From Geosiphon pyriformis uo1 (taxonomy: Eukaryota; Fungi; Glomeromycota): 64,000 bases of DNA. This document shows, piece after piece, positions 1 through 64,000 of this stretch. How positions within the stretch are numbered: the stretch's first letter is position 1; every line of letters starts with the position of its first letter. The stretch covers positions 62,001-126,000 of the forward strand of contig JAAOMT010000657.1 of NCBI GenBank assembly GCA_016748015.1, read 5' to 3'. The notes beneath the pieces were generated by a model that saw only the letters and a list, made by a program, of their open reading frames with translations, ran no database searches and had not been told where the DNA came from. Position numbers and translations under genes: made by a program.

Positions 1-2995
1 AAAAAAATAAGACAGCATCTTGTGTTTAGCTTGTAAAGATACTCTCTTAGATGAAGAGATGTGAAAAGACATTCTTGAAAGAGGAGGAGCATGTGACGAG
101 ACATGCCAATACACAATCCTGATTAACAACTGGGTACAAAAGGGAACACCCATCGACAATGCCTAGAAATAAGCATTAAGACGCCTGGAAAAATACCCAC
201 ACAATGAAGATGAAATCTGGAGAATGGCATATGCTATGTTAGAAGACGCCACAACAGAGGAGCTGAGAGAAATTAAAAACAATTCACTATCTCTACCTGA
301 GCCTGAATATGTCCAAACTTTCAATGCCTTTAGTGACATTGAAGACGATCCAGAGAAATTTCATGAGCACTACCAACAATTAGCATCCACAAAAAAGGAA
401 CAGAAGCAATGCTTAGAAGAGATAAACACCTGACTATGTGACCACTGTTTGATCTCATGTGACTTCCAGTATTGTGATAAGTGTAACCTCATCTACAATC
501 CACCACTACGCATGATCTACACGATCCCAGAAGAAAAAGAACCAATCAACAGCTGTGCATCAGAATCAGAATTGCTGATCAATCGTGCTTCAAACTCCGA
601 TGATGATGACAATAACAACAGTTCGAGCTCTGGTCAAGATGGCAATGACAATGACAACAGTATAAACTCAGATTCAAACTCTGATTCAGGCCCCGAACAA
701 TATATTACACTCCCTGACCTCACCAAAAACCAAGAACTTAAATGGTTTAGTGATAATAACGAAGGTATCATGTCAGAACGAGTGCATAATACTGATGCAG
801 AGTTTAATCTAAGGTATTCAGAAAAAGATGCCATCAAATTGGAACCACATTCACACATCTGCCTTGATTTGAAAATAGTGCTGGAAATTCCAGCAACAAC
901 AATGGTTCAATTAGCATCTAGAAATAGTTTAGTGAAAAGAGGGATTAATATAAGAGAAGGAATAATTGATGTGAGATATATAGGAAATATTATCGCTATG
1001 CTACAAAATGACTCAGAAAAGACCTATATAATAGAGTCCAACAAAAAGATAGCACAGGCAATATTCCTGTCTCTGGTTAGAGTAGCTCAGTTAGTATCAG
1101 TGGGAAAGAAGGAGGAATTAGGAATAACAGCGAAAAGAATACAGGGATTTGAATCAACAGGTAGAATAGATATGCCAGTCAATATGGCAGAAGAAAAAAT
1201 TGTTGGCCAAGGAGAAATTATCTCAACTGGTCAAGCAATTTCCATTCCATCATATGACCAGTACATGATAACAATAGAGAGGAAGGTAAAAGACCAAGCA
1301 CAAATTTTTGAAGCAGAAGCAAGTCTTTGTGAATCAGGAGAAGTTGGACTCATCAATCTCCACATACCAGTCAAGAACTATAACCACATCAAAATTTCCA
1401 TTTACAACAACACTGGAAATATTGTCAATATACTGGAAAGAACTATCATCAGATATTTGACCATAGAAATAGAGAATCAATCACTAAACACCATTCCAGA
1501 CTTTCCACAGCTTTGTGAATATGTCAATATCACATCACAAACAATATATGGACAAAGCAAATGTTATTTGTTCCAACCAGAACAGTTGGAACAAATGAAC
1601 ATAGGAAACTTAGATTCACTCCAACGTATGTAACTTAAGATGTTGCTCAATAATTTCAACGACATCTTTGCCAGTGAAAACAAATTTGGCCGAACTGACA
1701 TCATCCAGCATCAGATCAAGACTGGAGATACAATGCCAATTAAACAAAGAGCATACAGAGTACTACCAGCCAGCCATAAGATTATCCATCAAGAGATAAA
1801 CCGAATGCTTGACAATGGGCTAATTCAGCCATCAATAAGCTTATGGTCATCACCAGTGGTACTCGTCTGAAAAAAGAATGAGAAAATTCACTTTTGTGTA
1901 GATTATAGAAAACTCAATGGAGTAACTTGTAGAGATAGCTACCTCATGCCATGAATCCAAGAATTATTCAATGCTTTTGGTGGAAACAAATGGTTTTCAA
2001 CATTAGATCTGGACAGTGGTTATTGGCAAGTAGCCATGGATCCAGCCAACAAAGAGAAAACAGCATTCACCACAAGGAAAGAGAATTTCGAATTTGAAGT
2101 AATGCCATTTGGCTTAACCAATGTTCCAACAACTTTCCAACAGCTAATGGAAATCATTTATACTGGCTTATTGTGGAAATCAGTAGTTGTATACTTGGAC
2201 AACACCAATGTATTCTCAAAAACATTTGATGATAATCTTCATTATCTTCAACAAGTGTTCGAAAGATTAAGAAGAGCAGAACTAAAGTTAAATGCAACAA
2301 AGTGCTTCTTCAGCAAGACAAAACTAAAATTCTTGGAACACATAGTCAGCAAAAATGGCATCAAAATGGATCCAGAGAAAATAGAGATAGTAAAGAACTC
2401 TTAAGTGCTGGCCAATATGACAGAACTGAAATTATTCTTGGAATTCACCAGCTACTATCAGCATTTTATCAAGAACTTTTCTAAGATAGCACAGCCACTC
2501 AACCAACTGCAAACCAAGAATACAAAATATGAATGGACAGAAAGTTAACAAGAAGCTTTTAATATTCTGAAAAGAAAGCTTATTCAAGCTCCAGTACTGA
2601 TTTATTCAGATCACAGCAAATCATTCATTATCACTACTGATGCATCTGGCCAAGCATTAGGAGCAGTATTATCTCAGAGAGAACCAGATGGCAGGAAACA
2701 TCCAGTAGCATATGCTAACAGAGATTTAACACCAGCTGAAAAGAACTATAGAACACCAGAATAAGAATACTTAGCAATATACTGAGCAGTCATAAAATGG
2801 AAAAAATACTTGAGCCAGAAGTTTGAAGTATACACAGATCACAAAGGATTAACATCACTTCAAAAACAAGAATTTGGAGATGAAAGACAGTCAAAATGGA
2901 AAATGGCACTTGCACCATATAATTATACTATACATTATAAAAAAAGAAAAGACAACAGAAATGCTGACAGTTTGTCGCAAATGAGACAAATCTAA
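1..2995 (+). pseudogene. pol: GypA-1 pol (Cys-rich region, dUTPase, RT, RNase H), many stops; ends at conserved TAA after NADSLSQMRQI
   Basis: SPVVLV, DYRKLN, MPFGLTN, YLDN(T), TDAS, VYTDHK and NADSLS motifs across ORFs 449-2995. Confidence 0.92.
743..1162 (+). pseudogene. dUTPase domain within GypA-1 pol (degenerate)
   Basis: HNTDAEFNL (AGFDL), ASRNSL (RSS/G), GIIDVRYIGNI (GxIDxxYxG), KIAQ and RIQGFESTG (RGxxGFGSTG): the five trimeric dUTPase motifs in order. Confidence 0.88.
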
Positions 2996-3058
2996 AGAAC
3001 AGTTCAATCCAAAAATATAACAAAACCAGAACAATATCTACAAAAAACATAACAAAAG

Positions 3059-4440
3059 ATAAACATACAAAAATATCAACAACTGCAACATTATATAAAC
3101 ACTTAACAGTTCAAGGAGAATTTATCTCAAACAGAACAAAAGAGTATTAAACAACAATCAAAATATTTTATCACTAACCAAAATATACTGTATCAAAAAA
3201 ATAGAAGAGATCTAAAGCAACCAACTAGAGTAATTACAGAGCCAGAAAAAGAGACAATATTATTCAACATGTACTCAAATCCAACAGCAGGACACTTTCA
3301 CAAAGAAGCAACCATGGAAAGAACCAGAAAAAAATACTATTGGCCATTAATATATCCAGATATCATCCAATATGTTCAAAATTGTGATGCTTGTCAGTGA
3401 AAAGAAGGAACAAGACCCAGTAAACCATTAAGACCAATCAAAGTGGGACAACTATTCGACCGGATTGGAATTGATTTAGTCGGACCATTAACAATTACCA
3501 GCAGAGGAAACAGGTACATAACAATAGCCATAGACTATCTCACTAAATGGCCAGAGGTGAAAGCAATTCAAAAAGCAGATGCAAAATCTGTTGTCAAATT
3601 TGTTCATCAAGATTTAATTTGTCAACACAGATGTCCAAAGGAATTATTATCAGACTAAAGAACTCATTTTGTGAACAAAACATTAACAGAATTGAGCCAA
3701 AGATTCGGAATTAAGAGACCACTATCATCACCATACCATTCACAAACCAATAGATTAGTCGAAAAATTCAACAGAACATTGTGTGAAGCAATAGCTAAAC
3801 TCAGCCAAAAAAACCAAAATGATTGGGATTTGTTGATATTATCAATACTATTTGCTTATCAGACAATGAAGCAAGATACTACACAAGCAACATCATTTGA
3901 ATTAGTATATGGTAGAACAACAACACTACCAGTGGAAATAGAAGTCAACACATACCCAACTAAACCAATAACAGAAAAAAATTTCAAAAACACATTGTTG
4001 AGAAGAACATATGACTTAATGGAAACATTAGAAAACAAACGACGAAGAACAGCTGATAACATACAAAGATCACAAGAAAAACAAAAAGAAAGACATGATA
4101 ACCAACTACCAGATAAACCAGTTGAGTTCAGGATTGGAGACAAAGTACTACTACATCGTACCAAAGTGGAAAAACAATGGAGTGGAAAATTTGACTCCAA
4201 ATGGGATGGACCATTTCACATAGAAGAAATTCTAGGAAATAGAGCTTACAAATTAAGATTAATAACAAAATCTTGACCAAAGCAGCACATGGAGATCAAC
4301 TGAAACCCTACCACTATACAGCATCATCATCCACCAGTAATATTCCACAATTAAGAGTACAGAGAATACTAGTTCAATCAAATAAGATTTCATGAGATCT
4401 GAAACCAATCATTATCATTGACAACAACACATCCAATTGA
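3059..4440 (+). pseudogene. GypA-1 integrase as a separate ORF (start ATG decayed to ATA); HHCC, DDE and GPF modules
   Basis: GHF...CDAC, IGIDLVGP, LLSD, VEKFNRTL, WDGPF; ATG is intact in GypA-3 at 24403-24405. Confidence 0.88.
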
Positions 4441-4493
4441 TTGACAAAAGAATATATAAGAACATGGTCAATGCGACAGAAGAGATCAGAAAA

Positions 4494-5123
4494 ATGGAAA
4501 TTACAGACAATATCCATTCACTAATCCAACAAATTTTTCAATTAATCCAACACTAGGAGATGGAAATTACAATCAATCAACAAACCATTCATTACAAAAA
4601 TACAGCAAAGATACCACAAAACAAAGCACAAAAAAAACTTGAAAATGTTGTTGACAAGATCATGACCAAAATAAAATTGGCCATAAAAGAACAATAAATA
4701 GTCGGATTACACAAAGAACTTACCAGAGAAACTTGGACTTGGTGGACACAACAATTTCCAAAAAATTATTGTTACTTTTACTTGGGACAACATGTAAATA
4801 TCCAGAACTTATATACAGATAAAACAAAGTGGTTATTTGACACAACAATACTATAACAACTAGAACATTTTGTAAAGAAAAACAACTTATCTACACAAGC
4901 TTGAGCTATATACTAAATACACACAGCATTTCAGGATTGACCAGGAATCCTACTCAACAAAGCAATAAATACAGTTACCAATAATCAATTGAGAAAAATT
5001 ACCAATGCTCAATTTGAAAAATTACAGACTCAAATAACACAAGTAATTCTCGAAAACGAAATTCAGGAAATACTTCAAGAGGGAGAATTAAAAGAATTTG
5101 ATTTCAATGGAGCTCAATATTAA
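4494..5123 (+). pseudogene. GypA-1 ORF3, ~209 aa, unknown function
   Basis: Manual translation MEITDNIHSL...YFYLGQ...QFEKL...GAQY* stays in one frame; internal stops are explainable as C>T changes; homolog at 22341-22969 (-). Confidence 0.75.
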
Positions 5124-5133
5124 AAGGAGGGGA
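5122..5133 (+). promoter_or_regulatory. GypA polypurine tract
   Basis: AAAAGGAGGGGA ending 3 nt before the LTR start TGTTA. Confidence 0.85.
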
Positions 5134-5136
5134 TAA

Positions 5137-6034
5137 TGTTATTCATAGAATATAGGAAATATAGTATTATTAGTCAGTAGATATTAACCAATCAGATGTG
5201 GATGTAGTAAAATGTGGAATTCTAAGATTCTTCTCAAGAATTGCAGGATTCCAGGAATTACAAGATTCTCACACAAGAAATTGCAGGATTCCAGAATTCC
5301 AGGATTCCTCTCAAAGGAATTGCAGGATTCCAAGAATTCCAGAATTCCTGTCGTAAAGAATTGAGGAATTGAGGAATCTCAATTATGTATATATAGCAGT
5401 AGTGTTAGAAGTTGAAAAAGAGACATCTGAGTTTAGATTTAATCTAAGCAACCCTCTACATCACAAATATCAATAAATAACTATTTTTATACCTTAATTT
5501 ATCCTCCACTATCAACTTCATGTTGATAGTAACAAATACTTAAACATGCTGGAACAATAGCTCTTGATCACAGTTATTAATAGGATACTAATCAAAAATT
5601 GCCTTGGCTCATTTTTTTATTTTATTTCTGTTTTTTTTATTTCTTTTCTTTATTTTATTTTCTTTGTTGTTGTATACTAATTGATTAAAAAATTAAGTGC
5701 TGAGTTATTGACATCAAGGATAGCCTGGTAAAAGACTCAGAAATAAGGGTAAGATTTTTATATATTATTGGATAGCTTACCAGAAAGGCACGACTACCAG
5801 ACTAAATCCAGCCACCACAATAAGAAAGAAATTGGGAAAACTCTCAAAAGAATACATTTACTATTGATGCTATTAAATCTCTGTTCATTATATAAAGAAC
5901 TCAACCAAAACCTTCAGATCACATAAAACCTTCGGAATTACTACCACCCACATCAACAGAAATCAACATAGCTTTTGAGCACCAAGTTACAGGTTTGTTA
6001 TTTAATTCCACAGCAAAAATAATCACCTGTAACA
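5137..6034 (+). repeat. GypA-1 3' LTR
   Basis: TGTTA...GTAACA; TATA at 5388-5395, AATAAA at ~5472; homologous to 21481-22327 (-) and 16565-16821. Confidence 0.88.
5213..5380 (+). repeat. U3 tandem repeats of the GypA LTR (GAATTGCAGGATTCCAGGAATT-like units)
   Basis: About 4 degenerate 35-40 bp units; also present at 22090-22260 (-). Confidence 0.75.
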
Positions 6035-7148
6035 ACATTGATCATTGGTTGGGTTGAAGGCTCATCAATTTTTCTGCCAATTGCTTTAAAGAAGTGTTTG
6101 GTAATTACACTAACAGATGATCCACTGTCTAGGATCAAGTCAATGAATTAACCAGCCACTTGTGCTTTGTAAATTAGAGGAGTAACATTGCTGTTGTCAG
6201 CAAGTCCAGCTTGGCGAGAACATTTATTGGTCTTTGGTGTTTTTTTCTTGGTGATTAGAGATTTGTGGAGATCTTTTCTGAACTGTGGATGGGTTATTAA
6301 CTGGCCAAAGATAATGTGTGCTAAGGTTTCCATGAGATTTTTGACAACAGAATAAGGTTCAGATTTTTGTACTATTTCTGGTGGTTCTAGCTTTGGAGGA
6401 TTTTTAAAAACTTTAGCCTTTAGTGGTTCATTATTATCAGCAGTTGATATGAATGGTTTGTTTGGATCCAAAATGAAATCAACCTTGGTTTTTTTCTTTT
6501 TCCTTGTTGATTCTGTGGTGTTAATTGCTAGTTCATTCATGTCATGATCATTATCAGTTAAGTTAAAGGTGTAAAAGAGGTTTTTTTCTGGTTGGCTTGT
6601 ACTCTTATCCTTTAAAAGTGTGCCTACCAGTTTAAAGGCTGATAAACAGTGGCTTCAACTAGGGAATCCTCTCCAAAGAAATTGATATTGGTATGATTAA
6701 GTCTTTGATTGGGGGCGTTGTTGTTAATGGTTCTGTTGTTTTGGTTATCATTGTTTCTGGAAGCTAGAGGGGGTAAGGGAAGATTGTTGCAATCTCTTGA
6801 AAAATGTCCAGTTAATCCACAGTGATAGCACACAAGTGGGCCACAATTTTGTTGTCTTTGATAAAGTGGTTGCTGAGATTGATTGAAACATGGTTCAAAT
6901 CTGGGTCTTTGGAGTTGCTGGTTATCTCTGACTGCTTGGGCTAATGGTTCTAATAGCTGAGCAAGATTTGCTGTAAGTCTATCTATCAACTGTTCATTTG
7001 GGTCTTGAGTTTAGGCAGCAAAAGAAGTAGCAGCTATTTGAGGAGCAGAAGTCATAACAGGAACAGGAGCAAAAACTGAAAGTGTCCAAATACATTCTTT
7101 GGTTGTCTTCAATTCGTTGGACAAGTTCAATAGCCATGTCCATTGTAG
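6035..7148 (-). mobile_element. GypB-1 left part (gag C-terminus, frameshift site, start of protease)
   Basis: CYHCGLTGHFSRDC knuckle, VYQPLNW*, LILDSG; interrupted by GypB-2 (TSD GTAG) and GypA-1. Confidence 0.9.
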
Positions 7149-7825
7149 TGTTACAGGTTGGAGTAACAAATTAACGGATAGCAAGGGAAAACAGGATTGT
7201 AGGATGATGGAAATAATTAAAGAGAATTTCAATTTTAAAGAGCAAATTGAATAAGTATGGATTCAATATATAAGATCAGTCTCATAAAATATCTCAATTG
7301 CTATTCTTTTCAAAGGTAACTAGGGAATCTGAAAGTAGAGAGATAGTCTGTATTGTCAACAATTGATCACCACTGGTATAATTCTATGCCTTATGTCAGC
7401 ACTCTTAGAATTCAATATCAGGTATTAACTTGTGCTTTTCAGTCACATTTATTTAAATAATCTTCAAATGCTACAATTATATACATCAGAAAAAGGCCAA
7501 CAAGTAATCTTTTATCTTTAAAATGTTCAGATACTTGAAGGTAGGGAAAGGGAAATTAGCGATAAGAGAAAAATTGAGATGAAAGTTGTTATTTTATTTA
7601 TTTTTGATTATTCAGATGCTTGTTATTATATGCTTTTCTATAGCTAAGAGATTTATCACTTATATAGTTATCAAAAGTGTTCAATGATCAGGTCAATAAT
7701 CAGGTCAACGGTCAGGTCATTGATCAGGTCAATGATCACTTTCTAAAAATAGTGTGGCTAATCATATGACATTAGTGGCTAATATATGTAATAATTAATA
7801 AGAAGTATAGATCTCAACCATAATA
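7149..7825 (-). repeat. GypB-2 3' LTR
   Basis: Matches 14157-14833. Confidence 0.92.
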
Positions 7826-8450
7826 TCATTCTTTCCAAAGAAATTGAGCTTTGGCAAAATCAAGCTATTTATAGTGTAATCTATTTGAAAAGTGTTATCT
7901 AACTCAAAGCTAACTAATTTATTAAAGTCTTTTGTAGATAGGGTGTATAATACTTGAGGCAAAATGAGTTTTGTATTCAAGAGACCAAATCTTTGTATTA
8001 GAGTTTTGGCTCTTCTAGCAATGATTAAAACTCTTGGAACATCCAATCATATAATGCCCAAAATTTCTGCCTGTATCTCTGAAGTTGTTTTCTTTATAAG
8101 CTTTATATCATCTATGATTTTACTAAGGCGACCATAGAGTTCTAGTTGTCTTCCATATAACAAGTTTTTGTCTATAGGTAAGATTTCTTTAATTGTTTTT
8201 CCAAGTGTGGTGGAAGGTATGAGTATTGCTGCTGTTATACTTTCTAGCAGATATTTATTTATTTTGCTACCAATTTTTTTTTTCTGGTAGTTGTTTTCTT
8301 TGGTCTAATAACAGTATGTGTTCCACTGCTATCAATTATGGTAGTCTGTTTTCTAATAGTCAAAGTAGCATTTGGATAGTTTTTAATCCAATACTCATGG
8401 AGAGTATAGAAGGCATTTTGAATGTTTTGATCCAGAAAATAATTGTTTAT
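7795..8450 (-). pseudogene. GypB-2 ORF3 (broken)
   Basis: ORF fragments 8259-8546 and 7795-8046 match the intact ORF3 at 34578-35234. Confidence 0.85.
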
Positions 8451-8491
8451 GTTGATTAAAGATACCTCTGTTTTGGGAATGGTGTGTTTAT

Positions 8492-9805
8492 TTATACTTG
8501 ATTTTTGTTGATCATTTGAGTTGGTATTACCACAACAGGCAACCAATCAGATCATTTGTGATATTTTTTGAATTGTGTGCTGTGAACAGGTCGATCATTA
8601 AAGATTGTTTTAGATTGATCTTGAAGAATATAAGAACTATTGTTCAAAACTTTGTTGATTATAAAGAGTCCTTTTTACCAGCTAGAAAATTTATTACCAT
8701 AGACATTGTCTCTGTCTAAATAGTATTTTAATACCAAGTCACCAACACTTAAAAAAAGTGTTTTATAGGTTTTCTTCTTTTTAAGCTTTTCTTGAAACTG
8801 TTTTATCTTTTCAAAAGCAACTATTTGTGCTTTTACCAATAAGTCAAGAATGGTACCAAGTCTTCTTTGCAAAATTTCTTTGTAATTTGCTATTGTGATC
8901 TCTTCAAAAGGTATTGTCTCAATGTTAGTTTCTATTGGTAGTGTTGCCATGCATCCATAGAGTAGATAAAAAGGTTCATAATTTGTTATGTCATGATTTA
9001 CAGTTCTATAAGCAAACAAAGCTGAAGGCAGTACTTTGTCTCATAAGTTTGTTTCTTCACTTGTTTTGGCTAGAGTTTCACATAGTGTTCTATTAAAACG
9101 TTCTACTAGATTATTTGTTTAGGGGTGATAAGAGGAGAAAAGTTTGTAATGTATTCCCATTTTTCTACAAAGTTCTTCAATCAGTGTACTGAGAAAAACT
9201 TTTCCTTTATCAGATAAATGTTCTCTGGAGCAGCCATGATGGCAGATAATATCTTCATAAATGAAATTGGCTATTGAGACTGCTATTTGGTCTGAAGTGG
9301 CTCTTGCTTCTATCCACTTTGTAAGATAGTCAATAGCTGTAATAATGTATTTGTTGTCATCAGAGGTTATTGTTAATGGTCTAACAGCATCTATACCAAT
9401 CCTGTTAAATAGTTGGCCAACAGAGATTGAATGGATATCTTTTTTTCTATTGGGTTTTTCTCTTTTTTGGCAGATATTACAGGTTTTAATGTACTCAGCA
9501 ATGTCTTTTCCCAAGGTAGGCCAATAATAGTGAGCTAGAGTTTTCTAAATTGTTTTTGTTTTCCCAAAGTGTCTAGCTAACAGATCAGTGTACATGTTAT
9601 AGATCACAATTTCTTTTTCTTCAAATCTTATAACTCTTTGGGAATGGTCAGGATTTTTTCTGTTTCTTTTGTATAGTTGGTTCTGGCAAATCAAATAGAA
9701 ATTTGATTGTTTGCACAAATGTTCTTTTTGCTGTCGATTGTATTCCAATGGGTATTGTCCTTTACCTAAAAATTCCATTAAGGCAGATTAGTTGTCTAAG
9801 TCTAT
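8492..9805 (-). pseudogene. GypB-2 integrase (separate ORF, broken)
   Basis: HFG...CNIC, IGIDAV, LSDKG fragments. Confidence 0.88.
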
Positions 9806-9870
9806 TATCGTGTTTGGTTGTAAGAGAATTACTAATAATTAAGTTGGTTTGGTTTAAGGTAGTTGTACTG

Positions 9871-12560
9871 TCACTGAATAATAAGTCTAAAGAGAGTGTT
9901 GGTGTTTTGATAATGCACTCCTTTGTCATGTTGAATGTCATAGTCGAATTCGTCCAAGTGGAGTATCCAGCAAGTTATTCTTTTATATTTCAGCTTTTTT
10001 TTGTTGTGTAACCAAACCAAAGCTTGGTAATCTGTTACCACCAAAAACTTCACACCAAAGAAATACTTATCTCAGTAGCTGGTAGTCCAAACTACTGCTA
10101 AACATTCCTGCTTAGTAACTGAATAGTTCTTTTCTGTTGGTGTAAGGGTTCTACTGACATAGGCTATTGCATGTTCTCTGCCATCTTCATCTTTTTATGA
10201 AAGAACAGCACCAAGTCCATAACCAGATGCATCAGTGTAAAGGATGAAAGGTTGATTCAGATCAGGTTGTTTGAGAATAGGTTCTGTAACCAATTTTTCT
10301 TTGAGGGTTTTAAATGCTTTTTGCTGATGTGTGCTCCAATGGTAGTTGACATTTTTTCTGAGTAGCTGATTGAGTGGAGAGGCAATTTTGGAGAAATTCT
10401 TAACAAATTTGCGATAATAAGAGGCCAAACCAAGAAAAAAATGTAACTCATAAACATTCATTGGTTGTCTTATGTTCTGAACTTTTTCCACTTTGGCTGG
10501 ATCAGGAAAGATTCCATCTTTTGTAATAAGATGGCCAAGGAATTGGGTGAATTGTCTTCCAAAGAAAGATTTAATTGGGTTGATCTTGAGATCTGCATTT
10601 CTGAGAAAATCAAAAACCTTTTGCAAATGTTAAAGATGTTTATTACAGGTTTTTGAGTACACCATTATATTGTCCAAATAGACTAGAACAAAGTTTTCTT
10701 TTACTGATTCAAATACTTTATCCATTAAGTGTTGAAAGATGGGAGGGGCATTGGTAAGACCAAAAGGCATGATTGTGAATTCATAAGTGCCATACTTGGT
10801 AATAAAAATGGTTTTCTTCCAGCTTTCTGGATCCATCTCTACTTGCCAGAATCCAGCAGTTAGATCAATGATTGAAAAGAAAGCAGCATCTTTGAATTGG
10901 TCCAGCATTGTATCAATCTTAAGAAGTGGGTATATGTCTCTTTCAGTAATGGCATTTAATTGGCAGTAGTCAACACAGAAGTGTAGGGTTCTATCTTTCT
11001 TGGATACCACTAGAACTGGAAAAGTCTATTCACTCTTGGTTTCTTATATGAATTCAAGTTTTTTTATCTGGTTTATTTTTTTTTTAATAAACTCATCATT
11101 TTGGCGATTGAATTGGTAAGGCTTCAAATGAATGAGACAAGTTTCTCTGGTGGTAATAGTGTGTTGTATCACATGAGTTCATCTTAGAGTATCACCTTCT
11201 TTTGAGATAACTAGGCTGTTTCTTGTTAACAGATTTTCAATGTCTATCTTTTTTTCTTCTGGGGAGGGTTCTCTTTGTTTTACTACTAATAATTGGATCT
11301 CAGGTAGTTCATTTTCAAAAAACTTCTGTACTTTTTTTAATTCATCTCTTGGTATTAGGCTAACTGGTTCCCAATCTTTGTAATAGATCAGACATAATTT
11401 GTATTCATCACTTGGAGAATACAAAGGTTTATTGCACCAGCACTGGGCACAAAGGCCATGCCACCAATAATGGTACTTGGCTTTCTTGCCAGGCTTTTGG
11501 TCAAAGATTCTTCTAAGAATATTATATTAGGGCCAGCAGATCAGCTTGCCATTCACAATGATTCCTTCTTTGTCAGCTTTAATATTATCCAGTAGCTTGC
11601 CATTGCTGGTGAAGGTAGTGTATGCAAGTTCAGCAGTTTCTTCTTGTTCCTCTTGTTCTTCTTCTTTATTACTCTCTTCATCATCTGATTCATCTGATTG
11701 TTCTTTTTTTTGATTCTGTTTGTTTGCTGGGGGAGTTGTCCAATGACAGCATTTAACTACTATGGGCTTCTCACCATATCTGATGGTTAATTCACACAGT
11801 TCATAGTCGAGTAAGGCTTTTGTTTTCTTGAGCCACTCATTGTCAACAATGATGGTGTATTTTTTTGCTTCAGAAACCTCCATGTCAGTTTTAATACTGA
11901 TGTCATTGATGCGAACAGAAATAGTTTTAACAATACCAAGACTTTTTTTTTTATTGCCATGTACATTGGTTATAGATCTAGTAGAAGATTCGTCAATTTT
12001 TCTGCCAATTGCTTCTAAGAAATGTTTGGCAATGACACTCATGGATGATCTACTGTCTAAGATTAAGTCAATGAAATAACCAGCCACTTAGACTTTGCAA
12101 ATTAAAGGAGTAATGTTGCTGTTGTCAGCAAGTTCAGCTTGACAAGAGCATTTGTTGGTTTTTGGTATTTTCTTCTTAGGGATCAGAGATTTGTGAAGAT
12201 CTTTTCTAAACTGTGGATGGATCATCAGCTAGCCAAAGGTAATATGTGCTGGGGTTTCCATGAGATCTTTAACAACAGAATAAGGTCCAGATTTTTGTAC
12301 TATTTCTGGAGGTTTTAGCTTTGGAGGATTCTTAAAAACTTTAGCCTTTAGTGGCTCATTATTATCAACAGTTAATGTGGATGGTTTGTTTGGATCCAAA
12401 ACGAAATCAACCTTGGCTTTTTTCTTTTTCCTTGTTGATTCTGTGGTGTTAATTGCTAGTTCATTCCTGTCATGGTTATTATTAGTTAAGTTAAAGACAT
12501 AAAAGGAGTTTTCTTCTGATTGGCTTGCACTCTCACCCTTTGAAGGTGTGCCTACTAGTT
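9871..12560 (-). pseudogene. pol: GypB-2 pol: protease, Cys-rich insert, RT, RNase H
   Basis: LILDS, MPFGLTNAP, YLDN, YTDASG, VTDYQAL fragments. Confidence 0.9.
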
Positions 12561-14104
12561 TAAGGCTGATAAATAATGGTTTTAACTAGGAAATCCTTTC
12601 CAAAGAAATTGATATTGGCATGATTAGGTCTTTAATTAGAGTTATTATTGTTAATAGTTCTGTTGTTTTGATTATCATTGTTTCTGGGAACTGAAGGGGG
12701 TAAGAGAAGATTGTTGCAATCTCTTAAAAAATGTCCAGTTAATCCATAGTGATAGCACACAGGTGGGCCACGATTTTGTTGTCTTTGATAAAGTGGTTGC
12801 TGAAACTAATTGAAGCATGGCTCAAATCTGGGTCTTTGAGGTTGCTGGTTATCTTTGACTGCTTGGGCTAATGGTTCTAATAGCTGAGCAAAATTTGCTG
12901 TGAGTCTATCTATCAACTGTTCATTTGGGTCTTGAGTTTGGGCAGCAAAAGAAATAGCAGCCATTTGGGGAGCAGGAGCCATAACAGAAGCAGAAGCAAA
13001 AACTGGAAGTGTAGATTCCAAGTGCATTCTTTGGTTGTCTTTAATTCTTTGGGCAAGTTCAATGGCCATGTTCATTGTAGGATTATTTTTTAGAGCCAAA
13101 AGAGACCAAAGAGCATAGGATAAGTCGGTTCTCAATCCTTTTGTAAAGAAATGAATCTTTTGTTCTTCTGTCCAGTTTCTTTCAAAGTCCACTAATTTGA
13201 TTAACTTTCTGATTGCTTTGGCATATTCAGTTACTACTTCTCCTGGACTTTGAGTTCTTCTTTCCAATTCCATGTGCCACTTGGATATCAAGATTGGAGT
13301 TCTGAACTTGTTTTCAAACTGGGTTGTGAAAGAGGTGTTGTTTTCTCCAGCATTTGCTGGCATCCATCTAATGATTCTTTGATGGGCATTGACATCAGTT
13401 TTCTGTGAGAACCAGGTGGCAGAGGAGCCTTGAAGGTAGCCACCAACAATTTGAAACTTGTACTCATCATTGTATTGGTTAGCTGTAGCAGCTCTCTCAA
13501 AGTCATCCAATCATTCAATTGGATCTTGTGCATCATCTCTAAATAATAGTAGTGAAGTGTTGTTTTTTTGCCCCAAAACAGTTTGTATACCTTGGAGGGC
13601 AGCCAGAATGTTTGCTTGCATTGGATCTTAGACCATTGGTTCAGGAGTTACTGTTTGTGTGGAGTGCTCTGATTTACTTAAGAAAATATCAAAAATAGGG
13701 GCAGTTTGGTAACTTTCTTCTTCTGTTTCAAAGGAGTTTTCAACTAGTTGGTGAGCAGCAATCCAAATATGGATTTGGTGATTCAGATATTCGAAATCAG
13801 GGGGCTGTTGTTCAAAAGTTGTGGAGTATAAGAGCTGATTGATGTTGGTATTTCTTTCTTCAAAATTGTCTTTAAAATAAGCTTGATCAAAGTAATAGAT
13901 GGTATAAGCTGTGTAGGTTTCAGCTGAATGCTCATTCAGAAACCAGTTTCAAAAGTCTTGAAATTGTTTACTGGATTGTTTTTCAACAGAAAAACAGATC
14001 AAGCAGAAGGGCAGAGGATTGAGTTCAATAAACTCTAGGTCGTTTCTGTTGTGTGCTGCAAAGTGTTCTTCTGATTGCTGTGGCAAGTATAAATAATCAC
14101 CCAT
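12552..14104 (-). pseudogene. gag: GypB-2 gag
   Basis: WLDDFERAATANQY capsid-like region, QxPGEVVTEY, CCHC knuckle. Confidence 0.88.
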
Positions 14105-14131
14105 ACAATAAAGAAATAAGTAAATTTTGAC

Positions 14132-14150
14132 AACCTCACAGGGAGCACCA
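14132..14150 (-). promoter_or_regulatory. GypB primer-binding site (probably elongator tRNA-Met)
   Basis: TGGTGCTCCCTGTGAGGTT on the minus strand, 6 nt from the LTR. Confidence 0.85.
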
Positions 14151-14156
14151 CTTTTA

Positions 14157-14833
14157 TGTTACGGGTTGGAGTAACAAGCTAATGGATAGCAAGAGAAAAC
14201 AGGATTGTAGGGTGATGGAAATAATCAAAGAGAATTTCAACTTTAAAGAACAAATTGAATGAGTATGGACTCAATGTACAAGATCAGTCTCATAAAATAT
14301 CTCAGTCACTATTCTTTTCAAAGATAATTGGGGAATATGAAGGTAGAGAAATAGTCTGTACTATCAACAATTGATTACCACTGGTATAATTCTATGCCTC
14401 ATGTCAGCACTTTTAGAATTCAATATTAGGTATCAACTTGTGCTTTTTAGTCATATTTATTCAAATAATCTTTAAATGCTACAATTATATACGTCAGAAA
14501 AAAGCCAACAAGTAATCTTTTATCTTTAAAATGTTCAGATAGTTGAAGGTAGGAAAAGAAAAATTAGCGATAAGAGAAGGATTGAGATGAAAGTTGTTAT
14601 TTTATTTATTCTTGATTATTCAGATGCTTGTTATTATATGCTTTTCTACAGCTAAGAAATTCATTGCTTATATAGCTATCAAAAGTGGTCAATGATCAAG
14701 TCAATGATCAAGTCAACAGTTAGGTCATTAATCAGATCAATGATCACTTTCTAAAAATAGTATGGCTAATTATATGACATCAGTGGCTAATACATGTGAT
14801 AATTAATAAGAAGTATAGGTTTCAACTGTAACA
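14157..14833 (-). repeat. GypB-2 5' LTR
   Basis: TGTTA...TAACA, adjacent PBS. Confidence 0.93.
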
Positions 14834-16564
14834 GTAGGGTTATCCTTCAGAGCCAAGAGAGGCCAAAGAGCATAAGATAAATCAGTTCTCAGTCTTTTCA
14901 TAAAGGAATGAATTTTTTGCTCTTCTGTCCAGTTTCTTCCAGAGTCTACACACTTGATCAATTTTCTGATTGCTTTGGCATATTCAGTTACCACTTCTTC
15001 TGGGCCTTGGGTTCTTTTTTTTAATTCCATGCACCACTTGGATATTAAGATTGGAGTTCTGAACTTGTTTTCAAACTGGGTTGTAAAAGAGGTGTTGTTT
15101 TTTCTGGCATTTGCTGGCATCTATCTAATGATTTTTTGATGGGCATTAGCATCAGTTTCCTGTGAGAACCATGTAGTAGGGGAGCCTTGGAGGTAGCCAC
15201 CAACAATTTGAAACTTGTACTTATTATTGTATTGGTTGGCTGTAGTAGCTCTCTTAAAGTTATCCAACCATTCAATTGGATCTTGGGCATCACCTCTGAA
15301 TAATGGTAATGGGGTGTTGTTTCTTCATCCTAAAGCAGTTTATATACCTTGAAGGGCAATCAGAATGTTTTGTTGTAGAAGGTCTTGAGCCATTGGTTTA
15401 GGTGTAACTGTTTGTATAGAGTGTTTTGATTCACTTGAAAAGAGATCAAAAACAGGAGCAGTTTGATAGCTTTTTTCTTCTGTTTTAAGAGAAGTTTCTG
15501 TTGATTGATGGGCAGCAATCCAAATGTGGATTTGATAATTCAAATATTCAAAATCAGGGGGCTGTTGTTTAAAGGTTGCAGAATATAAAAGCTAATTGAT
15601 ACTGTTGTTTCTTCCTTCAAAGTTGTCTTCAAAATAAGCTTGGTCAAAGTAATAGATTGTATAAGCTGTGTAAATTTCAGCTGAATGCTCGTTCAAGAAC
15701 CAGTTCCAAAAGTCTTGGAATTGTCTGCTGGATTGTTTTTCAATGGGAAAGCAAATCAAGCAGGAGAGCAAAGGATTGAGTTTAATAAAGTCTAGATTGT
15801 TTTTGTTGTGTGCTTTAAAGTGTTCTTCTGATTGTTGTGACAGATATGAATAATCACCCATACAATAGAAAACAAAATAGATTTTGACAATCTTACAAAA
15901 AGCACCACTTTTATGTTATGGGTTGGAATAACAAACTAATGGATAGCAAGAGAGAACAGGATTGTAAGGTGATAGAAATAATCAAAGGGAATTCAACTTC
16001 AATGAGCAAATTGAATGAGTATGGATTTAATGTGTAAGATCAGTCTCATAAAATATCTCAGTCGCTATTCTTTTTAAAAGGTAATAAGAGGATCTGAAAG
16101 TAGAGAGATAGTCTGTACTGTCAACAATTAATCACCACTAGTATAATTCTATGCCTCATGTCAGCGCTCTTAGAATTCAATATCAGGTATCAACTTGTGC
16201 TTTTTAGTCACGTTTATTCAAATAATTTTCAAATGCTACAATTATATATGTCAGAAAAAGGCCAACAAGTAATCTTTTATCCAAAAGATGTTCAGATACT
16301 TGAAGATAGGGAAAGAGAAATTAGCGATAAGAGAATGTTTGAGATGGAAGTTTGTTATTTTATTTCTTTGATTGTCTTGATTCCTTACATTGATCTTTTT
16401 CTACAGCTAAGAGACTCATCACTTATATATCTATTGAAAGTGGTCAATAGTTAGGTCATTGATCAGGTCAATAATTACTATTTAAAAATAGGGTGGCTAA
16501 TTATATGACATCAATGGCTAATACATGTGATAACTAATAAAAACTATGAGTTTCAACTATAACA
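14834..16564 (-). mobile_element. GypB-1 right part (gag N-terminus, PBS, 5' LTR 15914-16564), inserted into a GypA LTR
   Basis: gag continues across the GypB-2 TSD; flank ATAT is followed by GypA LTR sequence. Confidence 0.9.
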
Positions 16565-16821
16565 ATATATTAACAGACAGCTTACTAAAAGGACACAACT
16601 GCCAGATTAAACTGGTCACCACACTGAAAACAGAAATTGGGAAAACAACTTGAGGAAAACAATTTAAACCAATCATAGTAAATCTCTGTCCATTTTACAA
16701 AGAACTCTGCAACAAATCTTCAAATTCACCAAACCTTCAGATATCAACACCAGAATACCAAACCAGCACCAAATTATGGATTTGTTATTTGACTTGAAAC
16801 TCCAAATAATCATCTGTAAAA
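16565..16821 (+). repeat. GypA-2: 3' end of a GypA LTR, inserted in LINE-a ORF1
   Basis: Aligns with 5760-6034 (AGCTTAC..., GAAATTGGGAAAAC, AATCTCTGT, ACCTTCAGAT, TTTGTTATTT). Confidence 0.8.
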
Positions 16822-19800
16822 ATGCCATGTTTATGGAAACAAACTAAGAAAAAGGGTAGAAAACTGTTGTTTATGGGACCAAGAGACATGTGCTTTTTGT
16901 ACAAATATTGAATATACCAGAAAAAAACATGGGAAAAAAAGTAGGGTAGATTTACAATCTGTTGGGGGATGTCAGTTATCTCTTAGAGGCTGTAATGGTG
17001 GAAAACCAAAAAATTTGAATAAACTTCTTCCAAATTGCTAGAAGAGATCAAGCTAGAAAAATTCTGGCAAATATAGAAATTGAATCATTTTTGATGGCAA
17101 CTAATGGCATAGCCAATTAAATGGCTGGTCAAAAAAAGGTTCTGATTAGAAATATTTCCTTAGATATTTCTGACAGAGAAATTGGAGCTGCCATAAAAGA
17201 ATTTGAAGAGGTTAAAAAAGTCCAAATTAAAGTGGCTGGAAAATAACAATCAGCAATAGTTGAATTTAACAACCAAAAAAAGGCAACTAGAGCTGTGAAC
17301 TAATGGTTAACTCTAATCAAAAAAAATGCAGTTAGGATATACCCAATAATAAGAACCCAAAAGATTATTAAGTAAAGAAAAACTTGGAAAGCTAAGTTTA
17401 TTGGCCTACTACAGAACTGTACTGCCCATTATCTGAGTACTACTCTGAATTAAATCAAAATCCAATTTTGGTTTATTCTAAGAACTAGCAAAAACTACAC
17501 CAGAATGGGATGTGCTTACATAGGATTTAATAGTAAAGCCAGTTATTATAATATTACCAATAAGCCCTTGGTGATTGGAAACACATTGGTTTATTGGATG
17601 TCTACTAATACTAAAGAGTATTATTTTTGTTATTAAATAGGACACTTGGTCTTAAAATGTCTTACCTTACTTAAAAAAAAAAAGAAAAATACCAAGAAAA
17701 TTACCAACAACATATGATTGGCCAAGTTGTATGTCAAAAAAAATGTACTAAAAAAACCCATCAAGACTTTTGGAAGAAAATTATATACTGAAATGGCAGC
17801 ACTAAACCCAACTTATAATAAGAACAAAGCAAATTTAAGTGGATCTCAAAAAGCTGGTTCACAAGCAAACAACAAAGAAAACCAACCAAAAAAAAAAACA
17901 GACCAGCTATAGAAGACCGAAATTAATGAATTAAGACAACAGATTAATGAAATAACCAAATTATTGAATATTGTAACTGCCAAACTTGAAATAACTGTGA
18001 AAAAAAGAAAAAAAAAAGAAAACAAAATAGTGAACCAACTACCAAGTCATATACCAGAAAAAATAAAAAAAAGAAATAATAAAAAAGCAAACCAAGATAC
18101 TACTCCCAGACATAACTTACAAGAAGAAAAAGAGGCATACAATTCAGAGAAAAAAATCAATGAAATTAAAAAAACTCTGGAACTTATTATAATACTACTA
18201 AAACAAGTAAAAAAACAGAGTAATTGGAATAGTACTACAGCTAAAGAACCTAAATCTATGGAAACAGATAATATTTAGTATATCCAATCTTAATTTAAAA
18301 CAGAATATTTTCAATAATAATTCTTGGAAAATTGGAACTATTAATGTTAAAGAACTTAACAATTTTGGCAAAGCTAAAAAAACATTACAATGGATTAAAA
18401 AAGAAGAGTTTGACTTTGTAGTCATTACAGAAACTAAACTGATTTTACTCAAAGAAAAAGAAGTGTTTTTTGGCTCTGAAAAATATCATGCTTTCTGGGA
18501 GTCAAGCATTGAAAAACAAATGGGAACTGGGGTGGGTATACTGGTTAAAAAATGTTGGACTTACCATATAGAGATAATTAAGGTTTATTATGGAAGATTA
18601 TTACATCTAGTATTAAAATTTAGGAGTAAAATAAGTGTCTACATAGTTGGATTGTACATGTCTGCTTCAAAATTAACTACTAAAAAGGCAGTAACAAAAA
18701 AAATTAGGAAGCTTTTAGCAAACATTGTGTTAAACAATGAAATAGTTATAGTAACAAGTAATTTAAATGAAGATCTGACATCCAAATTACTTGAAAAAAC
18801 ATTTGCCACAAATAAAAGAAAAAAATGTTTCACTATGACAATGTTGTAACAAATAAATCTGGTAGATACACATAGAGTATATGCAGCAAACAATCCAAAT
18901 AATACATGAGCATCAAATAGAGTACAAAAAAGATTAGACTATATGTTTATTGATGTTGTTACAGCTTTACTGGTTATAAACATTGGAGTGATTAATGTCA
19001 AAGAGTTAATTAACACTGATCACAAAGCAGTAATAACAATTATTTGATCTGGCAAAATATTGGCAAACATTAAAAAATTTAGATCTGAGAGAAAAAAGAG
19101 TAGTACAACTATAATTGATGTTAAGAAAGCATTTAGAGTACAATGGAAAGCCTATACAAAAGAAACTGATCAATTAACAAATGAAGCACAAAGAAAATCA
19201 GTAGATAACAGCAATAATAATCTAAACCAGATGTGGCTTACAATCAAGAAAACTGTGTTACAAGCTGCTAATTGTCTACCAAAAAAAAAGTAAGAGCCTA
19301 ATCTGTATACACAAAGAAAAAATACATAGATTACAAGTTTGTTAAGATTGTTATTGATATAATTAAACAAATAAGAATAAACAATACAGATATGCATAAT
19401 AACAATGTTATACAGCTGTTGGCTAAATGAAAACAACTGAAACCTGAAGCAATAAATGCATATTTAATAACTCTCCCAAAAGATAAGCTTATTACAGAAT
19501 TACTCAACATCAAAAAAGAATACAGATCAACACTACACACTAGGATCAGGCTACAACAGCAAAGACAGATAATGAACAATATCATCAAAAGACAACAAAA
19601 CTTTGAACTAAACAAAGAAGCAATAATCAAAAACATTCTGAACAAAAAAAAACAAAAAATAATACTGGATTATGTTACTAAAGAAGACAAATTTCATGAT
19701 GATCTTGATAAAATCAAAAAACTAGTAAACAAAAAAGCTTAAGGTTAAACTAAAACAAAAATTCTTGAACCTAAACTATGGAAAAGTTGGAAATATAGGT

Positions 19801-19843
19801 TTAAGCTAATTGACAGCATTTCAGACTATGTCTTTGATGGTAT
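16822..19843 (+). mobile_element. LINE-a: non-LTR retrotransposon fragment (ORF1 with RRM and knuckle; ORF2 APE endonuclease), heavily decayed
   Basis: GTINV, ITETK, GTGVGILV, RLDYMF, TDHKAV APE motifs; ORF1 resembles LINE-c ORF1; 19035-19843 aligns with 26765-27570. Confidence 0.85.
18280..19843 (+). pseudogene. LINE-a ORF2 N-terminus (apurinic-like endonuclease)
   Basis: APE motifs in the frame of ORF 18463-18849. Confidence 0.82.
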
Positions 19844-21480
19844 TGTTATGGGTTGGAGTAACAAGCTAATGGATAGCAAGGAAAAACAGAATTGTAGGGT
19901 AATAGAAATAATCAAAGAGAATTTCAACTTTAAAGAGCGAATTAAATGAGTATAGATTTAATGTGCAAGATCAATCTCATAAAATATCTCAGTTGCTATT
20001 CTTTTCAAAGGTAACTGGGGAATCTGAAGGTAGAAAAATAGTCCGTACTGTCAACAATTGATTACCACTGGTATAATTCTATGTCTCATGTCAGTGCTCT
20101 TAGAATTCAATATCAGATATCAACTTGTGCTTTTCAATCATGTTTATTCAAATAATCTTCAAATGCTACAATTATATATGTTAGGAAAAAGCCAACAAGT
20201 AATCTTTTATCTTTAAGATGTTCAGATACTTGAAGGTAAAGAAAGGAAAATTAGTGATAAAAAAAGAATTGAGATAAAAGTTGTTATTTTATTTATTCTT
20301 GATTATTTAGATGCTTGTTATTACATGCTTTTCTATAGCTAAAAGATTCATTATTTATATAGCTATCAAAAGTGGTCAATGATCAGGTCAACAACTAGGT
20401 TAATGATCAGGTCAATAATCAGGTTAATGATCAGATCATTGATCAGATCAATGATCAGGTCAATGATTAGGTTAATAGTCAGATCATTAATCAGGTTAAT
20501 GATCACTTTCTAAAAATAGTGTGGCTAATCATATAACATTAGTGGCTAATACATGTGATAATTAATAAGAAGTATAGATTTCAACCATAATATCATCTTT
20601 TCCAAAGAGATTAAGCTCTGGTGAAATTAAATTATTTATAGTGTAATCTATTGGAAGAGTTTTATTTAACTTAAAGCTAACTAGTTTGTTGAAGTCTTTT
20701 GTCAATAAGGTATATAATACTTGAGGCGAAATAAGTTTTGTATTCAAGAGACCAAATCTTTATATTAGAGTTTTGGCTCTTTTAGCAATAGTTAAAACTC
20801 TTGAGACATCTAACCGTATAATGCCCAAAATTTCTGCCTGTATCTCTGAAGTTGTTTTCTTCATGAGTTTTATATCCTCTATGATTTCACCAAGGTGACC
20901 ATAGAGTTCTAATTGCCTTCCATATGACAAGTTTTTGTCTATAGGTAAGATTTCTTGAATTGTTTTTCCAATTGTGCTAAAAGATGAAAGTATTGCCACT
21001 GTTATACTTTCTAACAGATATTTATCCATTTTGCTACTAATTTTTTCTCTTTTGGTAGTAATTTTCTTTGGTCTGATAACAGTATGTGTTCTATTGTTGT
21101 CAGTTATGGTGGTCTGTTTTCCAATAGTCAGAATAGTTTTTGATCCAATACTCATAGAGAGTATAGAAAGCATTTTGAATGTTTTGATCCAAAAAATAAT
21201 TGTTCATGTTGATTAAAGATACCTCTGTTTTGGGAATGGTGCATTTATTTATACTTGATTTTTGTTGATCATTTGAGTCAGTATTACCACAATAGGCAAC
21301 CAATCAGGTCATTTGTGATATTTCTTAAGTCATGTGCTGTGAACAGGACAATCATTGAGAATTGTTTCAGATTGATCTTGAAGAATATAAGAATCATTGT
21401 TCAAAACTTTGTTGACTATAAAGGGTCTTTTTCACTGGCTAGAAAATTTATCACCATAGATATTGTCTCTGTTTGAATGG
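19844..21480 (-). mobile_element. GypB-3 3' fragment (INT C-terminus, ORF3, 3' LTR 19844-20592)
   Basis: ORF3 fragments 20562-21303; LTR with eleven 12-bp repeats; interrupted by GypA-3. Confidence 0.88.
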
Positions 21481-24400
21481 TGTTATAGTTGAATTATTTG
21501 GAATTTTAAGTCAAATAACAAACCTGTAACTTGGTGTTCAAAAGCTATTTCCGTCAATAATATTCTGCAAATGTTGTATCTGAAGGTTTTGATGGAGTCT
21601 TTTGTATAATGGACAGAGATCCGATAGTGCGGCGATTTGTTGTTTGTTGTTAATTGTTTTCCAATTTCTTTCTCAGCTTGGTGGCTAGATTTATTCTAAC
21701 AGTCATGTTCTTCTGGTAAGCTAACTGATAATATATATAAATCTACCCTTATTTCTGGGTCTTTTACCAGGCTATCCGTGATGTCAATAACTCAGTGCTT
21801 TTAATCCTCAATCAATTAGTAGGCACAACAGAATTAAAGAAAGAAAGAAATAAAATAAAGAAAATAACAATGAAAATAAGCCAAGGCAATTATAGCTATA
21901 ATCAAGAGCTATTGTTCCAGCGTGGTTAAGTATCAATTACTATCAACATAAAGTGTTGATAGTAATGAGTGGATTGAGATATAAAATAATTATTTATTTG
22001 ATAATTGGGAATTGGAAGGTTGCTTAGATTAAATCTAAATTGAGAGGTTCATCTTTTCAGCTTCTAATCTTGCTGCTATATATACATAATTAAGATTCCT
22101 CAATTCCTTGATTCTTCACAACAGGAATCCTGAAATTCCTGGAATTCTGTGATTTCTTTGAGAAGAATCTTGGAATTCTGGAATCCTGCAATTCCTCATC
22201 AGGAAATTCTGAAATTCCTGGAATCCTGCAATTCCTGAGAGAAATCCTAAAATTCCACATTTACTATGCCTACTTCTGATTGGCTACTAATCATGTTAAT
22301 ATATTTCCTATATTTCTATAAGTAATATTATTTCCTCTTTTTAATATTGAGCTTTATTGAAATCCAACTCGTTTAATTCCTCCTCTTGAAGTATTTCCTG
22401 GATTTTGTTTTCGAGAATTACTTGTGTTATTTGGGTCTGTAATTCTTCAAATTGAGCATTGGTGATCTTTCCCAATTGATTACTGGTAACCATATCCATT
22501 GATTTGTTGAGTAATATTTCTGGTCTATTCTAAAATGCTGTGTGTATTCGGTATATGGCTCAGGCCTGTGTGAATAAGTTGTTCTTTTCCACAAAATGTT
22601 CTAATTGTTGTAGTATTCTTTTGTCGAATAATTGCTTTGTTTTATCCGTATATAGATTCTGGATATTTATATGTTGTCCCAAGTAAAAATAACAATAGTT
22701 TCTTGAAAATTGTTGTATCCATTAATTTCAAGTTTCTTTAGTCAACTCTTAATATAGTGTCTCTTTTGTCAACTCTCTTATTGTTAATTTTACTTTCGCA
22801 ATGATTTTGTCCACCGTATTTTCAGTTTCTTCTGTGTTCTGGGTTGCAATGTCTTTCTAGTATTTTGATATCGAATGGTTTGTTGATTGATTGTAATCTC
22901 CATTTTCTGGTGTTGGATCAATTGAAAAAGTTGTTGTACTAGTAAATGAATGTTGTCTGTAATTTCCATTTTCTGATATTTTCTGTCATGTCTACCGTGT
23001 CTTTATATATTTTTTTGCTGAATTAATTTAACATGTTGTTGTCGATAATAACTATTGGTTTCAGATCTCGTGGAATCTCATCTGGTTGGACTATTATTCT
23101 CTGTACTCCTAATTGTAAAATATTACTGGTAGATGGTAGTGTAATGTTGTGGTATGGTTTCAGTCAATCTCCATGTGCTGCTTTGGTTAAAATTTTGTTA
23201 TCCAGTCTTAATTTGTAAGCTCCATTTTCTAGAATTTCTTTTATGTGAAATGATCCATCCTATTTGGGATTGAATTTTCAACTCCATTGTTTTTCCACTT
23301 TGGTATGATGTAAGAGTACTTTGTCTCCAATCTTGAATTCAACTGGTTTGTCTAGTAGTTGACTATTATGTCTTTTTTTCTGTTTCTTTTGTGACTTTTG
23401 AATATTATCAGCTGCTCTTCTTCATTTGTTTTTCAATGTTTCCATTAATTCATATGTTCTTCTTAGCAATGTTTCTTGAAAATTCTCTTCTGTTATTGAT
23501 TCAGCTAGATATGTACTAATTTTTCTTTTTACTGGTAATGTTGCTGTTCTATCATATACTAATTTGAATGGTGTTGCTTGTGTAGTACCTTGCTTCATTG
23601 TTCGATAAGCAAATAATACTGATGGTATGAACAAATCCCATTTGTCCTGGTTTTTTTGGCTGAGTTTGGTAATTGCTTTACACAATGTTCTGTTGAATCT
23701 TTCGACTAATCTATTGGTTTGTGGATGGTATGGTAATGATAATGATCTCTTAATTCTGAATCTTTGGCTCAATTCTGTTAATGTTCTGTTCACAAAATGA
23801 GTTCTTTGGTCTGATAATAATTCCTTTGGACATCCGTGTCAACAAATTAAATCTTGATGAACAAATTTGGCAATGGATTTTGCATCTGCTCTTTGAATTG
23901 CTTTCACCTCTGGCCATTTAGTGAGATAGTCCATGGCTACTGCTATATATCTGTTTTCTCTGCTGGTAATTGTTAATGATCCAACTAAATCAATTCCAAT
24001 CCAGTCAAATGGTTGTCCCATTTTGATTGGTCTTAATGGTTCATTGGGTCTTGTTCCTCCTCTTTGCTGATAAGCATTACAATTTTGAACATATTGGATG
24101 ATGTCTGAATACATTGATGACCAATAGTATTTTTTTCTGGTTTTTTCTATGATTGTTTCTTTGTGAAAGTGTCTGGCTGTTGGATTTGAGTGCATGTTGA
24201 ATAATATTGTCTCTTTTTTTGGCTCTGTAATTACTCTGGTTGGCTGATCTAGATCCCTCCTATTTTTCTGATAAAGTATATTTTGGTAAGTGATAAAATA
24301 TTTTGATTGTTGTTTGATCCTCTTTCATTCCATTTGAGATAAATTCTCCTTAAACTGTTGAATGTTTATATAATATTAGAGTTGTTAATATTTTTGTATG

Positions 24401-24797
24401 TTCATCTTTTGTTATTTTTCGTTGGTATTGTTCTGGTTTTGTTATATTTTTGGGTTGAAATGTTCTTAGATTTGTCTTATTCACGACAAATCATTAGCAT
24501 TTCTGTTGTCTTTTCTTTTCTTATAGTGTATAGTATAAGTATATCGTGATAGTGCCATTTTCCATCTGGATTGGTGACTGTCATCAAATTCTTGCTTTTG
24601 AAGTGATGTTAACCCTTTATGATTCATGTATATATCAAACTTTTGGCTTAAATATTCATTCCACTTCATGACTGCCCAATAGATTGCTAAATGTTCTAGT
24701 TCTGGTGTTCCATAGTTCTTTTCGGCTGGTGTTAGATCTTGGCTGGCATATGCTACTGGATGTTCTCTGCCATCTGGTCCCTTCTGAGATAGTATTA
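21481..24797 (-). mobile_element. GypA-3 3' half (RH C-terminus, INT 23023-24405, ORF3 22341-22969, 3' LTR 21481-22327)
   Basis: Colinear with GypA-1 2670-6034; truncated by a deletion junction at 24797/24798. Confidence 0.9.
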
Positions 24798-26764
24798 GTT
24801 GTTGGTTATCTCTGACTGCTTGGGCTAATGGTTCTAATAGCCAAGCAAGATTTGCTGTAAGTCTATCTATCAACTGTTCATTTGGGTCTTGAGTTTGGGC
24901 AGCAAAAGAAGTAGCAGCCATTTGAGAAGCAGAAGTCATGACAGGAACAAAAGCAAAAACTAGAAGTGTAGACCCCAAATGCATTCTTTGGTTGTCTTCA
25001 ATTTGTTGGGCAAGTTCAATAGCCATGTTCATTATAGGGTTATTTTTCAAAGCCAAGAGAGGCCAAAGAGCATAAGATAAATCAGTTCTCAGTCCTTTTG
25101 TGAAGAAATAAATTTTTTGCTCTTCTGTCCAGTTTTTTCCAGAGTCTACATGCTTGACCAATTTTCTGATTGCTTTGGCATATTCAGTTACCACTTCTCC
25201 TGAGCCTTGGGTTCTTCTTTCTAATTCCATGCACCACTTGGATATCAAGATTGGAGTTCTGAACTTGTTTTCAAACCAGGTTGTAAAAGAGGTATTGTTT
25301 TTTCTAGCATTTGCTGGCATTCATCTAATGATTTTTTGATGGACATTAGCATCAGTTTCCTGTGAGAACCATGTAGCAGGGGAGCCTTGGAGGTAGCCAC
25401 CAACAATTTGAAACTTGTACTCATCATCGTATTGGTTGGCTGTAGCAGCTCTCTCAAAGTCATCCAACCATTCAATTGGATCTTGGGCATCACCTCTGAA
25501 TAATGGTAATGGGGTGTTGTTTCTTCGCCTTAAAGCAGTCTGTATACCTTGGAAGGCAATCAGAATGTTTTGTTGCAGAGGGTTTTGAGCCATTGGTTCA
25601 GGTGTAACTGTTTGTGTGGAGTGTTCTGATTCACTTGAAAAGAGATCAAAAACAGGAGTAGTTTGATAGCTTTCTTCTTCTGTTTTAAGAGAAGTTTCTG
25701 TTGATTGATGGGCAGCAATCCAAATGTCGATTTGATGATTCAGATATTCAAAATCAGGGGGCTGTTGTTCAAAAGTTGCAGAATATAAAAGCTGATTGAT
25801 ACTGTTGTTTCTTCCTTCAAAGTTGTCTTCAAAATAAGCTTGGTCAAAGTAATAGATTGTATAAGCTGTGTAGGTTTCAGCTGAATGCTCATTCAAGAAC
25901 CAGTTCCAAAAGTTTTGGAATTGTCTGCTGGATTGTTCTTCAATGGGAAAGCAAATCAAGCAGGAGGGCAAAGGATTGAGTTCAATAAAGTCTAAATCGT
26001 TTTTGTTGTGTGCTTTAAAGTGTTCTTCTGATTGTTGTGGCAGGTATAAATAATCACCCATACAATAGAAAACAAAGTGGATTTTAACAACCTTACAGAA
26101 AGCACCACTTTTATGTTACGGGTTGAAGTAACAAGCTAATGGATAGCAAGGGAAAACAGGATTGTAGGATAATAGAAATAATCAAAGAAAATTTAACTTC
26201 AATAAGTGAATTGAATGAGTATGGATTTAATGTGTGAGATCAGTCTCATAAAATATCTCAGTCACTATTCTTTTCAAAAGGTAACAAGAGAATCTGAAGG
26301 TAGAGAGATAGTCCATACTGTCAACAATTGATAACTGCTGGTATAATTCTATGCCTCACATTGGCACTCTTAGAATTCAATATCAGGTATCAACTTGTGC
26401 TTTTCAGTCATGTTTATTCAAATAATTTTTAAATACTGCAATTACACATTTCAGAAAAGTGCCAACAAGTAATCTTTTATCTAAAAGATATTCAGATACT
26501 TGAAGATAGGGAAAGAGAAATTAGCGATAAGAGAATGTTTGAGATGGAAGTTTGTTATTTTATTTTTTTGATTGTCTTGATTCCTTACATTGATCTTTTT
26601 CTACAGCTAAGAGACTCATCACTTATATATTTATTGAAAGTAGTCAACAACCAGGTCAATGATCAGGTTAATGATCACTATTTAAAAATAAGGTGGCTAA
26701 TTATATAACATTAATGATTAATATATGTGATAACTAATAAAAACTATGAATTTCAACCATAACA
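24798..26764 (-). mobile_element. GypB-4 5' fragment (5' LTR 26114-26764, PBS, gag up to the junction)
   Basis: gag ORFs 25321-26061 and 24481-25320; LTR subfamily matches GypB-1. Confidence 0.88.
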
Positions 26765-28350
26765 GTAACAATCATCCAATCTGATAAAATCTTGGCAGGC
26801 ACTAAAAAAAAATCTAGATCTGGAAGAAAGAAGTGTAGCACAACTATGATTGATGTTAAAAAGACATCTGGAGTTCAATAGGAAATCTATGCTAGAGAAA
26901 CTGATCGACTAACAGATGAAACACAAAGAAAATCAATAGATAACAGCAATGATGATCTAAACCAGATGTGGCTTACAATCAAAGAGACTGTGTTACAAGT
27001 TGCTGAGTGTCTACCAAAAAGGAAAGTGGAAGCCCAATCTGCATACACAAAGAAAAAATGCATAGATCACAAGCTTGTTAAGATTGTTGCTGATATAATC
27101 AAACTAATAAGAGTAAACAATGCAGATATGCATGATAACAATGTTATGCAGTTGTTGGCCAAATAGAAACAGCTAAAACCTGAGGCAGTTAATACATATC
27201 TGATGACTCTCCCAAAAGATAAGCTAATTGTGGAATTACTCAATATTAAAAAAGAATACAGATCAACACTGCGAGCTAGGATCAGGCTACAACAGCAGAA
27301 ACAATATCATTAGGAGACAACAAAACTTTGATCTAAACAAAGGAGCTATGATCAAAAACATCCTGAACAGAAAAAAACAAAGAATTGTACTAGACCATGT
27401 AATTAAAGAAGGCAAATTTCATGATGATTCTGATGAAATTAAAAAGCTAGTAAACAAAAAAGCCCAAGGGTGAACCAGAACAAGAAACATTGAGCCTGAC
27501 CTATGGAAAAGTTGAAAACACAGATTTAAGCCAATTAAAAGCATTCCAGACTATGTCTTTGATGGTGTAATGAATGAATTAACAAATGAGGAATTTGAAC
27601 ACATATTGAGCCACACACTTCATAACAAAGCTTCTGGCCCATCAGACATTCAAGCTGAACTCTGGAGGAAGGCTGGGCCTAATACCAAATCTAAACTAAA
27701 AACATTGCTTAATGCTTGCATTAAAGCAGTAAACATGCCTGAGGAGTGAAGAGTAGCACAAGTTATACTGATTCCAAAGCCAAAAGAATGGGGTGACAAT
27801 ATTGACATTACCAGGCCAATCACACTTATTGAAAGCACCAGAAAAATCTTAACAAAGATTTTAACTGCTAGGATATCAAAAGCATGTGAACTCCACAATG
27901 TCCTAAAAGATTACAATACCTCTGTATTAAAGAATACCTCCACAGCAGTGCCTATTAAGGTGATTAATGCTGTAGCTGAACATGCAAGAGAATTTGATAA
28001 AGAAGCTTGGTTTACATTTCAGGACATGAAAAAGACATATAATTCAGTGAGATGGAAACCCATGGAAGCTGTACTAAAGAGAATTAAGATGAACAATAGG
28101 TTTACTGAGCTGTTTGGCTTGATGCACAACAATAGAAGCAACAGAATCATAACTGAATTTGGGTTAAGTGATAAATATCAAGTACAAAATGAACTGGATC
28201 AAGAGGAAACAAGCTTACCCATTATGTGGAGAATTTTCTACGACCCCTTACTGTGCAAAGTAAAACAAGCCAATTATAGTCAGGAATACAAACTGACAGC
28301 AGCATAAAAAAAGTGAGATAATCAATCAGATACACAATCTCTGTTGGTGT
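26765..28350 (+). mobile_element. LINE-b 5' part (post-endonuclease region and RT N-terminal half)
   Basis: KASGPSDI, RPITLIES, FQDMKKTYNSV, (Q)EETSLPIMWRIFYDPLL. Confidence 0.88.
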
Positions 28351-28499
28351 TGTTATGGTTGAAACTCATAGTTTTTATTAGTTATCACATGTATTAGCCA
28401 CTGATGTCATATTGTTATGGTTGAAACACATAGTTTTTATTAATTATCACATGTATTAGCCACTGATGTTATATAATTAGCCACCCTATTTTTAGATAA

Positions 28500-28620
28500 T
28501 GATCATTGACCTGATCAATAACCTGACCGTTGACCTGATTAATGACCTGATTATTGACCTGATCATTGACCTGATCATTGACCTGATCATTGACCTGATC
28601 ATTGATCTGGTCGTTGACCA
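28500..28620 (+). repeat. U3 12-bp tandem array (TGATCATTGACC)x10
   Basis: Direct count; 2-12 units in the other GypB LTRs. Confidence 0.9.
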
Positions 28621-29144
28621 CTTTAGATAGCTATATAAGCGATGATTCTCTTAGCTGTAGAAAGACATGATCAAAGTAACGAAATAAACAATATCAATTA
28701 CTTCCTCTCATAATTGCTTATTCCCCTTTTCTTACCTTCAAGTATCTACTTGTTGGTATTCACATACCTTATCTTTTCCCCTTCTTGATTTGTATTTGTT
28801 AGAATTAGCCTGAGAAGCAATTGGCTTGCTCTTGTAATTCATTGAATAAAGAAACGATTGAAAAGTACAACAATACCTGTTATTGATTTTAAGAATCGCC
28901 GAGTTGAAGCATAGAATAATAGCAGCAGTGTTATCTTGTTGACAATCATAGACTATTCCTCTACCTTCAGATTTAAGAAAAGATTAGCGACTGTGATTTT
29001 TATGAGATTGATCACACACATTGAATTCCTACTTATTCAATTTGCTCCCTTATTGTAATTTCTTCTTTGTTTATTTCCATCACCATACAATACTGTTCTC
29101 CCTTGCTATCCGTTAGCTTGTTACTCCAACCCGTAACATAAAAG

Positions 29145-29163
29145 TGGTGCTCCCTGTAAGGTT
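29145..29163 (+). promoter_or_regulatory. GypB-6 PBS
   Basis: TGGTGCTCCCTGTAAGGTT after LTR-TAAAAG. Confidence 0.85.
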
Positions 29164-29190
29164 GTCAAAATTTACTTATTCCCTCATTGT

Positions 29191-30744
29191 ATGGGTGATT
29201 ACTCATATCTGCCACAGCAATCAGAAGAACACTTTGTAGCACACAACAGAAATGACCAAAGTTTCATTGAACTTAATCCTCTGCCCTCCTGCTTGATCTG
29301 CTTCCCCCTTGAAGAACAATCAAGTAGACAATTCCAAGACTTTTGGAACTGGTTCCTAAATGAGCATTCAGCTGAAATCTACACAGCTTATACAACCTAT
29401 TACTTTGACCAAGCTTATTTTGAAAATGACTTTGAAGAAAGAAACAACAGTATCAATCAGCTCTTATATTCTGCAACCTTTGAACAACAGCCCCCTGATT
29501 TCGAATATCTGAATCATCAAATCCACATTTGGATTGCTGCCCATCAAGCAACTGAAACTCCCTTTGAAACAGAAGAAGAAAGCTACCAAACTGCCTCTGT
29601 TTTTGATCTTTTATCAAGGGAATCAGACTTGTCTACACAAACAGTTACCCCTGAACCAATGGCTAATGACCCCATGCAAGCAAATATTCTGGCCCCCCTC
29701 CAAGGTATATAAACTGCTCTAGGGCGAAGAAACAACACTCCAATACCATTATTTAGAGGTGATGCACAAGATCCAATTGAATGGTTGGATGACTTTGAAA
29801 GAGCCGCTACAGCCAATCAATATGATGATGAGTACAAGTTCCAAATTGTTGGTGGCTACCTTCAAAAATCCCCTGCTACCTGGTTCTCACAAGAAACAGA
29901 TGCCAATGCCCAGCAAAGAATTGTTAGATGAACACCAGCAAATGTGGGAGAAATCAACACTTCTTTTACTACCCGGTTTGAAAACAAGTTCAGAACCCCA
30001 ATATTAATATCAAAATGGTGTATGGAATTGGAAAGAAGAACCCAAGGTCCCAGTGAAGTTGTAACCGAATACGCCAAAGTAATCAGAAAGTTAATCAAAC
30101 GAGTAGACACTAGAAGAAATTAGACAGAAGAGCAGAAAATTCACTTTTTCACAAAAGGATTGAGAACTAATCTATTGTATGCTCTTTGGCCCCTCCTGGC
30201 CCTGAAAGATAATCCCACCATGGATATGGCCATTGAATTAGCACAAAGAATTGAAGACAACCAAAGGATGCATTTGGAATCCACACTATTAGTTTTTGCT
30301 CCTGTTTCTGTTATGGCTCCCCACTCTCAAATGGCTGCTACTTCTTTTGCCACTCACACTCAAGATCCAAATGAACAGTTAATAAACAGACTCACAGCAA
30401 ATCTTGCTCGGTTATTAGAACCCTTAGCCCAAGCAGTCAGAGAAAATCAGCAACCACAAAGACCCAGATTTGAACCACGCTTCAATCAGCCCCAGCAACC
30501 ACCTTATCAAAGACAACAAAATCATGGCCCACCTGTATGCTATCGCTGTAGATTAACTGGACACTTTTCAAGAGATTGCAACAATCCTCCACTGCTTTCA
30601 CCAGTCCCCAGAAACAATGATGCTCAGAACAACAGGATCAACAACAACAATGTGCCCAACCAAAGACCCAATCATGCCAACATTAATTTCTTTGGAGAGG
30701 ATCCCCTAGTTGAAGCCACTGTTTATCAGCCTTTAAACTGGTAG
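29191..30744 (+). pseudogene. gag: GypB-6 gag (premature stops)
   Basis: Single frame MGDYSY...VYQPLNW* with CCHC knuckle. Confidence 0.9.
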
Positions 30745-30795
30745 GCGCATCTCCAAAGGGTGAGAGTGCAAGCCAACCAGAAAAAAACCTCTTTT
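30732..30795 (+). promoter_or_regulatory. -1 ribosomal frameshift signal (T TTA AAC plus stem-loop/pseudoknot)
   Basis: Heptamer in the correct phase just before the gag stop; the -1 frame runs into the protease ORF. Confidence 0.8.
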
Positions 30796-33290
30796 ACATT
30801 TTTAACTTAACTGATGATGACCATAACATGGATGAATTAGCAATCAACCCCTCTGAATCCACAAGAAAGAAGAAGAAAGCCAAAGTTGATTTCATTCTAA
30901 ACCCCAATAAAGCTTCTACATCAACTGCTGACAACAATGAGCCCCCAAAAGCCAAAGTTTTCAAGAACCCTCCAAAGTTGGAACCCCCAGAAATAGTACA
31001 AAAATTTGGTCCCTATTCTGTTGTTAAAGACCTTATGGAAACCCCAGCACATATAACTTTTGACCAATTAATGACCCATCCACAATTCAGAAAAGATCTT
31101 TGCAAATCTCTGATTCCAAAGAAAAAGACACCCAAAACCAACAAACGCCCTCGCCAAGCTGGACTTGCTGACAATAGCAATGTCACTCCTCTAATTTGTA
31201 AAGCCCAAGTGGCTGGCTACTTCATCGATTTGATCCTAGACAGTGGATCATCTGTTAGTGTTATTGCTAAACACTTTCTTGAAGCAATTGGCAGAAAAAT
31301 TGATGAACCATCCACACGACCAATGACCAATGTGCATGGNNNNNNNNNNNNNNNNNNNNNNNNNNNNNNNNNNNNNNNNNNNNNNNNNNNNNNNNNNNNN
31401 NNNNTGCTTTAATGAAATTTTTGGGTAAATGACAATACCCGCTGGACTATAATCGACAGCAAAGAGAACATTTGCGCAAACAATTAAATTTCTATTTGAT
31501 TCACCAGAACCAGTTATATAAAAGAAATAGAAAAGATCCTGACTGCTCCCAGAGAGTCATTAGATTTGAAGAAAGAGAAATTGTGATCTACAATATGCAC
31601 ACTGATCCATTAGCTGGACACTTTGGAAAAACAAAAACAATTCAGAAAACTTTAGCTTGCTATTATTGGCCTACTTTGGAAAAAGACATTGCTGAATACA
31701 TCAAAACCTGTGATATCTGCCAAAGAAGAGGAAAACCCAATCGCAAGGAAGATATCCATCCAATCTCTGTTGGTCAACCATTTGATAGAATTGGTATAGA
31801 TGTTGTTGGACCTTTAACAGTAACTTCTGATGGCAACAGATACATTATNNNNNNNNNNNNNNNNNNNNTCACTGGTTGTAGAACAAAGAGAACTCTCTCC
31901 AGAAGAAAGAAAGATAGACATTGAAAACCTGCTGGCTAGAAATAGCCCAGTTATCTCAAAAGAAAGTGAACCTCCTGGACGTACACATGTAATACAACAC
32001 ACCATCATTACCAGAGAAACTCGCCCCATCTATTTGAAGCCCTATCAATCCAACCAGTGCAATGATGAGTTTATCAAAAAGGAAATAACCCGAATAAAAA
32101 ACCTTGGATTCATACAGGAAACCAAGAGTGAATGGGCATTCCCAGTTGTAGTGGTATCCAAGAAAGGAGGAACCCTATGCTTTTGTGTTGACTATTACCA
32201 ATTAAATGCCATTACTAAAAGAGACATGTACCCACTTTCCAAGATTGATGCAATGTTAGACTAATTCCATGGTGCTGCTTTCTTCTCAACCATTGACTTA
32301 ACTACTAGATTCTGGCAAGTAGAGATGGATCCAGAAAGCAGAAAGAAAACTGCCTTCATCACTAAGTATGGTACCTACGAATTCACAGTCATGCCTTTTG
32401 GTCTCACAAATGCTCCTCCCACCTTTCAATGCTTAATAGACAAAGTATTTGAATCAGTAAAAGAAAACTTTGTTCTAGTCTACTTGGACAACATAATGGT
32501 ATACTCAAAAACCTGGGATGAACACCTTGAACATTTGCAAAAGGTTTTTGACCTCTTTAGAAATGCTGGTCTCAAGATCAATCCAATCAAATCATTCTTT
32601 GGATGTCAATCCACCCAGTTCCTTGGCCATCTTATTACAAAAGATGGAATCTTTCCTGATCCAGCCAAAATTGAAAAAGTTCAAAACATTAGACAACCAA
32701 TGAATGTTTATGAACTATGCTCTTTTCTTGGTTTGGCCTCTTATTATCACAAGTTTGTCAAGGATTTCTCCAAAATTGCTGCTCCTCTCAATCAGCTACT
32801 TAGAAAAAACATCAATTATTACTGGGGCACTCATCAACAAAAAGCATTTGAAATTCTGAAGAAAAAACTGGTTACAGAACCCATCCTCATGCAACCTAAT
32901 TTGGATCAACTTTTTATCCTCCACACTAATGCATCTGGCTATGGACTTGGTGCTGTTCTTTCCCAAAAAGATGAAGATAACAGAGAACATGCCATAACAT
33001 ATGCCAGTAGAACTCTCACACCAGCAGAAAAAAACTACTCAGTCACTAAGCAAGAAAGTTTAGCAGTAGTTTGGGCTACCAGCTACTGGGACAAATATCT
33101 TAAGAGTGTGAAATTTTTGGTGATAACAGATCACCAAGCTTTGGTTTGGCTACACAACAAAAGAAACCTGGAACATAAATGGATAATTTGCTGGATACTC
33201 CACTTGGACGAATTCGACTATGACATTCAACACCACAAAAGAGTTAATCATCAAAACATTGACGCTTTCTCTAGACTTACCATCCAGTAA
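30738..33290 (+). pseudogene. pol: GypB-6 pol (PR-RT-RH; gaps and a misplaced INT segment)
   Basis: LILDSGSS; ORFs 31830-32264 and 32325-33290. Confidence 0.85.
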
Positions 33291-33355
33291 TAGTAAAACC
33301 CTCTCAAACCAAACCAACTTAATTATTTGTAACTCCCCCACAAACAAACACGATA

Positions 33356-34530
33356 ATGGACTTGGACAACTACTCTGCTTTAATGAAATTTTTGGGTAAA
33401 TGACAATACCCGCTGGACTATAATCGACAGCAAAGAGAACATTTGCGCAAACAATTAAATTTCTATTTGATTCACCAGAACCAGTTATATAAAAGAAATA
33501 GAAAAGATCCTGACTGCTCCCAGAGAGTCATTAGATTTGAAGAAAGAGAAATTGTGATCTACAATATGCACACTGATCCATTAGCTGGACACTTTGGAAA
33601 AACAAAAACAATTCAGAAAACTTTAGCTTGCTATTATTGGCCTACTTTGGAAAAAGACATTGCNNNNNNNNNNNNNNNNNNNNNNNNNNNNNNNNNNNNN
33701 NNNNNNNNNNNNNNNNNNNNNNNNNNNNNNNNNNNNNNNNNNNNNNNNNNNNNNNNNNNNNNNNNNNNNNNNNNNATATTGTTTGTTGCCATGGCTGCCC
33801 CAAAGAACTTTTATCTGATAGAGGAAGAGCTTTTCTCAGTACACTGTTTAAAGAACTTTGCAGAAAAATGGAAATACGTCATAAACTCTCTTCCTCTTAT
33901 CACCCCCAAACAAATGGCCTAGTGGAACGTTTCAATAGAACACTATGTGAAACCCTAGCCAAAACCAGTAAAGAAACCAACCTATGAGACAAAGTATTGC
34001 CTTCAGCCTTGTTTGCTTACAGAACTGTGAATCATGACATAACAAGTTATGAACCCTTTTATCTGCTCTATGGACAAATGGCAACTCTACCAATAGAAAC
34101 AGATATAGAAACAATATCTTTTAAAGAAATAACAATAGGAGATTACAAGAACATTTTGCAAAGAAGACTTGGTAATATTCTTGACTCATTAGTAGAAGCA
34201 TGGATAATTGCCTTTGAAAAGATAAAACAGGTCCAAAAGAAGCTCAAAATCAAAAAAACCTATAAAACACTTTCCTTAAGTGTTGGTGACTTAGTTTTGG
34301 AATACCGTTCAGACAGAGACAATGTCTATAGTGATAAATTCTCTAGCCGGTGGAAAGGACTCTTTATAGTCAACAAAGTTTTGAACAATGGTTCTTATAT
34401 CTTACAAAATCAATATGGAACAATATTCAGTGATCGCCCTGTTCATGGCACGCGACTCAAGAAATATCACAAACGACCTGATTGGTTACTTGTTGTGGTA
34501 ATACCGACCCAAATGATCAGCAAAAATTAG
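33356..34530 (+). pseudogene. GypB-6 integrase (separate ORF starting MDLDNY)
   Basis: ATG at 33356 is in the frame of ORF 33443; HTDPLAGHFG, VERFNRTL, RWKG(P)F. Confidence 0.87.
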
Positions 34531-34577
34531 ATATAAATAAATGTACCATTCCCAAAACAGAGGTATCTTCAATTGAC

Positions 34578-35234
34578 ATGAACAATTATTTCCTGGATCA
34601 AAACATTCAAAACACTTTCTATACTCTCCATGAGTACTGGATTAAGAACTATCCAAATGCTACTCTGACTATTGGAAAACAAACCACTATAACAGATAAC
34701 AGTGGAACTTACACTGTTATTAGACCAAAGAAAACAACTACCAAAAGAGAAAGAATTGGTGGCAAAATGGATAAATACCTGCTGGAAAGCATAACAGCAG
34801 CAATACTTTCACCTTCCAGCACAATTGGAAAAACAATACAAGAAATCTTGCCCATAGACAAAAACTTGTCATATGGAAGACAACTAGAACTCTATGGTCG
34901 TCTTGGTGAAATCATAGAAGACATGAAGCTTATGAAGAAAACAACTTCAGAGATACAAGTGGAAATTTTGGGCATTATACGATTGGATGTTCTAAGAGTT
35001 TTGACCATTGCAAGAAGAGCCAGAACTCTTATACAAAGATTTGGTCTCTTGGATACAAAGCTTATTTTGCCTCAAGTACTATATACTCTATCCACAAAAG
35101 ACTTCAACAAACTAGTTAGTTTTGAGTTAGACAAAACCCTTTACATAGACTATCCCATAAATAGTTTGATTTCGCTGGAGCTCAATCTCTTTGGAGAGGA
35201 TGATGTTACGGTTAAAACACATAGTTTTTATTAA
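34578..35234 (+). CDS. GypB-6 ORF3, intact 218-aa protein of unknown function; overlaps the PPT and ends inside the 3' LTR
   Basis: Open frame 34482-35234; ATG (MNNYFL) kept in 5 of 7 copies and ATA in 2. Confidence 0.8.
   Translation: MNNYFLDQNIQNTFYTLHEYWIKNYPNATLTIGKQTTITDNSGTYTVIRPKKTTTKRERIGGKMDKYLLESITAAILSPSSTIGKTIQEILPIDKNLSYGRQLELYGRLGEIIEDMKLMKKTTSEIQVEILGIIRLDVLRVLTIARRARTLIQRFGLLDTKLILPQVLYTLSTKDFNKLVSFELDKTLYIDYPINSLISLELNLFGEDDVTVKTHSFY
35182..35203 (+). promoter_or_regulatory. GypB PPT region (TCAATCTCTTTGGAGAGGATGA)
   Basis: Immediately 5' of the 3' LTR start TGTTACGG. Confidence 0.8.
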
Positions 35235-37143
35235 TTATCACATGTATTAGNNNNNNNNNNNNNNNNNNNNTCTTGTAATTCATTGAATAAAGAAACGATT
35301 GAAAAGTACAACGATACCTGTTATTGATTCAAAGAATCGCCAAGTTGAAGCATAGAATAATAGCAGCAGTGTTATCTTGTTGACAATCATAGACTATTCC
35401 TCTACCTTCAGATTTAAGAAAAGATTAGTAACTGTGATTTTTATGAGACTGATCATGCACATTGAATTCCTACTTATTCAATTTGCTCCCTTATTGTAAT
35501 TCCTTCTTTGTTTATTTCCATCACCATACAATACTGTTCTCCCTTGCTATCCGTTAGCTTGTTACTCCAACCCGTAACAATATAATTAGCCACCATATTT
35601 TTAAATAGCAATCATTGACCTAATCATTGACCACTTTTCATAGCTATATAAGCAATGAATCTCTTAGCTGTAGAAAAGCATGTAATAACAAGCATCTGAA
35701 TAATCAAGAATAAATAAAATAACAACTTACATCTCAATCCTTCTCTTATTGCTAATTTCCCTTTCCCTACCTTCAAGTATCTGAACATCTTAAAGATAAA
35801 AGATTACTTGTTGGCCTTTTCCTGACATATATAATTATAGCATTTGAAGATTATTTGAATAAATGTGACTGAAAAGCACAAGTTGATACCTGATATTGAA
35901 TTCTAAGAGCGCCAATATAAGGCATAGAATTATACTAGTGGTAATCAATTGTTGACAGTACGGACTATCCCTCTACCTTCAGATTCCTTTGTTACCTTTT
36001 GAAAAGAATAGCAACTGAGATATTTTATAAGACTGATCTCGCACATTAAATCCATACTCATTCAATTTGCTCATTGAAGTTGAATTCCCTTTGATTATTT
36101 CCATCACCCTACAATTCTGTTCTCCCTTGCTATCCATTAGCTTGTTATTCCAACCCATAACATAAAAGTGATGCTCCCTGTGAGGTTGTTAAAATCTACT
36201 TTGTTTTCTATTGTATGGGTGATTATTCATACTTGCCACAACAATCAGAAGAACACTTTAAAGCACACAACAAAAATGATCTAAACTTTATTGAACTCAA
36301 TTCTTTGCCCTCCTGCTTGATTTGCTTTCCCATTGAAAAACAATCCAGCAGACAATTCCAAAACTTTTGGAACTGGTTTCTGGACAAGCATTCAGCTGAA
36401 ACCTATACAGCTTATACAACCTATTGTTACGGGTTGGAGTAACAAACTAACAGATAGCAAGAGAGAACAGTATTGTATGGTAATGGAAATAAACAAAGAG
36501 AAAATTACAATAAGGGAGCAAATTGAATAAATAGGAATTCAATGTGCATGATCAGTCTCATAAAAATCACAGTTACTAATCTTTTCTTAAATCTGAAGGT
36601 AGAGGAATAGTCTATGATTGTCAACAAGATAACACTGCTGCTATTATTCTATGCTTCAACTTGGCGATTCTTTGAATCAATAACAGGTATCGTTGTACTT
36701 TTCAATCGTTTCTTTATTCAATGAATTACAAGAGCAAGCCAATTGCTTCTCAGGCTAATTCTAACAAATACAAATCAAGAAGGGGAAAAGATAAGATATG
36801 TGAATGCCAACAAGTAGATACTTGAAGGTAAGGAAAGAGGAATAAGCGATTATAAGAGGAAGTAATTGATATTGTTTATTTCATTACTTTGATCATGTTA
36901 TTCTACAGTTAAGAGAATCATCGCTTATATAGCTATCTAAAGTGGTCAACGACCAGGTCAATAATCAGGTCAATGATTAGGTCAATGATCAGGTCAACGA
37001 TCAGTTCATTGATCAGGTCAATAATCAGGTCAATAATCAGATTAATGATCAGGTCAATGGTCAGGTCATTGATCAGGTCAATAATCACTATCTAAAAATA
37101 GAGTGGCTAATTATATGACATCAGTGGCTAATACATGTGATAA

Positions 37144-37780
37144 CTAATAAAAACTATGAGTTTCAACTGTAACATCATTCTCTCTAAAGAGATTGAGCTC
37201 CGGCGAAATCAAACTATTTATGGGATAGTCTATGTGAAGGGTTTTGTCTAACTCAAAACTAACTAGTTTGTTGAAGTCTTTTGTGGATAGGATATATAAT
37301 ACTTGAGGTGAAATAAGTTTTGTATCCAAGAGACCAAATCTTTGTATAAGAGTTCTGGCTCTTTTAGCAATGGTCAAAACTCTTGAGACATCCAATCGTA
37401 TAATGCCCAAAATTTCCTCTTGTATCTCTGAAGTTGTTTTCTATGATTTCACCAAGACGACCATAGAGTTCTAGTTGTCTTCCATATGACAAGTTTTTGT
37501 CTATGGGCAAGATTTCTTGTATTGTTTTTCCAATTGTGCTGGAAGGTGAAAGTATTGCTGCTGTTATGCTTTCCAGCAGGTATTTATTCATTTTGCCACC
37601 AATTTTTTCTCTTCTGGTAGTTGTTTTCTTTGGTCTGATAACAGTGTGAGTTCCACTGTTGTCTGTTATGGTGATTTGTTTTCCAATAGTCAGAGTAGCA
37701 TTTTGATAGTTCTTGATCCAGTACTTATGGAGAGTATAGAAAGCATTTTGAATGTTTTGATCCAGGAAATAATTGTTCAT
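37144..37780 (-). pseudogene. GypB-7 ORF3 (frameshifted)
   Basis: ORFs 37364-37876 and 37144-37410. Confidence 0.85.
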
Positions 37781-37821
37781 CTTGATTGAAGATACCTCTG
37801 TTTTGGGAATGGTGCATTTAT

Positions 37822-39135
37822 TTATATCTGATTTTTGCTGATCATTTGGGTCGGTATTACCACAACAGGTAACCAATCAGGTTGTTTGTGATATTTCTTG
37901 AGTCATGTACCATGAACAGGGCGATCATTGAAGATTGTTCCATATTGATCTTGTAAGATATAAGAACCATTGTTCAAAACTTTGTTGACTATAAAAGGTC
38001 CTTTCCAGCAGCTGGAGAATTTATTACCATAGACATTGTCTCTGTCTGAATGGTATTCCAAAACTAAGTCATCAACACTTAAGAAAAGTGTTTTATAGGT
38101 CTTTTTCTTTTTGAGCTTCTTTTGGAACTGTTTTATCTTTTCAAAGGCAATTATCTATGCTTCTACCAATGAGTCAAAAATGGTACCAAGTCTTCTTTAC
38201 AAAATGTCCTTGTAATCTCCTATTGTTATTTCTTCAAAAAGTATTGTTTCTATATTTGTTTCTATTGGTAGAGTTGCCATTTGTCCATAGAGCAGATAAA
38301 AGGGTTCATAACTTATTATGTCATGATTCACAGTTCTGTAAGTAAACAATGCTGAAGGCAATACTTTGTCCCATAGGTTGGTTTCTTTACTGGTTTTGGC
38401 TAGGGTTTCACATAGTGTTCTATTGAAACGTTCCACTAGGCCATTTGTTTGGGGGTGATAAGAGGAAGAGAGTTTATGACATATTCCCATTTTTCTGCAA
38501 AGTTCTTTAAACAGTGTACTGAGAAAAGCTCTTCCTCTATCAGATAAAAGTTCTTTGGGGCAGCCATGGCAACAAACAATATCTTCATAAATGAAATTGG
38601 CAATTGAGACTGCTGTTTGATTTGGGGTGGCTCTTGCTTCTACCCACTTTGTAAGATAGTCGGTAGCTGTAATAATGTATCTGTTGCCATCAGAAGTTAC
38701 TGTTAAAGGTCCAACAACATCTATACCAATTCTATCAAATGGTTGACCAACAGAGATTGGATGGATATCTTCCTTGCGATTGGGTTTTCCTCTTCTTTGG
38801 CAGGTATCACAGGTTTTGATGTATTCAGCAATGTCTTTTTCCAAAGTAGGCCAATAATAGCAAGCTAAAGTTTTCTGAATTGTTTTTGTTTTTCCAAAGT
38901 GTCCAGCTAATGAATCAATGTGCATATTGTAGATCACAATTTCTCTTTTTTTAAATTTAATAACTCTCTGGGGGCAGTCAGGATCTTTTTTATTTCTTTT
39001 ATATAACTGGTTCTGGCGAATCAAATAGAAATTTGATTGTTTGCACAAATGTTCTCTTTGCTGTCGAGTATAGTCTGGTGTGAATTGTTATTTACCCAAA
39101 AATTCCATTAAGGCAGAGTAGTTGTCCAAGTCCAT
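37822..39135 (-). pseudogene. GypB-7 integrase (separate ORF)
   Basis: ORF 38197-39048 with HHCC and D-D-E residues. Confidence 0.9.
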
Positions 39136-39200
39136 TATTGCGTTTGTTTGTGGGAGAGTTACAAATAATTAAGTTGGTTTGGTTTGAGAGGGTTTTGCTA

Positions 39201-41889
39201 TTACTAGATGGTAAGTCTGGAGAGAGCATCGGCATTTTGATGATTAGCTCTTTTGCAGTGTTGAATGTCATAGTTGAATTCATCCAAGTGGAGTATTCAG
39301 CAAGTTATCCATTTATGTTCCAGGTTTCTTTTGTTGCGTAGCCAAACCAAAGCTTGGTGATCTGTTACCACCAAAAATTTTACACCCTTAAGATATTTGT
39401 CCCAGTAGCTGGTAGCCCAAACTACTGCTAAACATTCTTGCTTAGTGACTGAGTAGTTTCTTTCTGCTGGTGTGAAAGTTCTACTGGCATATGCTATGGC
39501 ATGTTCCCTGTCATCTTCGTCTTTCTGGGAAAGAACAACACCAAGTCCATAGCCAGATGCATCAGTATGGAGGATAAAAGGTTGATCCAGATTAGGTTGC
39601 ATGAGAATGAGTTCTGTAACCAGTTTTTCTTTCAGAATTTCAAATGCTTTTTGTTGATGAGTGCCCCAGTGATAATTGATGTTTTTTCTAAGTAGCTGAT
39701 TGAGAGGAGCAGCAATTTTGGAGAAATCCTTGACAAACTTGTGATAATAAGAGGCCAAACCAAGGAAAGAGCATAGTTCATGAACATTCATTGGTTGTCT
39801 AATGTTTTGAACTTTTTCAATTTTGGCTGGATCAGGAAAGATTCCATCTTTTGTAATAAGATGGCCAAGGAACTGGGTGGATTGACATCCAAAGAATGAT
39901 TTGATTGGATTGATCTTGAGGCCAGCATTTCTAAAGAGGTCAAAAACCTTTTGCAAATGTTCAAGGTGTTCATCCCAGGTTTTTGAGTATACCATTATGT
40001 TGTCCAAGTAGACTAGAACAAAGTTTTCTTTTACTGATTCAAATACTTTGTCTATTAAGCATTGAAAGGTGGGAGGAGCATTTGTGAGACCAAAAGGCAT
40101 GACTGTGAATTCATAGGTGCCATACTTAGTGATGAAGGCAGTTTTCTTTCTGCTTTCTGGATCCATCTCTACTTGCCAGAATCTAGTAGTTAAGTCAATG
40201 GTTGAGAAGAAAGCAGCACCATGGAATTAGTCTAACATTGCATCAATCTTGGAAAGTGGGTACATGTCTCTTTTAGTAATGGCATTTAATTGGTAATAGT
40301 CAACACAAAAGCATAGGGTTCCTCCTTTCTTGGATACCACTACAACTGGGAATGCCCATTCACTCTTGGTTTCCTGTATGAATCCAAGGTTTTTTATTCG
40401 GGTTATTTCCTTTTTGATAAACTCATCATTGCACTGGTTGGATTGATAGGGCTTCAAATAGATGGGGCGAGTTTCTCTGGTAATGATGGTGTGTTGTATT
40501 ACATGTGTACGTCCAGGAGGTTCACTTTCTTTTGAGATAACTGGGCTATTTCTAGCCAGCAGGTTTTCAATGTCTATCTTTCTTTCTTCTGGAGAGAGTT
40601 CTCTTTGTTCTACAACCAGTGATTGGATTTTAGGTGGTTTGTTTTCAAAGAACTTTTGGACTTCTTTTATTTCTTTATGGGGTATCAAGCTGATTGGTTC
40701 CCAATCTTTATAATAGATCAGGCAGAACATGCATTCATTACTAGGAGAATACAATGGTTTGTCACACCAGCACCAGGCACAAGGACCATGCCACCAATAA
40801 CTGTATTTGGCTTTCTTGCCTGGCTTTCTGTCAAAGGTTCTTCTGAGCATGTCATAATAAGGCCAGCAGATCAGCTTGCCATTAACAATGATTCCTTCTT
40901 TATCTGCCTTGACATTATCCAGTGGTTTGCCATTGCTGGTGAAGATGGTAAAGTTCAGCAGTTTTTTCTTGTTTTTCTTGTTCTTCTTTTTCCTCACTTT
41001 CTTCATCATCTGATTCATCTGATTCATTTTCTTCTGGGCTTTGCTTGGGCACTGGGGGAGTTATCCAATGGCAACACTTAACCACAATGGGTTTCTCACC
41101 ACATCTGATGGTTAGTTCACAGAGTTCATAATCAAGCAAAGCTTTTGCTTTCTTGAGCCATTCATTGCTAACAATGATGGTGTATTTTTTCACTTCAGAT
41201 ACTTCTATATCAGTTTCAATGCTGATGCCATTGATGCAGACAGGAATGGCTTTGGCTATGCCAAGACCTTTTTTCTTATCACCATGCACATTGGTCATTG
41301 GTCGTGTGGATGGTTCATCAATTTTTCTGCCAATTGCTTCAAGAAAGTGTTTAGCAATAACACTAACAGATGATCCACTGTCTAGGATCAAATCGATGAA
41401 GTAGCCAGCCACTTGGGCTTTGCAAATTAGAGAAGTGACATTGCTATTGTCAGCAAGTCCAGCTTGGCGAGGGCATTTGTTGGTTTTGGGTGTCTTTTTT
41501 TTTGGAATCAGAGATTTGCAAAGATCTTTTCTGAATTGTGGATGGGTCATTAATTGGCCAAAGGTTATATGTGCTGGGGTTTCCATGAGGTCTTTGACAA
41601 CAGAATAGGGGCCGGATTTTTGTACTATTTCTGGGGGTTCCAACTTTGGAGGGTTCTTGAAAACTTTGGCTTTTGGGGGCTCATTGTTGTCAGCAGTTGA
41701 TGTAGAAGCTTTATTGGGGTCCAGAACGAAATCAACTTTGGCTTTTTTCTTCTTTCTTGTCTATTTAGAGGGGTTGATTGCTAATTCATCCATGTCATGG
41801 TCATCATCAGTTAAGTTAAAAGTGTAAAAGGGGTTTTCTTCTGGTTGGCTTGCACTCTCACCCTTTGGAGGTGCGCCTACCAGTTTAAA
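39201..41889 (-). pseudogene. pol: GypB-7 pol (PR, acidic and Cys-rich insert, RT, RH)
   Basis: ORFs 40915-41643, 40227-41027 and 39297-40166. Confidence 0.92.
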
Positions 41890-43429
41890 GGCTGATAAAC
41901 AGTGGCTTCAACTAGGGGATCCTCTCCAAAGAAATTGATGTTGGCATGATTGGGTCTTTGGTTGGGCACATTGTTGTTGTTGATCCTGTTGTTCTGAGCA
42001 TCATTGTTTCTGGGAACTGGTGGAGGCAGTGGAGGATTGTTGCAATCTCTTGAAAAGTGTCCAGTTAATCCACAGCGATAGCATACAGGTGGGCCACGAT
42101 TTTGTTGTCTTTGATAAGGTGGTTGCTGGGGCTAATTGAAGCGTGGTTCAAATCTGGGTCTTTGTGGTTGCTGATTTTCTCTGACTGCTTGGGCTAAGGG
42201 TTCTAATAACCGAACAAGATTTGCTGTGAGTCTGTCTATTAACTGTTCATTTGGATCTTGAGTGTGAGTGGCAAAAGAAGTAGCAGCCATTTGAGGGCAG
42301 GAGCCATGACAGGAACAGGAGCAAAAACTGGTAGTGTGGATCCCAAGTGCATCCTTTGGTTATCTTCAATTCTTTGTGCTAATTCAATGGCCATATCCAT
42401 GGTGGGATTATCTTTCAGGGCCAGAAGGGGCCAAAGAGCATATGATAGATCAGTTCTCAATCCTTTTGTGAAGGAGTGAATTTTCTGCTCTTCTGTCTAA
42501 TTTCTCCCAGAGTCTACACGTTTGATTAGCTTTCTAATAGCCTTGGCATATTCAGTCACTACTTCTCCAGGACCTTGAGTTTTTCTTTCTAATTCCATGT
42601 GCCATTTGGATATTAATATTGGGGTTCTGAACTTGGTCTCAAATCAGGTAGTGAAAGAGGTATTTTCTTCTCCAGCATTGATTGGTGTCCATCTGATTAT
42701 TTTGTGTTGAGCATTGGCATCTGTTTCTTGTGAAAACCAGGTAGCAGAAGAGTCTTGGAGGTAGCCACCAACAATTTGGAACTTGTATTCTTCATCATAC
42801 TGGTTGGCTATGGTAGCTCTCTCAAAATCATCCAACCATTCAATTGGATCTTGTGCATCACCTCTAAATAGTGGTAGTGGGGTATTGTTTCTTCTTCCTA
42901 AAGCAATTTGTATACCTTGGAGGGCGGCCAGAATGTTTGCTTGCATGGGGTCATTAGCCATTGGTTCAGGGGTAACTGTTTGTGTAGACAAGTCTGATTC
43001 ACTTGATAAAAGGTCAAAAACAGGGGCAGTTTGGTAACTTTCTTCTTCTGTTTCAAAGGAAGTTTCAGTTGCTTGATGGGCAGCAATCCAAATATGGATT
43101 TGATGATTCAGATATTCTAAATCAGGAGGCTGTTGTTCAAAGGTTGCAGAATATAAGAGTTGATTGATACTGTTGTTTCTTTCTTCAAAGTCATTTTTAA
43201 AATAAACTTGGTCAAAGTAATAGGTCATATAAGCTGTGTAGGTTTCAGCTGAATGCTTGTTCAGAAACCAGTTCCAAAAGTCTTGGAATTGTCTACTGGA
43301 TTGTTCTTCAAGGGGGAAACAGATCAAGCAGAAGGGCAGAGGATTAAGTTCAATGAAATCTAGATTGTTTCTGTTGTGTGTTGCAAAGTGTTCTTCTGAT
43401 TGCTGTGGCAGATATGAGTAATCACCCAT
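41877..43429 (-). pseudogene. gag: GypB-7 gag
   Basis: ORFs 42644-43429 and 42239-42460; CCHC knuckle. Confidence 0.9.
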
Positions 43430-45007
43430 ACAATGAGGGAATAAGTAAATTTTGACAACCTCACAGGGAGCACCACTTTTATGTTACGGGTTGGAATAAC
43501 AAGCTAACGGATAGCAAGGGAGAACAGTATTGTATGGTGATGGAAATAAACAAAGAGGGAATTACAATAAGGGAGCAAATTGAATAAGTAGGAATTCAAT
43601 GTGTGTGTTCAGTCTCATAAAAATCACAGTCGCTAATCTTTTTTTAAATCTGAAGGTAGAGGAATAGTCCGTGATTGTCAACAAGATAACACCACTGCTA
43701 TTATTCTATGCCTCAACTTGGCAATTCTTAGAATCAATAACAGGTATCATTGTGCTTTTCAATCATTTTTTTATTCAATGAATTACAAGAGCAAGCCAAT
43801 TGCTTCTCAGGCTAATTCTAACAAATACAAATCAAGAAGGGGAAAAGATAAGGTATGTAAATGCCAACAAGTAGATACTTGAAGGTAAGGAAAGGGGAAT
43901 AAGCAATTATGAGAGAAAGTAATTGATATTGTTTATTTCGTTACTTTGATCATGTCATTCTACAGCTAAGGGAATCATCACTTATATAGCTATCTAAAGT
44001 GGTCAATGACCAGGTCAATGATCAGGTCAATGATCACTATCTAAAAATAGGGTGGCTAATTATATGACATCAGTGGCTAATACATGTGATAACTAATAAA
44101 AACTATGGGTTTCAACCATAACACTATTACTTTGACCAAGCTTATTTTGAAGACGACTTTGAAGAAAGAAACAACAGTATTAATCAGCTCTTATATTCTG
44201 CAACCTTTGAACAACAGCCCACTGATTTCAAATATTTGAATCATCAAATCCACATTTGGATTGCTGCCCATCAAGCAACTGAAACTCCATTTGAAACAGA
44301 AGAAGAAAGCTACCAAACTGTTCCTGTTTTTGATCTTTTATCAAGTGAATCAGACTTATCTACACAAACAGTTACCCCTGAACCAATGGCTAATGACTTC
44401 ATGCAAGCAAACATTCTGGCCGCCCTCCAAGGTATACAAACTGCTCTAAGAAGAAGAAACAATACTCCACTACCACTATTTAGATGTGATGCACAAGATC
44501 CAATTGAATGGTTGGATGATTTTGAGAGAACTGCCACAGCCAATCAGTATGATGAAGAATACAAGTTCCAAATTATTGGTGGCTACCTCCAAGGCTCTCC
44601 TGCTACAAGAAACAGATGCCAATGCTCAACACAGAATAATCAAATAGATACCAACCAATGCTGAAGAAAATACCTCTTTTACTACCTGGTTTGAGGCCAA
44701 GTTCAGAACTCCAATATTAATATCCAAATGGCGCATGGAATTGGAAAAAAGAACCCAAGGCCCTGGAGAAGTAGAGACTGAATATGCCAAAGCTATTAGA
44801 AAGCTAATCAAACGTGTAGACTCTGGGAAAAACTGGACAGAACAAAAGATCCATTCCTTCACAAAAGAATTAAGAACAGATCTATCATATGCTCTTTGGC
44901 CTCTCTTGGCTTTAAAAGACAACCCAATAATGGATATAGCTATTGAACTGGCACAAAGAATTGAAGATAACCAAAGGATGCATTTGGGATCCACACTTCT
45001 AGTTTTT

Positions 45008-45079
45008 GCTCCTGCTCCTGTCATGGCTCCTGCTCCTGTCATGGCTCCTACTCCTGTCATGGCTCCTGCCCCTCAAATG
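45008..45079 (+). repeat. 18-bp coding minisatellite (APAPVM-like)x4 in GypB-5 gag
   Basis: GCTCCTGCTCCTGTCATG units. Confidence 0.85.
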
Positions 45080-45851
45080 GCTGCTGCCTCTTTTGCTGCC
45101 CAAACTCAAGATCCAAATGAACAATTAATTGATAGACTCACAGCCAATCTTGCCTGGTTATTAGAACCTTTGGCACAAGCAGTTAGAGATAACCAACAAC
45201 CACAAAGACCCAGATATAAACCACGTTTTAATCAGCCCCAGCAATCTCCTTACCAAAGACAGCAAAATCGTGGTCTTCCTGTATGTTATAGATGTGGATT
45301 AACTGGACATTTCTCAAGAGATTGCAACAATCCTCCTTTACCTCCTCCAGTCTCCAGAAATAATGACAATCAAAACAATAGACCCATCAACAATAATGCT
45401 CCCAATCAAAGACCCAACCATGCCAACATCAATTTCTTTGGAGAGAATCCCCTAGTTGAAGCCACAGTTTACCAGCCTTTAAACTGGTAGGCGCACCTCC
45501 AAAAGGTGAGAGTGNNNNNNNNNNNNNNNNNNNNTTAGAACCTTTGGCACAAGCAGTTAGAGATAACCAACAACCACAAAGACCCAGATATAAACCACGT
45601 TTTAATCAGCCCCAGCAATCTCCTTACCAAAGACAGCAAAATCGTGGTCTTCCTGTATGTTATAGATGTGGATTAACTGGACATTTCTCAAGAGATTGCA
45701 ACAATCCTCCTTTACCTCCTCCAGTCTCCAGAAATAATGACAATCAAAACAATAGACCCATCAACAATAATGCTCCCAATCAAAGACCCAACCATGCCAA
45801 CATCAATTTCTTTGGAGAGAATCCCCTAGTTGAAGCCACAGTTTACCAGCC

Positions 45852-48534
45852 TTTAAACTGGTAGGCGCACCTCCAAAAGGTGAGAGTGCAAGCCAACCAG
45901 AAGAAAACCTTTTTTATGTTTTTAACTTAACTGATGATGACCATGACATGGATGAACTAGCAATCAACACCTCAGAATCAACAAGGAAGAAGAAGAAAGC
46001 CAAGGTTGATTTCATTTTAGATACAAATAAACCATCCACATTAACTGCTAATAATAATGAGCCACCAAAGGCTAAAGTTTTTAAGAACCCTCCAAAGTTG
46101 GAACCCCCAGAAATAGTAAAAAAATCTGGTCCTTATTCTGTTGTCAAAGATCTCATAGAAACTCCTGCACACATTACTTTTGGCCAACTAATGATCCACC
46201 CACAATTTAGAAAAGATCTCTGCAAATCTCTAATTTCCAAGAAGAAAACACCAAAAACCAATAAATGCTCTTGCCAAGCTGGACTTGCCAACAACAGCAA
46301 TGTTACCCCATTAATTTGCAAAGCCCAAGTGGCTGGCTATTTTATTGACTTGATTCTGGACAGTGGATTATCTGTTAGCGTCATTGCCAAACACTTTTTG
46401 GAAACAATTGGAAAAAAGATTGATGAACCTTCCACCTGACCAATGACCAATGTACATGGTGACAAAAAGAAAGGTCTGGGCATAGCCAAAGCTGTTCCTG
46501 TCTGTATCAATGGCATCAGCATTGAAACTGACATGGAAGTTTCTGAAGCCAAGGAATACACTATTATTGTTGGAAATGAATGGCTCAAGAAAGCCAAAGC
46601 ATTACTTGACTATGAACTTTGTGAGCTAACCATCAGATGTAGTGAGAAGCCCATTGTGGTTAAGTGTCACCACTGGACAATTCCTCCAACACCAAAACAG
46701 AATCAGGAAGAAGAACAATCAGAGGAATCAGATGATGAAGAAAGTGATGATGAAGAAGAACAAAAGGAACAAGAAAAAACTTCTGAACTTGCCTATACTA
46801 CCTTCACCAGCAATGGATAATGTCAAAGCTGACAGAAAAGGAATCATTGTAAATGGCAAGCTGATCTGCTGGCTCTACTATAATATTCTAAGAAGAACTT
46901 TTGACCAGAAGCCTAGCAAGAAAGCCAAGTACCATTATTGGTAACATGGTTCTTGTGCCCAGTGCTGGTGCAATCAACTCTTGTATTCTCCAAGTGACAA
47001 ATGCAAATCCTGCCTGATCTATTACAAAGATTGGGAACCAATCAGTTTGATACCTAGAGAAGAATTGAAAGAAGTCCAAAAGTCTTTTGAAAATGAACCA
47101 CCTGAGATCCAATCACTAGTTGTAGAACAAAGAAAACTCTCTCCAGAAGAAAGAAAAATAAACATTGAAAATCTGCTGGCTAGAAACAGCCCAGTTATCT
47201 CAAAAGAAGGTGATACTCCTGGATGAACTCATGTAATACAACACACCATCACCACCAGAAAAACTCACCCCATCCATTTGAAGCCTTATCGATCTAATCA
47301 CCAAAATGATAAGATCATCAAGAAAAAAATAAACTGGATGAAAGAACTTGGATTCATACAAAAAACCAAAAGTGAATGGGCTTTCCCAGTTGTAGTGGTA
47401 TCCAAAAAAGGTGGAACCCTACACTTCTGTGTTGATTATCACCAATTAAATGCCATCACTGAAAGAGACATGTACCCACTTTCCAAGATTAATACAATGC
47501 TGGACCAATTCAAAAATGCTGCTTTTTTTTCAACTATTGATCTAACTGCTGGATTCTGGCAAGTAGAGATGGATCCAGAAAGCCGGAAGAAAACCGCCTT
47601 CATCACCAAGTATGGCATCTATGAATTCACAGTCATGCCTTTTGGTCTCACCAATGCCCCTCCCACCTTTCAACACTTAATGGATAAAGTATTTGAATCA
47701 GTGAAAGAAAACTTTGTTCTGGTCTATCTGGACGATATAATGGTGTACTCAAAAACCTGGGATGAACATCTTGTACATTTGCAAAAGGTTTTTGATCTTC
47801 TCAGAAATGCAGGTCTTAAGATCAACCTGATCAAATCTTTCTTTGGAAGACAATCCACCCAATTCCTTGGTCATCTTATCACAAAAGATGGAATCTTTCC
47901 TGACCCAGCTAAGGTTGAAAAAGTCCAGAACATTAGACAACCAATGAATGTTCATGAACTATACTCTTTCCTTGGTTTGGCTTCTTATTATCACAAATTT
48001 GTCAAGGATTTCTCCAAAATAGCTGCTCCACTTAATCAGCTACTCAGGAAAAACATCAACTACCATTGGAGCACACACCAGCAAAAAGCTTTTGAAACTC
48101 TAAAGGAAAAACTAGTTACTGAACCAATTCTGAAGCAACCTGATCTAGATCAACCTTTCATCCTCTACACTAATGCATCTGGCTATGGACTTGGAGCTGT
48201 TCTATCCCAAAAAGATGAAGATGGCAAAGAACATGCCATAGCATATGCCAGTAGAACTCTCTCACCAGCAGAGCAGAACTACTCAGTGACTAAACAAGAA
48301 TGCCTGGCAGTAGTATGGGCTACTAGTTATTGGAACAAATATCTTCTTGGTGCCAAATTCCTGGTAGTAACAGATCACCAAGCTTTGGTTTGGCTGCACA
48401 ACAAAAAGAAGCTAGAACACAAAAGATTAACTCGCTGGATACTCCACTTGAATGAATTCGACTATGATATTCAACATCGCAAAAGAGCTAATCATCAAAA
48501 CACTGATGCTCTCTCCAGACTTACCACCAAGTGA
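45852..48534 (+). pseudogene. pol: GypB-5 pol; RT-RH ORF 47278-48534 retains YLDD
   Basis: LILDSG, YLDD, ASGYGLG, TDHQAL, DALSR. Confidence 0.92.
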
Positions 48535-48593
48535 CAGTACAACCACCTCAAACCAAACCAAACTAATTATTAGTAACTTTCCCACAAACAAAC

Positions 48594-49912
48594 ATGATAA
48601 TAGACTTGGACAACTACTCTGCCTTAATGGAATTTTTGGGTAAAGGACAATACCCACTGGAATACAATCGACAGCAAAGAGAACATTTGTGCAAACAATC
48701 AAAATTCTATTTGATTCGCCAGAACCAGTTATACAAAAAAAATAGAAAAGATCCTAACCGTCCCCAGAGAGTCATAAGATTTGAAGAAAGAGAAATTGTG
48801 ATCTACAATATGCACACTGATCCATTAGCTGGACACTTTGGAAAAACAAAAACAATTCAGAAAACCTTAGCTCGTTATTATTGGCCTATCTTGGGAAAAG
48901 ACATTGCTGATACATTAAAACCTGTAATACCTGCCAAAGAAGAGGAAAACCCAATCGCAAAGAAGATATCCATCCAATCTCTGTTGGTCAACCATTTTAC
49001 AAAATTGGTATAGATGTTGTTGGACCTTTAACAGTAACTCCTGATGGCAACAGATACATTATCACAGCTACCAACTATCTTACAAAGTGGGTAGAAGCAA
49101 GAGCCACCCCAGATCAAACAGCAGCCTCAATAGCTAATTTCATTTATGAAGATATCATTTGTTGCCATGGCTGCCCCAAAGAACTATTATCTGATAGAGG
49201 AAAAGCTTTTTTCAGTACACTGGTTGAAGAACTTTGTAGAAAAATGGGAATACGTCACAAACTTTCTTCCCCTTATCACCTCCAAACAAATGGCCTAGTG
49301 AAACGTTTTAATAGAACACTGTGTGAAACCCTAGCCAAAACAAGTAAAAAAACAAACTTATGGGACAAAGCACTGCCTTCAGCTTTGTTTGCTTATAGAA
49401 CTGTGAATCATGACATAACAAGTTATGAACTTTTTTATCTGCTCTATGGATGAATGGCAACACTACGAATAGAAACTGATATTGAGACAATATCCTTTGA
49501 AGAGATCACAATAGGAAATTACAAAGACATTTTGCAAAGGAGACTTGGTACCATTCTTGACTCACTTGTAGAAGCATAAATAATTGCCTTTGAAAAGATA
49601 AAACAGTTTCAAGAAAAGCTTAAAAAGAAGAAAACTTATAAAACACTTTCTTTAAGTGTTAGTAACTTAGTTTTGGAATACCACTTAGACAGAGACAATG
49701 TCTATGATAATAAATTCTCTAGCCAGTGAAAAGGTTCCTTTATAGTCAACAAAGTTTTGAACAATGGTTCTTATATTCTTCAAGATCAATTCAGAACAAT
49801 TTTTAATGATCATCCTGTTCATGGTATGCAACTCAAGAAATATCACAAATGACCTGATTGGTTACCAGTTGTGGTAATATTGACCCAAATAATCAGCAAA
49901 AACCAAGTATAA
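48594..49912 (+). pseudogene. GypB-5 integrase (separate ORF, broken)
   Basis: ORFs 48594-49013 and 49244-49453. Confidence 0.88.
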
Positions 49913-49953
49913 ATAAATGCACTATTCCCAATACAGAGGTATCTTCAATCGAC

Positions 49954-50566
49954 ATGAACAAATATTTTCTGGACCAAAACATTCAAAACACTTTCTATAC
50001 TCTCTATGAGTATTGGATCAAAAACTATCCAAATGCTATCAACAGTGGAACTCATACTGTTATCAGACCAAAGAAAACAACTACCAAAAGAGAAAGAATT
50101 GGTAGCAAAATGGATAAGTATTTGCTGGAAAGTATAATAGCAGCCTTCTATTACAATTAGAAAAACAATTAAAGAAATCTTGCCCATAGACAAAAACTTG
50201 TCATATGGAAGACAACTAGAACTCTATGGTTGCCTTGGTGAAATCATAGAAGACATGAAGCTTATGAAGAAAACAACTTCTGAGATACAAGTGGAAATTT
50301 TGGACATTGTATGATTAGATGTTCCAAGAGTTTTGACCATTGCAAAAAGAGCCAAAACTCTTATACAAAGATTTGGTCTCTTGGACACAAAGCTCATTTC
50401 CCCTCAAGTTTTATATATCTTATCCACAAAAGACTTTAACAAACTAGTTAGTTTTAAGTTAGATAAAACCCTTCAAATAGAGTATTCCCTAAATAGTTTG
50501 ATTTTACCAGAGCTCAATCTCTTTGGAGAGGATAATATTATGGTTGAAACTCATAGTTTTTATTAG
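49954..50566 (+). pseudogene. GypB-5 ORF3 (deletions)
   Basis: ORFs 49858-50160 and 50333-50566. Confidence 0.83.
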
Positions 50567-51212
50567 TTATCACATGTATTAGCCACTGATGTCATATAAT
50601 TAGCCACCCTATTTTTAAATAGCAATCATTGACCTGATCAATGACCTGACTATTGACCTGATCATTGACCTGATCATTGACCACTTTTGATAGCTTTATA
50701 AGTGATAAATCTCTTAGCTGTAGAAAAGCATGTAATAACAAGCATCTGAATAATCAAAAATAAATAAAATAACAACTTTCATCTCAAACATTCTCTTATC
50801 GCTAATTTCCCTTTCTCTACCTTTAAGTATCTGAACATCTTAAAGATAAAAGATTACTTGTTGGCCTTTTTCTGATGTATATAATTGTAGCATTTGAAAA
50901 TTATTTGAATAAACGTGACTGAAAAGCACAAGTTGATACCTGATATTGAATTCTAAGAGTGCTGATGTGAGGCATAGAATTATACCAGTGGTGATTAATT
51001 GTTAACAGTATGGACTATCCCTCTACCTTCAGATTCCCTTGTTACCTTTTGAAAAGAATAGTGACTGAGATATTTTATGAGACTGATCTCGCACATTGAA
51101 TCCATACTCATTCAATTTGCTCATTGAAGTTGAATTCCCTTTGATTATTTCCATCACCCTACAATCCTGTTCTCCCTTGCTATCTATTAGCTTATTACTC
51201 CAACCCATAACA
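50536..51212 (+). repeat. GypB-5 3' LTR
   Basis: Follows the PPT; ends CCCATAACA. Confidence 0.92.
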
Positions 51213-53944
51213 GTATCAGTGAATCACCTTGCCTTCATTGATGACACAGTGTGGATAGCTAACTCAAGACAAGAGATGCAAAGTATTTTGGACACAGCCA
51301 GCTCCTTTTTTAAAATGGTGGATATTAAGATCAACTTAGATAAGACTGAAACAATGGTGGTCAGACCCTCCAAAAAGAGATCTTCAATGGTTGAGCCACT
51401 AAAATTTGGTCCAGACAAACAAATCTTGAAATTGTTGGATTCATCTACATGTACCCAATATTTGGGGGTATGGATCAGAGCAGATGGGAAAAATGAGACT
51501 GTTCTAAAAATGATAGGATCTGACATTGAAGCAGTATGTGCAGTCATCAGGAAAAAACACATAACTGAGAAACAGGCCATTTATATTTTTAACAGTGTAC
51601 TCAGTCCAGTTATTGAATTCAGATCTCAGTTGACTCATATTCCTAATAGCTGGGCTAGAAAATGTACTTTAAAGATTTCAGCCACTGTGAAGAAAAAAGC
51701 AAAACTTTCAGTAGATTTCCCAGCCAGTGCCATGTATCACTCATCCTTGTATAACTTGTTCAAAATTAATGATATACAAGCAAAAAGCCAGATCACAGAT
51801 TTGTTAGTTAGATTGAACAGTGCTGATATTGTTAGAATGGCTACAAAAATCAGACTAGCCAACTTGCAGGCACAAAGATGGTCAGCTTATAGTATACTTG
51901 AATATCCCACTAATGAACGATCTAAGCCAGGGGTTAATCTTATAGCAAACATTATACAGATGATGGAAAAAAGAGGCATCTCATTCAAGAGCAATGGTAA
52001 CACACATGGGGTACCTGAATCTTCAAGACCACAGACATATTTAATTGAGTCTATCTTACCTTCAAGTGAAACCTACATTAAAGTTAGAAGCTTACTAAGA
52101 AAGAAAAACATGTTGTACTTGCATCAGATACAGAACAAAAATGAGTCATTGATGACATGAATGGACTTCACAAGGAAGTACAGACAAAGCAATAGTGGTA
52201 GAATTTCCAGATGGTTTAAGATTTTAGAATCTACAATCATTATGGATAAGTACAGAAACATTGATGTAGCACAATGTGAGACATTGGGTATGCACATACT
52301 GACTAACCAAATACCAGATGATTGAGAAACAATGCAAAGAAACATTATTTATATCCATATCCCTGACACTTTACTACCACAATAGAAGTGTGTACAAGAG
52401 AAGTTAAGACTCAGGAAAAAAATAGAAATATCAACAGATGGCTCACTGGTAAGAGCTGGTTCTGAGGAAGCAAAAGGAGCAGCTGCTTTTATAACACATG
52501 GGATAGAGGCCGAATTTGGTATAGCAATTGATGGAACATTATCATTAACAAAAGCAGAGGCAAAGGCTGTATTGCTAGCTTTGGAAGCAGTGCCTTACAG
52601 ATGCAAACTAACAATAAACACAGATAGTTAAGCAGTAATGGCAATGGCTCAAAGATGGTTGTCTAAAGATTCTCCCCTGTCTATTAGAAATCAGCTCAAA
52701 ACTTCAAACTGGTGCACATAGAATGCAATCAGAGTGATAATAAGGGAAAAAAAGATTGATCTCAACATGAACAAAGTGGCAGCATATGCTGGTATATTAG
52801 AAAATGAAAAGGCTGACAAACTAGCCAAAGGATCTATTACTCTTGATACAGTGAGGTGGGCCTACAATGCTAAGGAGACTGCATACATTTTTGTTTGTGG
52901 AGGAGTTGAATTAGATCTAAACATCAGACATTTTCTGAACAAACAGGCTAGTCTTCAATCAGCTTTAGACTGGATAGGCAACAACAAAGTCTAAGAGACA
53001 ATAGGATCTTTAGACCAAGATATAGACTGGATATGCACAACCAAGATTTGGAACTGGGATAGAAAGATGTCATCTGGCTTCATTTCAGCTGGTTCTTCAG
53101 CAATGCACACATTTATTATGAAATCATTTCACAACATGCTGCCAATAGCAGAGGTGCTATACAACAGATGTCTCCATGTATACCTGAATAATCTTTGCAA
53201 GACATGTTACAGAGAAGTGAAAACCAACTGGCACTTTTGGGAATGCTCTCTGAACACCCAAAAGGGCAAGACACTGATTGATGATGTAAAAGATAAGTGA
53301 ATACAGTGCCTTTCAGAGGCTGTGAAAGGGGGATGTGAAGCCCATAATACTGATGAGAAGATTGTACTGTCTAATGAATACATTATGTCAATGTCTAACA
53401 TAGATCTGCTATGTAAAGGACTGATCAATAAGCAATTTAGAAGAATCAATGCTTTTTCTGACATCAACCTGAGGATTAGCAATAATGTATTAATTAAGGT
53501 GTGTAAATGGGCAGTTACTCAAGCAAGAAATAGATTGTGGGGAGAACATTGCAAATTGCAAACTGAATGGGAAAAAACAATGGGTATTGATAATAGGGTC
53601 AAGAGAAATCCAACTGGTGGTTCCAGTATACATAGCACTTCAAGAAATAGTGGTAAAGATAATGGCAAACCCATAGTCAAAATAGGTGATGTTTTCACAC
53701 AGTGTAATGGTATACTGACTAATGTTTTTTGTGGTAAGAATACTTTGTGTAATAGTGTAATACCCCATAGATTTTTTGGTTATACTAGCATGTAGTTAGG
53801 CATAACCACTTAGTAGTTAGCCACATCTTGTAATTTAGATTATTGGGTGAGTTGGCTTTATGAAAAAGTCATGCTTTTTAAGTGTGGCTAAACTAATAAA
53901 AGACCAGCGTGGCTACACATTAACAAAAAAAAAGAAAAAAAGAA
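51213..53944 (+). mobile_element. LINE-b 3' part: RT C-terminal half, RNase H, CCHC finger, 3' UTR, poly(A) tail
   Basis: AFIDD, YLGVWI, TDGS...AE...TDS...NEKADKLAK, CKTC-x7-HFWEC; AATAAA at 53895 and A-tail at ~53922-53944. Confidence 0.9.
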
Positions 53945-55062
53945 TGTGAGAATATAGCTGCTGTTATACTTTCTAACAAATATTTATCCATTTTACTACC
54001 AATTTTTTCTCTTCTGGTAGTAGTTTTCTTTGGTTTAATAACAATATGGGTTCCATTGTTATCAGTTATGGTGGTCTGTTTTTCAATGGTCAGAGTAGTA
54101 TTTGAATAGTTTTTAATTCAATACTCATGGAGAGTATAGAAAACATTTTGAATGTTTTGATCCAGAAAAATATTGTTCATGTCAATTGAAAATACCTTTG
54201 TTTTGGAAATGGTACATTTATTTATACTATATTTTTGCTGATTATTTGAACCAATCAGGTCGTTTATGATATTTTTTGAGTCATGTACTATGAACAAGAT
54301 GATTATTAAAGATGGTTCCAGATTGATCTTGAAGAATATATGAACCATTGTTCAAAACTTTGTTAGCTAAAAAGTGTCCTTTTCACCAGCTAGAGAATTT
54401 ATTACCATAGACATTGTCTCTATCTAAATAGTATTCCAATACCAAGTCACCAATACTTAAAGAAAATATTTTATAGGTTTTCTTTTTTTTATCATTTCAA
54501 AAACAATTATTTGTGCTTCTACTAATGAGTCAAGAATGATACCAAGTCTTCTTTACAAATGTTTTTATAATTTCCTATTGTGATTTCTTCAAAGAGTATT
54601 GTTTCAATATCAGTTTCTATTGGTAGTGTTGCCATGCATTCATAAAGCAGATAAAAAGATTCATAACTTGTTATGTTATGATTCACAGTTCTATAAGCAA
54701 ACAAAGCTGAAGGCAGTACTTTGTCTCATAAGTTTGTTTCTTTACTGGTTTTGGCTAAGGTTTTACATAGTGTTCTATTGAAATGTTTTACTAGGCTATT
54801 TATTTGGGGATGGTAAGGGGAGGAAAGTTTATAATGTATTCCCATTTTTCTGTAAAGTTCTTCAACCAGTGTACTGAGAAAAGCTTTTTCTCTATCAGAT
54901 AAAAGTTTTTTGGGGCAGCCATAATGGCAGATGATATCTTTATAAATAAAATTGGCTATTGAGACTGCTATTTGGTCTGAAGTGGCTCTTGCTTTTACCA
55001 ACTTTGTAAGATAGTCAGTAGCTGTGATAATGTATCTGTTGTCATCAGAAGTTATTGTTAAA
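53945..55062 (-). mobile_element. GypB-8 old internal fragment (INT and ORF3), target of LINE-b and LINE-c
   Basis: ORFs 54726-55001, 54522-54704 and 54118-54348 match GypB INT and ORF3. Confidence 0.85.
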
Positions 55063-57267
55063 AAACTTTTTCTCTCCTAAATTTATGACCACGATTAGAG
55101 CTAAGAGTAAAAAAGTTTCAAACATTACTTTTCCTATTGTAACTAATAAAGTTTCAACATGAGAGGGTCTTTCTGTTATTGAAGCAGCTAGACAAAACGT
55201 TCTGGCTACATTTCCTTTAAAAAACACTAGCAAAAAGCTGCCTTTAACAGCTTCTGGTTCATTTTTTTCTCCTCTGGCTGGAAGTTCTTCTCCAGTCAAA
55301 GTTTCTTCAAAAAGGCACACTCAGGTTAGTCCCAGTGTTGTTTCTACCATTTCAAAAAGCCCAAAAATTTTTAATAACAGACCAGTCAACAAGTTGATCT
55401 TTTCTGCTCTTACCACTACTACTACTTCTACTATTACAACTGCTTCACAAATGGCCGCAAAAGCCAAAAATTCCAAAAAACAGTAGTAGGCAGTCACAAC
55501 TGCTATGATGACACTGAACTCCTTTGTGGTTCCAGATGAGATCTTAGAAAAGATCTTCACAGCAGCAGTTAGCTCTTTTCCTGATATGAATAGTAACAGC
55601 AATGGCACATCTCACAAGATAAGAAAAGATCAACCACAGGCTGTGTTGTCTAATGTAGTACTCTCTGGCAGATCTTCACCTGTCATAGTAGCAAAACAAT
55701 CCATCACTCCAGATGATCTTAAAGATTGGGCTGATCAGATGGAAATGGAATTGACTGATCCTCCCCCAGTTTCTGACACTACTAATGGTGGTGCTTGGAA
55801 GAATGTGAATGGTCATCAAAGATTTTCTGGTTGGGTGGCCTCCAATCTTGTGTCTAATAGTACATTTAAGATCAAAATGGCCCTGCTTAGTTCCTTGTTT
55901 CAGCTGCTGCCTGGTTGTATTGGGCTTAAGTCAGTTTCACAAGATGCTGTCAAGTTGTTTTGTGTGGAATTTGCATCTCAAGAGAGTCTAAATGGTGCCA
56001 TCAAAGTGGTCATTGGTGATGAAGTTTTTCTGACCACTTTTAAGATTGTGCAGTCTTCTGGTGTGGCCTCTGTATTTTTTCCTCCTATATCTGTTGCACT
56101 TCGCAATGTTCCCTTGGGTATCTTTCCTGATAACATCAAAGCTGCTCTTGGCATTTTTGGTGTTATCACTTCTGTTAAGTTAAAGCCAGCTGGCCTGTGG
56201 CAATATGCTGTGGTTCACTTCAAAGACGTTTCTTCTACTGCTGAGGCTCTCAAACACTGGTCTGTGCTGGTCAAAAAAGATAGTGTCAGAATTTTTCCTG
56301 TAGTTAACCAAAGAAAGGTTATTGCTTCAAGAGATGCATTTAATGCTAAGTTGGTTAATCTTCTCTTTGGTTGTACTGCCTTTGAGATTAGTGATTTGGT
56401 TTCCCAGGTTGGTGGCCAAACCTGTTTCATTTTCCAATTCCCTGATTTATACTGATGTCAACAGTTTGTTGTGATTACCTTCAATTCTCTGGAATTCTTG
56501 AACAATGCTGTGTTAAAAACTGGTACCTTGTGTGGTTGCCATATCTAGTGGGAGACTTCTGGATGCTGTCACTGCTACAGGTGTTAAGGTTTGGATCATT
56601 TAGCTGTGGACTGCAAAGTGTCACCACCTCTTCCTCCCAAGTCTGGTCCCAACTCCACTGGTGGTTCCAAAGTTTTCAAGTCTTCATTTGTTGGAGCTAA
56701 GTCTTATGCCAAAGCTGTTGCTTTTGTGGTTTCTCCTGCTGCTGGTATAGATCCTGTTCTTGGTTTACCTCCCAAAGTTGTAGCACCCATGGCTCCTGGC
56801 GTTTCCCCTGTTCCAATTGCTGTTGTTGAATTCAGATTGGCTTCTATGGAATTCCATCTCAATGAGTTGGCATTGTTGGTTAAGTCTATAATTGAACCTG
56901 TTGGTTCTCTGGTTGTGCTGGTTACCAAACTGCTGTCTACTCTACCAGCTGTGGACATGACATTGAGAGAAAGTGTAGTGGATTTGGAAAGACAAGTTAA
57001 AGCTGTGGCTGTTGTGGCTTCTATGTTGAATAGAGACATTAAGTCCCTGACAAAAAAGTGTGATTGAATCTCCTTGGAAGATATATCTGATAATGATGAT
57101 ATGGATAATAACAATGATGAGGTTAAAGACTTTTCAGTCTATGATGACACCTTTGATATGATGATGCAACTGTGGAAGGTTCAGCCTCCTAGTATCAAAT
57201 CCAATCCTGATCAGACTGCTAAGTAGATGAGTGGTATGGTTAAGAATAATCATTAGCTTGTTAGCAT
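55063..57267 (+). mobile_element. LINE-c 5' part: ORF1 pseudogene (two RRM-like domains, CCHC knuckle, coiled coil)
   Basis: ATG at 55085; LRNVPLG...YAVVHF...VRIFP, AKLVNL, CYRCxGLDHLAVDC; similar to LINE-a ORF1. Confidence 0.78.
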
Positions 57268-57766
57268 TGTTACAGTTGAAACTCATAGTTTTTATTAGTT
57301 ATCACATGTATTAGCCACTGATATCATATAATTAGCCAACCTATTTTTAGATAGTAATCATTGACCTGATCAATGACCTGACCATTGACCTGATCATTAA
57401 TCTGATTATTGACCTGGTCATTGACCACTTTTCATAGCTATATAAGCAATAAGTCTCTTAGCTGTAGAAATGTATGTTTCCAACAATCAAAGAAATATAA
57501 TAAAACAACTTTCATCTCAAACATTCTCTTATCGCTAAATTTTCCTTTTCCTACCTTCAAGTATCTGAACATCTTTTGGATAAAAGATTTCTTGTTGGTG
57601 TTTATCTGCCTTTTCCTGAAATGATTAAACAAAGTATTTGAAGATTATTGAATAAATGTGACTGAAGAGCACATCTGATACTTGATATTAAATTCAAAGA
57701 GCACTGACATGAGGCATAGAATTATACCAAGTGTGATAATTTGTTGATAATATGGACTATCCCTCT

Positions 57767-57827
57767 ACCTTCAGATTCCCTGGTTACCTTTGAAAAGTAT
57801 AGCGACTGAGATATTTTATGAGACTGA
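57767..57827 (+). promoter_or_regulatory. U5 boxes ACCTTCAGATT and TTATGAGACTGA complementary to the tRNA-Met(e) anticodon arm
   Basis: Conserved across GypB LTRs (occasional single transitions) around a variable 26-38 nt spacer. Confidence 0.65.
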
Positions 57828-57960
57828 TCTCGCACATTGAATCCATACTCATTCAATTCACTCTTTAAAATTGAATTCCCCTTTGATTATTTTCATCACT
57901 TTACAATCCTGTTCTCCCTTACTATCCGTTAGCTTGTTACTCCAACCCATAACATAAAAA

Positions 57961-57979
57961 TGGTGCTCCCTGTGAGGTT
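57961..57979 (+). promoter_or_regulatory. GypB-9 PBS
   Basis: TGGTGCTCCCTGTGAGGTT. Confidence 0.88.
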
Positions 57980-58006
57980 GTCAAAATTCACTTATTTCCT
58001 CATTGT

Positions 58007-59526
58007 ATGAGTAATTATTCATATCTGCCACAGCAATCAGAAGAACACTTTGCAGTACATAACAGAAATGATCTAGACTTTATTGAACTCAATCCCTTGC
58101 CCTCCTGCTTGATCTGCTTTCCCCTTGAAGAACAATCTAGTAGACAATTCCAAGACTTTTGAAACTGGTTCCTGAATGAGCATATACAACTTATTACTTA
58201 TTTTGAAGACAACTTTGAAGAAAAAAATAATAGCATCAATCAGCTTTTATACTCCACAACTTTCACACAACAGCCCCCTGATTTCAAATATCTGAATCAC
58301 CAAATACACATTTGGGTTGCTGCTCACCAATCAACTATAACTTCCCTTGAAACAGAAGAAGAAAGTTACCAAACTGCTCCTATTTTTGATCTCTTTTTAA
58401 GTGAATCAGAACATTTCACTCAAACAGTAATCCCTGAACCAATGGTCCAAGACCCCATGCAAGCAAACATTCTGGCCGCCCTCCAAGGCATACAAACTGC
58501 TTTGGGGCAAAGAAACAACACCCCATTACCCCTATTCAGAGGTGATGCCCAAGATCCAATTGAATGGTTGGACGATTTTGAAAGAGCAGCCACTGCAAAC
58601 CAGTATGATGATGAATACAAGTTCCAAATTGTTGGTGGCTACCTTCAAGACTCCTCTGCTACCTGGTTTTCACAAGAAACCAATGCTGGTGCTTAACAAA
58701 GAATTGTTAGATAGACTCCAGCAAATATTGGAGAAAACAATACCTCTTTCACTACCTGGTTTGAAAACAAATTCAGAACCCCCATCTTAATATCCAAATG
58801 GCATATGGAATTAGAAAGAAGAACCCAAGGTCCTGGTGAAGTTGTGACCGAATATGCCAAAGCAATCAGAAAACTCATCAAGCATGTAGACTCTGGTAGA
58901 AACTGGACTGAAGAGCAAAAGATCCACTCCTTCACAAAAGAATTGAGAACTGATTTATCATATGCTCTTTGGCCTCTTTTGGCTTTAAAAGATAATCCCA
59001 CCATGGATATAGCCATTGAACTCGCCCAAAGAATTGAAGACAATCAAAGAATGCATTTGGGATCCACACTTCCAGTTTTTGCTCCTGCTCCTGTTATGGC
59101 TCCTACTCCTCAAATGGCCACTACTTTTTTTACTGCCCAGACACAAGATCCAAATGAACAATTAATAGATAGACTTACAGCAAATCTTGCTTGGCTATTA
59201 GAACCATTAGCCCAAGCAGTCAGAGATAACCAGCAACCACAAAGACCCAGATTTGAAAACCGTTTTAATCAGCCCCAGCAACCCCCTTACCAAAGACAGC
59301 AAAATCATGGCCCTCCTGTGTGTTATAGATGTGAATTAACTGGACATTTCTCCAGAGATTGCAACAATCCTCCTTTGCCTCCTCCAGTTCCTAGAAACAA
59401 TGACAACCAGAACAACAGAATCAATAACAACAATGCCCCCAATCAAAGACCTAATTATGCCAATATCAATTTCTTTGGAGAGGATCCCTAGTTGAAGCCA
59501 CAGTTTACCAGCCTTTAAACTGGTAG
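58007..59526 (+). pseudogene. gag: GypB-9 gag
   Basis: ORFs 58442-58696 and 58805-59491. Confidence 0.88.
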
Positions 59527-62174
59527 GCACACCTCTAAAGGGTGAGAGTGCAAGCCAACCAAAAGAAAACCCCTTTTATGCTTTTAACTTAACTGATGAT
59601 GACCATGACATAGATGAACTAGCAATTAACACCTCAGAATCAACAAGGAAGAAGAAGAAAGCCAAGGTTGATTTCATTTTAGATCCAAATAAACCATTCA
59701 CATCAACTGCTGATAATAATGAGCCACCAAAGGCTAAAGTTTTTAAGAATCCTCCAAAGTTGAAACCCCCAGAAATAGTACAAAAATCTGGTCCTTATTC
59801 TGTTGTCAAAGATCTCATGGAAACTCCTGCACACATTACTTTTGACCAACTAATGACCCACCCACAATTCAGAAAAGATCTCCACAAATCTCTAATTCCT
59901 AAGAAAAAAACACCAAAAACCAATAAACGCCTTTGCCAAGCTGGACTTGCTGACAACAGCAATGTCACCCCATTAATTTGTAAAGCCCAAGTGGCTGGCT
60001 ATTTCATTGACTTGATCCTGGACAGTGGATCATCTGTTAGCGTCATTGCCAAACACTTTTTGGAAGCAATTGGGAGAAAAATTGATGAACCTTCCACCTG
60101 ACCAATGACCAATATACATGGTGACAAGAAGAAAGGTCTGGGCATAGCCAAAGCTGTTCCTGTCCGTATCAATGGCATCAGCATTGAAACTGACATGGAA
60201 GTTTCTGAAGCCAAGGAATACAATATTATTGTTGGAAATAAATGGCTCAAGAAAGCCAAAGCATTACTTGACTATAAACTTTGTAAGCTAACTATCAGAT
60301 GTAGTGAGAAGCCTATTGTGGTTAAGTGTTGCCACTGGACAATCCCTCCAACACTAAAACAGAATCAGGAAGAAAAACAATCAGAGGAATCAGATGATAA
60401 AGAAAGTGATAATGAAGAAGAACAAGAGGAACAAGAAGAAACTGCTGAACTTGCCTATACCACCTTCATCAGCAATGGCAAGCCACTGGACAATGTCAAA
60501 GCTGACAGAGAAGGAATCATTGTAAATGGCAAGCTGATCTGCTGGCCCTACTATGATATCCTAAGAAAAACTTTTGACCAAAAGCCTAGCAAGAAAGCCA
60601 AGTACCATTATTGGTGGCATGGTCCTTATGCCCAGTGCTGGTGCAAATCCTGCCTGATCTATTACAAAGATTGGGAACCAATCAGTTTAATACCAAGAGA
60701 AGAATTAAAAGAAGTACAGAAGTCCTTTGAAAATGAACCACCTGAAATCCAATTATTAGTTGTAGAACAAAGAGAACTCTCCCCAGAAGAAAGAAAGATA
60801 GACATTAAAAATCTGTTGGCTAGAAATAGCCCAGTTATCTCAAAAGAAGGTGATACCTCAGGACGAACTCATGTGATACAACACACCATCACCACCAGAG
60901 AAACTTGCCCCATCCATTTGAAACCATATTAATCCAATTAGCACAATGATGAATTCATCAAGAAAGAGATAAACCAGATGAAAAAACTTGGATTCATACA
61001 AGAAACCAAGAGTGAATGGGCTTTTCCAGTTGTAGTGGTATCCAAGAAAGGTGGAACCCTACATTTCTGTGTTGACTACCACCAATTAAATGCCATCACT
61101 GAAAGAGACATGTACCCACTTTCCAAGATTAATGCAATGCTGGACCAATTTAAAGATGCTGCTTTCTTTTCAACCATTGATCTAACTGCTGGATTCTGGC
61201 AAGTAGAGATGGATCCAGAAAGCCGGAAGAAAACTGCCTTTATCACCAAGTATGATACCTATGAATTCACAGTTGTGCCTTTTGGTCTCACTAATGCCTC
61301 TCCCATCTTTCAATGCTTAATGGATAAAGTATTTGAATCAGTGAAAGAAAACTTTGTTTTGGTCTATCTGGACAATATAATGGTATACTCAAAAACCTGG
61401 GATGAACATCTTGTACATTTGCAAAAGGTTTTTGATCTTCTCAGAAATGCAGGTCTCAAGATCAACCTAATCAAATCTTTCTTTGGAAGACAATCCACCC
61501 AATTCTTTGGTCATTTTATCACAAAAGATGGAATCTTTCCTGACCCAGCTAAGGTTGAAAAAGTCCAGAACATTAGACAACCAATGAATGTTTATGAACC
61601 ATGCTCTTTCCTTGGTTTGGCTTCCTATTATCACAAATTTGTTAAGAATTTCTCCAAAATAGCTGCTCCACTTAATCAGCTACTCAGGAAAAATGTCAAC
61701 TACCATTGGGGCACACACCAACAAAAAGCTTTTGAAACTCTAAAGGAAAAACTAGTTACTGAACCAATTCTGAAGCAACCTGATCTAGATCAACCTTTCA
61801 TCCTCTATACTGATGCATCTGGCTATGAACTTGGAGCTGTTCTATCCCAGAAAAATGAAGATGGCAAAGAACATGCCATAGCATATGCCAGTAGAACTCT
61901 CTCACCAGCAGAGCAGAACTACTCAGTGACTGAACAATAATGCCTGGCAGTAGTATGGGCTACTAGTTATTGGAACAAATATCTTCTTGGTGCCAAATTC
62001 CTGGTAGTAACAGATCACCAAGCTTTGGTTTGGTTACACAACAAAAAGAAGCTGGAACATAAAAGAATAACTCACTGAATACTCCACTTGGATGAATTTG
62101 ACTATGATATTCAACATTGCAAAAGAGCACATCATCAAAACACTGATGCTCTCTCTAGACTTACCATTCAGTGA
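59514..62174 (+). pseudogene. pol: GypB-9 pol (PR-RT-RH)
   Basis: ORFs 59760-60101, 60105-60932 and 60978-61940. Confidence 0.92.
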
Positions 62175-62239
62175 CAATACAACTACCTCAAACCAAACCA
62201 ACCTAATTATTAGTAATTCTCTCACAACCAAACACGATA

Positions 62240-63529
62240 ATGGACTTGGACAACTACTCTGTCTTAATAGAATTTTTGGGTAAAGGACAATACCCACCAG
62301 AATACAATTGACAGCAAAGAAAACATTTGTGCAAACAATCAAATTTCTATTTGATGCACCAAAACTAACTATACAAAAGAAACAGAAAAGATTTTGACCA
62401 CCCCCAGAGAGTCATAAGATTTGAAGAAAGAAAAATTGTGATCTACAATATGCACACTGATCCATTAGCTGGACACTTTGGAAAAACAAAAACAATTCAG
62501 AAAACCTTAGCTCGCTATTATTGGCTGAGTACATCAAAACTTGTGATATCTGCCAAAGAAGAGGAAAACCCAATTGCAAAGAAAACATCCATCCAATCTC
62601 TGTTGGCCAACCCTTTGACAGAATTGGTATAGATGTTGTTGGACCATTAACAATAACTTCTGATGGCAACAGATACATTATCACAGCTACTGACTATCTT
62701 ACAAAGTGGGTAGAAGCAAGAGCCACCCCAGATCAAACAGCAGTTTCCATTGCTAATTTCATTTATGAAGATATCATTTGTTGCCATGGCTGCCCCAAAA
62801 AACTTTTATCTGATAGAGGAAGAGCTTTTCTCAGTACACTGGTTGAAGAACTTTGTAGAAAAATGGGAATATGTCACAAACTTTTCTCCCCTTATCACCT
62901 CCAAACAAATGGCCTAGTGAAACGTTTTAATAGAACACTGTGAAACCTTAGCCAAAACAAGTGAAGAAACAAACTTATGGAACAAAGTACTGCCTTCAGC
63001 TTTGTTTGCTTATAGAACTGTAAATCATAACATAACAAGTTATGATTCTTTTTATCTGCTCTATGGACGAATGACAACACTACCAATAGAAATTGGTATT
63101 GAGACAATACCCTTTGAAGAGATCACAATAGGAAATTACAAAGACATTTTGCAAAGGAGACTTGGTACCATTCTTGACTTATTTGTAGAAGCATGAATAA
63201 TTGTCTTTGAAAAGGTAAAACAGTTCCAAGAAAAGCTTAAAAAGAAGAAAACTTATAAAACACTTTCTTTAAGTGTTGGTGACTTAGTTTTGGAATACTG
63301 CTCAGACAGAGACAATGTCTATGGTGATAAATTCTCTAGCCGGTGGAAAGGTCTCTTTATAGTCAACAAAGTTTTGAAAAATGGTTCTTATATTCTTCAA
63401 GATCAATCCGGAACAATCTTTAATGATCATTCTGTTCATGGCACGTGACTTAAGAAATATCACAAATGACCTGATTGGTTACCAGTTGTGGTAATACCAA
63501 CCCAAATGATTAGCAAAAACCAAGTATAA
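62240..63529 (+). pseudogene. GypB-9 integrase (separate ORF, broken)
   Basis: ATG GAC TTG GAC at 62240; ORF 62521-62943. Confidence 0.88.
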
Positions 63530-64000
63530 ATAAATGCACCATTTCCAAAACAGGGGTATCTTCAATCAACATAAACAATTATTTTCTGGATTAAAACATT
63601 CAAAATGCTTTCTATATTCTTCATAAGTATTGGATTAAAAACTATTCAAATGCTACTCTGACCATTAGAAAACAAATTACAATAACTGACAACAGTGGAA
63701 CACATACTGTTATCAGACCAAAGAAAACAACTACCAGAAGAGAAAGAATTGGTAGCAAAATGGATAAGTATCTGTTGGAAAGCATAACAGCAGCAATACT
63801 TGTATCTTCCACCACAATTGGAAAAATGATTAAAGAAATCTTGCCCATAGACAAAAACTTGTCATATGGAAGACAACTAGAGCTCTATGGTTGCCTTAGT
63901 GAAATCATAGAAGACATGAAGCTCATAAAGAAAACAACTTCTGAGATACAAGTGGAAATTTTGGGCATTATACAGTTGGATGTCCCAAAAGTTTTGACCA

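Follow-up and report, generated by a model that had tools for sequence, protein, structure and literature searches.

A probably fungal Ty3/Gypsy group with the integrase in a separate reading frame and its own start codon

Overview

The elements described here are a group of Ty3/Gypsy retrotransposons, probably fungal, in which the integrase is set apart from RT-RNase H in a separate frame with its own start codon. The split is inherited throughout the group. The integrase opens at a conserved Met, its frame is closed upstream of that codon, and the run-up to the codon is free of AUG. The integrase AUG is plausibly used as a start, the template would be the full-length RNA, and a restart may follow termination at the RNase H stop.

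The window and its two element families

The window, that is the whole 64-kb stretch of DNA analysed, holds nested, decayed LTR and LINE-like retrotransposons, and we take its proteins to resemble Geosiphon-type elements. The decay of the copies consists mostly of C-T/G-A changes. Two families, GypA and GypB, carry RT-RNase H followed by integrase (Pfam RVT_1, RT_RNaseH, Integrase_H2C2 and rve), their integrases being 44% identical. Retrotrans_gag and RVP_2 (Pfam) were identified in the GypB-type ORFs of the window; for GypA copy 1 their place lies outside it. The two GypA copies are about 84% alike, and include the following features.

434..1633, plus strand: copy 1, upstream part of pol with a dUTPase domain (Pfam dUTPase, E 8e-14)
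1688..2995, plus strand: copy 1, RT-RNase H in a single frame, with six internal decay stops
2970..2991, plus strand: copy 1, hairpin of 7 bp (8 bp in copy 2) ending just 5' of the RNase H stop (z -1.8 and -3.0)
2993..2995, plus strand: copy 1, RNase H stop TAA, common to copy 2
2996..3058, plus strand: copy 1, spacer of 63 nt, AUG-free, A-rich and G-poor
3050..3052, plus strand: copy 1, second TAA, in the integrase frame
3059..4440, plus strand: copy 1, integrase ORF, whose start reads ATA (3059-3061)
4494..5123, plus strand: copy 1, decayed ORF 3' of the integrase, with its own ATG in an A-rich context
5122..5577, plus strand: purine tract, TG at 5137 and probable 3' LTR, in a region common to copy 2
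24466..24794, minus strand: copy 2, 3' part of RNase H, ending with TAA at 24466-24468; a GypB-type gag is joined upstream
24406..24465, minus strand: copy 2, spacer of 60 nt, AUG-free, with the second TAA at 24412-24414
23023..24405, minus strand: copy 2, decayed integrase ORF, its ATG intact at 24403-24405

The GypA integrase ORF spans 400-plus residues. In copy 1 it is interrupted by three stops within its first 1200 nt, and a 1-nt indel lies near 4260. The ORFs 3' of the integrase gave no Pfam match.

The GypB LTR-like repeat occurs many times in the window. Five GypB copies have a complete junction, and a sixth has an N gap there. In all five a stop is followed by 65 nt and by the integrase start, which reads ATG in three and ATA in two. 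The integrase lies in a different frame from RNase H, and a second TAA ends 33 nt before its start, again in five of five. The junctions are these.

33288..33358, plus strand: TAA, 65 nt, ATG
48532..48602, plus strand: TGA, 65 nt, ATA
62172..62242, plus strand: TGA, 65 nt, ATG
39133..39203, minus strand: TAA, 65 nt, ATG
9803..9873, minus strand: TGA, 65 nt, ATA

The GypA spacer compared with its flanks

The initial annotation had placed the RNase H stops, the two spacers and the integrase start codons of GypA at the positions and lengths listed above, and all of these are correct. It had also noted a further in-frame stop and indels between the copies. The stop is the second TAA; in either copy, 6 nt lie between it and the start. 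The indels are one of 1 nt and one of 2 nt, both within A runs, so that the two copies differ in reading frame over the middle 50 nt; these indels could post-date inactivation, and the ancestral phase may have been another. A comparison with the flanking coding sequence, which the annotation had proposed, revealed no indel in the parts compared, 326 nt from RNase H and 1200 nt from integrase. The spacer shows no excess of substitutions (5 of 61 sites, versus 18% and 12% in the flanks), a result for which the scarcity of C and G can account.

That the stop and the spacer are products of the decay of a once continuous pol has next to no probability. The copies in the window are indeed decayed, and the spacer indels fall in A runs. 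Yet, over RNase H and integrase of GypA, 13 of 14 stops are private to one copy, which leaves the RNase H stop as the single one in common. The aligner set a 1-nt gap inside this codon, which on direct reading is TAA in both copies. Decay is also at odds with the identical layout of the five GypB copies, and with the presence of the split in loci with long open frames (L010 and L012) and in an element complete with its two repeats (L019, see below).

The GypA spacer is peculiar in composition (A 0.60, G 0.06-0.07): among 63-nt windows taken from the RT-RNase H and integrase of the same GypA copy, 0.6% reach its A content and 1.7% are as G-poor. The spacers in the window are unstructured, apart from the hairpin at the stop, which is found in GypA only and may be due to chance. 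A hairpin at the RNase H stop was considered as a general signal and rejected, z, computed at the stop itself, falling below -2 in only 4 of the 24 junctions listed.

The split in related elements

A protein search with the GypA integrase, limited to 220-700 aa, retrieved 234 proteins, of which the 120 listed score 343-417 bits. In 102 of these 120 a Met occupies profile column 1, and in all 102 of these listed matches the next residue is D (49), N (29) or E (24). RNase H is absent from every one of the 102. Proteins of 701-2000 aa gave 34 matches, the best fused polyprotein scoring 182 bits versus the 343-417 bits above. These protein starts derive from gene callers and from a length-limited search, and are therefore not independent of the DNA evidence. 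The named relatives belong to Rhizophagus irregularis, in which many full-length stand-alone integrases are annotated per genome, a further argument against decay; the hosts are likely Glomeromycota-type fungi, judging from these named members.

Scans of the DNA itself, made independently of gene prediction, yielded 164 loci. RNase H and integrase are split in 17 of the 17 loci of the group that have RNase H in view. Among other loci with RNase H in view and an integrase profile score of at least 300 bits, 20 of 24 are fused, and the remaining four have breaks, with no ATG at the conserved column. The locus L019 is a whole element with open frames and terminal direct repeats of about 370 nt, 93-96% identical to each other; of the GypA repeats, just the 3' one falls within the window.

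In a tree of RT-RNase H (34 picked rows of 81) a branch with support 97 sets 14 split rows apart from the remaining rows; in another RT-RNase H tree L060 falls inside the split grouping. In the integrase tree four fused rows, presumably plant-like, join 46 of the 47 split or stand-alone rows with support 95. L101, a short match, was left out of the trees. Subgroups agree between RT and integrase trees, so that the integrase travels with its own RT. Capture of the integrase from another lineage was considered, and none could be shown: the RT tree does not reject the plant-like grouping (p-AU 0.85; 34 picked rows of 81), and the integrase tree rejects a grouping with L060 (p-AU 0.0003; 34 of 112 rows). 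L043 is split and has an ATG at the conserved column, yet falls outside the main group in both trees, and represents either a second origin or a long branch. Searches of viral contigs found distant integrases only. Across these sequences, the split is an old layout passed on by inheritance, and not decay.

What is conserved at the junction

The distances from RNase H stop to integrase ATG in the 17 split loci are -8, 27, 30, 62, 63, 74, 89, 110, 117, 136, 158, 163, 278, 308, 365, 521 and 727 nt. Composition varies as well: among 16 related loci A is at least 0.45 in seven and G at most 0.13 in ten, and three spacers are U-rich (T 0.40-0.48), including those of L015 and L001, which are among the loci nearest to the window in trees. 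The signal therefore does not lie in spacer length or A-richness. The initial annotation had likened the GypA and GypB spacers in length and composition, and had taken this to suggest a conserved mechanism. The lengths are close (65 versus 60-63 nt), but GypB is less A-rich (A 0.43-0.46, C about 0.3). What stands of the proposal is an inherited split with its own integrase start; spacer length and A/C-richness have to be dropped as its signal.

What the junctions have in common is a low G content, a stretch without AUG ahead of the integrase, and a start codon in favourable context. Of the integrase ATGs of 33 loci, 29 are preceded by a purine at -3 and 28 are followed by G at +4; for comparison, 206 internal Met codons have a purine at -3 in 122 (59%) and G at +4 in 54 (26%). 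The nearest upstream ATG was measured in 27 of 35 junctions, near-duplicates and loci with little upstream DNA having been dropped. The median distance is 115 nt, and in 18 of the 27 this ATG is at least 90 nt away, compared with 5.3 for random positions in the same loci; none of 3000 draws was as high. Low G accounts for part of the lack, but even so the last 50 nt contain 8 ATGs versus 18 predicted by composition. Within the spacers proper, depletion of ATG is weak over all 19 (40 seen versus 48.6 expected, p 0.10), and clearer when the 14 short spacers are taken separately (6 versus 12.7, p 0.02).

The same data bear on the notion that a fused RT-RNase H-integrase is still made, by readthrough, frameshift or removal of a spacer intron. 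Both GypA spacers are multiples of three, an AG sits right before the GypA ATG, and L015 has one in-frame stop only. Nonetheless, the distances fall in all three frames (4, 4 and 9 of the 17), and a stop of its own interrupts the integrase frame 5' of the ATG in 16 of the 17 loci, in both GypA copies and in five of five GypB copies. None of the 17 RNase H stops lies in the TGA-CTA context, which does occur between protease and RT in four loci. Frame variation, second stops and the lack of TGA-CTA exclude readthrough and frameshift as a general route. As for splicing, use of any donor-like GT before the GypA stop would cut the end motif of RNase H. Overall, a fused product is very improbable.

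A 43-nt RNA motif in one subgroup

Eight loci carry, just 5' of the integrase ATG, a motif of 43 nt with strong covariation. A model built from them finds a ninth locus and a weak tenth. No match was found in the window, in fused loci or on viral contigs, and in four contaminated bacterial assemblies the model retrieved the known copy only. Searching the ten motif loci against Rfam (E <= 5) gave two weak matches elsewhere and none on the motif; the same search on positions 2700-3400 of the window gave one chance match. The covarying structure is new, with no match in Rfam, and the covariation shows selection at the RNA level on the run-up to the integrase AUG in this subgroup.

Such a structure, or else the unstructured A- or U-rich spacers of other members, might let ribosomes enter internally, with no need for upstream translation. 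The covarying structure ends 0-34 nt before the AUG in nine loci and one weak variant, and the spacers in the window, A-rich and free of structure, would suit the second option. Still, internal entry appears improbable: neither the window nor most split loci, among them L087 of the same subgroup, have the 43-nt structure, it has no match in Rfam, and spacer composition is variable.

How the integrase may be translated

Termination-reinitiation at the first downstream AUG is the route that we favour, giving it about an even chance on the evidence of junction sequences. Ribosomes would translate RT-RNase H on the full-length RNA and terminate at its stop; the same ribosomes would restart at the first AUG downstream, and make the integrase. 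The free integrase would then reach the particle without being part of a polyprotein. Coupled termination-reinitiation calls for a stop and a start that overlap or are separated by no more than about 14 nt. In the window the interval is 60-65 nt, but in three loci the two overlap at the integrase AUG: L014 (AUGA, two times in a chain), and L016 and L029 (AUG-NN-stop). Two of these loci have the overlap in chains of inserted ORFs. The next junction is organized similarly: in 7 of 8 loci the ORF that comes after the integrase begins at the first ATG to follow its stop, 32-131 nt away. Restart at the nearest AUG would cover both junctions, and fits the descriptions of coupled reinitiation and of LINE-1 (PMC5972666, PMC4859970). 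Against it, only 1 of the 17 RNase H/integrase junctions is a direct overlap, and the spacers of L019 (727 nt, 12 ATGs), L003 (365 nt, 7) and L043 (278 nt, 3) contain AUGs which a scanning ribosome would need to pass. The weak depletion of ATG over all spacers counts on the same side. Restart after a long ORF, moreover, is usually inefficient.

Alternatively, the integrase may have a subgenomic mRNA of its own, derived from an internal promoter in RT-RNase H or from splicing, the spacer being its 5' leader. The AUG-free zone often extends back into the upstream ORF (as in L001, L010, L011 and L017), and this also fits the leader of a separate RNA. The 60-200 nt before the AUG are AUG-free and G-poor, the start context is good, and even the long spacers filled with AUGs are free of them in the last 82-151 nt (L003, L019, L043 and L087). 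A minor promoter has been described at the stop-codon junction of Tca2 in Candida, although pol itself is made there from full-length RNA (PMC2194720). The chains of overlapping stops and starts in L014, L016 and L029 require no leader, however, and the second junction, obeying the same rule, would require a second promoter. Nor is there a constant splice acceptor: the nearest AG is 0-114 nt from the ATG, the L015 spacer has none, and an AG is present in the GypB spacer in only three of five copies. A separate mRNA is the main rival to reinitiation, and less probable than it.

Comparison with known systems

The likeness to Ty3/Gypsy elements (Metaviridae) resides in the order gag-PR-RT-RH-INT, the terminal repeats, the integrase with H2C2 and rve domains and its GP[FY] tail. 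Release of the integrase from one Pol polyprotein is usual in Ty3/Gypsy elements, and is not diagnostic. The split elements differ from canonical members because the integrase lies outside the polyprotein and needs no protease cut, because further ORFs occur before or after it, and because a stop separates protease from RT in some of them. Integrases with a YPYY region are known in Athila/Tat, Cer1, Gypsy-1-I_RO and DGLT-A (PMC2836005), and among Ty3/Gypsy elements the split ones may be nearest to these groups (Athila/Tat and related). In trees of the retrieved sequences the integrases group with the four plant-like fused loci, and such a grouping of the RT was not rejected (see above).

LINE-1 elements have an inter-ORF spacer of 63 nt, and termination-reinitiation has been proposed for them (PMC5972666, PMC4859970). 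A stop, a 63-nt spacer and a downstream ORF are found here too; yet LINE-1 is a non-LTR element whose ORF2 can start at any codon, in contrast to the conserved Met and start context of the split group. With distances that vary from -8 to 727 nt, the match in length is coincidental. Further parallels are the systems of coupled stop-restart (caliciviruses, influenza B, SART1, fungal RNA viruses), for which AUGA and AUG-NN-stop are listed patterns (PMC5972666): the overlaps in L014, L016 and L029 are alike, the junctions in the window are non-overlapping. Tca2 of Candida albicans and similar LTR elements also have a stop inside the coding region, the mechanism being described as unresolved (PMC2194720), but the break is at gag/pol of a Ty1/copia element, and not between RNase H and integrase.

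In Ginger1 a stand-alone Gypsy-type integrase of about 400 aa starts at the YPYY region (PMC2836005), as the split integrases do. Compared by description only, Ginger1 lacks RT, ends in inverted repeats and carries extra C-terminal protease domains; the split integrase follows RT-RNase H, within direct repeats (L019). The accessible parts of PMC7175516 and PMC2194720 describe stops at gag/pol only, and those of PMC3248453, PMC11952901, PMC11075540, bioRxiv 2021.03.30.436303 and PMC5009743 describe no separate integrase ORF. None was found described in the openly accessible literature searched. The split junctions are natural eukaryotic polycistronic junctions, accompanied by a small new RNA structure, and can be tested in yeast reporters.

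Meaning of a separate integrase

In LTR retroelements the integrase normally enters the particle within a Gag-Pol polyprotein. Where a lineage encodes it separately, its translation, dosage and packaging must follow another route. A wider reading, tentative and somewhat short of an even chance, is that the elements form a widespread fungal Ty3/Gypsy lineage not bound by the polyprotein rule. Integrase and accessory ORFs would be polycistronic and made by serial stop-restart, in one branch a structured RNA not described before would guide ribosomes to the integrase AUG, and the free integrase would be packaged separately. If this is true, Ginger-like DNA transposons would have a ready starting point in such an independent integrase gene. 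Intact elements of the split group will be misread as broken, and in Rhizophagus integrases of this group are annotated as host 'DDE-type integrase/transposase' genes.

A 43-nt RNA motif precedes the integrase ATG at some related loci

At several loci retrieved by DNA scans for relatives of the GypA integrase (L-numbers), a structured 43-nt RNA motif lies upstream of the integrase ATG, with 0-34 nt between its 3' edge and the start codon. It consists of an outer stem, a purine-rich bulge or small hairpin, and an inner stem with an 8-nt loop. Pairing is found in 96% of cells, with both-side changes at 6 pairs, and the covariation score was matched by 0 of 500 shuffles. A model built without L040 recovered the L040 copy at 49 bits. 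Rfam holds no match to the motif. In the tree, the loci carrying it cluster with two Rhizophagus integrases.

Copies of the 43-nt motif
L006:583-625
L009:183-225
L010:4461-4503
L013:488-530
L023:173-215
L032:6-48
L036:490-532
L088:159-201
L040:17-59, model match
L005:22-62, weak variant

Stop codons and frame overlaps upstream of RT

In four loci the protease/RT interval is interrupted by an in-frame TGA followed by CTA, which resembles a leaky-stop context. The position of this stop is unusual among LTR elements. In GypB a stretch of about 30 nt is shared by the gag and protease frames; it surrounds TTTAAAC, a probable -1 frameshift site.

In-frame TGA-CTA, protease/RT
L003:870-875
L019:3358-3363
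L029:1585-1590
L101:2879-2884

GypB gag/protease overlap with TTTAAAC
window 30714-30744
window 45460-45490

Additional ORFs and domains

Most split elements carry an ORF with its own ATG 3' of the integrase; nine were scanned against Pfam without match. In six loci the RT-RNase H ORF extends at least 300 residues past RNase H, the extension being acidic and Cys/His-containing; that of L010 had no match in a Pfam scan. In L014 (3-1236) two additional ORFs, chained by AUGA overlaps, lie 5' of the integrase, and the second matches the Pfam restriction endonuclease Mrr_cat_2 (E 5e-9).

ORF 3' of integrase, own ATG
window 4494-5123
window 34578-35234
L001, L006, L010, L011, L013, L015, L019, L087

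Extension past RNase H
L010:3506-4438
L019:4957-6702
L087, L006, L013, L036

dUTPase domain of GypA, upstream of RT (domain search)
window 434-1633

Chimerism, bacterial assemblies and domain order

The second GypA copy (window 21892-26706, minus strand) is a chimera: its LTR and gag are of GypB type, and an in-frame junction near 24794 links them to the RNase H, integrase and 3' end of GypA. Fragments of related retrotransposons reside in bacterial assemblies (L087, L088, L089, L101), among which that of Glomeribacter gigasporarum, and are probably fungal contamination. In L047 the integrase lies 5' of RT-RNase H in a single frame, the inverted order typical of Gmr1-like elements.

Follow-up and report, generated by a model that had tools for sequence, protein, structure and literature searches.

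Two families of Ty3/gypsy retrotransposons in Geosiphon pyriformis, GypA and GypB, conserve in what is likely the U5 of their long terminal repeats (LTRs) one and the same 10-mer, ACCTTCAGAT, which, judging from its complementarity, probably serves as a second annealing site for elongator tRNA-Met, the likely primer of both families. As this box is the exact complement of a part of that tRNA, it would provide a likely second grip on it besides the primer-binding site (PBS). For HIV-1, debate continues on whether primer contacts beyond the PBS matter, and the systems at hand are few; in Geosiphon, the LTRs of two families cannot be aligned and yet share one word complementary to the primer, retained in thousands of copies that have mutated naturally. 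This allows a comparative test, under which the word is expected to change with the primer across families. The observation points, furthermore, to natural priming by elongator tRNA-Met in a fungal gypsy lineage.

The window, the whole 64-kb stretch of DNA that was analysed, is a nest of decayed Ty3/gypsy elements of the two families and of LINEs. GypA is recognized as a Ty3/gypsy LTR retrotransposon by reverse transcriptase (RT), RNase H, the integrase zinc finger and SH3 domains in the elements with LTR copies A1 and A3 (Pfam), by gag and protease in gene models linked to GypA, and by LTRs bounded by TG..CA and a purine tract; its RT is 48% identical to that of GypB over 148 amino acids. A decayed GypA internal region (1..5136, plus strand) encodes dUTPase, RT and the C-terminal SH3 of integrase, with the dUTPase domain upstream of RT (434-1633), and runs via a purine tract (~5123-5136) into the 3' LTR copy A1 (5137..6034, plus strand), which is 898 nt long with TG..CA ends. 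Copy A3, likewise a 3' LTR (21482..22328, minus strand), is 75.5% identical to A1, and copy A2 consists of the final 253 nt only (16567..16819, plus strand) and sits within a LINE ORF1. As A2 runs in frame into this ORF1, its identity as a LINE 5' UTR captured by GypA was examined and is ruled out: contig depth falls from ~348,000 to ~1,600 at the A2 end (16819-16825; 794 contigs placed), 57 contigs depart there, beginning with CA, eight contigs of the flanking LINE have a different upstream sequence and ORF1 homologues reach far N-terminal of the A2/LINE junction. All 27 of these homologues are Geosiphon pyriformis gene models, one of which, P0028, equals the translation of the window letter for letter as compared by eye, which identifies the window as DNA of this species.

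Pieces of at least two LINE families (RRM-containing ORF1, endonuclease, RT) are interrupted by LTR insertions at 16818-19841, 26766-28412, 51216-53940 and 55060-57266, and U3 tandem arrays are present in both gypsy families (GypA, 5216-5349, with a unit of 39-40 nt; GypB, ~28500-28610, with a short unit). Five N gaps (31340-31404, 31849-31868, 33664-33775, 35251-35270 and 45515-45534) are in some cases adjoined by 100% identical duplications of 288 and 354 nt; these are likely assembly artefacts, so that some GypB copies are possibly counted twice. No tRNA gene was found within the 64-kb window, and one GypB LTR examined gave no Rfam match at the gathering score. LTR expansion and gene models rich in transposable elements have been described for the Geosiphonaceae, the accessible part of that work being without PBS data (PMC11952901).

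In GypA, the box is located exactly where the preliminary description had placed it, at 5910..5919 in A1 (plus strand), 16733..16742 in A2 (plus strand) and 21578..21587 in A3 (minus strand), all three being exact matches, and its first base lies 125, 87 and 106 nt before the respective LTR end, within the stated range of 80-125 nt. A degenerate second copy with two mismatches follows in A1 (5928..5937, plus strand), and in A2 the exact copy is the second of a tandem pair, the first of which (16716-16725) carries two mismatches, such that the exact box is the first tandem copy in A1 and the second in A2. The surrounding region is variable between GypA copies, as had been noted: A1 and A3 are 58-72% identical per 50 nt there, the most divergent part of the LTR. 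Identity of these two copies alone is unremarkable, since A1 and A3 share 22 perfect runs of at least 10 nt (150 of 889 windows); the run with the box falls, nevertheless, in the most divergent part, and the longest word common to A1, A2 and A3, 12 nt, contains it. With respect to transcription, A1 displays a TATA-like word near 5391 and AATAAA near 5472, and the box is found on the sense strand downstream of such words, as read in the DNA, in both families, so that the RNA would likely carry it near its 5' end, within a long U5.

The LTRs of GypA and GypB do not align, in agreement with the preliminary description, as the scores of local alignments (24-29) stay below the shuffle maxima (31-35). 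Nonetheless, ACCTTCAGAT occurs exactly 12 times in the window, in the three GypA LTRs and in nine of the 12 GypB LTRs, the remaining three GypB copies having the box with one mismatch; all 15 LTR copies with a match bear it on the transcribed strand. In GypB, it starts 176-188 nt before the LTR end.

The box is the exact complement of nucleotides 38-47 of elongator tRNA-Met, both in the viral locus L007, which is of eukaryote type, and in the human set. The longest complement of L007 in each of the three GypA LTRs is always to nucleotides 38-47, and the complements in the GypB LTRs are to nucleotides 37-47 (box 1; 28963..28973, plus strand, in an example copy) and 27-38 (box 2; 29000..29011, plus strand, with one mismatch in the same copy). 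Box 2 is absent from GypA, whose three LTRs each contain, apart from the 10-mer, no complement of at least 8 nt to the test tRNA. Between the two GypB boxes lie 28-40 nt, and a 12-nt indel that starts directly after box 1 distinguishes two subfamilies in this spacer. On the tRNA, the boxes adjoin at position 37/38 (28963-29011 and other GypB LTRs), presumably the usual intron position, next to base 37, which we take to be a modified base. Of 5000 dinucleotide shuffles of L007, 2 produced a complementary word that GypA and GypB have in common.

Complementarity was scored on surrogates, human elongator tRNA-Met and viral L007, in place of Geosiphon's own tRNA. As L007 had been selected with the motif, the human tRNAs, as far as given in PMC8216282, serve as an independent check. 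A control panel of tRNAs that consisted of Met genes alone, likewise selected with the motif, was disregarded as circular. Compared by eye, the box matches human elongator tRNA-Met in 10 of 10 positions, initiator tRNA-Met in 6 of 10 and tRNA-Lys(CTT) in 8 of 10, and the GypB PBS matches the same tRNAs in 15, 7 and 11 of 18 positions, respectively (PMC8216282). Viral loci with a 14-nt complement of the PBS comprise 17 tRNA 3' ends among 75, every one of them with the anticodon CAT; these 17 tRNAs (L012, L014, L023 and 14 others) have a different anticodon arm. In the contig collections scanned, neither the Geosiphon tRNA itself nor any other tRNA that combines the PBS-matching end with the box target was found.

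The GypA PBS, which lies outside the window, had been predicted to match elongator tRNA-Met as well. The 18-nt GypB PBS (43458..43475, minus strand) provides the reference; a second copy (29145..29162, plus strand) bears one G>A change and is located 6 nt after the 5' LTR end, this spacer (29139-29144) comparing with 2 nt inferred for GypA. The gene models consulted belong to a gag family tied to GypA by P0032, the start of which lies in the same U5 frame and which shows 72% identity over 373 amino acids to the dUTPase ORF of A1. In P0121, residues 12-15 correspond to the four codons at the very end of LTR A1, residue 16 is compatible with a spacer of 2 nt, and the GypB PBS, translated in frame, is identical to residues 17-21 (four of five residues against the copy with the mutated PBS). 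P0089 agrees with P0121 for the residues retained, and P0156, otherwise alike, skips the stretch of LTR end and PBS. According to this indirect reading, based on 2 of 125 gene models, both of which start downstream of the box, the GypA arrangement consists of the LTR end, a 2-nt spacer and the same PBS as in GypB. The prediction is thus borne out, fully by P0121 and partly by P0089, and neither of the two informative models among the 125 shows a PBS for another tRNA.

P0121 and P0089 run unspliced through the GypA 5' LTR end; most gene models beginning in U5 pass directly from there to gag. This recurrent splice joins a GT close to the 5' LTR terminus (6029-6034 in A1) to the gag start and removes the PBS (P0031-P0033, P0156 and many others); it is either a habit of the gene predictor or a real PBS-less mRNA. 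Further GypA LTR ends or LTR-PBS junctions were not encountered in the metagenome, viral and genome contigs scanned, nor did any of the 7 sequences examined among 150 matches of a profile-free search of representatives contain an unspliced run into the PBS. The contig rows listed include no loose end at 6034, and the 57 loose ends at 16819 show no PBS and agree after CA at only 0.45.

Conservation of the box extends across the GypA family, in contigs as well as in gene models, contrary to the poor conservation genome-wide that would have spoken against the preliminary description. At 80% likeness, 6155 contigs of run X1, which is possibly the window's own source, were placed on 5420-6100; runs X2 and X3 contribute next to nothing, and contig depth is not to be equated with copy number. 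Over the last two bins up to 5925 the summed depth amounts to 580,000 and 223,000; it drops to 453 in the next bin and is back at 499,000 at 5972-5994. The sharp edge of contig likeness coincides with the final base of the box, 5919, directly after which 55 contigs have loose ends, and among the joints listed 5919 or 5921 is connected to 5968-5984 with differing inserts of 12-26 nt. A hypervariable spacer (5920..5967, plus strand) thus starts one base past the box, with a depth of 453 against 223,000-580,000 alongside. In contigs matching A2, two positions of the box show C>T in 15% and 8% of the depth (40 of 51 variant rows).

About 45 of the 125 gene models listed for the GypA gag family include the U5 region of the box. 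A box-compatible copy is present in ~33 of these 45 and variants only in ~12, and ~30 have two or three tandem copies; the counts were made by eye on translations, in which synonymous changes are invisible. As the gene models, compared by eye, contain the word in each of the three reading frames, coding constraint on the box is ruled out.

In the mechanism we propose, the 3' 18 nt of the tRNA would anneal to the PBS, and the acceptor and T stems would open as a result. A loop of 90-190 nt in the U5 RNA would then bring the box back to the tRNA, where it would pair with the variable loop and the 3' strand of the anticodon stem as far as position 37. In GypB, box 2 would cover what remains of the anticodon arm; GypA, which is without box 2, often carries the box repeatedly. 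The likely effect would be on primer choice, primer loading or the start of minus-strand synthesis. Nearer to the LTR end, an anti-PBS word (5977..5984, plus strand), the 8 nt of which could pair with the initial 8 nt of the PBS by complementarity and which is part of the most conserved block of U5, could close a U5-PBS hairpin and would keep the PBS closed until the primer binds. A weak, PAS-like stretch of 7 nt (5897..5903, plus strand) is predicted to pair with the 5' strand of the T arm of the test tRNA after a 6-nt bulge; it is present in A1 and A2, not in A3. For GypA, predicted duplexes with the tRNA reach -20 to -23 kcal/mol, values attained by 2, 3 and 20 of 200 shuffles. Local folds predict that most of the box is open in A1, but that it is largely paired in the other two copies, and folding therefore gives no clear support.

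Three other explanations have to be weighed against a second annealing site. That a conserved stretch of one family shares ten letters with the other by mere chance is highly improbable, even though sharing on its own is weak support: the box is the only 10-mer common to the 162 words shared by A1 and A3 and the 213 words conserved in GypB, but any shared 10-mer is expected with P = 0.067 when two GypA copies are considered, A1 and A3 have their 22 perfect runs and two AT-rich 10-mers are also common to both families on the opposite strand. The value falls to P = 0.003 with all three copies, shuffling the final 300 nt of A1 5000 times yields the exact word once, and coincidence would account neither for the finding of the predicted PBS nor for the identity of the word with the complement of the primer, on which the support largely depends. 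Of the earlier argument that a 10-mer in two families independently supports function, the sharing has stood and has gained the match to the primer. 'Independently' has not, since the families also have the PBS and the terminal pentamers in common and the word may go back to an ancestor of both; function, for its part, is read from sequence only. It is also unlikely that the box is another functional motif, such as a site for a host transcription or RNA-binding factor, a Gag site or a packaging signal, with a coincidental match to the tRNA. The two or three tandem copies in most gene models with the region would suit a protein-binding array, and both families live in one host where they could use the same factor; however, the word matches the same tRNA as the PBS does, which the shuffled tRNA reproduced so rarely (2/5000), GypB has a second, adjoining tRNA complement and the orientation is that of the transcript in all 15 matching LTR copies.

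A historical origin without present pairing, finally, is unlikely as the full explanation. RT would have read past primer position 58 up to the modified base 37, and the copy would have recombined into an ancestral U5, or twice, to persist by descent and slippage. Several features fit such a primer-capture relic: the GypA word ends exactly at nucleotide 38, the GypB boxes adjoin at 37/38, a T-arm complement lies just upstream of the box in A1 and A2, as a decayed longer copy would show, and over-extension of the plus strand in HIV-1 is known to halt at base 37, according to the accessible text of PMC13191261. A neutral relic should, on the other hand, decay like its neighbours, yet the likeness ends at the last base of the box in 55 contigs with the next 48 nt hypervariable, and the word survives in LTRs that share nothing else. 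Origin by primer capture is, in any case, compatible with a second annealing site at present.

Beyond the role of the box as a probable second annealing site, a wider and doubtful extrapolation would be that a Glomeromycotina gypsy lineage primes on elongator tRNA-Met and unwinds its anticodon arm by boxes far upstream in U5, GypB the whole arm via two boxes, GypA with tandem copies in place of the second box, an array on which two or more tRNAs could be loaded or held per RNA, and that no LTR sequence other than the box has been retained since the two families diverged. No description of such a box in Geosiphon or its relatives was found in the literature searched, which was largely without subscription papers, Geosiphon genome papers and supplements. 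Extra primer contacts as such are already known from HIV-1, Ty1/Ty3 and fly gypsy, and a fungal U5 box for the anticodon stem and variable loop would be a new variation.

In HIV-1, a 9-nt motif in U3 pairs with nucleotides 38-46 of tRNA-Lys3 and has been proposed to act in strand transfer; the Geosiphon box addresses nearly the same tRNA segment, from a likely U5 rather than from U3. As in HIV-1 (MAL model, PAS), the Geosiphon elements would combine a full 18-nt PBS with upstream U5 words that pair with the primer, and the U5 contacts outside the PBS described in the available part of the MAL work include the variable loop and part of the anticodon stem (PMC13191261). HIV-1 forced to use tRNA-Met is also reported to keep a PBS for it stably once U5 matches the anticodon of that tRNA (PMC1797187, accessible text). 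In one NMR complex of HIV-1 the anticodon stem stays intact (PMC5066621, accessible text), and in MLV tRNA modifications block extra contacts (PMC13191261). Unlike HIV-1, the Geosiphon elements are fungal Ty3/gypsy, would use elongator tRNA-Met naturally, have the box 90-190 nt from the PBS and carry tandem copies.

Drosophila gypsy is likewise a Ty3/gypsy element with a second site, of 10-11 nt, complementary to the anticodon/T-stem side of its own primer; this site is located near the 3' end of the RNA, the 5' PBS has 11 nt, the primer is tRNA-Lys2, and the second site binds the tRNA but is dispensable for cDNA synthesis, as far as the accessible text describes (PMC1635307). In Geosiphon, by contrast, the PBS has 18 nt, and within the LTR the box follows both the TATA-like word and AATAAA. 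A 5'-3' bipartite PBS of the Ty3/fly-gypsy type is ruled out, with the PBS of full 18-nt length and the box ~440 nt past AATAAA in A1. With Ty1 and Ty3 the Geosiphon elements would have in common that several separate segments pair with one methionine tRNA primer; the available parts of these studies describe initiator tRNA-Met, contacted at the T and D arms by segments 3' of the PBS (Ty1) or in U3 (Ty3) (PMC5371799; PMC4974528), in contrast to the elongator type, contacted at the anticodon arm and variable loop from upstream in U5, in Geosiphon. Cumulatively, the arrangement of the box would resemble a U5 contact of the HIV type and not the 5'-3' bipartite PBS of the Ty3 type.

Follow-up and report, generated by a model that had tools for sequence, protein, structure and literature searches.

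A non-envelope accessory gene in Ty3/Gypsy elements of the fungus Geosiphon pyriformis, tentatively a DNA-binding self-activator or protector

ORF3, an open reading frame in the env slot of the Ty3/Gypsy families GypA and GypB of Geosiphon pyriformis, is a gene maintained by purifying selection in both families. It represents a real and undescribed family, probably clade-wide, within a known category of accessory genes. On our tentative reading, the product of this non-Env gene might bind DNA and activate or protect its own element.

ORF3 is a selected gene of GypA and GypB

In the 64,000-nt stretch of DNA that we analysed (the window), LTR and non-LTR retroelements are nested. The element that bears the intact ORF3 is a GypB at 28413-35579, which landed 62 nt inside a second GypB LTR. 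DNA contigs span this insertion point, consistent with an empty LTR, and loose ends of aligned DNA contigs fall at 35204, where the 3' LTR starts. The element shows the hallmarks of Ty3/Gypsy (Metaviridae), namely LTRs bounded by TG...CA, a target-site duplication (TSD), a PBS-like site and a polypurine tract (PPT), and Pfam matches on GypB copies are ordered gag, then PR-RT-RH-IN, as in Ty3/Gypsy. Its features are as follows.

28413..29138, forward: 5' LTR, TG...CA, with a 4-bp TSD copy at 28409-28412
28500..28619, forward: GypB U3 tandem array, a 12-bp unit x10, candidate site for ORF3
29145..29162, forward: PBS-like sequence, begins TGG, 6 nt past the LTR end
29191..34530, forward: gag-PR-RT-RH-IN, disrupted by stop codons, N gaps and a duplication that is probably an assembly artefact
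34578..35234, forward: GypB ORF3, ATG 34578, TAA 35232-35234, 218 aa, intact
35193..35203, forward: PPT, within ORF3, its codons encoding an end motif shared with metagenomic relatives
35204..35579, forward: 3' LTR, with a 4-bp TSD copy at 35580-35583
35251-35270: 20-N assembly gap in the 3' LTR, hiding ~350 nt

A TATA-like box lies immediately downstream of the U3 array, and the 12-bp unit recurs in 2-12 copies across other GypB LTRs. As the preliminary description had it, ORF3 reads from its ATG to its TAA without an internal stop and crosses the PPT. Since the LTR begins at 35204, the stop lies 31 nt within the LTR, close to the ~30 nt first estimated. Here the IN stop precedes the ATG by 47 nt, and IN and ORF3 are read in different frames. 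With no stop in the ORF3 frame from 34482 on, we weighed a -1 frameshift from pol but rejected it, as no canonical slippery heptamer was seen and distant relatives begin at the same Met. An AG ~16-20 nt 5' of the ATG (34555-34562), conserved in six of seven copies, is a possible splice acceptor.

Several other features of GypB were recorded. An exact 288-nt duplication (31405-31692 / 33376-33663) adjoins N runs and is probably an assembly artefact. The gag frame (42647-43483 on the reverse strand, and copies) opens where the LTR ends. Its long N-terminal extension matches no Pfam family, and shared variants in it are likewise poor in replacements, with an uncorrected pN/pS of 0.23. All four GypB element pairs checked (28409-28412/35580-35583, 7149-14833, 36425-44123 and 19844-26764) have 4-bp TSDs with a central TA, one of them mismatched, a pattern that suggests a sequence-biased choice of target.

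Seven GypB copies of ORF3, the number first reported, were recovered in the window by tblastn and blastn: five full length, one truncated where the window ends and one reduced to a 5' piece. Stops and/or frameshifts disrupt six of them, leaving 34578..35234 as the sole intact copy. GypA ORF3, first described as 4494-5123 and ~209 aa, is likewise present as a single frame with six stops, which we treated as X; P0142 in nr is a natural, stop-free version of 209 aa. The GypA stop codon adjoins the PPT (5124-5136), and the LTR runs from 5137.

7798..8450, reverse: GypB ORF3 copy, 1-nt deletion and a stop
20565..21207, reverse: GypB ORF3 copy, 11-nt deletion and a stop
37147..37780, reverse: GypB ORF3 copy, 20-nt deletion
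49954..50563, forward: GypB ORF3 copy, three deletions and a stop
53942..54180, reverse: GypB ORF3 5' fragment
63571..64000, forward: GypB ORF3 copy, truncated at the window end, with a stop
4464..5123, forward: GypA ORF3, single frame, six stops, possible ATGs at 4464 and 4494
22344..22987, reverse: second GypA ORF3 copy, frameshifted
5216..5377, forward: GypA U3 tandem array, 16-23-nt spacing with a ~39-nt higher period

GypA also encodes a dUTPase domain upstream of RT (434-1633; Pfam E 8e-14), which had no match among the GypB ORFs scanned. Elsewhere in the window, non-LTR pieces (RT, endonuclease and RRM-containing ORF1) at 51087-52160, 18211-18849, 27750-28307 and 55490-56455 are split by Gypsy insertions, and an exact 354-nt inverted pair lies at 45161-45514 / 45535-45888.

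The longest stop-free ORF3 frame spans 233 codons, compared with a maximum of 153 in 5,000 shuffles. We measured selection on variants common to at least two of the seven GypB copies, which are mostly older than the insertions. Fifty of these are synonymous, 39 non-synonymous and one a stop, distributed 23/16/51 over the three codon positions. Under a null that preserves the transition-rich spectrum (78 of 90 variants are transitions), the expected synonymous fraction is 0.32, versus 0.56 observed (p = 0.0002, omega ~0.37). The signal appears in both halves of ORF3 and is absent from the shifted sense frames; codons 186-218 have too few copies for such a measurement. Control omegas are 0.38 (IN core), 0.24 (RT-RH), 0.24 (gag) and 1.25-1.27 (LTR), and the two copies of GypA ORF3 give 0.48 (p = 0.0002). 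The dN/dS check proposed at the outset thus came out non-neutral in both families. A neutral open frame hitchhiking with the PPT and LTR, which the 3' overlap and the six broken copies of seven might have suggested, has next to no chance of being the explanation: codon-position bias and an omega of ~0.37 in this frame only, not in the two shifted sense frames or the LTR, the long open frame and protein-level relatives at ~30% identity refute it.

Relatives of ORF3 and the probable kinship of its GypA and GypB forms

Close homologs of ORF3 are hypothetical proteins of G. pyriformis: 118 of the 120 listed for GypB, the other two being encoded by the window, and 104 of 104 among the matches listed for GypA. 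Exactly 218 aa is the length of 20 of the 120 listed GypB-type clusters genome-wide. Among 1.84 billion representatives, searched exhaustively, 28 matched GypB ORF3, four of which (P0132, P0134, P0136 and P0137) are distant GypB-type relatives with 29-34% identity; a profile search added P0246. A further candidate, P0138 (E 4e-4), was discarded as a repeat artefact. The distant relatives align from the same first Met as GypB ORF3, and both complete ones terminate in the motif encoded at the GypB PPT/LTR junction. Judged by this end motif, they would lie in LTR elements, probably related ones; two metagenome scans and one viral scan with ORF3 alignments gave no match that would supply their DNA context. 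Similar motif patterns presumably recur in many hypothetical proteins from other arbuscular mycorrhizal fungi, proteins that the searches here did not recover.

The preliminary description had aligned GypA and GypB ORF3 loosely end to end through five motif pairs. Unsupervised MAFFT placed all five in register, but the alignment as a whole did not reach significance. BLASTP gave E>=4, and HMMER searches of each family against the other gave E>=0.017, counted per single target; hhalign returned a probability of 0.25-0.26 in a register other than that proposed. Pairwise global tests peaked at z 2.6 (best of 12, most <1.7), and profile-profile global comparison gave z 1.1-1.4, versus 18.7 for a positive control (GypB against distant GypB-type proteins). 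A joint-alignment statistic reached z 3.0 on column shuffles (0/120) and z 1.3-1.8 on block shuffles (7/70 and 4/70). A significant profile match between the families was accordingly absent from hhalign, HMMER, profile-profile and block-shuffle tests alike. The ORF3 profiles are shallow (Neff 1.4-2.1), so these direct tests have low power.

A scan with the GypA+GypB integrase alignment found 24 loci, L003-L026, on contigs of GTDB prokaryotic MAGs with Gypsy-type integrase sequences that are probably eukaryotic contamination; viral scans with IN or RT returned nothing or distant RT relatives only. L004, a presumably eukaryotic contig filed under a soil bacterial MAG, bears a Gypsy element (46% IN identity) with a 146-aa ORF3 whose stop adjoins a PPT/LTR junction near-identical to that of GypB. 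Among the 26 fetched loci, an ORF3 of this kind was found in L004 only, L003 and L015 ending too early, and whole-locus HMM scans were non-significant on all 26. An IN tree of 20 rows unites GypA, GypB, L003 and L004 in one clade (90/96); short or absent IN matches kept six of the 24 loci and the two viral ones out of this tree. Two side observations concern these loci. In L004, a long T-rich tract (2500-2612) just 5' of the ORF3 start is a possible splice-acceptor or translation signal, and L008 and L013 have apparent Env-like extensions fused to pol.

We built a three-block profile from the three C-terminal motif pairs of the preliminary description, which were proposed before L004 was known; the spacer ranges were set after L004 was seen. 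The GypA+GypB profile found matching blocks in L004 ORF3, in order, with a score equalled by 0/600 shuffles, 7/600 block shuffles and 0/315 real-protein tiles. Under the same three nulls, 2, 22 and 1 score as high with a GypA-only profile, and 15, 45 and 5 with a GypB-only profile. The GypA-only profile took the expected register on P0132 (10/300) but not on P0134 (220/300). Pairwise, L004 ORF3 matched P0132 weakly (E 0.009; p 0.014-0.035, best of 9 targets) and GypA ORF3 not significantly. L004 thus lends support to the three C-terminal motif pairs; the two N-terminal ones gain no independent backing.

Judged by position, length, a single integrase clade and the motif test through L004, the C-terminal domains of the three ORF3s quite likely descend from a common ancestor; for the whole protein, this is less likely. 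It follows from no direct comparison of the two families, each being non-significant under strict nulls, and unrelated ORF3 types do coexist in a single bdelloid genome, according to excerpts of PMC5408684. Independent capture of unrelated genes into the same slot, with motif pairs that are chance matches of amphipathic helices, nevertheless seems rather unlikely to us: motif order is collinear, the combined profile recognises the ORF3 of L004, an independent element, all of these elements fall in a single IN clade, the proteins differ little in length, and both structural models, poor in the case of GypA, open with a helix, a beta-hairpin and a helix. Independent capture is in any case a matter of origin and fits any ORF3 function. 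ORF3 occurs in at least two, probably three, divergent lineages of one fungal clade.

Predicted fold and possible functions

The first description held that ORF3 is not Env, and the searches bear this out. In six ORF3 proteins, Kyte-Doolittle analysis found no transmembrane anchor or signal-like hydrophobic segment: the best 19-residue means range from 0.27 to 1.56, with 1.56 for P0001 and <=1.12 for its five relatives. ORF3 proteins have no furin site (RxK/RR) and no Cys-rich ectodomain, with 0-1 Cys. Pfam holds no family for ORF3 of GypB, distant GypB-type, GypA or L004; P0001, P0134 and P0142 had no match at E<=1, and DEDDy exonuclease and GDSL esterase had none at E<=1 in nine proteins or at E<=10 for L004 ORF3. 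Searches of Pfam, PDB and BFVD found no match, the best E against PDB sequences being 0.26 and Foldseek giving nothing at E<=0.001 against PDB or BFVD. ESM Atlas yielded no usable match (best feature scores 0.81 for P0001 and 0.86 for P0132; best TM 0.35, on a model with pLDDT 0.49), two of the weak rows being HTH clusters.

In the structural model of GypB ORF3, an N-terminal helix and beta-hairpin precede an all-alpha C-terminal domain (~residues 99-181); the GypA model is of poor quality. The weak structural neighbours of ORF3 are mostly DNA-binding domains, and ParB/KorB/SopB-type HTH domains (1r71, 3mkw, 3vwb, 1vz0 and 7bm8) recur over model residues ~80-190. No ParB/KorB-type HTH sequence-profile match was found in Pfam or PDB sequences. 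A homodimer prediction for residues 1-190 scored 0.14, under the mark of 0.32. On this weak prediction, it is slightly less than an even call that the C-terminal domain is a DNA-binding HTH.

Both GypA and GypB carry family-specific U3 arrays, whose units are unrelated; L004 has no clear array. We suggest, as a possibility, that ORF3 is a transactivator or anti-silencer acting on its own LTR and diverging fast through co-evolution with it. The product, soluble by prediction and expressed from a putative separate message that is probably spliced, would bind the family-specific tandem array through its helix-turn-helix-like C-terminal domain. Array binding would activate or protect the element itself, and co-evolution with this LTR would account for the fast divergence of ORF3. 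Among the roles first listed, transactivator or anti-silencer best fits the weak structural lead, whereas no result here favours a TAV-like reinitiation or integrase-adaptor role. That the Glomeromycota Ty3/Gypsy clade encodes its own HTH transactivator or anti-silencer as an undescribed ParB/KorB-like fold family co-evolving with the U3 array is a more specific proposal, and an unlikely one at present.

We weighed three other functions. An RNA-binding accessory factor, for Rev/CERV-like export of unspliced RNA or as a translation or packaging helper, is also unlikely. Small helical bundles can bind RNA too, and the proteins from Geosiphon are soluble with a basic pI (9.1-9.9), but most of the weak structural neighbours bind DNA, and neither sequence nor fold searches connected ORF3 with CERV, Rev or TAV. 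The precedent in a Gypsy element is CERV of Cer1 (excerpts of PMC10309623). Somewhat less probable is a role of ORF3 in anchoring the integration complex on target DNA or chromatin, as a substitute for a missing integrase chromodomain. The IN C-termini lack a chromodomain match, with an SH3-like match in GypA only, TSDs with a central TA stand at four element ends, and elements are nested in one another; IN alone, however, can give target preference. An Env, fusogen or movement protein for nucleus-to-nucleus or cell-to-cell spread would suit the env slot and a host group that is coenocytic, yet the hydropathy maximum of 1.56, the 0-1 Cys, the missing furin site, and the lack of Pfam (E<=1; P0001, P0134 and P0142) and viral-structure (E<=0.001) matches largely refute it and make it very improbable.

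ORF3 among the accessory genes of transposable elements

Non-Env extra ORFs of LTR elements are a known category whose functions are mostly obscure. In the excerpts available, such ORFs lie between pol and the 3' LTR in bdelloids (PMC5408684), and plant LTR elements carry aORFs, with Boty of Botrytis as a fungal antisense case (PMC7264820). Like the bdelloid ORF3s and plant aORFs described there, ORF3 is a family-wide, non-Env ORF that occupies the env slot and is conserved to about the same degree as core genes. Unlike them, it is not of GDSL, DEDDy, transmembrane or coiled-coil type by Pfam and hydropathy, and it differs from these and Boty in being sense, in a Glomeromycota clade, with the GypB stop within the LTR. 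VANC of VANDAL transposons, in excerpts of PMC5735166 and PMC13547354 (the latter on accessory proteins in Arabidopsis), is likewise a fast-diverging accessory protein near family-specific tandem repeats; VANC is a MAIN-related protein of plant DNA transposons, and ORF3, at most a candidate for a VANC-like role, has no detected similarity to it. CERV of C. elegans Cer1, as excerpted from PMC10309623, is also an orphan non-Env Gypsy protein with a regulatory role, but it is the product of a spliced mRNA and exports RNA, and ORF3 shows no detected similarity to it. The ParB/KorB/SopB-type HTH is a weak fold neighbour without a sequence match.

Searches of openly available full texts, without repeat databases or supplements, yielded no description of the ORF3 family, and a TE library entry is possible. 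In excerpt, a survey of fungal LTR elements reports gag, pol and inserted domains only (PMC3248453), and one of transposable elements in arbuscular mycorrhizal fungi reports a striking LTR expansion in the host family, Geosiphonaceae, with ORF3 unmentioned in that part (PMC11952901).

ORF3 thus adds to this category an undescribed family under selection as strong as that on integrase, and more than 200 'hypothetical protein' clusters of the Geosiphon proteome are accounted for as retrotransposon genes. With the U3 array as candidate target, counter-silencing by fungal retrotransposons, against methylation or small RNA, becomes directly testable; such a test would take one 25-kDa protein and a 12-bp repeat. 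If true, the HTH-plus-array reading would amount to VANC/Tas-style self-activation in fungal LTR retrotransposons, and self-activation by ORF3 may have helped to drive the LTR burst of the Geosiphonaceae.

Follow-up and report, generated by a model that had tools for sequence, protein, structure and literature searches.

A Ty3/Gypsy lineage of Geosiphon-like fungi with a predicted stand-alone integrase gene downstream of a Pol that ends after RNase H

Introduction

Canonical Ty3/Gypsy retrotransposons (Metaviridae, including yeast Ty3) are bounded by TG..CA long terminal repeats (LTRs), carry a tRNA primer-binding site (PBS) and a polypurine tract (PPT), and encode gag followed by protease (PR), reverse transcriptase (RT), RNase H (RH) and integrase (INT) in this order, while the errantiviruses and Athila/Tat elements carry an additional, third ORF downstream of pol and ahead of the 3′ LTR. 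LTR retrotransposons and most retroviruses control how much enzyme is made, and bring INT into the particle, by fusing INT to Gag-Pol, and, in the available text of PMC3248453, INT is normally the final part of the canonical Ty3/Gypsy Pol polyprotein. Two further described systems are relevant here. Foamy viruses (Spumaretrovirinae) make their enzyme apart from Gag via a spliced subgenomic RNA and package it through a Gag-genome-Pol complex (available portion of PMC7828637). Ginger1 DNA transposons, for which the accessible part of PMC2836005 describes a pair of INT and Ulp1 domains, have, together with YPYY-type Gypsy integrases, an INT start codon of their own and a 4-bp duplication.

The window analyzed here is a 64-kb stretch of DNA from a Geosiphon-like fungus; LTRs account for 41.2% of the G. 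pyriformis genome, according to the available text of PMC11952901. It holds copies of two families, GypA and GypB. GypB shares the LTR ends, tRNA PBS, PPT, gag and domain order of canonical Ty3/Gypsy elements, but its INT is a separate ORF that is followed by a non-Env third ORF, and a chromodomain is absent. It resembles Ginger1 in its INT start codon and 4-bp duplication; unlike Ginger1, which has terminal inverted repeats, an OTU or Ulp1 tail and no RT, GypB carries INT within an LTR element together with gag and RT, and this INT lacks a Ulp1/OTU tail. Foamy viruses match the model that we propose for INT in having a separate enzyme and a spliced subgenomic RNA, splicing being a prediction here; however, they are retroviruses with an env gene that separate the whole of Pol, whereas in GypB only INT is separate. 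The initial annotation had called this genome complex-retrovirus-like, which overstates the likeness: neither an env gene nor a retroviral RT is present, and no regulatory protein was identified.

Results

The element GypB-7 (Table 1) has two TG..CA LTRs with a target duplication, the order PR-RT-RH-INT and an RT-RH of Ty3/Gypsy type, whose best solved relative is Ty3 RT (4ol8, 7q5b; E ~6e-80). Its LTRs are identical at 600 of 642 aligned letters. The upstream part previously ascribed to GypB, namely gag, a −1 frameshift, PR and an insert (~130 aa, between PR and RT), could be located completely in GypB-7, the frameshift as a prediction; six gag-pol slippery sites are listed within the window, one of them in a partial duplicate adjoining an N gap. 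By its layout, INT would not be released from a single Pol polyprotein in this lineage. It ends shortly past a GPF/Y-like motif, and no chromodomain match was found in the INT pieces or in the relatives P0368 and P0380, which sets the lineage apart from chromoviruses. GypB-7 had been singled out as the cleanest gap-free example. Indeed, it contains no N, but it is a dead copy with three frameshifts: relative to other copies, it has deletions of 1 nt (near 42296, in gag), 5 nt (near 40950, in pol) and 20 nt (near 37442, in ORF3). Stops also interrupt gag and RT-RH, INT contains four internal stops, and the RT active site reads YLDN.

Table 1. Coordinates of GypB-7 and of other features in the 64-kb window
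Feature	Position	Strand	Details
GypB-7	36425..44123	-	full-length decayed Ty3/Gypsy LTR element, inside another GypB copy
5′ LTR of GypB-7	43482..44123	-	642 nt
3′ LTR of GypB-7	36425..37174	-	750 nt, longer 12-nt repeat array
Target-site duplication of GypB-7	44124..44127, partner 36421-36424	.	4 bp
LTR box 1	43647..43657, also 36590-36600	-	complementary to 3′ side of tRNA-Met(CAU) anticodon arm
LTR box 2	43609..43620, also 36552-36563	-	complementary to 5′ side and loop of tRNA-Met(CAU) anticodon arm
PBS of GypB-7	43459..43475	-	6 nt past 5′ LTR, complementary to tRNA CCA end
gag of GypB-7	41877..43429	-	N-terminal extension, CCHC knuckle; ATG 43429, stop 41879-41877
Slippery heptamer of GypB-7	41883..41889	-	TTTAAAC (T TTA AAC), hairpin downstream; predicted −1 gag-pol frameshift
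pol of GypB-7	39201..41889	-	protease, insert, RT, RNase H (Pfam); stop 39203-39201
RH-INT spacer of GypB-7	39136..39200	-	65 nt, stops in RH frame and INT frame
Stand-alone INT ORF of GypB-7	37822..39135	-	437 codons, H2C2 and rve core; ATG 39135, stop 37824-37822
TATAAATAAA in GypB-7	37817..37826	-	overlaps INT stop; TATA-like or AATAAA-like
ORF3 of GypB-7	37144..37780	-	ATG 37780, stop 37146-37144; overlaps PPT and 3′ LTR start
PPT of GypB-7	37175..37185	-	
Open ORF3 of another GypB copy	34578..35234	+	218 aa, query
Open RT-RH frame of another GypB copy	47227..48534	+	to natural stop; query
RH-INT junction of GypB copy at 57268-64000	62172..62242	+	RH stop, 65-nt spacer, INT ATG
GypA copy 1, partial	1..6034	+	dUTPase, RT-RH stop 2993-2995, 63-nt spacer, INT from 3059, ORF3A 4464-5123, PPT, LTR from 5137
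GypA copy 2, partial	21485..24797	-	RH stop, 60-nt spacer, ATG-INT, ORF3A, LTR

The tRNA matching the PBS of GypB-7 is presumably the elongator tRNA-Met, the complementarity itself having been read only against the CCA end. Twelve gapped matches to the tRNA boxes in viral contigs were discarded, as the nine inspected looked like a tRNA gene or like fortuitous matches in phage sequence. The LTRs of GypA and GypB, described earlier as impossible to align, have in common only words of chance length, including ACCTTCAGAT. Twelve copies of this 10-mer are present in the window, where 0.33 would be expected, an excess that arises because LTRs are repeated; as a meaningful link between the two LTRs it was rejected, being not significant alone and accompanied by further 10-mers common to both.

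We read the RH-INT junction directly in five GypB and two GypA copies, all within the window. In all five GypB copies, the RH stop lies four codons past an ADALSR-type motif, exactly 65 nt separate it from the INT start in a different frame, and an RH-frame TAA overlaps this start, which is ATG in three copies and ATA in two. In both GypA copies, too, a stop follows RNase H, and spacers of 63 and 60 nt lead to an INT that begins with ATG in one copy and with ATA in the other; here RH and INT occupy the same frame with two to three in-frame stops between them, and the TAA stops are shared. In pooled genomic contigs, a check spanning 62175-62232, with the first RH stop and the INT ATG outside it, found that no variant of the INT-frame TAA or of the second TAA in the RH frame reached 5%, and the sole indel in this spacer removes 1 nt without restoring the frame. 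The layout proposed as common to the two families is borne out for the RH stop, the spacer and the separate INT, but not in every detail, since some copies start INT with ATA and the GypB ORF3 extends across the PPT and ends inside the 3′ LTR.

The same arrangement is seen in relatives. INT was present in none of 50 long RT-RH relatives at ≥49% RT identity versus 47 of 54 below 49% (120 rows, 16 of them dropped for poor cover), and in many of the 50, Gag-Pol forms one uninterrupted frame of 1200-1850 aa. Among shorter relatives (≥46%), 101 of 113 end ≤30 aa from RNase H, in a set of ≤760 aa that, owing to this length, cannot contain INT. Of the 16 rows that scored best in a length-unbiased INT search and covered the N-terminus, 15 lack RH and start ≤30 aa from the query Met (14 with Met), compared with RH upstream in 78 of 114 weaker rows. 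Moreover, the INT Met occupies a single alignment column in 19 proteins of 31-42% identity, these rows having been picked for a Met start. The stop-spacer-ATG layout, for which a survey of relatives had been recommended, is present at three intact loci, where a continuous RH-INT frame would have spoken against it: L001 (30-nt spacer, RH and INT in the same frame), L192 (102 nt) and L043 (521 nt, with a short upstream ORF that ends on the INT start). At L193, on a short contig without RT, 94 nt lie between an upstream ORF and INT. A metagenome scan with generic motifs yielded two clade members among 80 loci, and scans of viral contigs found no split RH-INT among the contigs examined. Some of the relatives known from protein alone may be without any INT. 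The claim of a separate INT frame thus holds for all GypB and GypA copies read and for the intact loci. Judged from these sequences, this Glomeromycotina-associated lineage, with a predicted Pol that ends after RNase H and INT as a gene of its own, is a new Ty3/Gypsy variant. A full-text literature search (titles, abstract openings) found no description of the split, for which Repbase reports, subscription papers or supplements could carry an entry, and none is given in the available parts of PMC11952901, PMC3248453, PMC2836005, PMC13465315, PMC11075540, PMC7828637 and 10.64898/2026.05.21.726589.

In trees of RT-RH and INT, built from unnamed or database-named rows only, GypB RT is nested among fused Gypsy Pols. 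The base of the non-fused RT group (164 rows) has a support of 0.43, and four fused Pol proteins fall within the INT clade, one of them nested with strong support, so that the split may have more than one origin. The sister group of the split INTs consists of five stand-alone INT proteins (SH-aLRT 99), four of which have a C-terminal Ulp1 domain (Pfam). We call this sister group Ginger1-like, a label based on their domain content.

The intact GypB ORF3 (ORF3B) has 218 aa, and its changes fall on third codon positions in 79 of 163 variable columns (p 5e-5), like those of RT and INT and unlike those of the LTR; by this codon pattern, it is a real gene under selection. No stretch of ORF3 is as hydrophobic as a typical membrane anchor (best 19-residue means, 1.33 and 0.79), and in this as well as in its size and family specificity it differs from the third ORFs of Env-bearing or extra-ORF Gypsy elements. 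For ORF3B, there was no match passing threshold in Pfam, PHROG or PDB and no usable match in Atlas, and its AlphaFold model (pLDDT 40) was unusable. Comparison of ORF3A with ORF3B gave no HMM match at E 10 and an hhalign probability of 0.1%. Among the matches listed, those of the GypB ORF3 come from Geosiphon only, and 118 of 120 ORF3 matches are labelled “hypothetical proteins”. The third ORF of L192 is unrelated to it (no Pfam match, Atlas leads all under 0.9), and L043 has no third ORF. Of the conserved non-Env accessory gene envisaged at the outset, the non-Env gene stands on selection and low hydropathy, but its conservation does not, given the dissimilarity of ORF3A, ORF3B and the L192 ORF and the lack of any such ORF in L043.

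Discussion

A large and successful lineage without INT fusion needs another route for INT expression and delivery. We estimate a probability of roughly 0.6 that these elements represent a split-pol lineage whose INT is expressed separately, probably by splicing, and reaches the particle unfused. In this scheme, full-length RNA would yield Gag and, by the predicted −1 frameshift, Gag-PR-RT-RH, as laid out in the element. tRNA-Met, to which complementarity is observed, likely primes reverse transcription from the PBS and is perhaps held by the two extra LTR boxes. INT starts at its own Met, as observed across the lineage, and the best, if still tentative, candidate for its template would be a subgenomic RNA with a YAG 26-32 nt upstream of the ATG as acceptor. 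Through contacts with RNA, Gag or RT, free INT might then associate with the particle or the cDNA, in analogy to foamy-virus Pol, and the slot between INT and PPT would hold a family-specific cargo gene, selected while GypB was active.

The YAG is found at this distance in all six families, as TTAG in five, hinting at a spliced INT message. Only 19 of 100,000 shuffles placed a YAG in any common 7-nt window (p ~2e-4; window width chosen post hoc, n = 6), and 44 of 100,000 did so when L001 was left out. Most GypB copies have TTAG 26 nt before the INT ATG, while GypB-7 and its closest copy (two of five) have TTTG, a variant at ~6% of pooled-contig depth; the TAG doubles as an RH-frame stop both in L001 and in the predominant GypB type. 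Neither a splice donor nor a consistent branch point for the INT message was identified. The variable length and frame of the spacers argue against one recoding signal.

Alternatively, INT could be translated from genomic RNA by termination-reinitiation, with ribosomes restarting at the INT ATG once they have terminated behind RNase H or at the end of a short spacer ORF; this would couple the amount of INT to that of Pol. The RH-frame TAA on the INT start of all five GypB copies and the L043 ORF that terminates on the INT start fit this scenario, as do the spacers of just 30-65 nt in L001, GypA and GypB. However, the GypB Pol stop lies 65 nt upstream, two stops ahead of the overlap, spacers measure 94-521 nt in L192, L193 and L043, and the fixed-distance YAG is left unexplained. 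We consider reinitiation the less likely reading. We give still less credence to internal promoters that would produce unspliced subgenomic RNAs for INT and ORF3. The AT-rich spacers and a TATA-like word 46 nt ahead of the GypB ORF3 ATG, with a similar one before ORF3A, would agree with such promoters, and the fixed YAG could mark a start site for INT. Yet TATA-like words are frequent in ~65% A+T DNA, the GypB word contains the INT stop codon and can also be read as AATAAA, and that of GypA copy 1 is only a few nucleotides ahead of the first Met, making the putative TATA motif before ORF3 a weak one.

It seems very doubtful that readthrough, a frameshift or a short intron spanning the spacer nevertheless connects INT to Pol. 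RH and INT do share a frame in GypA and L001, and short introns are common in fungi, but GypB has stops in both frames with no slippery site between, GypA has its in-frame stops, the spacers vary in frame and length, and the INT Met keeps its column in the Met-start rows selected. Two donor/acceptor pairs tried by hand for an in-frame intron in GypB miss the INT frame. Finally, it is highly improbable that C-to-T changes and indels merely broke a continuous pol in dead copies: although deamination is heavy (CpG ratio 0.14, transitions in 40 of 42 LTR mismatches of GypB-7), CGA can give both TGA and TAA, and the first RH stop was outside the pooled-contig check, the out-of-frame 65-nt spacer is identical in all five GypB copies, and the split is not decay because none of the 50 close relatives carries INT and the unbroken loci L001, L043 and L192 have the same layout.

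The INT that is separate from Pol, as read here from DNA, is probably translated from a message of its own, which may be spliced, and the packaging route of this INT would be absent from textbook retrotransposons. The predicted acceptor is directly testable in RNA data of mycorrhizal fungi. In annotations, separate INT and ORF3 frames pass for “hypothetical proteins” of the host; such frames also occur in prokaryote-labelled assemblies. The finding of a Ginger1-like sister group is relevant to an open question raised in the available text of PMC2836005, namely whether Ginger1 descends from Gypsy or contributed to it. It is tempting to speculate, though we hold this to be improbable as a whole, that a widespread fungal LTR lineage expresses INT through a dedicated spliced subgenomic RNA, brings it into the particle separately from Pol, and has in this INT the closest LTR-element relative of Ginger1 transposases. 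If true, either an RT element acquired a Ginger1-like transposase gene as a module of its own or the lineage served as a ready-made source of Ginger1, and it would be a living test of part exchange between DDE transposases and retroelements.

Separation of RNase H and integrase

The initial annotation had proposed that two Ty3/Gypsy families of the window, GypA and GypB, encode integrase (INT) as a frame of its own, and the junctions bear this out. In all five GypB junctions, Pol stops four codons past the motif at the end of RNase H (RH), and exactly 65 nt separate that stop from the INT start, which is in a different frame (ATG in three, ATA in two); in GypA, Pol of both copies ends at this RH motif too, their INT starts lying 63 and 60 nt on, behind in-frame TAA codons common to both spacers. 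Variation was read from pooled contigs (n = 505) of one genomic run, which may be the window's own source; within the evaluable span (62175-62232, leaving out the first stop and the ATG), neither the INT-frame TAA nor the second RH-frame TAA shows a variant at ≥5%, and the sole spacer indel, a 1-nt loss at ~10% of depth, does not restore the frame.

The same organization recurs among relatives. INT is present in 0 of 50 long RT-RH relatives at ≥49% identity versus 47 of 54 below 49% (761-2170 aa; 16 rows left out for poor cover), and the 50 divide equally into 25 that finish ≤30 aa past RH and 25 that bear an unrelated tail. The set of shorter relatives cannot contain INT and therefore shows only where Pol ends, which at ≥46% identity is ≤30 aa from RH in 101 of 113. 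When the intact INT of locus L001 was searched without length limits, 15 of the top 16 rows with N-terminal cover lacked RH and started ≤30 aa from the query Met (14 with a Met); weaker rows had RH upstream in 78 of 114 cases. Two of 20 stand-alone INTs looked up are named Paraglomus proteins, and named members of the split lineage include Rhizophagus irregularis and R. clarus. Together with the related loci L001, L043, and L192, these observations establish the RH/INT split as a real, lineage-wide trait rather than decay.

Some relatives carry further sequence. In about 30 (P0304, P0319, P0333, and others), RH is prolonged by an acidic stretch of 200-400 aa that bears a conserved Cys/His motif and lacks a Pfam match; the Rhizophagus-type P0076, P0111, and P0115 have a P-loop kinase-like tail past RH, and P0299 and P0300 a NUDIX domain ahead of the protease. 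Members in bacteria- or archaea-labelled assemblies (L192, L193, L194; P0109, P0528) are probably stray eukaryotic contigs.

Features of the window and of related loci (YAG, distance to the INT start)
Feature	Position	Strand	Details
GypB-7 LTR element	36425-44123	-	LTRs 642 and 750 nt, TG..CA ends, 4-bp duplication
12-nt tandem repeat in LTR	36930-37110		Copy number varies between GypB-7 LTRs and among copies
Third-frame opening, GypB-7	39092-39304	-	~60-70 open codons from RH end through spacer into INT start; 5/5 GypB copies; conserved Met; may be chance
Cys/Trp-rich insert	40620-41060	-	Between protease and RT; no Pfam match
gag N-terminal extension	42962-43429	-	~155 aa; no Pfam match
GypA dUTPase domain	434-1633	+	Upstream of RT; likewise in related Pols P0106 and P0314
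LTR-end-like stretch	16733-16742	+	ACCTTCAGAT box; related to GypA LTR end
LINE-like (non-LTR) pieces	16565-19843, 26765-28412, 51087-53941, 55063-57267		Nested among LTR elements; RRM, endonuclease, and RT matches plus RNase H-like stretch
GypB			YAG 26 nt
GypA			YAG 27 nt
L001			Pol and INT on same DNA; spacer 30 nt, same frame; YAG 30 nt
L043			Pol and INT on same DNA; spacer 521 nt; YAG 32 nt
L192	2-1149		Acidic-tail type, also with separate INT; Pol and INT on same DNA; spacer 102 nt, after Pol tail; YAG 28 nt
L193			INT ATG 94 nt past an upstream stop; YAG 27 nt

Phylogeny

In a FastTree phylogeny of 283 RT-RH rows, gathered by likeness to the query, 164 non-fused rows group without any fused member, with a basal support of only 0.43; the group takes in L001, L043, GypA, and GypB, the last two on separate branches. 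The INT tree (IQ-TREE quick, 60 of 115 rows) contains a clade with SH-aLRT 99 in which 21 INTs that are split or stand-alone fall together with 4 fused Pols and 5 additional stand-alone proteins. Because fused P0448 nests among stand-alone INTs, fusion or fission appears to have occurred more than once. Fused Pols with INT inside the stand-alone clade are P0448, P0426, P0485, and L041; the RH-INT linker of P0448 is very short, as if re-fused. Four of the five additional proteins resemble Ginger1 transposases in pairing INT with an Ulp1 domain, a combination described for Ginger1 in a report that found no Gypsy lineage clustering significantly with it (PMC2836005).

The GypB-7 copy

Nested retroelements fill almost all of the 64-kb window (CpG ratio 0.14), and LTR elements are put at 41.2% of the G. 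pyriformis genome in its published report (PMC11952901). GypB-7, itself nested within another GypB copy, had been singled out as the cleanest gap-free example; it is indeed N-free but not intact: relative to other copies it has deletions of 1, 5, and 20 nt, INT contains four stops, gag and RT-RH contain others, and the RT site reads YLDN, all of which mark it as a dead copy. Its LTRs are identical at 600 of 642 letters (transitions, 40 of 42 mismatches), and its Pol comprises protease, insert, RT, and RH. T TTA AAC with a hairpin lies just upstream of the gag end and is kept at every copy of the site found, making a −1 frameshift from gag into pol likely in GypB.

The PBS starts 6 nt past the 5' LTR and presumably matches a fungal Met tRNA. 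Two GypB LTR boxes, 12 and 11 nt long, are each the complement of one half of the anticodon arm of tRNA-Met(CAU), which we take to be the elongator; 10 nt of a single box recur in GypA. Of 20 such viral-contig loci scanned, 16 have the box letters, separated by one base, inside phage-type tRNA-Met genes. In yeast Ty elements, pairing with the primer is known to be extended.

Expression and delivery of the integrase

A YAG ends 26-32 nt upstream of the INT start in all six families, as TTAG in five; in L001, its TAG is the stop codon. A YAG fell within some common 7-nt interval in 19 of 100,000 shuffles (44 of 100,000 leaving out L001), figures to be read with the interval having been chosen after the fact. 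We put the probability that this YAG is a splice acceptor at about 45%, in which case INT would be translated from a spliced subgenomic RNA. A splice donor for this RNA was not found, and TTTG replaces the YAG in GypB-7 and in the copy closest to it (~6% of pooled depth). Reinitiation, a more doubtful source of INT, would draw support from two features: a TAA in the RH frame overlaps the start of INT in 5/5 GypB copies, and in L043 a short ORF finishes on the INT start. Readthrough or frameshifting from Pol is unlikely, because the spacers range from 30 to 521 nt and differ in frame, and in GypB both frames are closed by stops that have no slippery site between them.

A free INT would require its own route into the particle. 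A possible model, by analogy only, is foamy-virus Pol, described as made from spliced RNA and packaged via a Gag-genome-Pol complex (PMC7828637).

Probable variable cargo downstream of the integrase

GypB ORF3, downstream of INT, has 218 codons; of the 120 relatives listed for it (118 named G. pyriformis proteins and the window's own two), 20 have exactly that length and 65 the same Met start. The names of these relatives point to Geosiphon, or something very near it within the Glomeromycotina, as the host. Across six window copies, variable sites favour third codon positions (79/163, p = 5e-5), as do transversions (13/22, p = 0.012), a bias that RT and INT share and the LTR lacks, which argues that ORF3 was a selected gene. 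Searches found no membrane-type segment in it and no family match. Its proposed status as a real non-Env gene holds; the comparison with complex retroviruses is unsupported. Nor is the gene conserved, as had been suggested: ORF3A of GypA (219 codons; 210 if translation begins at its second Met) showed no similarity to it on comparison, L192 has its own unrelated 146-aa ORF ahead of the PPT, and L043 has the PPT directly 3' of INT. The TATA-like word contains the INT stop and also reads AATAAA, making it weak evidence for a promoter.

A stand-alone-INT Gypsy lineage is not described in the full-text literature searched, which excluded GyDB, Repbase, subscription papers, and supplements. The split-INT layout is a real, lineage-wide, and new variant of Ty3/Gypsy, in which the slot after INT is best seen as holding variable cargo, comparable to the domains (dUTPase, NUDIX, P-loop) that relatives carry.

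What the first reader, a model, noticed from the sequence alone, without database searches (positions are those of the whole stretch)
57767..57979. Multipartite primer site: U5 boxes complementary to the anticodon arm of elongator tRNA-Met
Seen: ACCTTCAGATT (57767-57777) and TTATGAGACTGA (57816-57827) are conserved in both LTR subfamilies, while the spacer differs in sequence and length (38 nt here, 26 nt at 35404-35452). From my recall of eukaryotic elongator tRNA-Met, the conserved segment is TCAGTCTCATAATCTGAAGGT; its reverse complement ACCTTCAGATTATGAGACTGA is exactly the two boxes joined. The PBS 130 nt downstream independently resembles the 3' end of the same tRNA. The break falls at the canonical 37/38 tRNA intron position, so a captured intron-containing pre-tRNA fragment is an alternative. 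Precedents of the general kind are the Ty1/Ty3 extended PBS boxes and the HIV-1 A-loop/tRNA-Lys3 contacts; ~21 nt of anticodon-arm pairing would be unusually extensive.
Basis: partly seen in the sequence, partly recalled or inferred. Interest (0 to 1): 0.85.

Follow-up and report, generated by a model that had tools for sequence, protein, structure and literature searches.

The report
Retrotransposon grips whole tRNA anticodon arm
A likely fungal jumping gene carries, upstream of its primer site, two short stretches that pair perfectly on paper with the anticodon arm of methionine tRNA, and a distant second family keeps one of them, so these elements likely hold their tRNA primer at extra points, a larger version of what is proposed for HIV.

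Summary
The locus is the 5' LTR of a Ty3/gypsy element; 119 of 119 named Gag hits are Geosiphon pyriformis. Boxes at 57767-57777 and 57816-57827 are the exact complements of tRNA-Met(CAT) positions 47-37 and 38-27 in ARAGORN-called genes. Two such matches arose in 2 of 30000 LTR shuffles. The 17-nt PBS start hit only tRNA-Met(CAT) 3' ends (3 of 3). The two subfamilies agree at 23 of 23 box columns against 215 of 292 elsewhere, but other U5 blocks are as conserved, and the spacer's 3' half is shared. New: a second gypsy family in the window (RT 46% identical, unalignable LTR) has the 10-nt box-1 core in U5 in 3 of 3 copies. Best reading: selected extra primer contacts, as proposed for HIV-1 U5. 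No pairing or function was tested. The host tRNA gene and family 2's PBS were not obtained, and no tRNA in hand has both matching parts. An origin by pre-tRNA capture stays open. The scan's notes show no look-alike on other DNA. New variant of a known kind.

The parts
57268..57954 (+). 5' LTR of a Ty3/gypsy element, family 1, subfamily A (TGTTA...TAACA ends)
57439..57445 (+). TATA-like box (U3, inferred)
   Evidence: sequence, conserved in the 11 of 12 copies that cover it
57499..57504 (+). AATAAA, candidate poly(A) signal; a second one at 57651-57656 is conserved in both subfamilies. Both lie upstream of the boxes, which places the boxes in U5 (inferred, not mapped)
57553..57559 (+). 7-nt partial repeat of box 1 inside a block kept in both subfamilies
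57563..57569 (+). 7-nt segment predicted to pair with box 1 in the free RNA (subfamily A); subfamily B instead has an 8-nt segment predicted to pair with box 2
   Evidence: prediction only
57767..57777 (+). [quoted passage not shown]
57778..57815 (+). Spacer (38-39 nt in A, 26 nt in B): 12-nt indel next to box 1, 3' part shared; predicted to loop out, partly as a weak hairpin, when tRNA is bound
57807..57832 (+). Predicted 6-bp hairpin (57807-57812 with 57827-57832) with box 2 in its loop; one A-U to U-A change between subfamilies; low probability in single-sequence folds
57816..57827 (+). Box 2: complement of tRNA-Met positions 38-27 (anticodon loop and 5' stem strand); contains an ATG that opens a 16-18 codon uORF
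57836..57857 (+). Predicted 7-bp hairpin, conserved in both subfamilies
57961..57979 (+). 19-nt PBS, 6 nt after the LTR end; complement of a tRNA 3' end, positions 76-58, tRNA-Met(CAT) type
57980..64000 (+). gag-pol, broken by stops and frameshifts: zinc knuckle, protease, RT, RNase H, integrase in Ty3/gypsy order
35404..35452 (+). Subfamily B copy of box 1, 26-nt spacer and box 2 (others at 28963-29011 +, 36552-36600 -, 43609-43657 -)
5137..6034 (+). 3' LTR of a second, dUTPase-bearing Ty3/gypsy family (family 2)
5910..5919 (+). Family 2 box-1 core (tRNA 47-38); tandem second copy with one G.U pair at 5928-5936
21578..21587 (-). Family 2 box-1 core, second LTR copy
16733..16742 (+). Family 2 box-1 core, third LTR copy; a decayed tandem copy at 16716-16725

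Best explanation
The two boxes are exact complements of the tRNA-Met anticodon arm and variable loop, and they likely act as selected extra docking sites for the same elongator tRNA-Met that likely primes at the PBS. Inferred steps: the tRNA 3' end anneals to the PBS; the zinc-knuckle Gag chaperone would open the anticodon stem; box 1 would pair with positions 47-37 and box 2 with 38-27, about one helical turn each, with the spacer looped out at a three-way junction. That would select or package the primer, or pace initiation and protect the 5' RNA, and the contacts must be released as minus-strand DNA crosses U5. Box 1 is the older or more essential contact, since a distant family has only box 1.
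For: Correct strand and exact match beyond chance: 2 of 30000 shuffles. The PBS 17-mer matched only tRNA-Met(CAT) 3' ends, 3 of 3 viral hits; eukaryotic elongator tRNA-Met ends match 11-13 of 16. Subfamilies agree at 23 of 23 box columns against 215 of 292 other columns, and the indel starts at the edge of box 1. Family 2 (RT 46%, IN 44-45% identical; no significant LTR alignment) has the 10-nt core in U5 in 3 of 3 copies that are 72-76% alike, 80-115 nt from the LTR end, often in tandem; the same 10-mer arose in 46 of 20000 shuffles. No exact core on the element strand of 84 gypsy-type RT loci from other hosts; the 11 with a readable LTR and PBS have other PBSs. Predicted binding of the arm is -12.5 to -19.2 kcal/mol for 5 copies, with both boxes engaged; for this copy -17.3 against -9.3 for the next best of 35 tRNA arms (follows from the match, not independent). 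HIV-1 U5 is proposed to contact the same tRNA regions (PMC3185550, passages).
Against: No tRNA in hand has both matching parts: the viral tRNA-Met genes with the exact 3' end have another anticodon stem (7-nt match only), are probably one clade, and a tRNA-Ile(TAT) end also scores 13 of 16. The host tRNA and family 2's PBS are unknown. Conservation is not unique to the boxes: identical runs of 20, 19, 14 and 13 columns lie elsewhere in U5, and 82 of 6525 random window pairs (1.3%) are fully conserved. Only two subfamilies were compared. Family 2 lacks box 2. Folds of the free leader often bury the boxes (mean unpaired probability 0.24-0.53 for box 2) and give the box-2 hairpin 0-0.3. In 3 of 3 control elements with a matching tRNA at hand there was no extra match of 7 nt or more, so covariation with primer type was not seen.
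Confidence: 0.6

Rival explanations
1. The boxes are a relic: reverse transcriptase once copied an intron-containing pre-tRNA-Met into U5, the spacer is the old intron, and the piece has no present role in priming.
For: The break lies at 37/38, where real tRNA-Met introns sit. 72 of 73 distinct real inserts have G third from the end; read as introns, 6 of 8 subfamily A spacers do too. The T-arm-side flank matches 5-6 of 12 positions.
Against: 0 of 4 B spacers have that G (their indel removes this end). The D-arm-side flank matches about 2 of 12, and similarity stops at the box edges. ARAGORN and Rfam find nothing. A neutral relic should not stay perfect across subfamilies 79% alike in U5, nor in a family with 46% RT identity. 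Capture may still explain the origin of a site that was later selected.
Confidence: 0.12
2. The boxes are functional but recognise a tRNA interrupted at 37/38: an unspliced, CCA-bearing pre-tRNA, or the 38-76 fragment, serves as primer.
For: The core shared by both families stops exactly at position 38, followed by C, A, A in family 2. Box 2 without its T-rich 5' edge ends at 37.
Against: One helical turn per box also explains a break near there. Whether the host gene has an intron is unknown. Known fragment priming uses 5' halves at the PBS itself (PMC10886601, passages).
Confidence: 0.1
3. The boxes work at strand transfer rather than at initiation: if polyadenylation lies downstream of them, a 3' copy would bind the primer tRNA and bridge the two RNA ends, as for the Ty3 and Gypsy 3' sites and (recalled) the HIV-1 U3/R motif.
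For: Precedents exist (PMC5371799 passages; PMC1635307 abstract and Discussion). Fungal poly(A) signals are loose (own knowledge).
Against: Both AATAAA candidates lie upstream of the boxes and none lies between the boxes and the LTR end.
Confidence: 0.08
4. The boxes are conserved as parts of the leader's own RNA structure, or as a uORF start, and the tRNA match is chance.
For: Neighbouring blocks are conserved and fold into hairpins. Upstream segments are predicted to pair with the boxes. The self-complementary anticodon stem makes the two matches not fully independent.
Against: 2 of 30000 shuffles for family 1 and 46 of 20000 for the same 10-mer in family 2. The predicted internal partners differ between subfamilies and cover only 5-8 nt while the boxes stay fixed. 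The uORF peptides differ at several codons.
Confidence: 0.1

Closest known systems
HIV-1 extended vRNA/tRNA-Lys3 contacts in U5: A-rich loop with the anticodon loop, and nt 142-148 with the 3' anticodon stem and variable loop (PMC3185550 and PMC7793103, passages read)
   Same: Full-length PBS plus upstream U5 sites against the same tRNA regions; box 2 corresponds to the A-loop contact and box 1 to the 142-148 contact.
   Different: Here 11 + 12 nt of perfect complementarity cover positions 27-47 without a gap, against a 4-6 nt A-rich loop and 7 nt; the sites lie 133-184 nt upstream of the PBS; a fungal Ty3/gypsy element with tRNA-Met; nothing tested experimentally.
Ty1 boxes 0, 1, 2.1 and the Ty3 5'-3' bipartite PBS (PMC4974528, PMC3592414, PMC5371799, passages read)
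   Same: Several separate RNA segments complementary to one Met primer tRNA, with roles in primer packaging and initiation.
   Different: Those complete a short PBS, pair with the T and D arms of initiator tRNA-Met, and lie in GAG or at the 3' end. Here the PBS is 19 nt, the target is the anticodon arm of an elongator-type tRNA-Met, and the boxes lie inside the LTR.
tRNA-Lys3-gene-like sequence in HIV-1 U3/R (Piekna-Przybylska et al., doi 10.1038/nsmb.1687; only the title was seen in a reference list; content recalled)
   Same: A tRNA-derived-looking segment in the LTR that includes a short motif against the 3' anticodon stem, with a proposed intron-like insert (recalled).
   Different: That motif is in U3 at the RNA 3' end and promotes strand transfer; here the boxes are in inferred U5 and no wider tRNA similarity is seen.
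Half-tRNA priming (copia, Ty5, fungal Helenus and Copia) and tRNA-derived LTRs of Helenus/TRIMp3 (PMC10886601, passages read)
   Same: Complementarity to an anticodon arm; tRNA-related sequence in an LTR.
   Different: There the anticodon-complementary site is the PBS itself next to the LTR, or the LTR keeps Pol III A and B boxes. Here a normal 3'-end PBS is present and no A or B box region is retained.

Membership tests
Ty3/gypsy LTR retrotransposon | Domain order protease, RT, RNase H, integrase after a Gag with zinc knuckle | tested here: met
Ty3/gypsy LTR retrotransposon | LTRs with TG...CA ends, target-site duplication, PBS and polypurine tract | tested here: met
   4-bp duplications around 3 elements; PBS after 7 of 12 aligned LTRs; purine tract before 3' LTRs
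Extended primer-template contact, HIV-1 U5 type | Complementarity outside the PBS to the primer tRNA | tested here: inconclusive
   Exact match to tRNA-Met(CAT) arms of other organisms and a Met-type PBS, but the host tRNA was not obtained
Extended primer-template contact, HIV-1 U5 type | Position in U5, upstream of the PBS | tested here: inconclusive
   Inside the LTR, downstream of TATA and both AATAAA candidates; RNA ends not mapped
Extended primer-template contact, HIV-1 U5 type | Conservation above background | tested here: met
   23 of 23 against 215 of 292 columns; core in 3 of 3 copies of a second family; not unique to the boxes
Extended primer-template contact, HIV-1 U5 type | Pairing shown by probing; effect of mutation and rescue by a compensatory tRNA | not testable with these tools
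   needs bench work
Ty1/Ty3 bipartite PBS | Short PBS completed by boxes against the T and D arms, in GAG or at the 3' end | tested here: not met
   19-nt PBS; boxes match positions 27-47 and lie in the LTR
Half-tRNA priming (copia, Ty5, fungal Helenus) | The site next to the 5' LTR is complementary to the anticodon arm | tested here: not met
   The site next to the LTR begins TGG and matches a tRNA 3' end
tRNA-derived LTR (Helenus/TRIMp3) | tRNA-like segment with A and B boxes in the LTR | tested here: not met
   0 ARAGORN genes, 0 Rfam matches in the window; flanks unlike tRNA
Captured intron-containing pre-tRNA | Insert at 37/38 with G third from its end, and exon sequence beyond the arm | tested here: inconclusive
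   Position fits; G in 6 of 8 A and 0 of 4 B spacers; exon flanks 2 of 12 and 5-6 of 12; host intron unknown

The most novel reading that the evidence does not exclude
A lineage of Glomeromycotina Ty3/gypsy elements reads its primer across the 37/38 splice position: U5 clamps an unspliced pre-tRNA-Met or the 38-76 fragment, with box 1 gripping the 5' end of the 3' exon and box 2 the 3' end of the 5' exon, so that tRNA splicing or cleavage gates reverse transcription.
Probability: 0.1. Interest if true: 0.8.

Novelty: new variant of a known kind. Interest (0 to 1): 0.55.

Why it matters
Extended primer-tRNA contacts in HIV-1 are short and disputed (PMC7793103, Introduction and Discussion passages). 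A natural element with 21 contiguous tRNA positions covered by perfect complementarity gives a clean case in which box mutation and tRNA-arm rescue should give a clear answer. It also suggests that U5 of fungal gypsy elements can be screened by computer for anticodon-arm boxes that covary with the PBS. Six library searches showed no report of such boxes in a Ty3/gypsy LTR. Subscription papers, Repbase and GyDB entries and all supplements were not seen, so this is not proof of novelty.

Tried and rejected
No host genome is held and the host tRNA-Met gene was not obtained by any route; a literature search for AM-fungal tRNA sequences gave nothing usable in its listing. No RNA holder listed. Contigs laid on the LTR: none of the 40 listed variant rows falls in a box, but 138 rows were hidden and only about 2 were expected there, so this is uninformative; depth was not used. 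A single-protein RT search of viral contigs found no relative. The 40 of 125 non-tRNA metagenome hits: 44 loci checked by hand-made list (including 2 viral) showed no PBS-like site nearby beyond one 6-mismatch match and no RT, integrase or Gag match; a recurring group looks like one coding gene. The region 57730-58000 does not fold better than shuffles (z +1.51). Covariation support for the U5 structure rests on one change between two subfamilies (pairs with both sides changed: 4 observed, 165 of 500 shuffles as high), so the exposed-loop model of box 2 is kept only as a lead. A D-arm or T-arm extension of the pairing and a tRNA partner for the pre-PPT motif were considered by eye and give 4-6 nt only. 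A conserved uORF peptide was rejected. Four papers were not held. The protein atlas did not answer for the extra ORF.

Full report
Setting. The window is a nest of LTR retrotransposons. The element at the finding has an LTR at 57268-57954, a PBS at 57961-57979 and broken gag-pol frames with zinc knuckle, protease, RT, RNase H and integrase in Ty3/gypsy order. Three elements of the family show 4-bp target duplications. Of the best 120 Gag hits listed (164 found), one is the window's own protein and 119 are labelled Geosiphon pyriformis. The best 120 RT hits are 39-56% identical, mostly unnamed; named ones include Rhizophagus, Entrophospora and Dentiscutata. The host is therefore inferred to be this Glomeromycotina fungus, whose genome is reported as 41.2% LTR sequence (PMC11952901, passages). 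No whole genome is held.

The observation. Both boxes are at the stated places. In 12 aligned LTR copies, each box is exact in 9; the 7 differences are 4 C>T, 1 G>A, 1 G>T and 1 T>C, in line with the family's C>T and G>A bias (144 of 246 changes). The tRNA match is confirmed from tool data: a pattern made of the two box cores lay inside ARAGORN tRNA-Met(CAT) genes in 7 of 10 viral loci, and in 85 of 125 metagenome loci it was followed by a T-loop, nearly all intron-bearing tRNA-Met genes. Box 2 matches positions 27-38 and box 1 positions 37-47. In 30000 shuffles of the LTR, the second-longest match to the first 56 nt of such a gene reached 11 nt twice. Allowing for about 45 possible tRNAs gives roughly 0.003, before asking that the two matches be adjacent on the tRNA and in order.

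The primer. An unbiased search with the first 17 nt of the PBS found 3 viral loci, and all 3 are tRNA-Met(CAT) 3' ends. These are probably one virus group, and their anticodon stem differs from the boxes. Eukaryotic tRNA-Met genes that do carry the arm match the PBS at 11-13 of 16 positions; one tRNA-Ile(TAT) also reaches 13 and one tRNA-Asn 12. So two independent features point to elongator tRNA-Met, but no single tRNA in hand has both, and the host gene is unknown.

Conservation. Between subfamilies A and B, 23 of 23 box columns agree against 215 of 292 other columns of the 3' LTR region; within subfamilies the boxes are 97% and 99% uniform against 92% and 97%. The 12-nt indel that makes the spacers differ starts at the 3' edge of box 1. 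Against a unique status: the rest of the spacer and the flanks are largely shared, runs of 20, 19, 14 and 13 identical columns occur elsewhere, and 82 of 6525 random window pairs are fully conserved.

A second family. The window holds another gypsy family with a dUTPase (1-6034, 21488-24710, 16565-16822). Its RT is 46% and its integrase 44-45% identical to family 1, and the LTRs do not align (best E 0.06). All 3 of its LTR copies, 72-76% alike (two of three pairs measured), have the 10-nt box-1 core in the 3' part of the LTR, 80-115 nt from its end. One copy has a tandem repeat with one G.U pair and another a decayed tandem repeat. The same 10-mer arose in 46 of 20000 shuffles, any 10-mer of the arm in 517. 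This is the only other LTR family I found in the window. Box 2 is absent from it, and its PBS is outside the window; a U5 segment at 5977-5984 is complementary to the first 8 nt of family 1's PBS, a weak hint that it starts alike. As a control, 84 loci with related RTs from other hosts had no exact core on the element strand; 11 had a readable LTR and PBS, none of the Met type found here (isotype labels for these partly recalled). For the 3 of 11 with a matching tRNA among 172 at hand, no extra match of 7 nt or more was found, so long boxes are not a general gypsy feature in this small sample.

Structure. Cofolding a U5 fragment with the 21-nt arm engages both boxes in 5 of 5 copies, with the spacer looped out, at -12.5 to -19.2 kcal/mol; the next best of 35 tRNA arms gives -9.3 for this copy. 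The consensus fold of 12 copies puts box 2 in the loop of a 6-bp hairpin with one compensatory change between subfamilies, beside a conserved 7-bp hairpin. Single-sequence folds do not favour that hairpin (0-0.3) and often pair the boxes with upstream segments that differ between subfamilies. The free-state structure is unresolved; masking of the boxes until the primer binds is possible.

Mechanism. Shown: the matches, their strand, their conservation and their recurrence in a second family. Inferred: U5 location, identity of the primer, pairing, and role. The most likely model is a three-point grip on one tRNA: PBS with 76-58, box 1 with 47-37 and box 2 with 38-27, formed with help from the Gag zinc knuckle and serving primer selection, packaging or pacing of initiation (0.6). 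The pre-tRNA relic has the right break point, and 6 of 8 A spacers have the G found in 72 of 73 real introns, but B spacers do not and similarity ends at the box edges; it may describe the origin, not the retention (0.12). Binding of a tRNA interrupted at 37/38 is the boldest reading, because the core shared by both families ends at position 38 (0.1). A role in strand transfer (0.08) and structure plus chance (0.1) remain.

Comparison with what is known. HIV-1 U5 is proposed to pair with the anticodon loop through an A-rich loop and with the 3' anticodon stem and variable loop through nt 142-148 (PMC3185550, passages); these contacts are disputed and may protect the RNA (PMC7793103, passages). 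Ty1 and Ty3 use boxes against the T and D arms of initiator tRNA-Met, outside the LTR's U5 (PMC4974528, PMC3592414, PMC5371799, passages), and Gypsy has a second PBS at its 3' end (PMC1635307, abstract and Discussion). Anticodon-arm PBSs of copia type and tRNA-derived LTRs are different arrangements (PMC10886601, passages). The HIV-1 U3/R tRNA-like sequence was seen only as a title. Six searches showed no description of such U5 boxes in a Ty3/gypsy element; no supplements were read. The scan's own notes hold no look-alike and only half-tRNA and self-priming cases.

Verdict. A real, non-random feature: a new variant of extended primer-tRNA pairing, larger than the published cases I read and shared in part by two distant families, with function untested. 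Interest 0.55.

Noticed in passing
window 35176-35191 and 5097-5119 (upstream of the polypurine tracts): Families 1 and 2 share a motif of the form TTGATTTC-N3-GGAGCTCAAT just before the polypurine tract, in different reading frames, so it is kept at the nucleotide level; its GAGCTC core is palindromic (possible dimer or cyclisation signal).
   Followed up: partly
window 34482-35234 and about 4390-5120: Both families have an extra ORF between integrase and the 3' LTR (env position). Family 1's 250-aa frame has no Pfam match and no tblastn match to family 2.
   Followed up: partly
window 434-1633: Family 2 encodes a dUTPase upstream of RT.
   Followed up: no
window 57955-57960 and 57935-57954: The PBS starts 6 nt after the LTR end, longer than the usual 0-3 nt (own knowledge), and the LTR ends in a conserved 6-bp hairpin.
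   Followed up: no
window 5977-5984: Family 2 U5 holds 8 nt complementary to the start of family 1's PBS; it could mask a PBS of the same type in the free RNA.
   Followed up: no
window 57818-57868: Box 2 supplies an ATG that opens a 16-18 codon uORF in both subfamilies, ending before the PBS.
   Followed up: partly
window 57355-57430 and homologous U3 regions: U3 has a 12-nt tandem repeat array of variable copy number that accounts for most LTR length differences.
   Followed up: no
L175:401-7303: A gypsy-like element from another host has one 2300-aa frame with a long, membrane-glycoprotein-like insert between Gag and protease (likeness judged by eye).
   Followed up: no
L144-L222: Many prokaryotic species representatives contain contigs with eukaryotic Ty3/gypsy elements, some intact with near-identical LTRs, which points to host contamination of those assemblies.
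   Followed up: no
L015, L033, L080, L106: tRNA-Met-like genes with an anticodon intron in which the 3' acceptor side does not follow the T arm and ARAGORN makes no call; possibly a second intron or a split gene.
   Followed up: no
window 16823-19841, 26767-28347, 51213-53941, 55063-57267: Non-LTR-like segments with RT, endonuclease and RRM matches are interleaved with the LTR elements.
   Followed up: no
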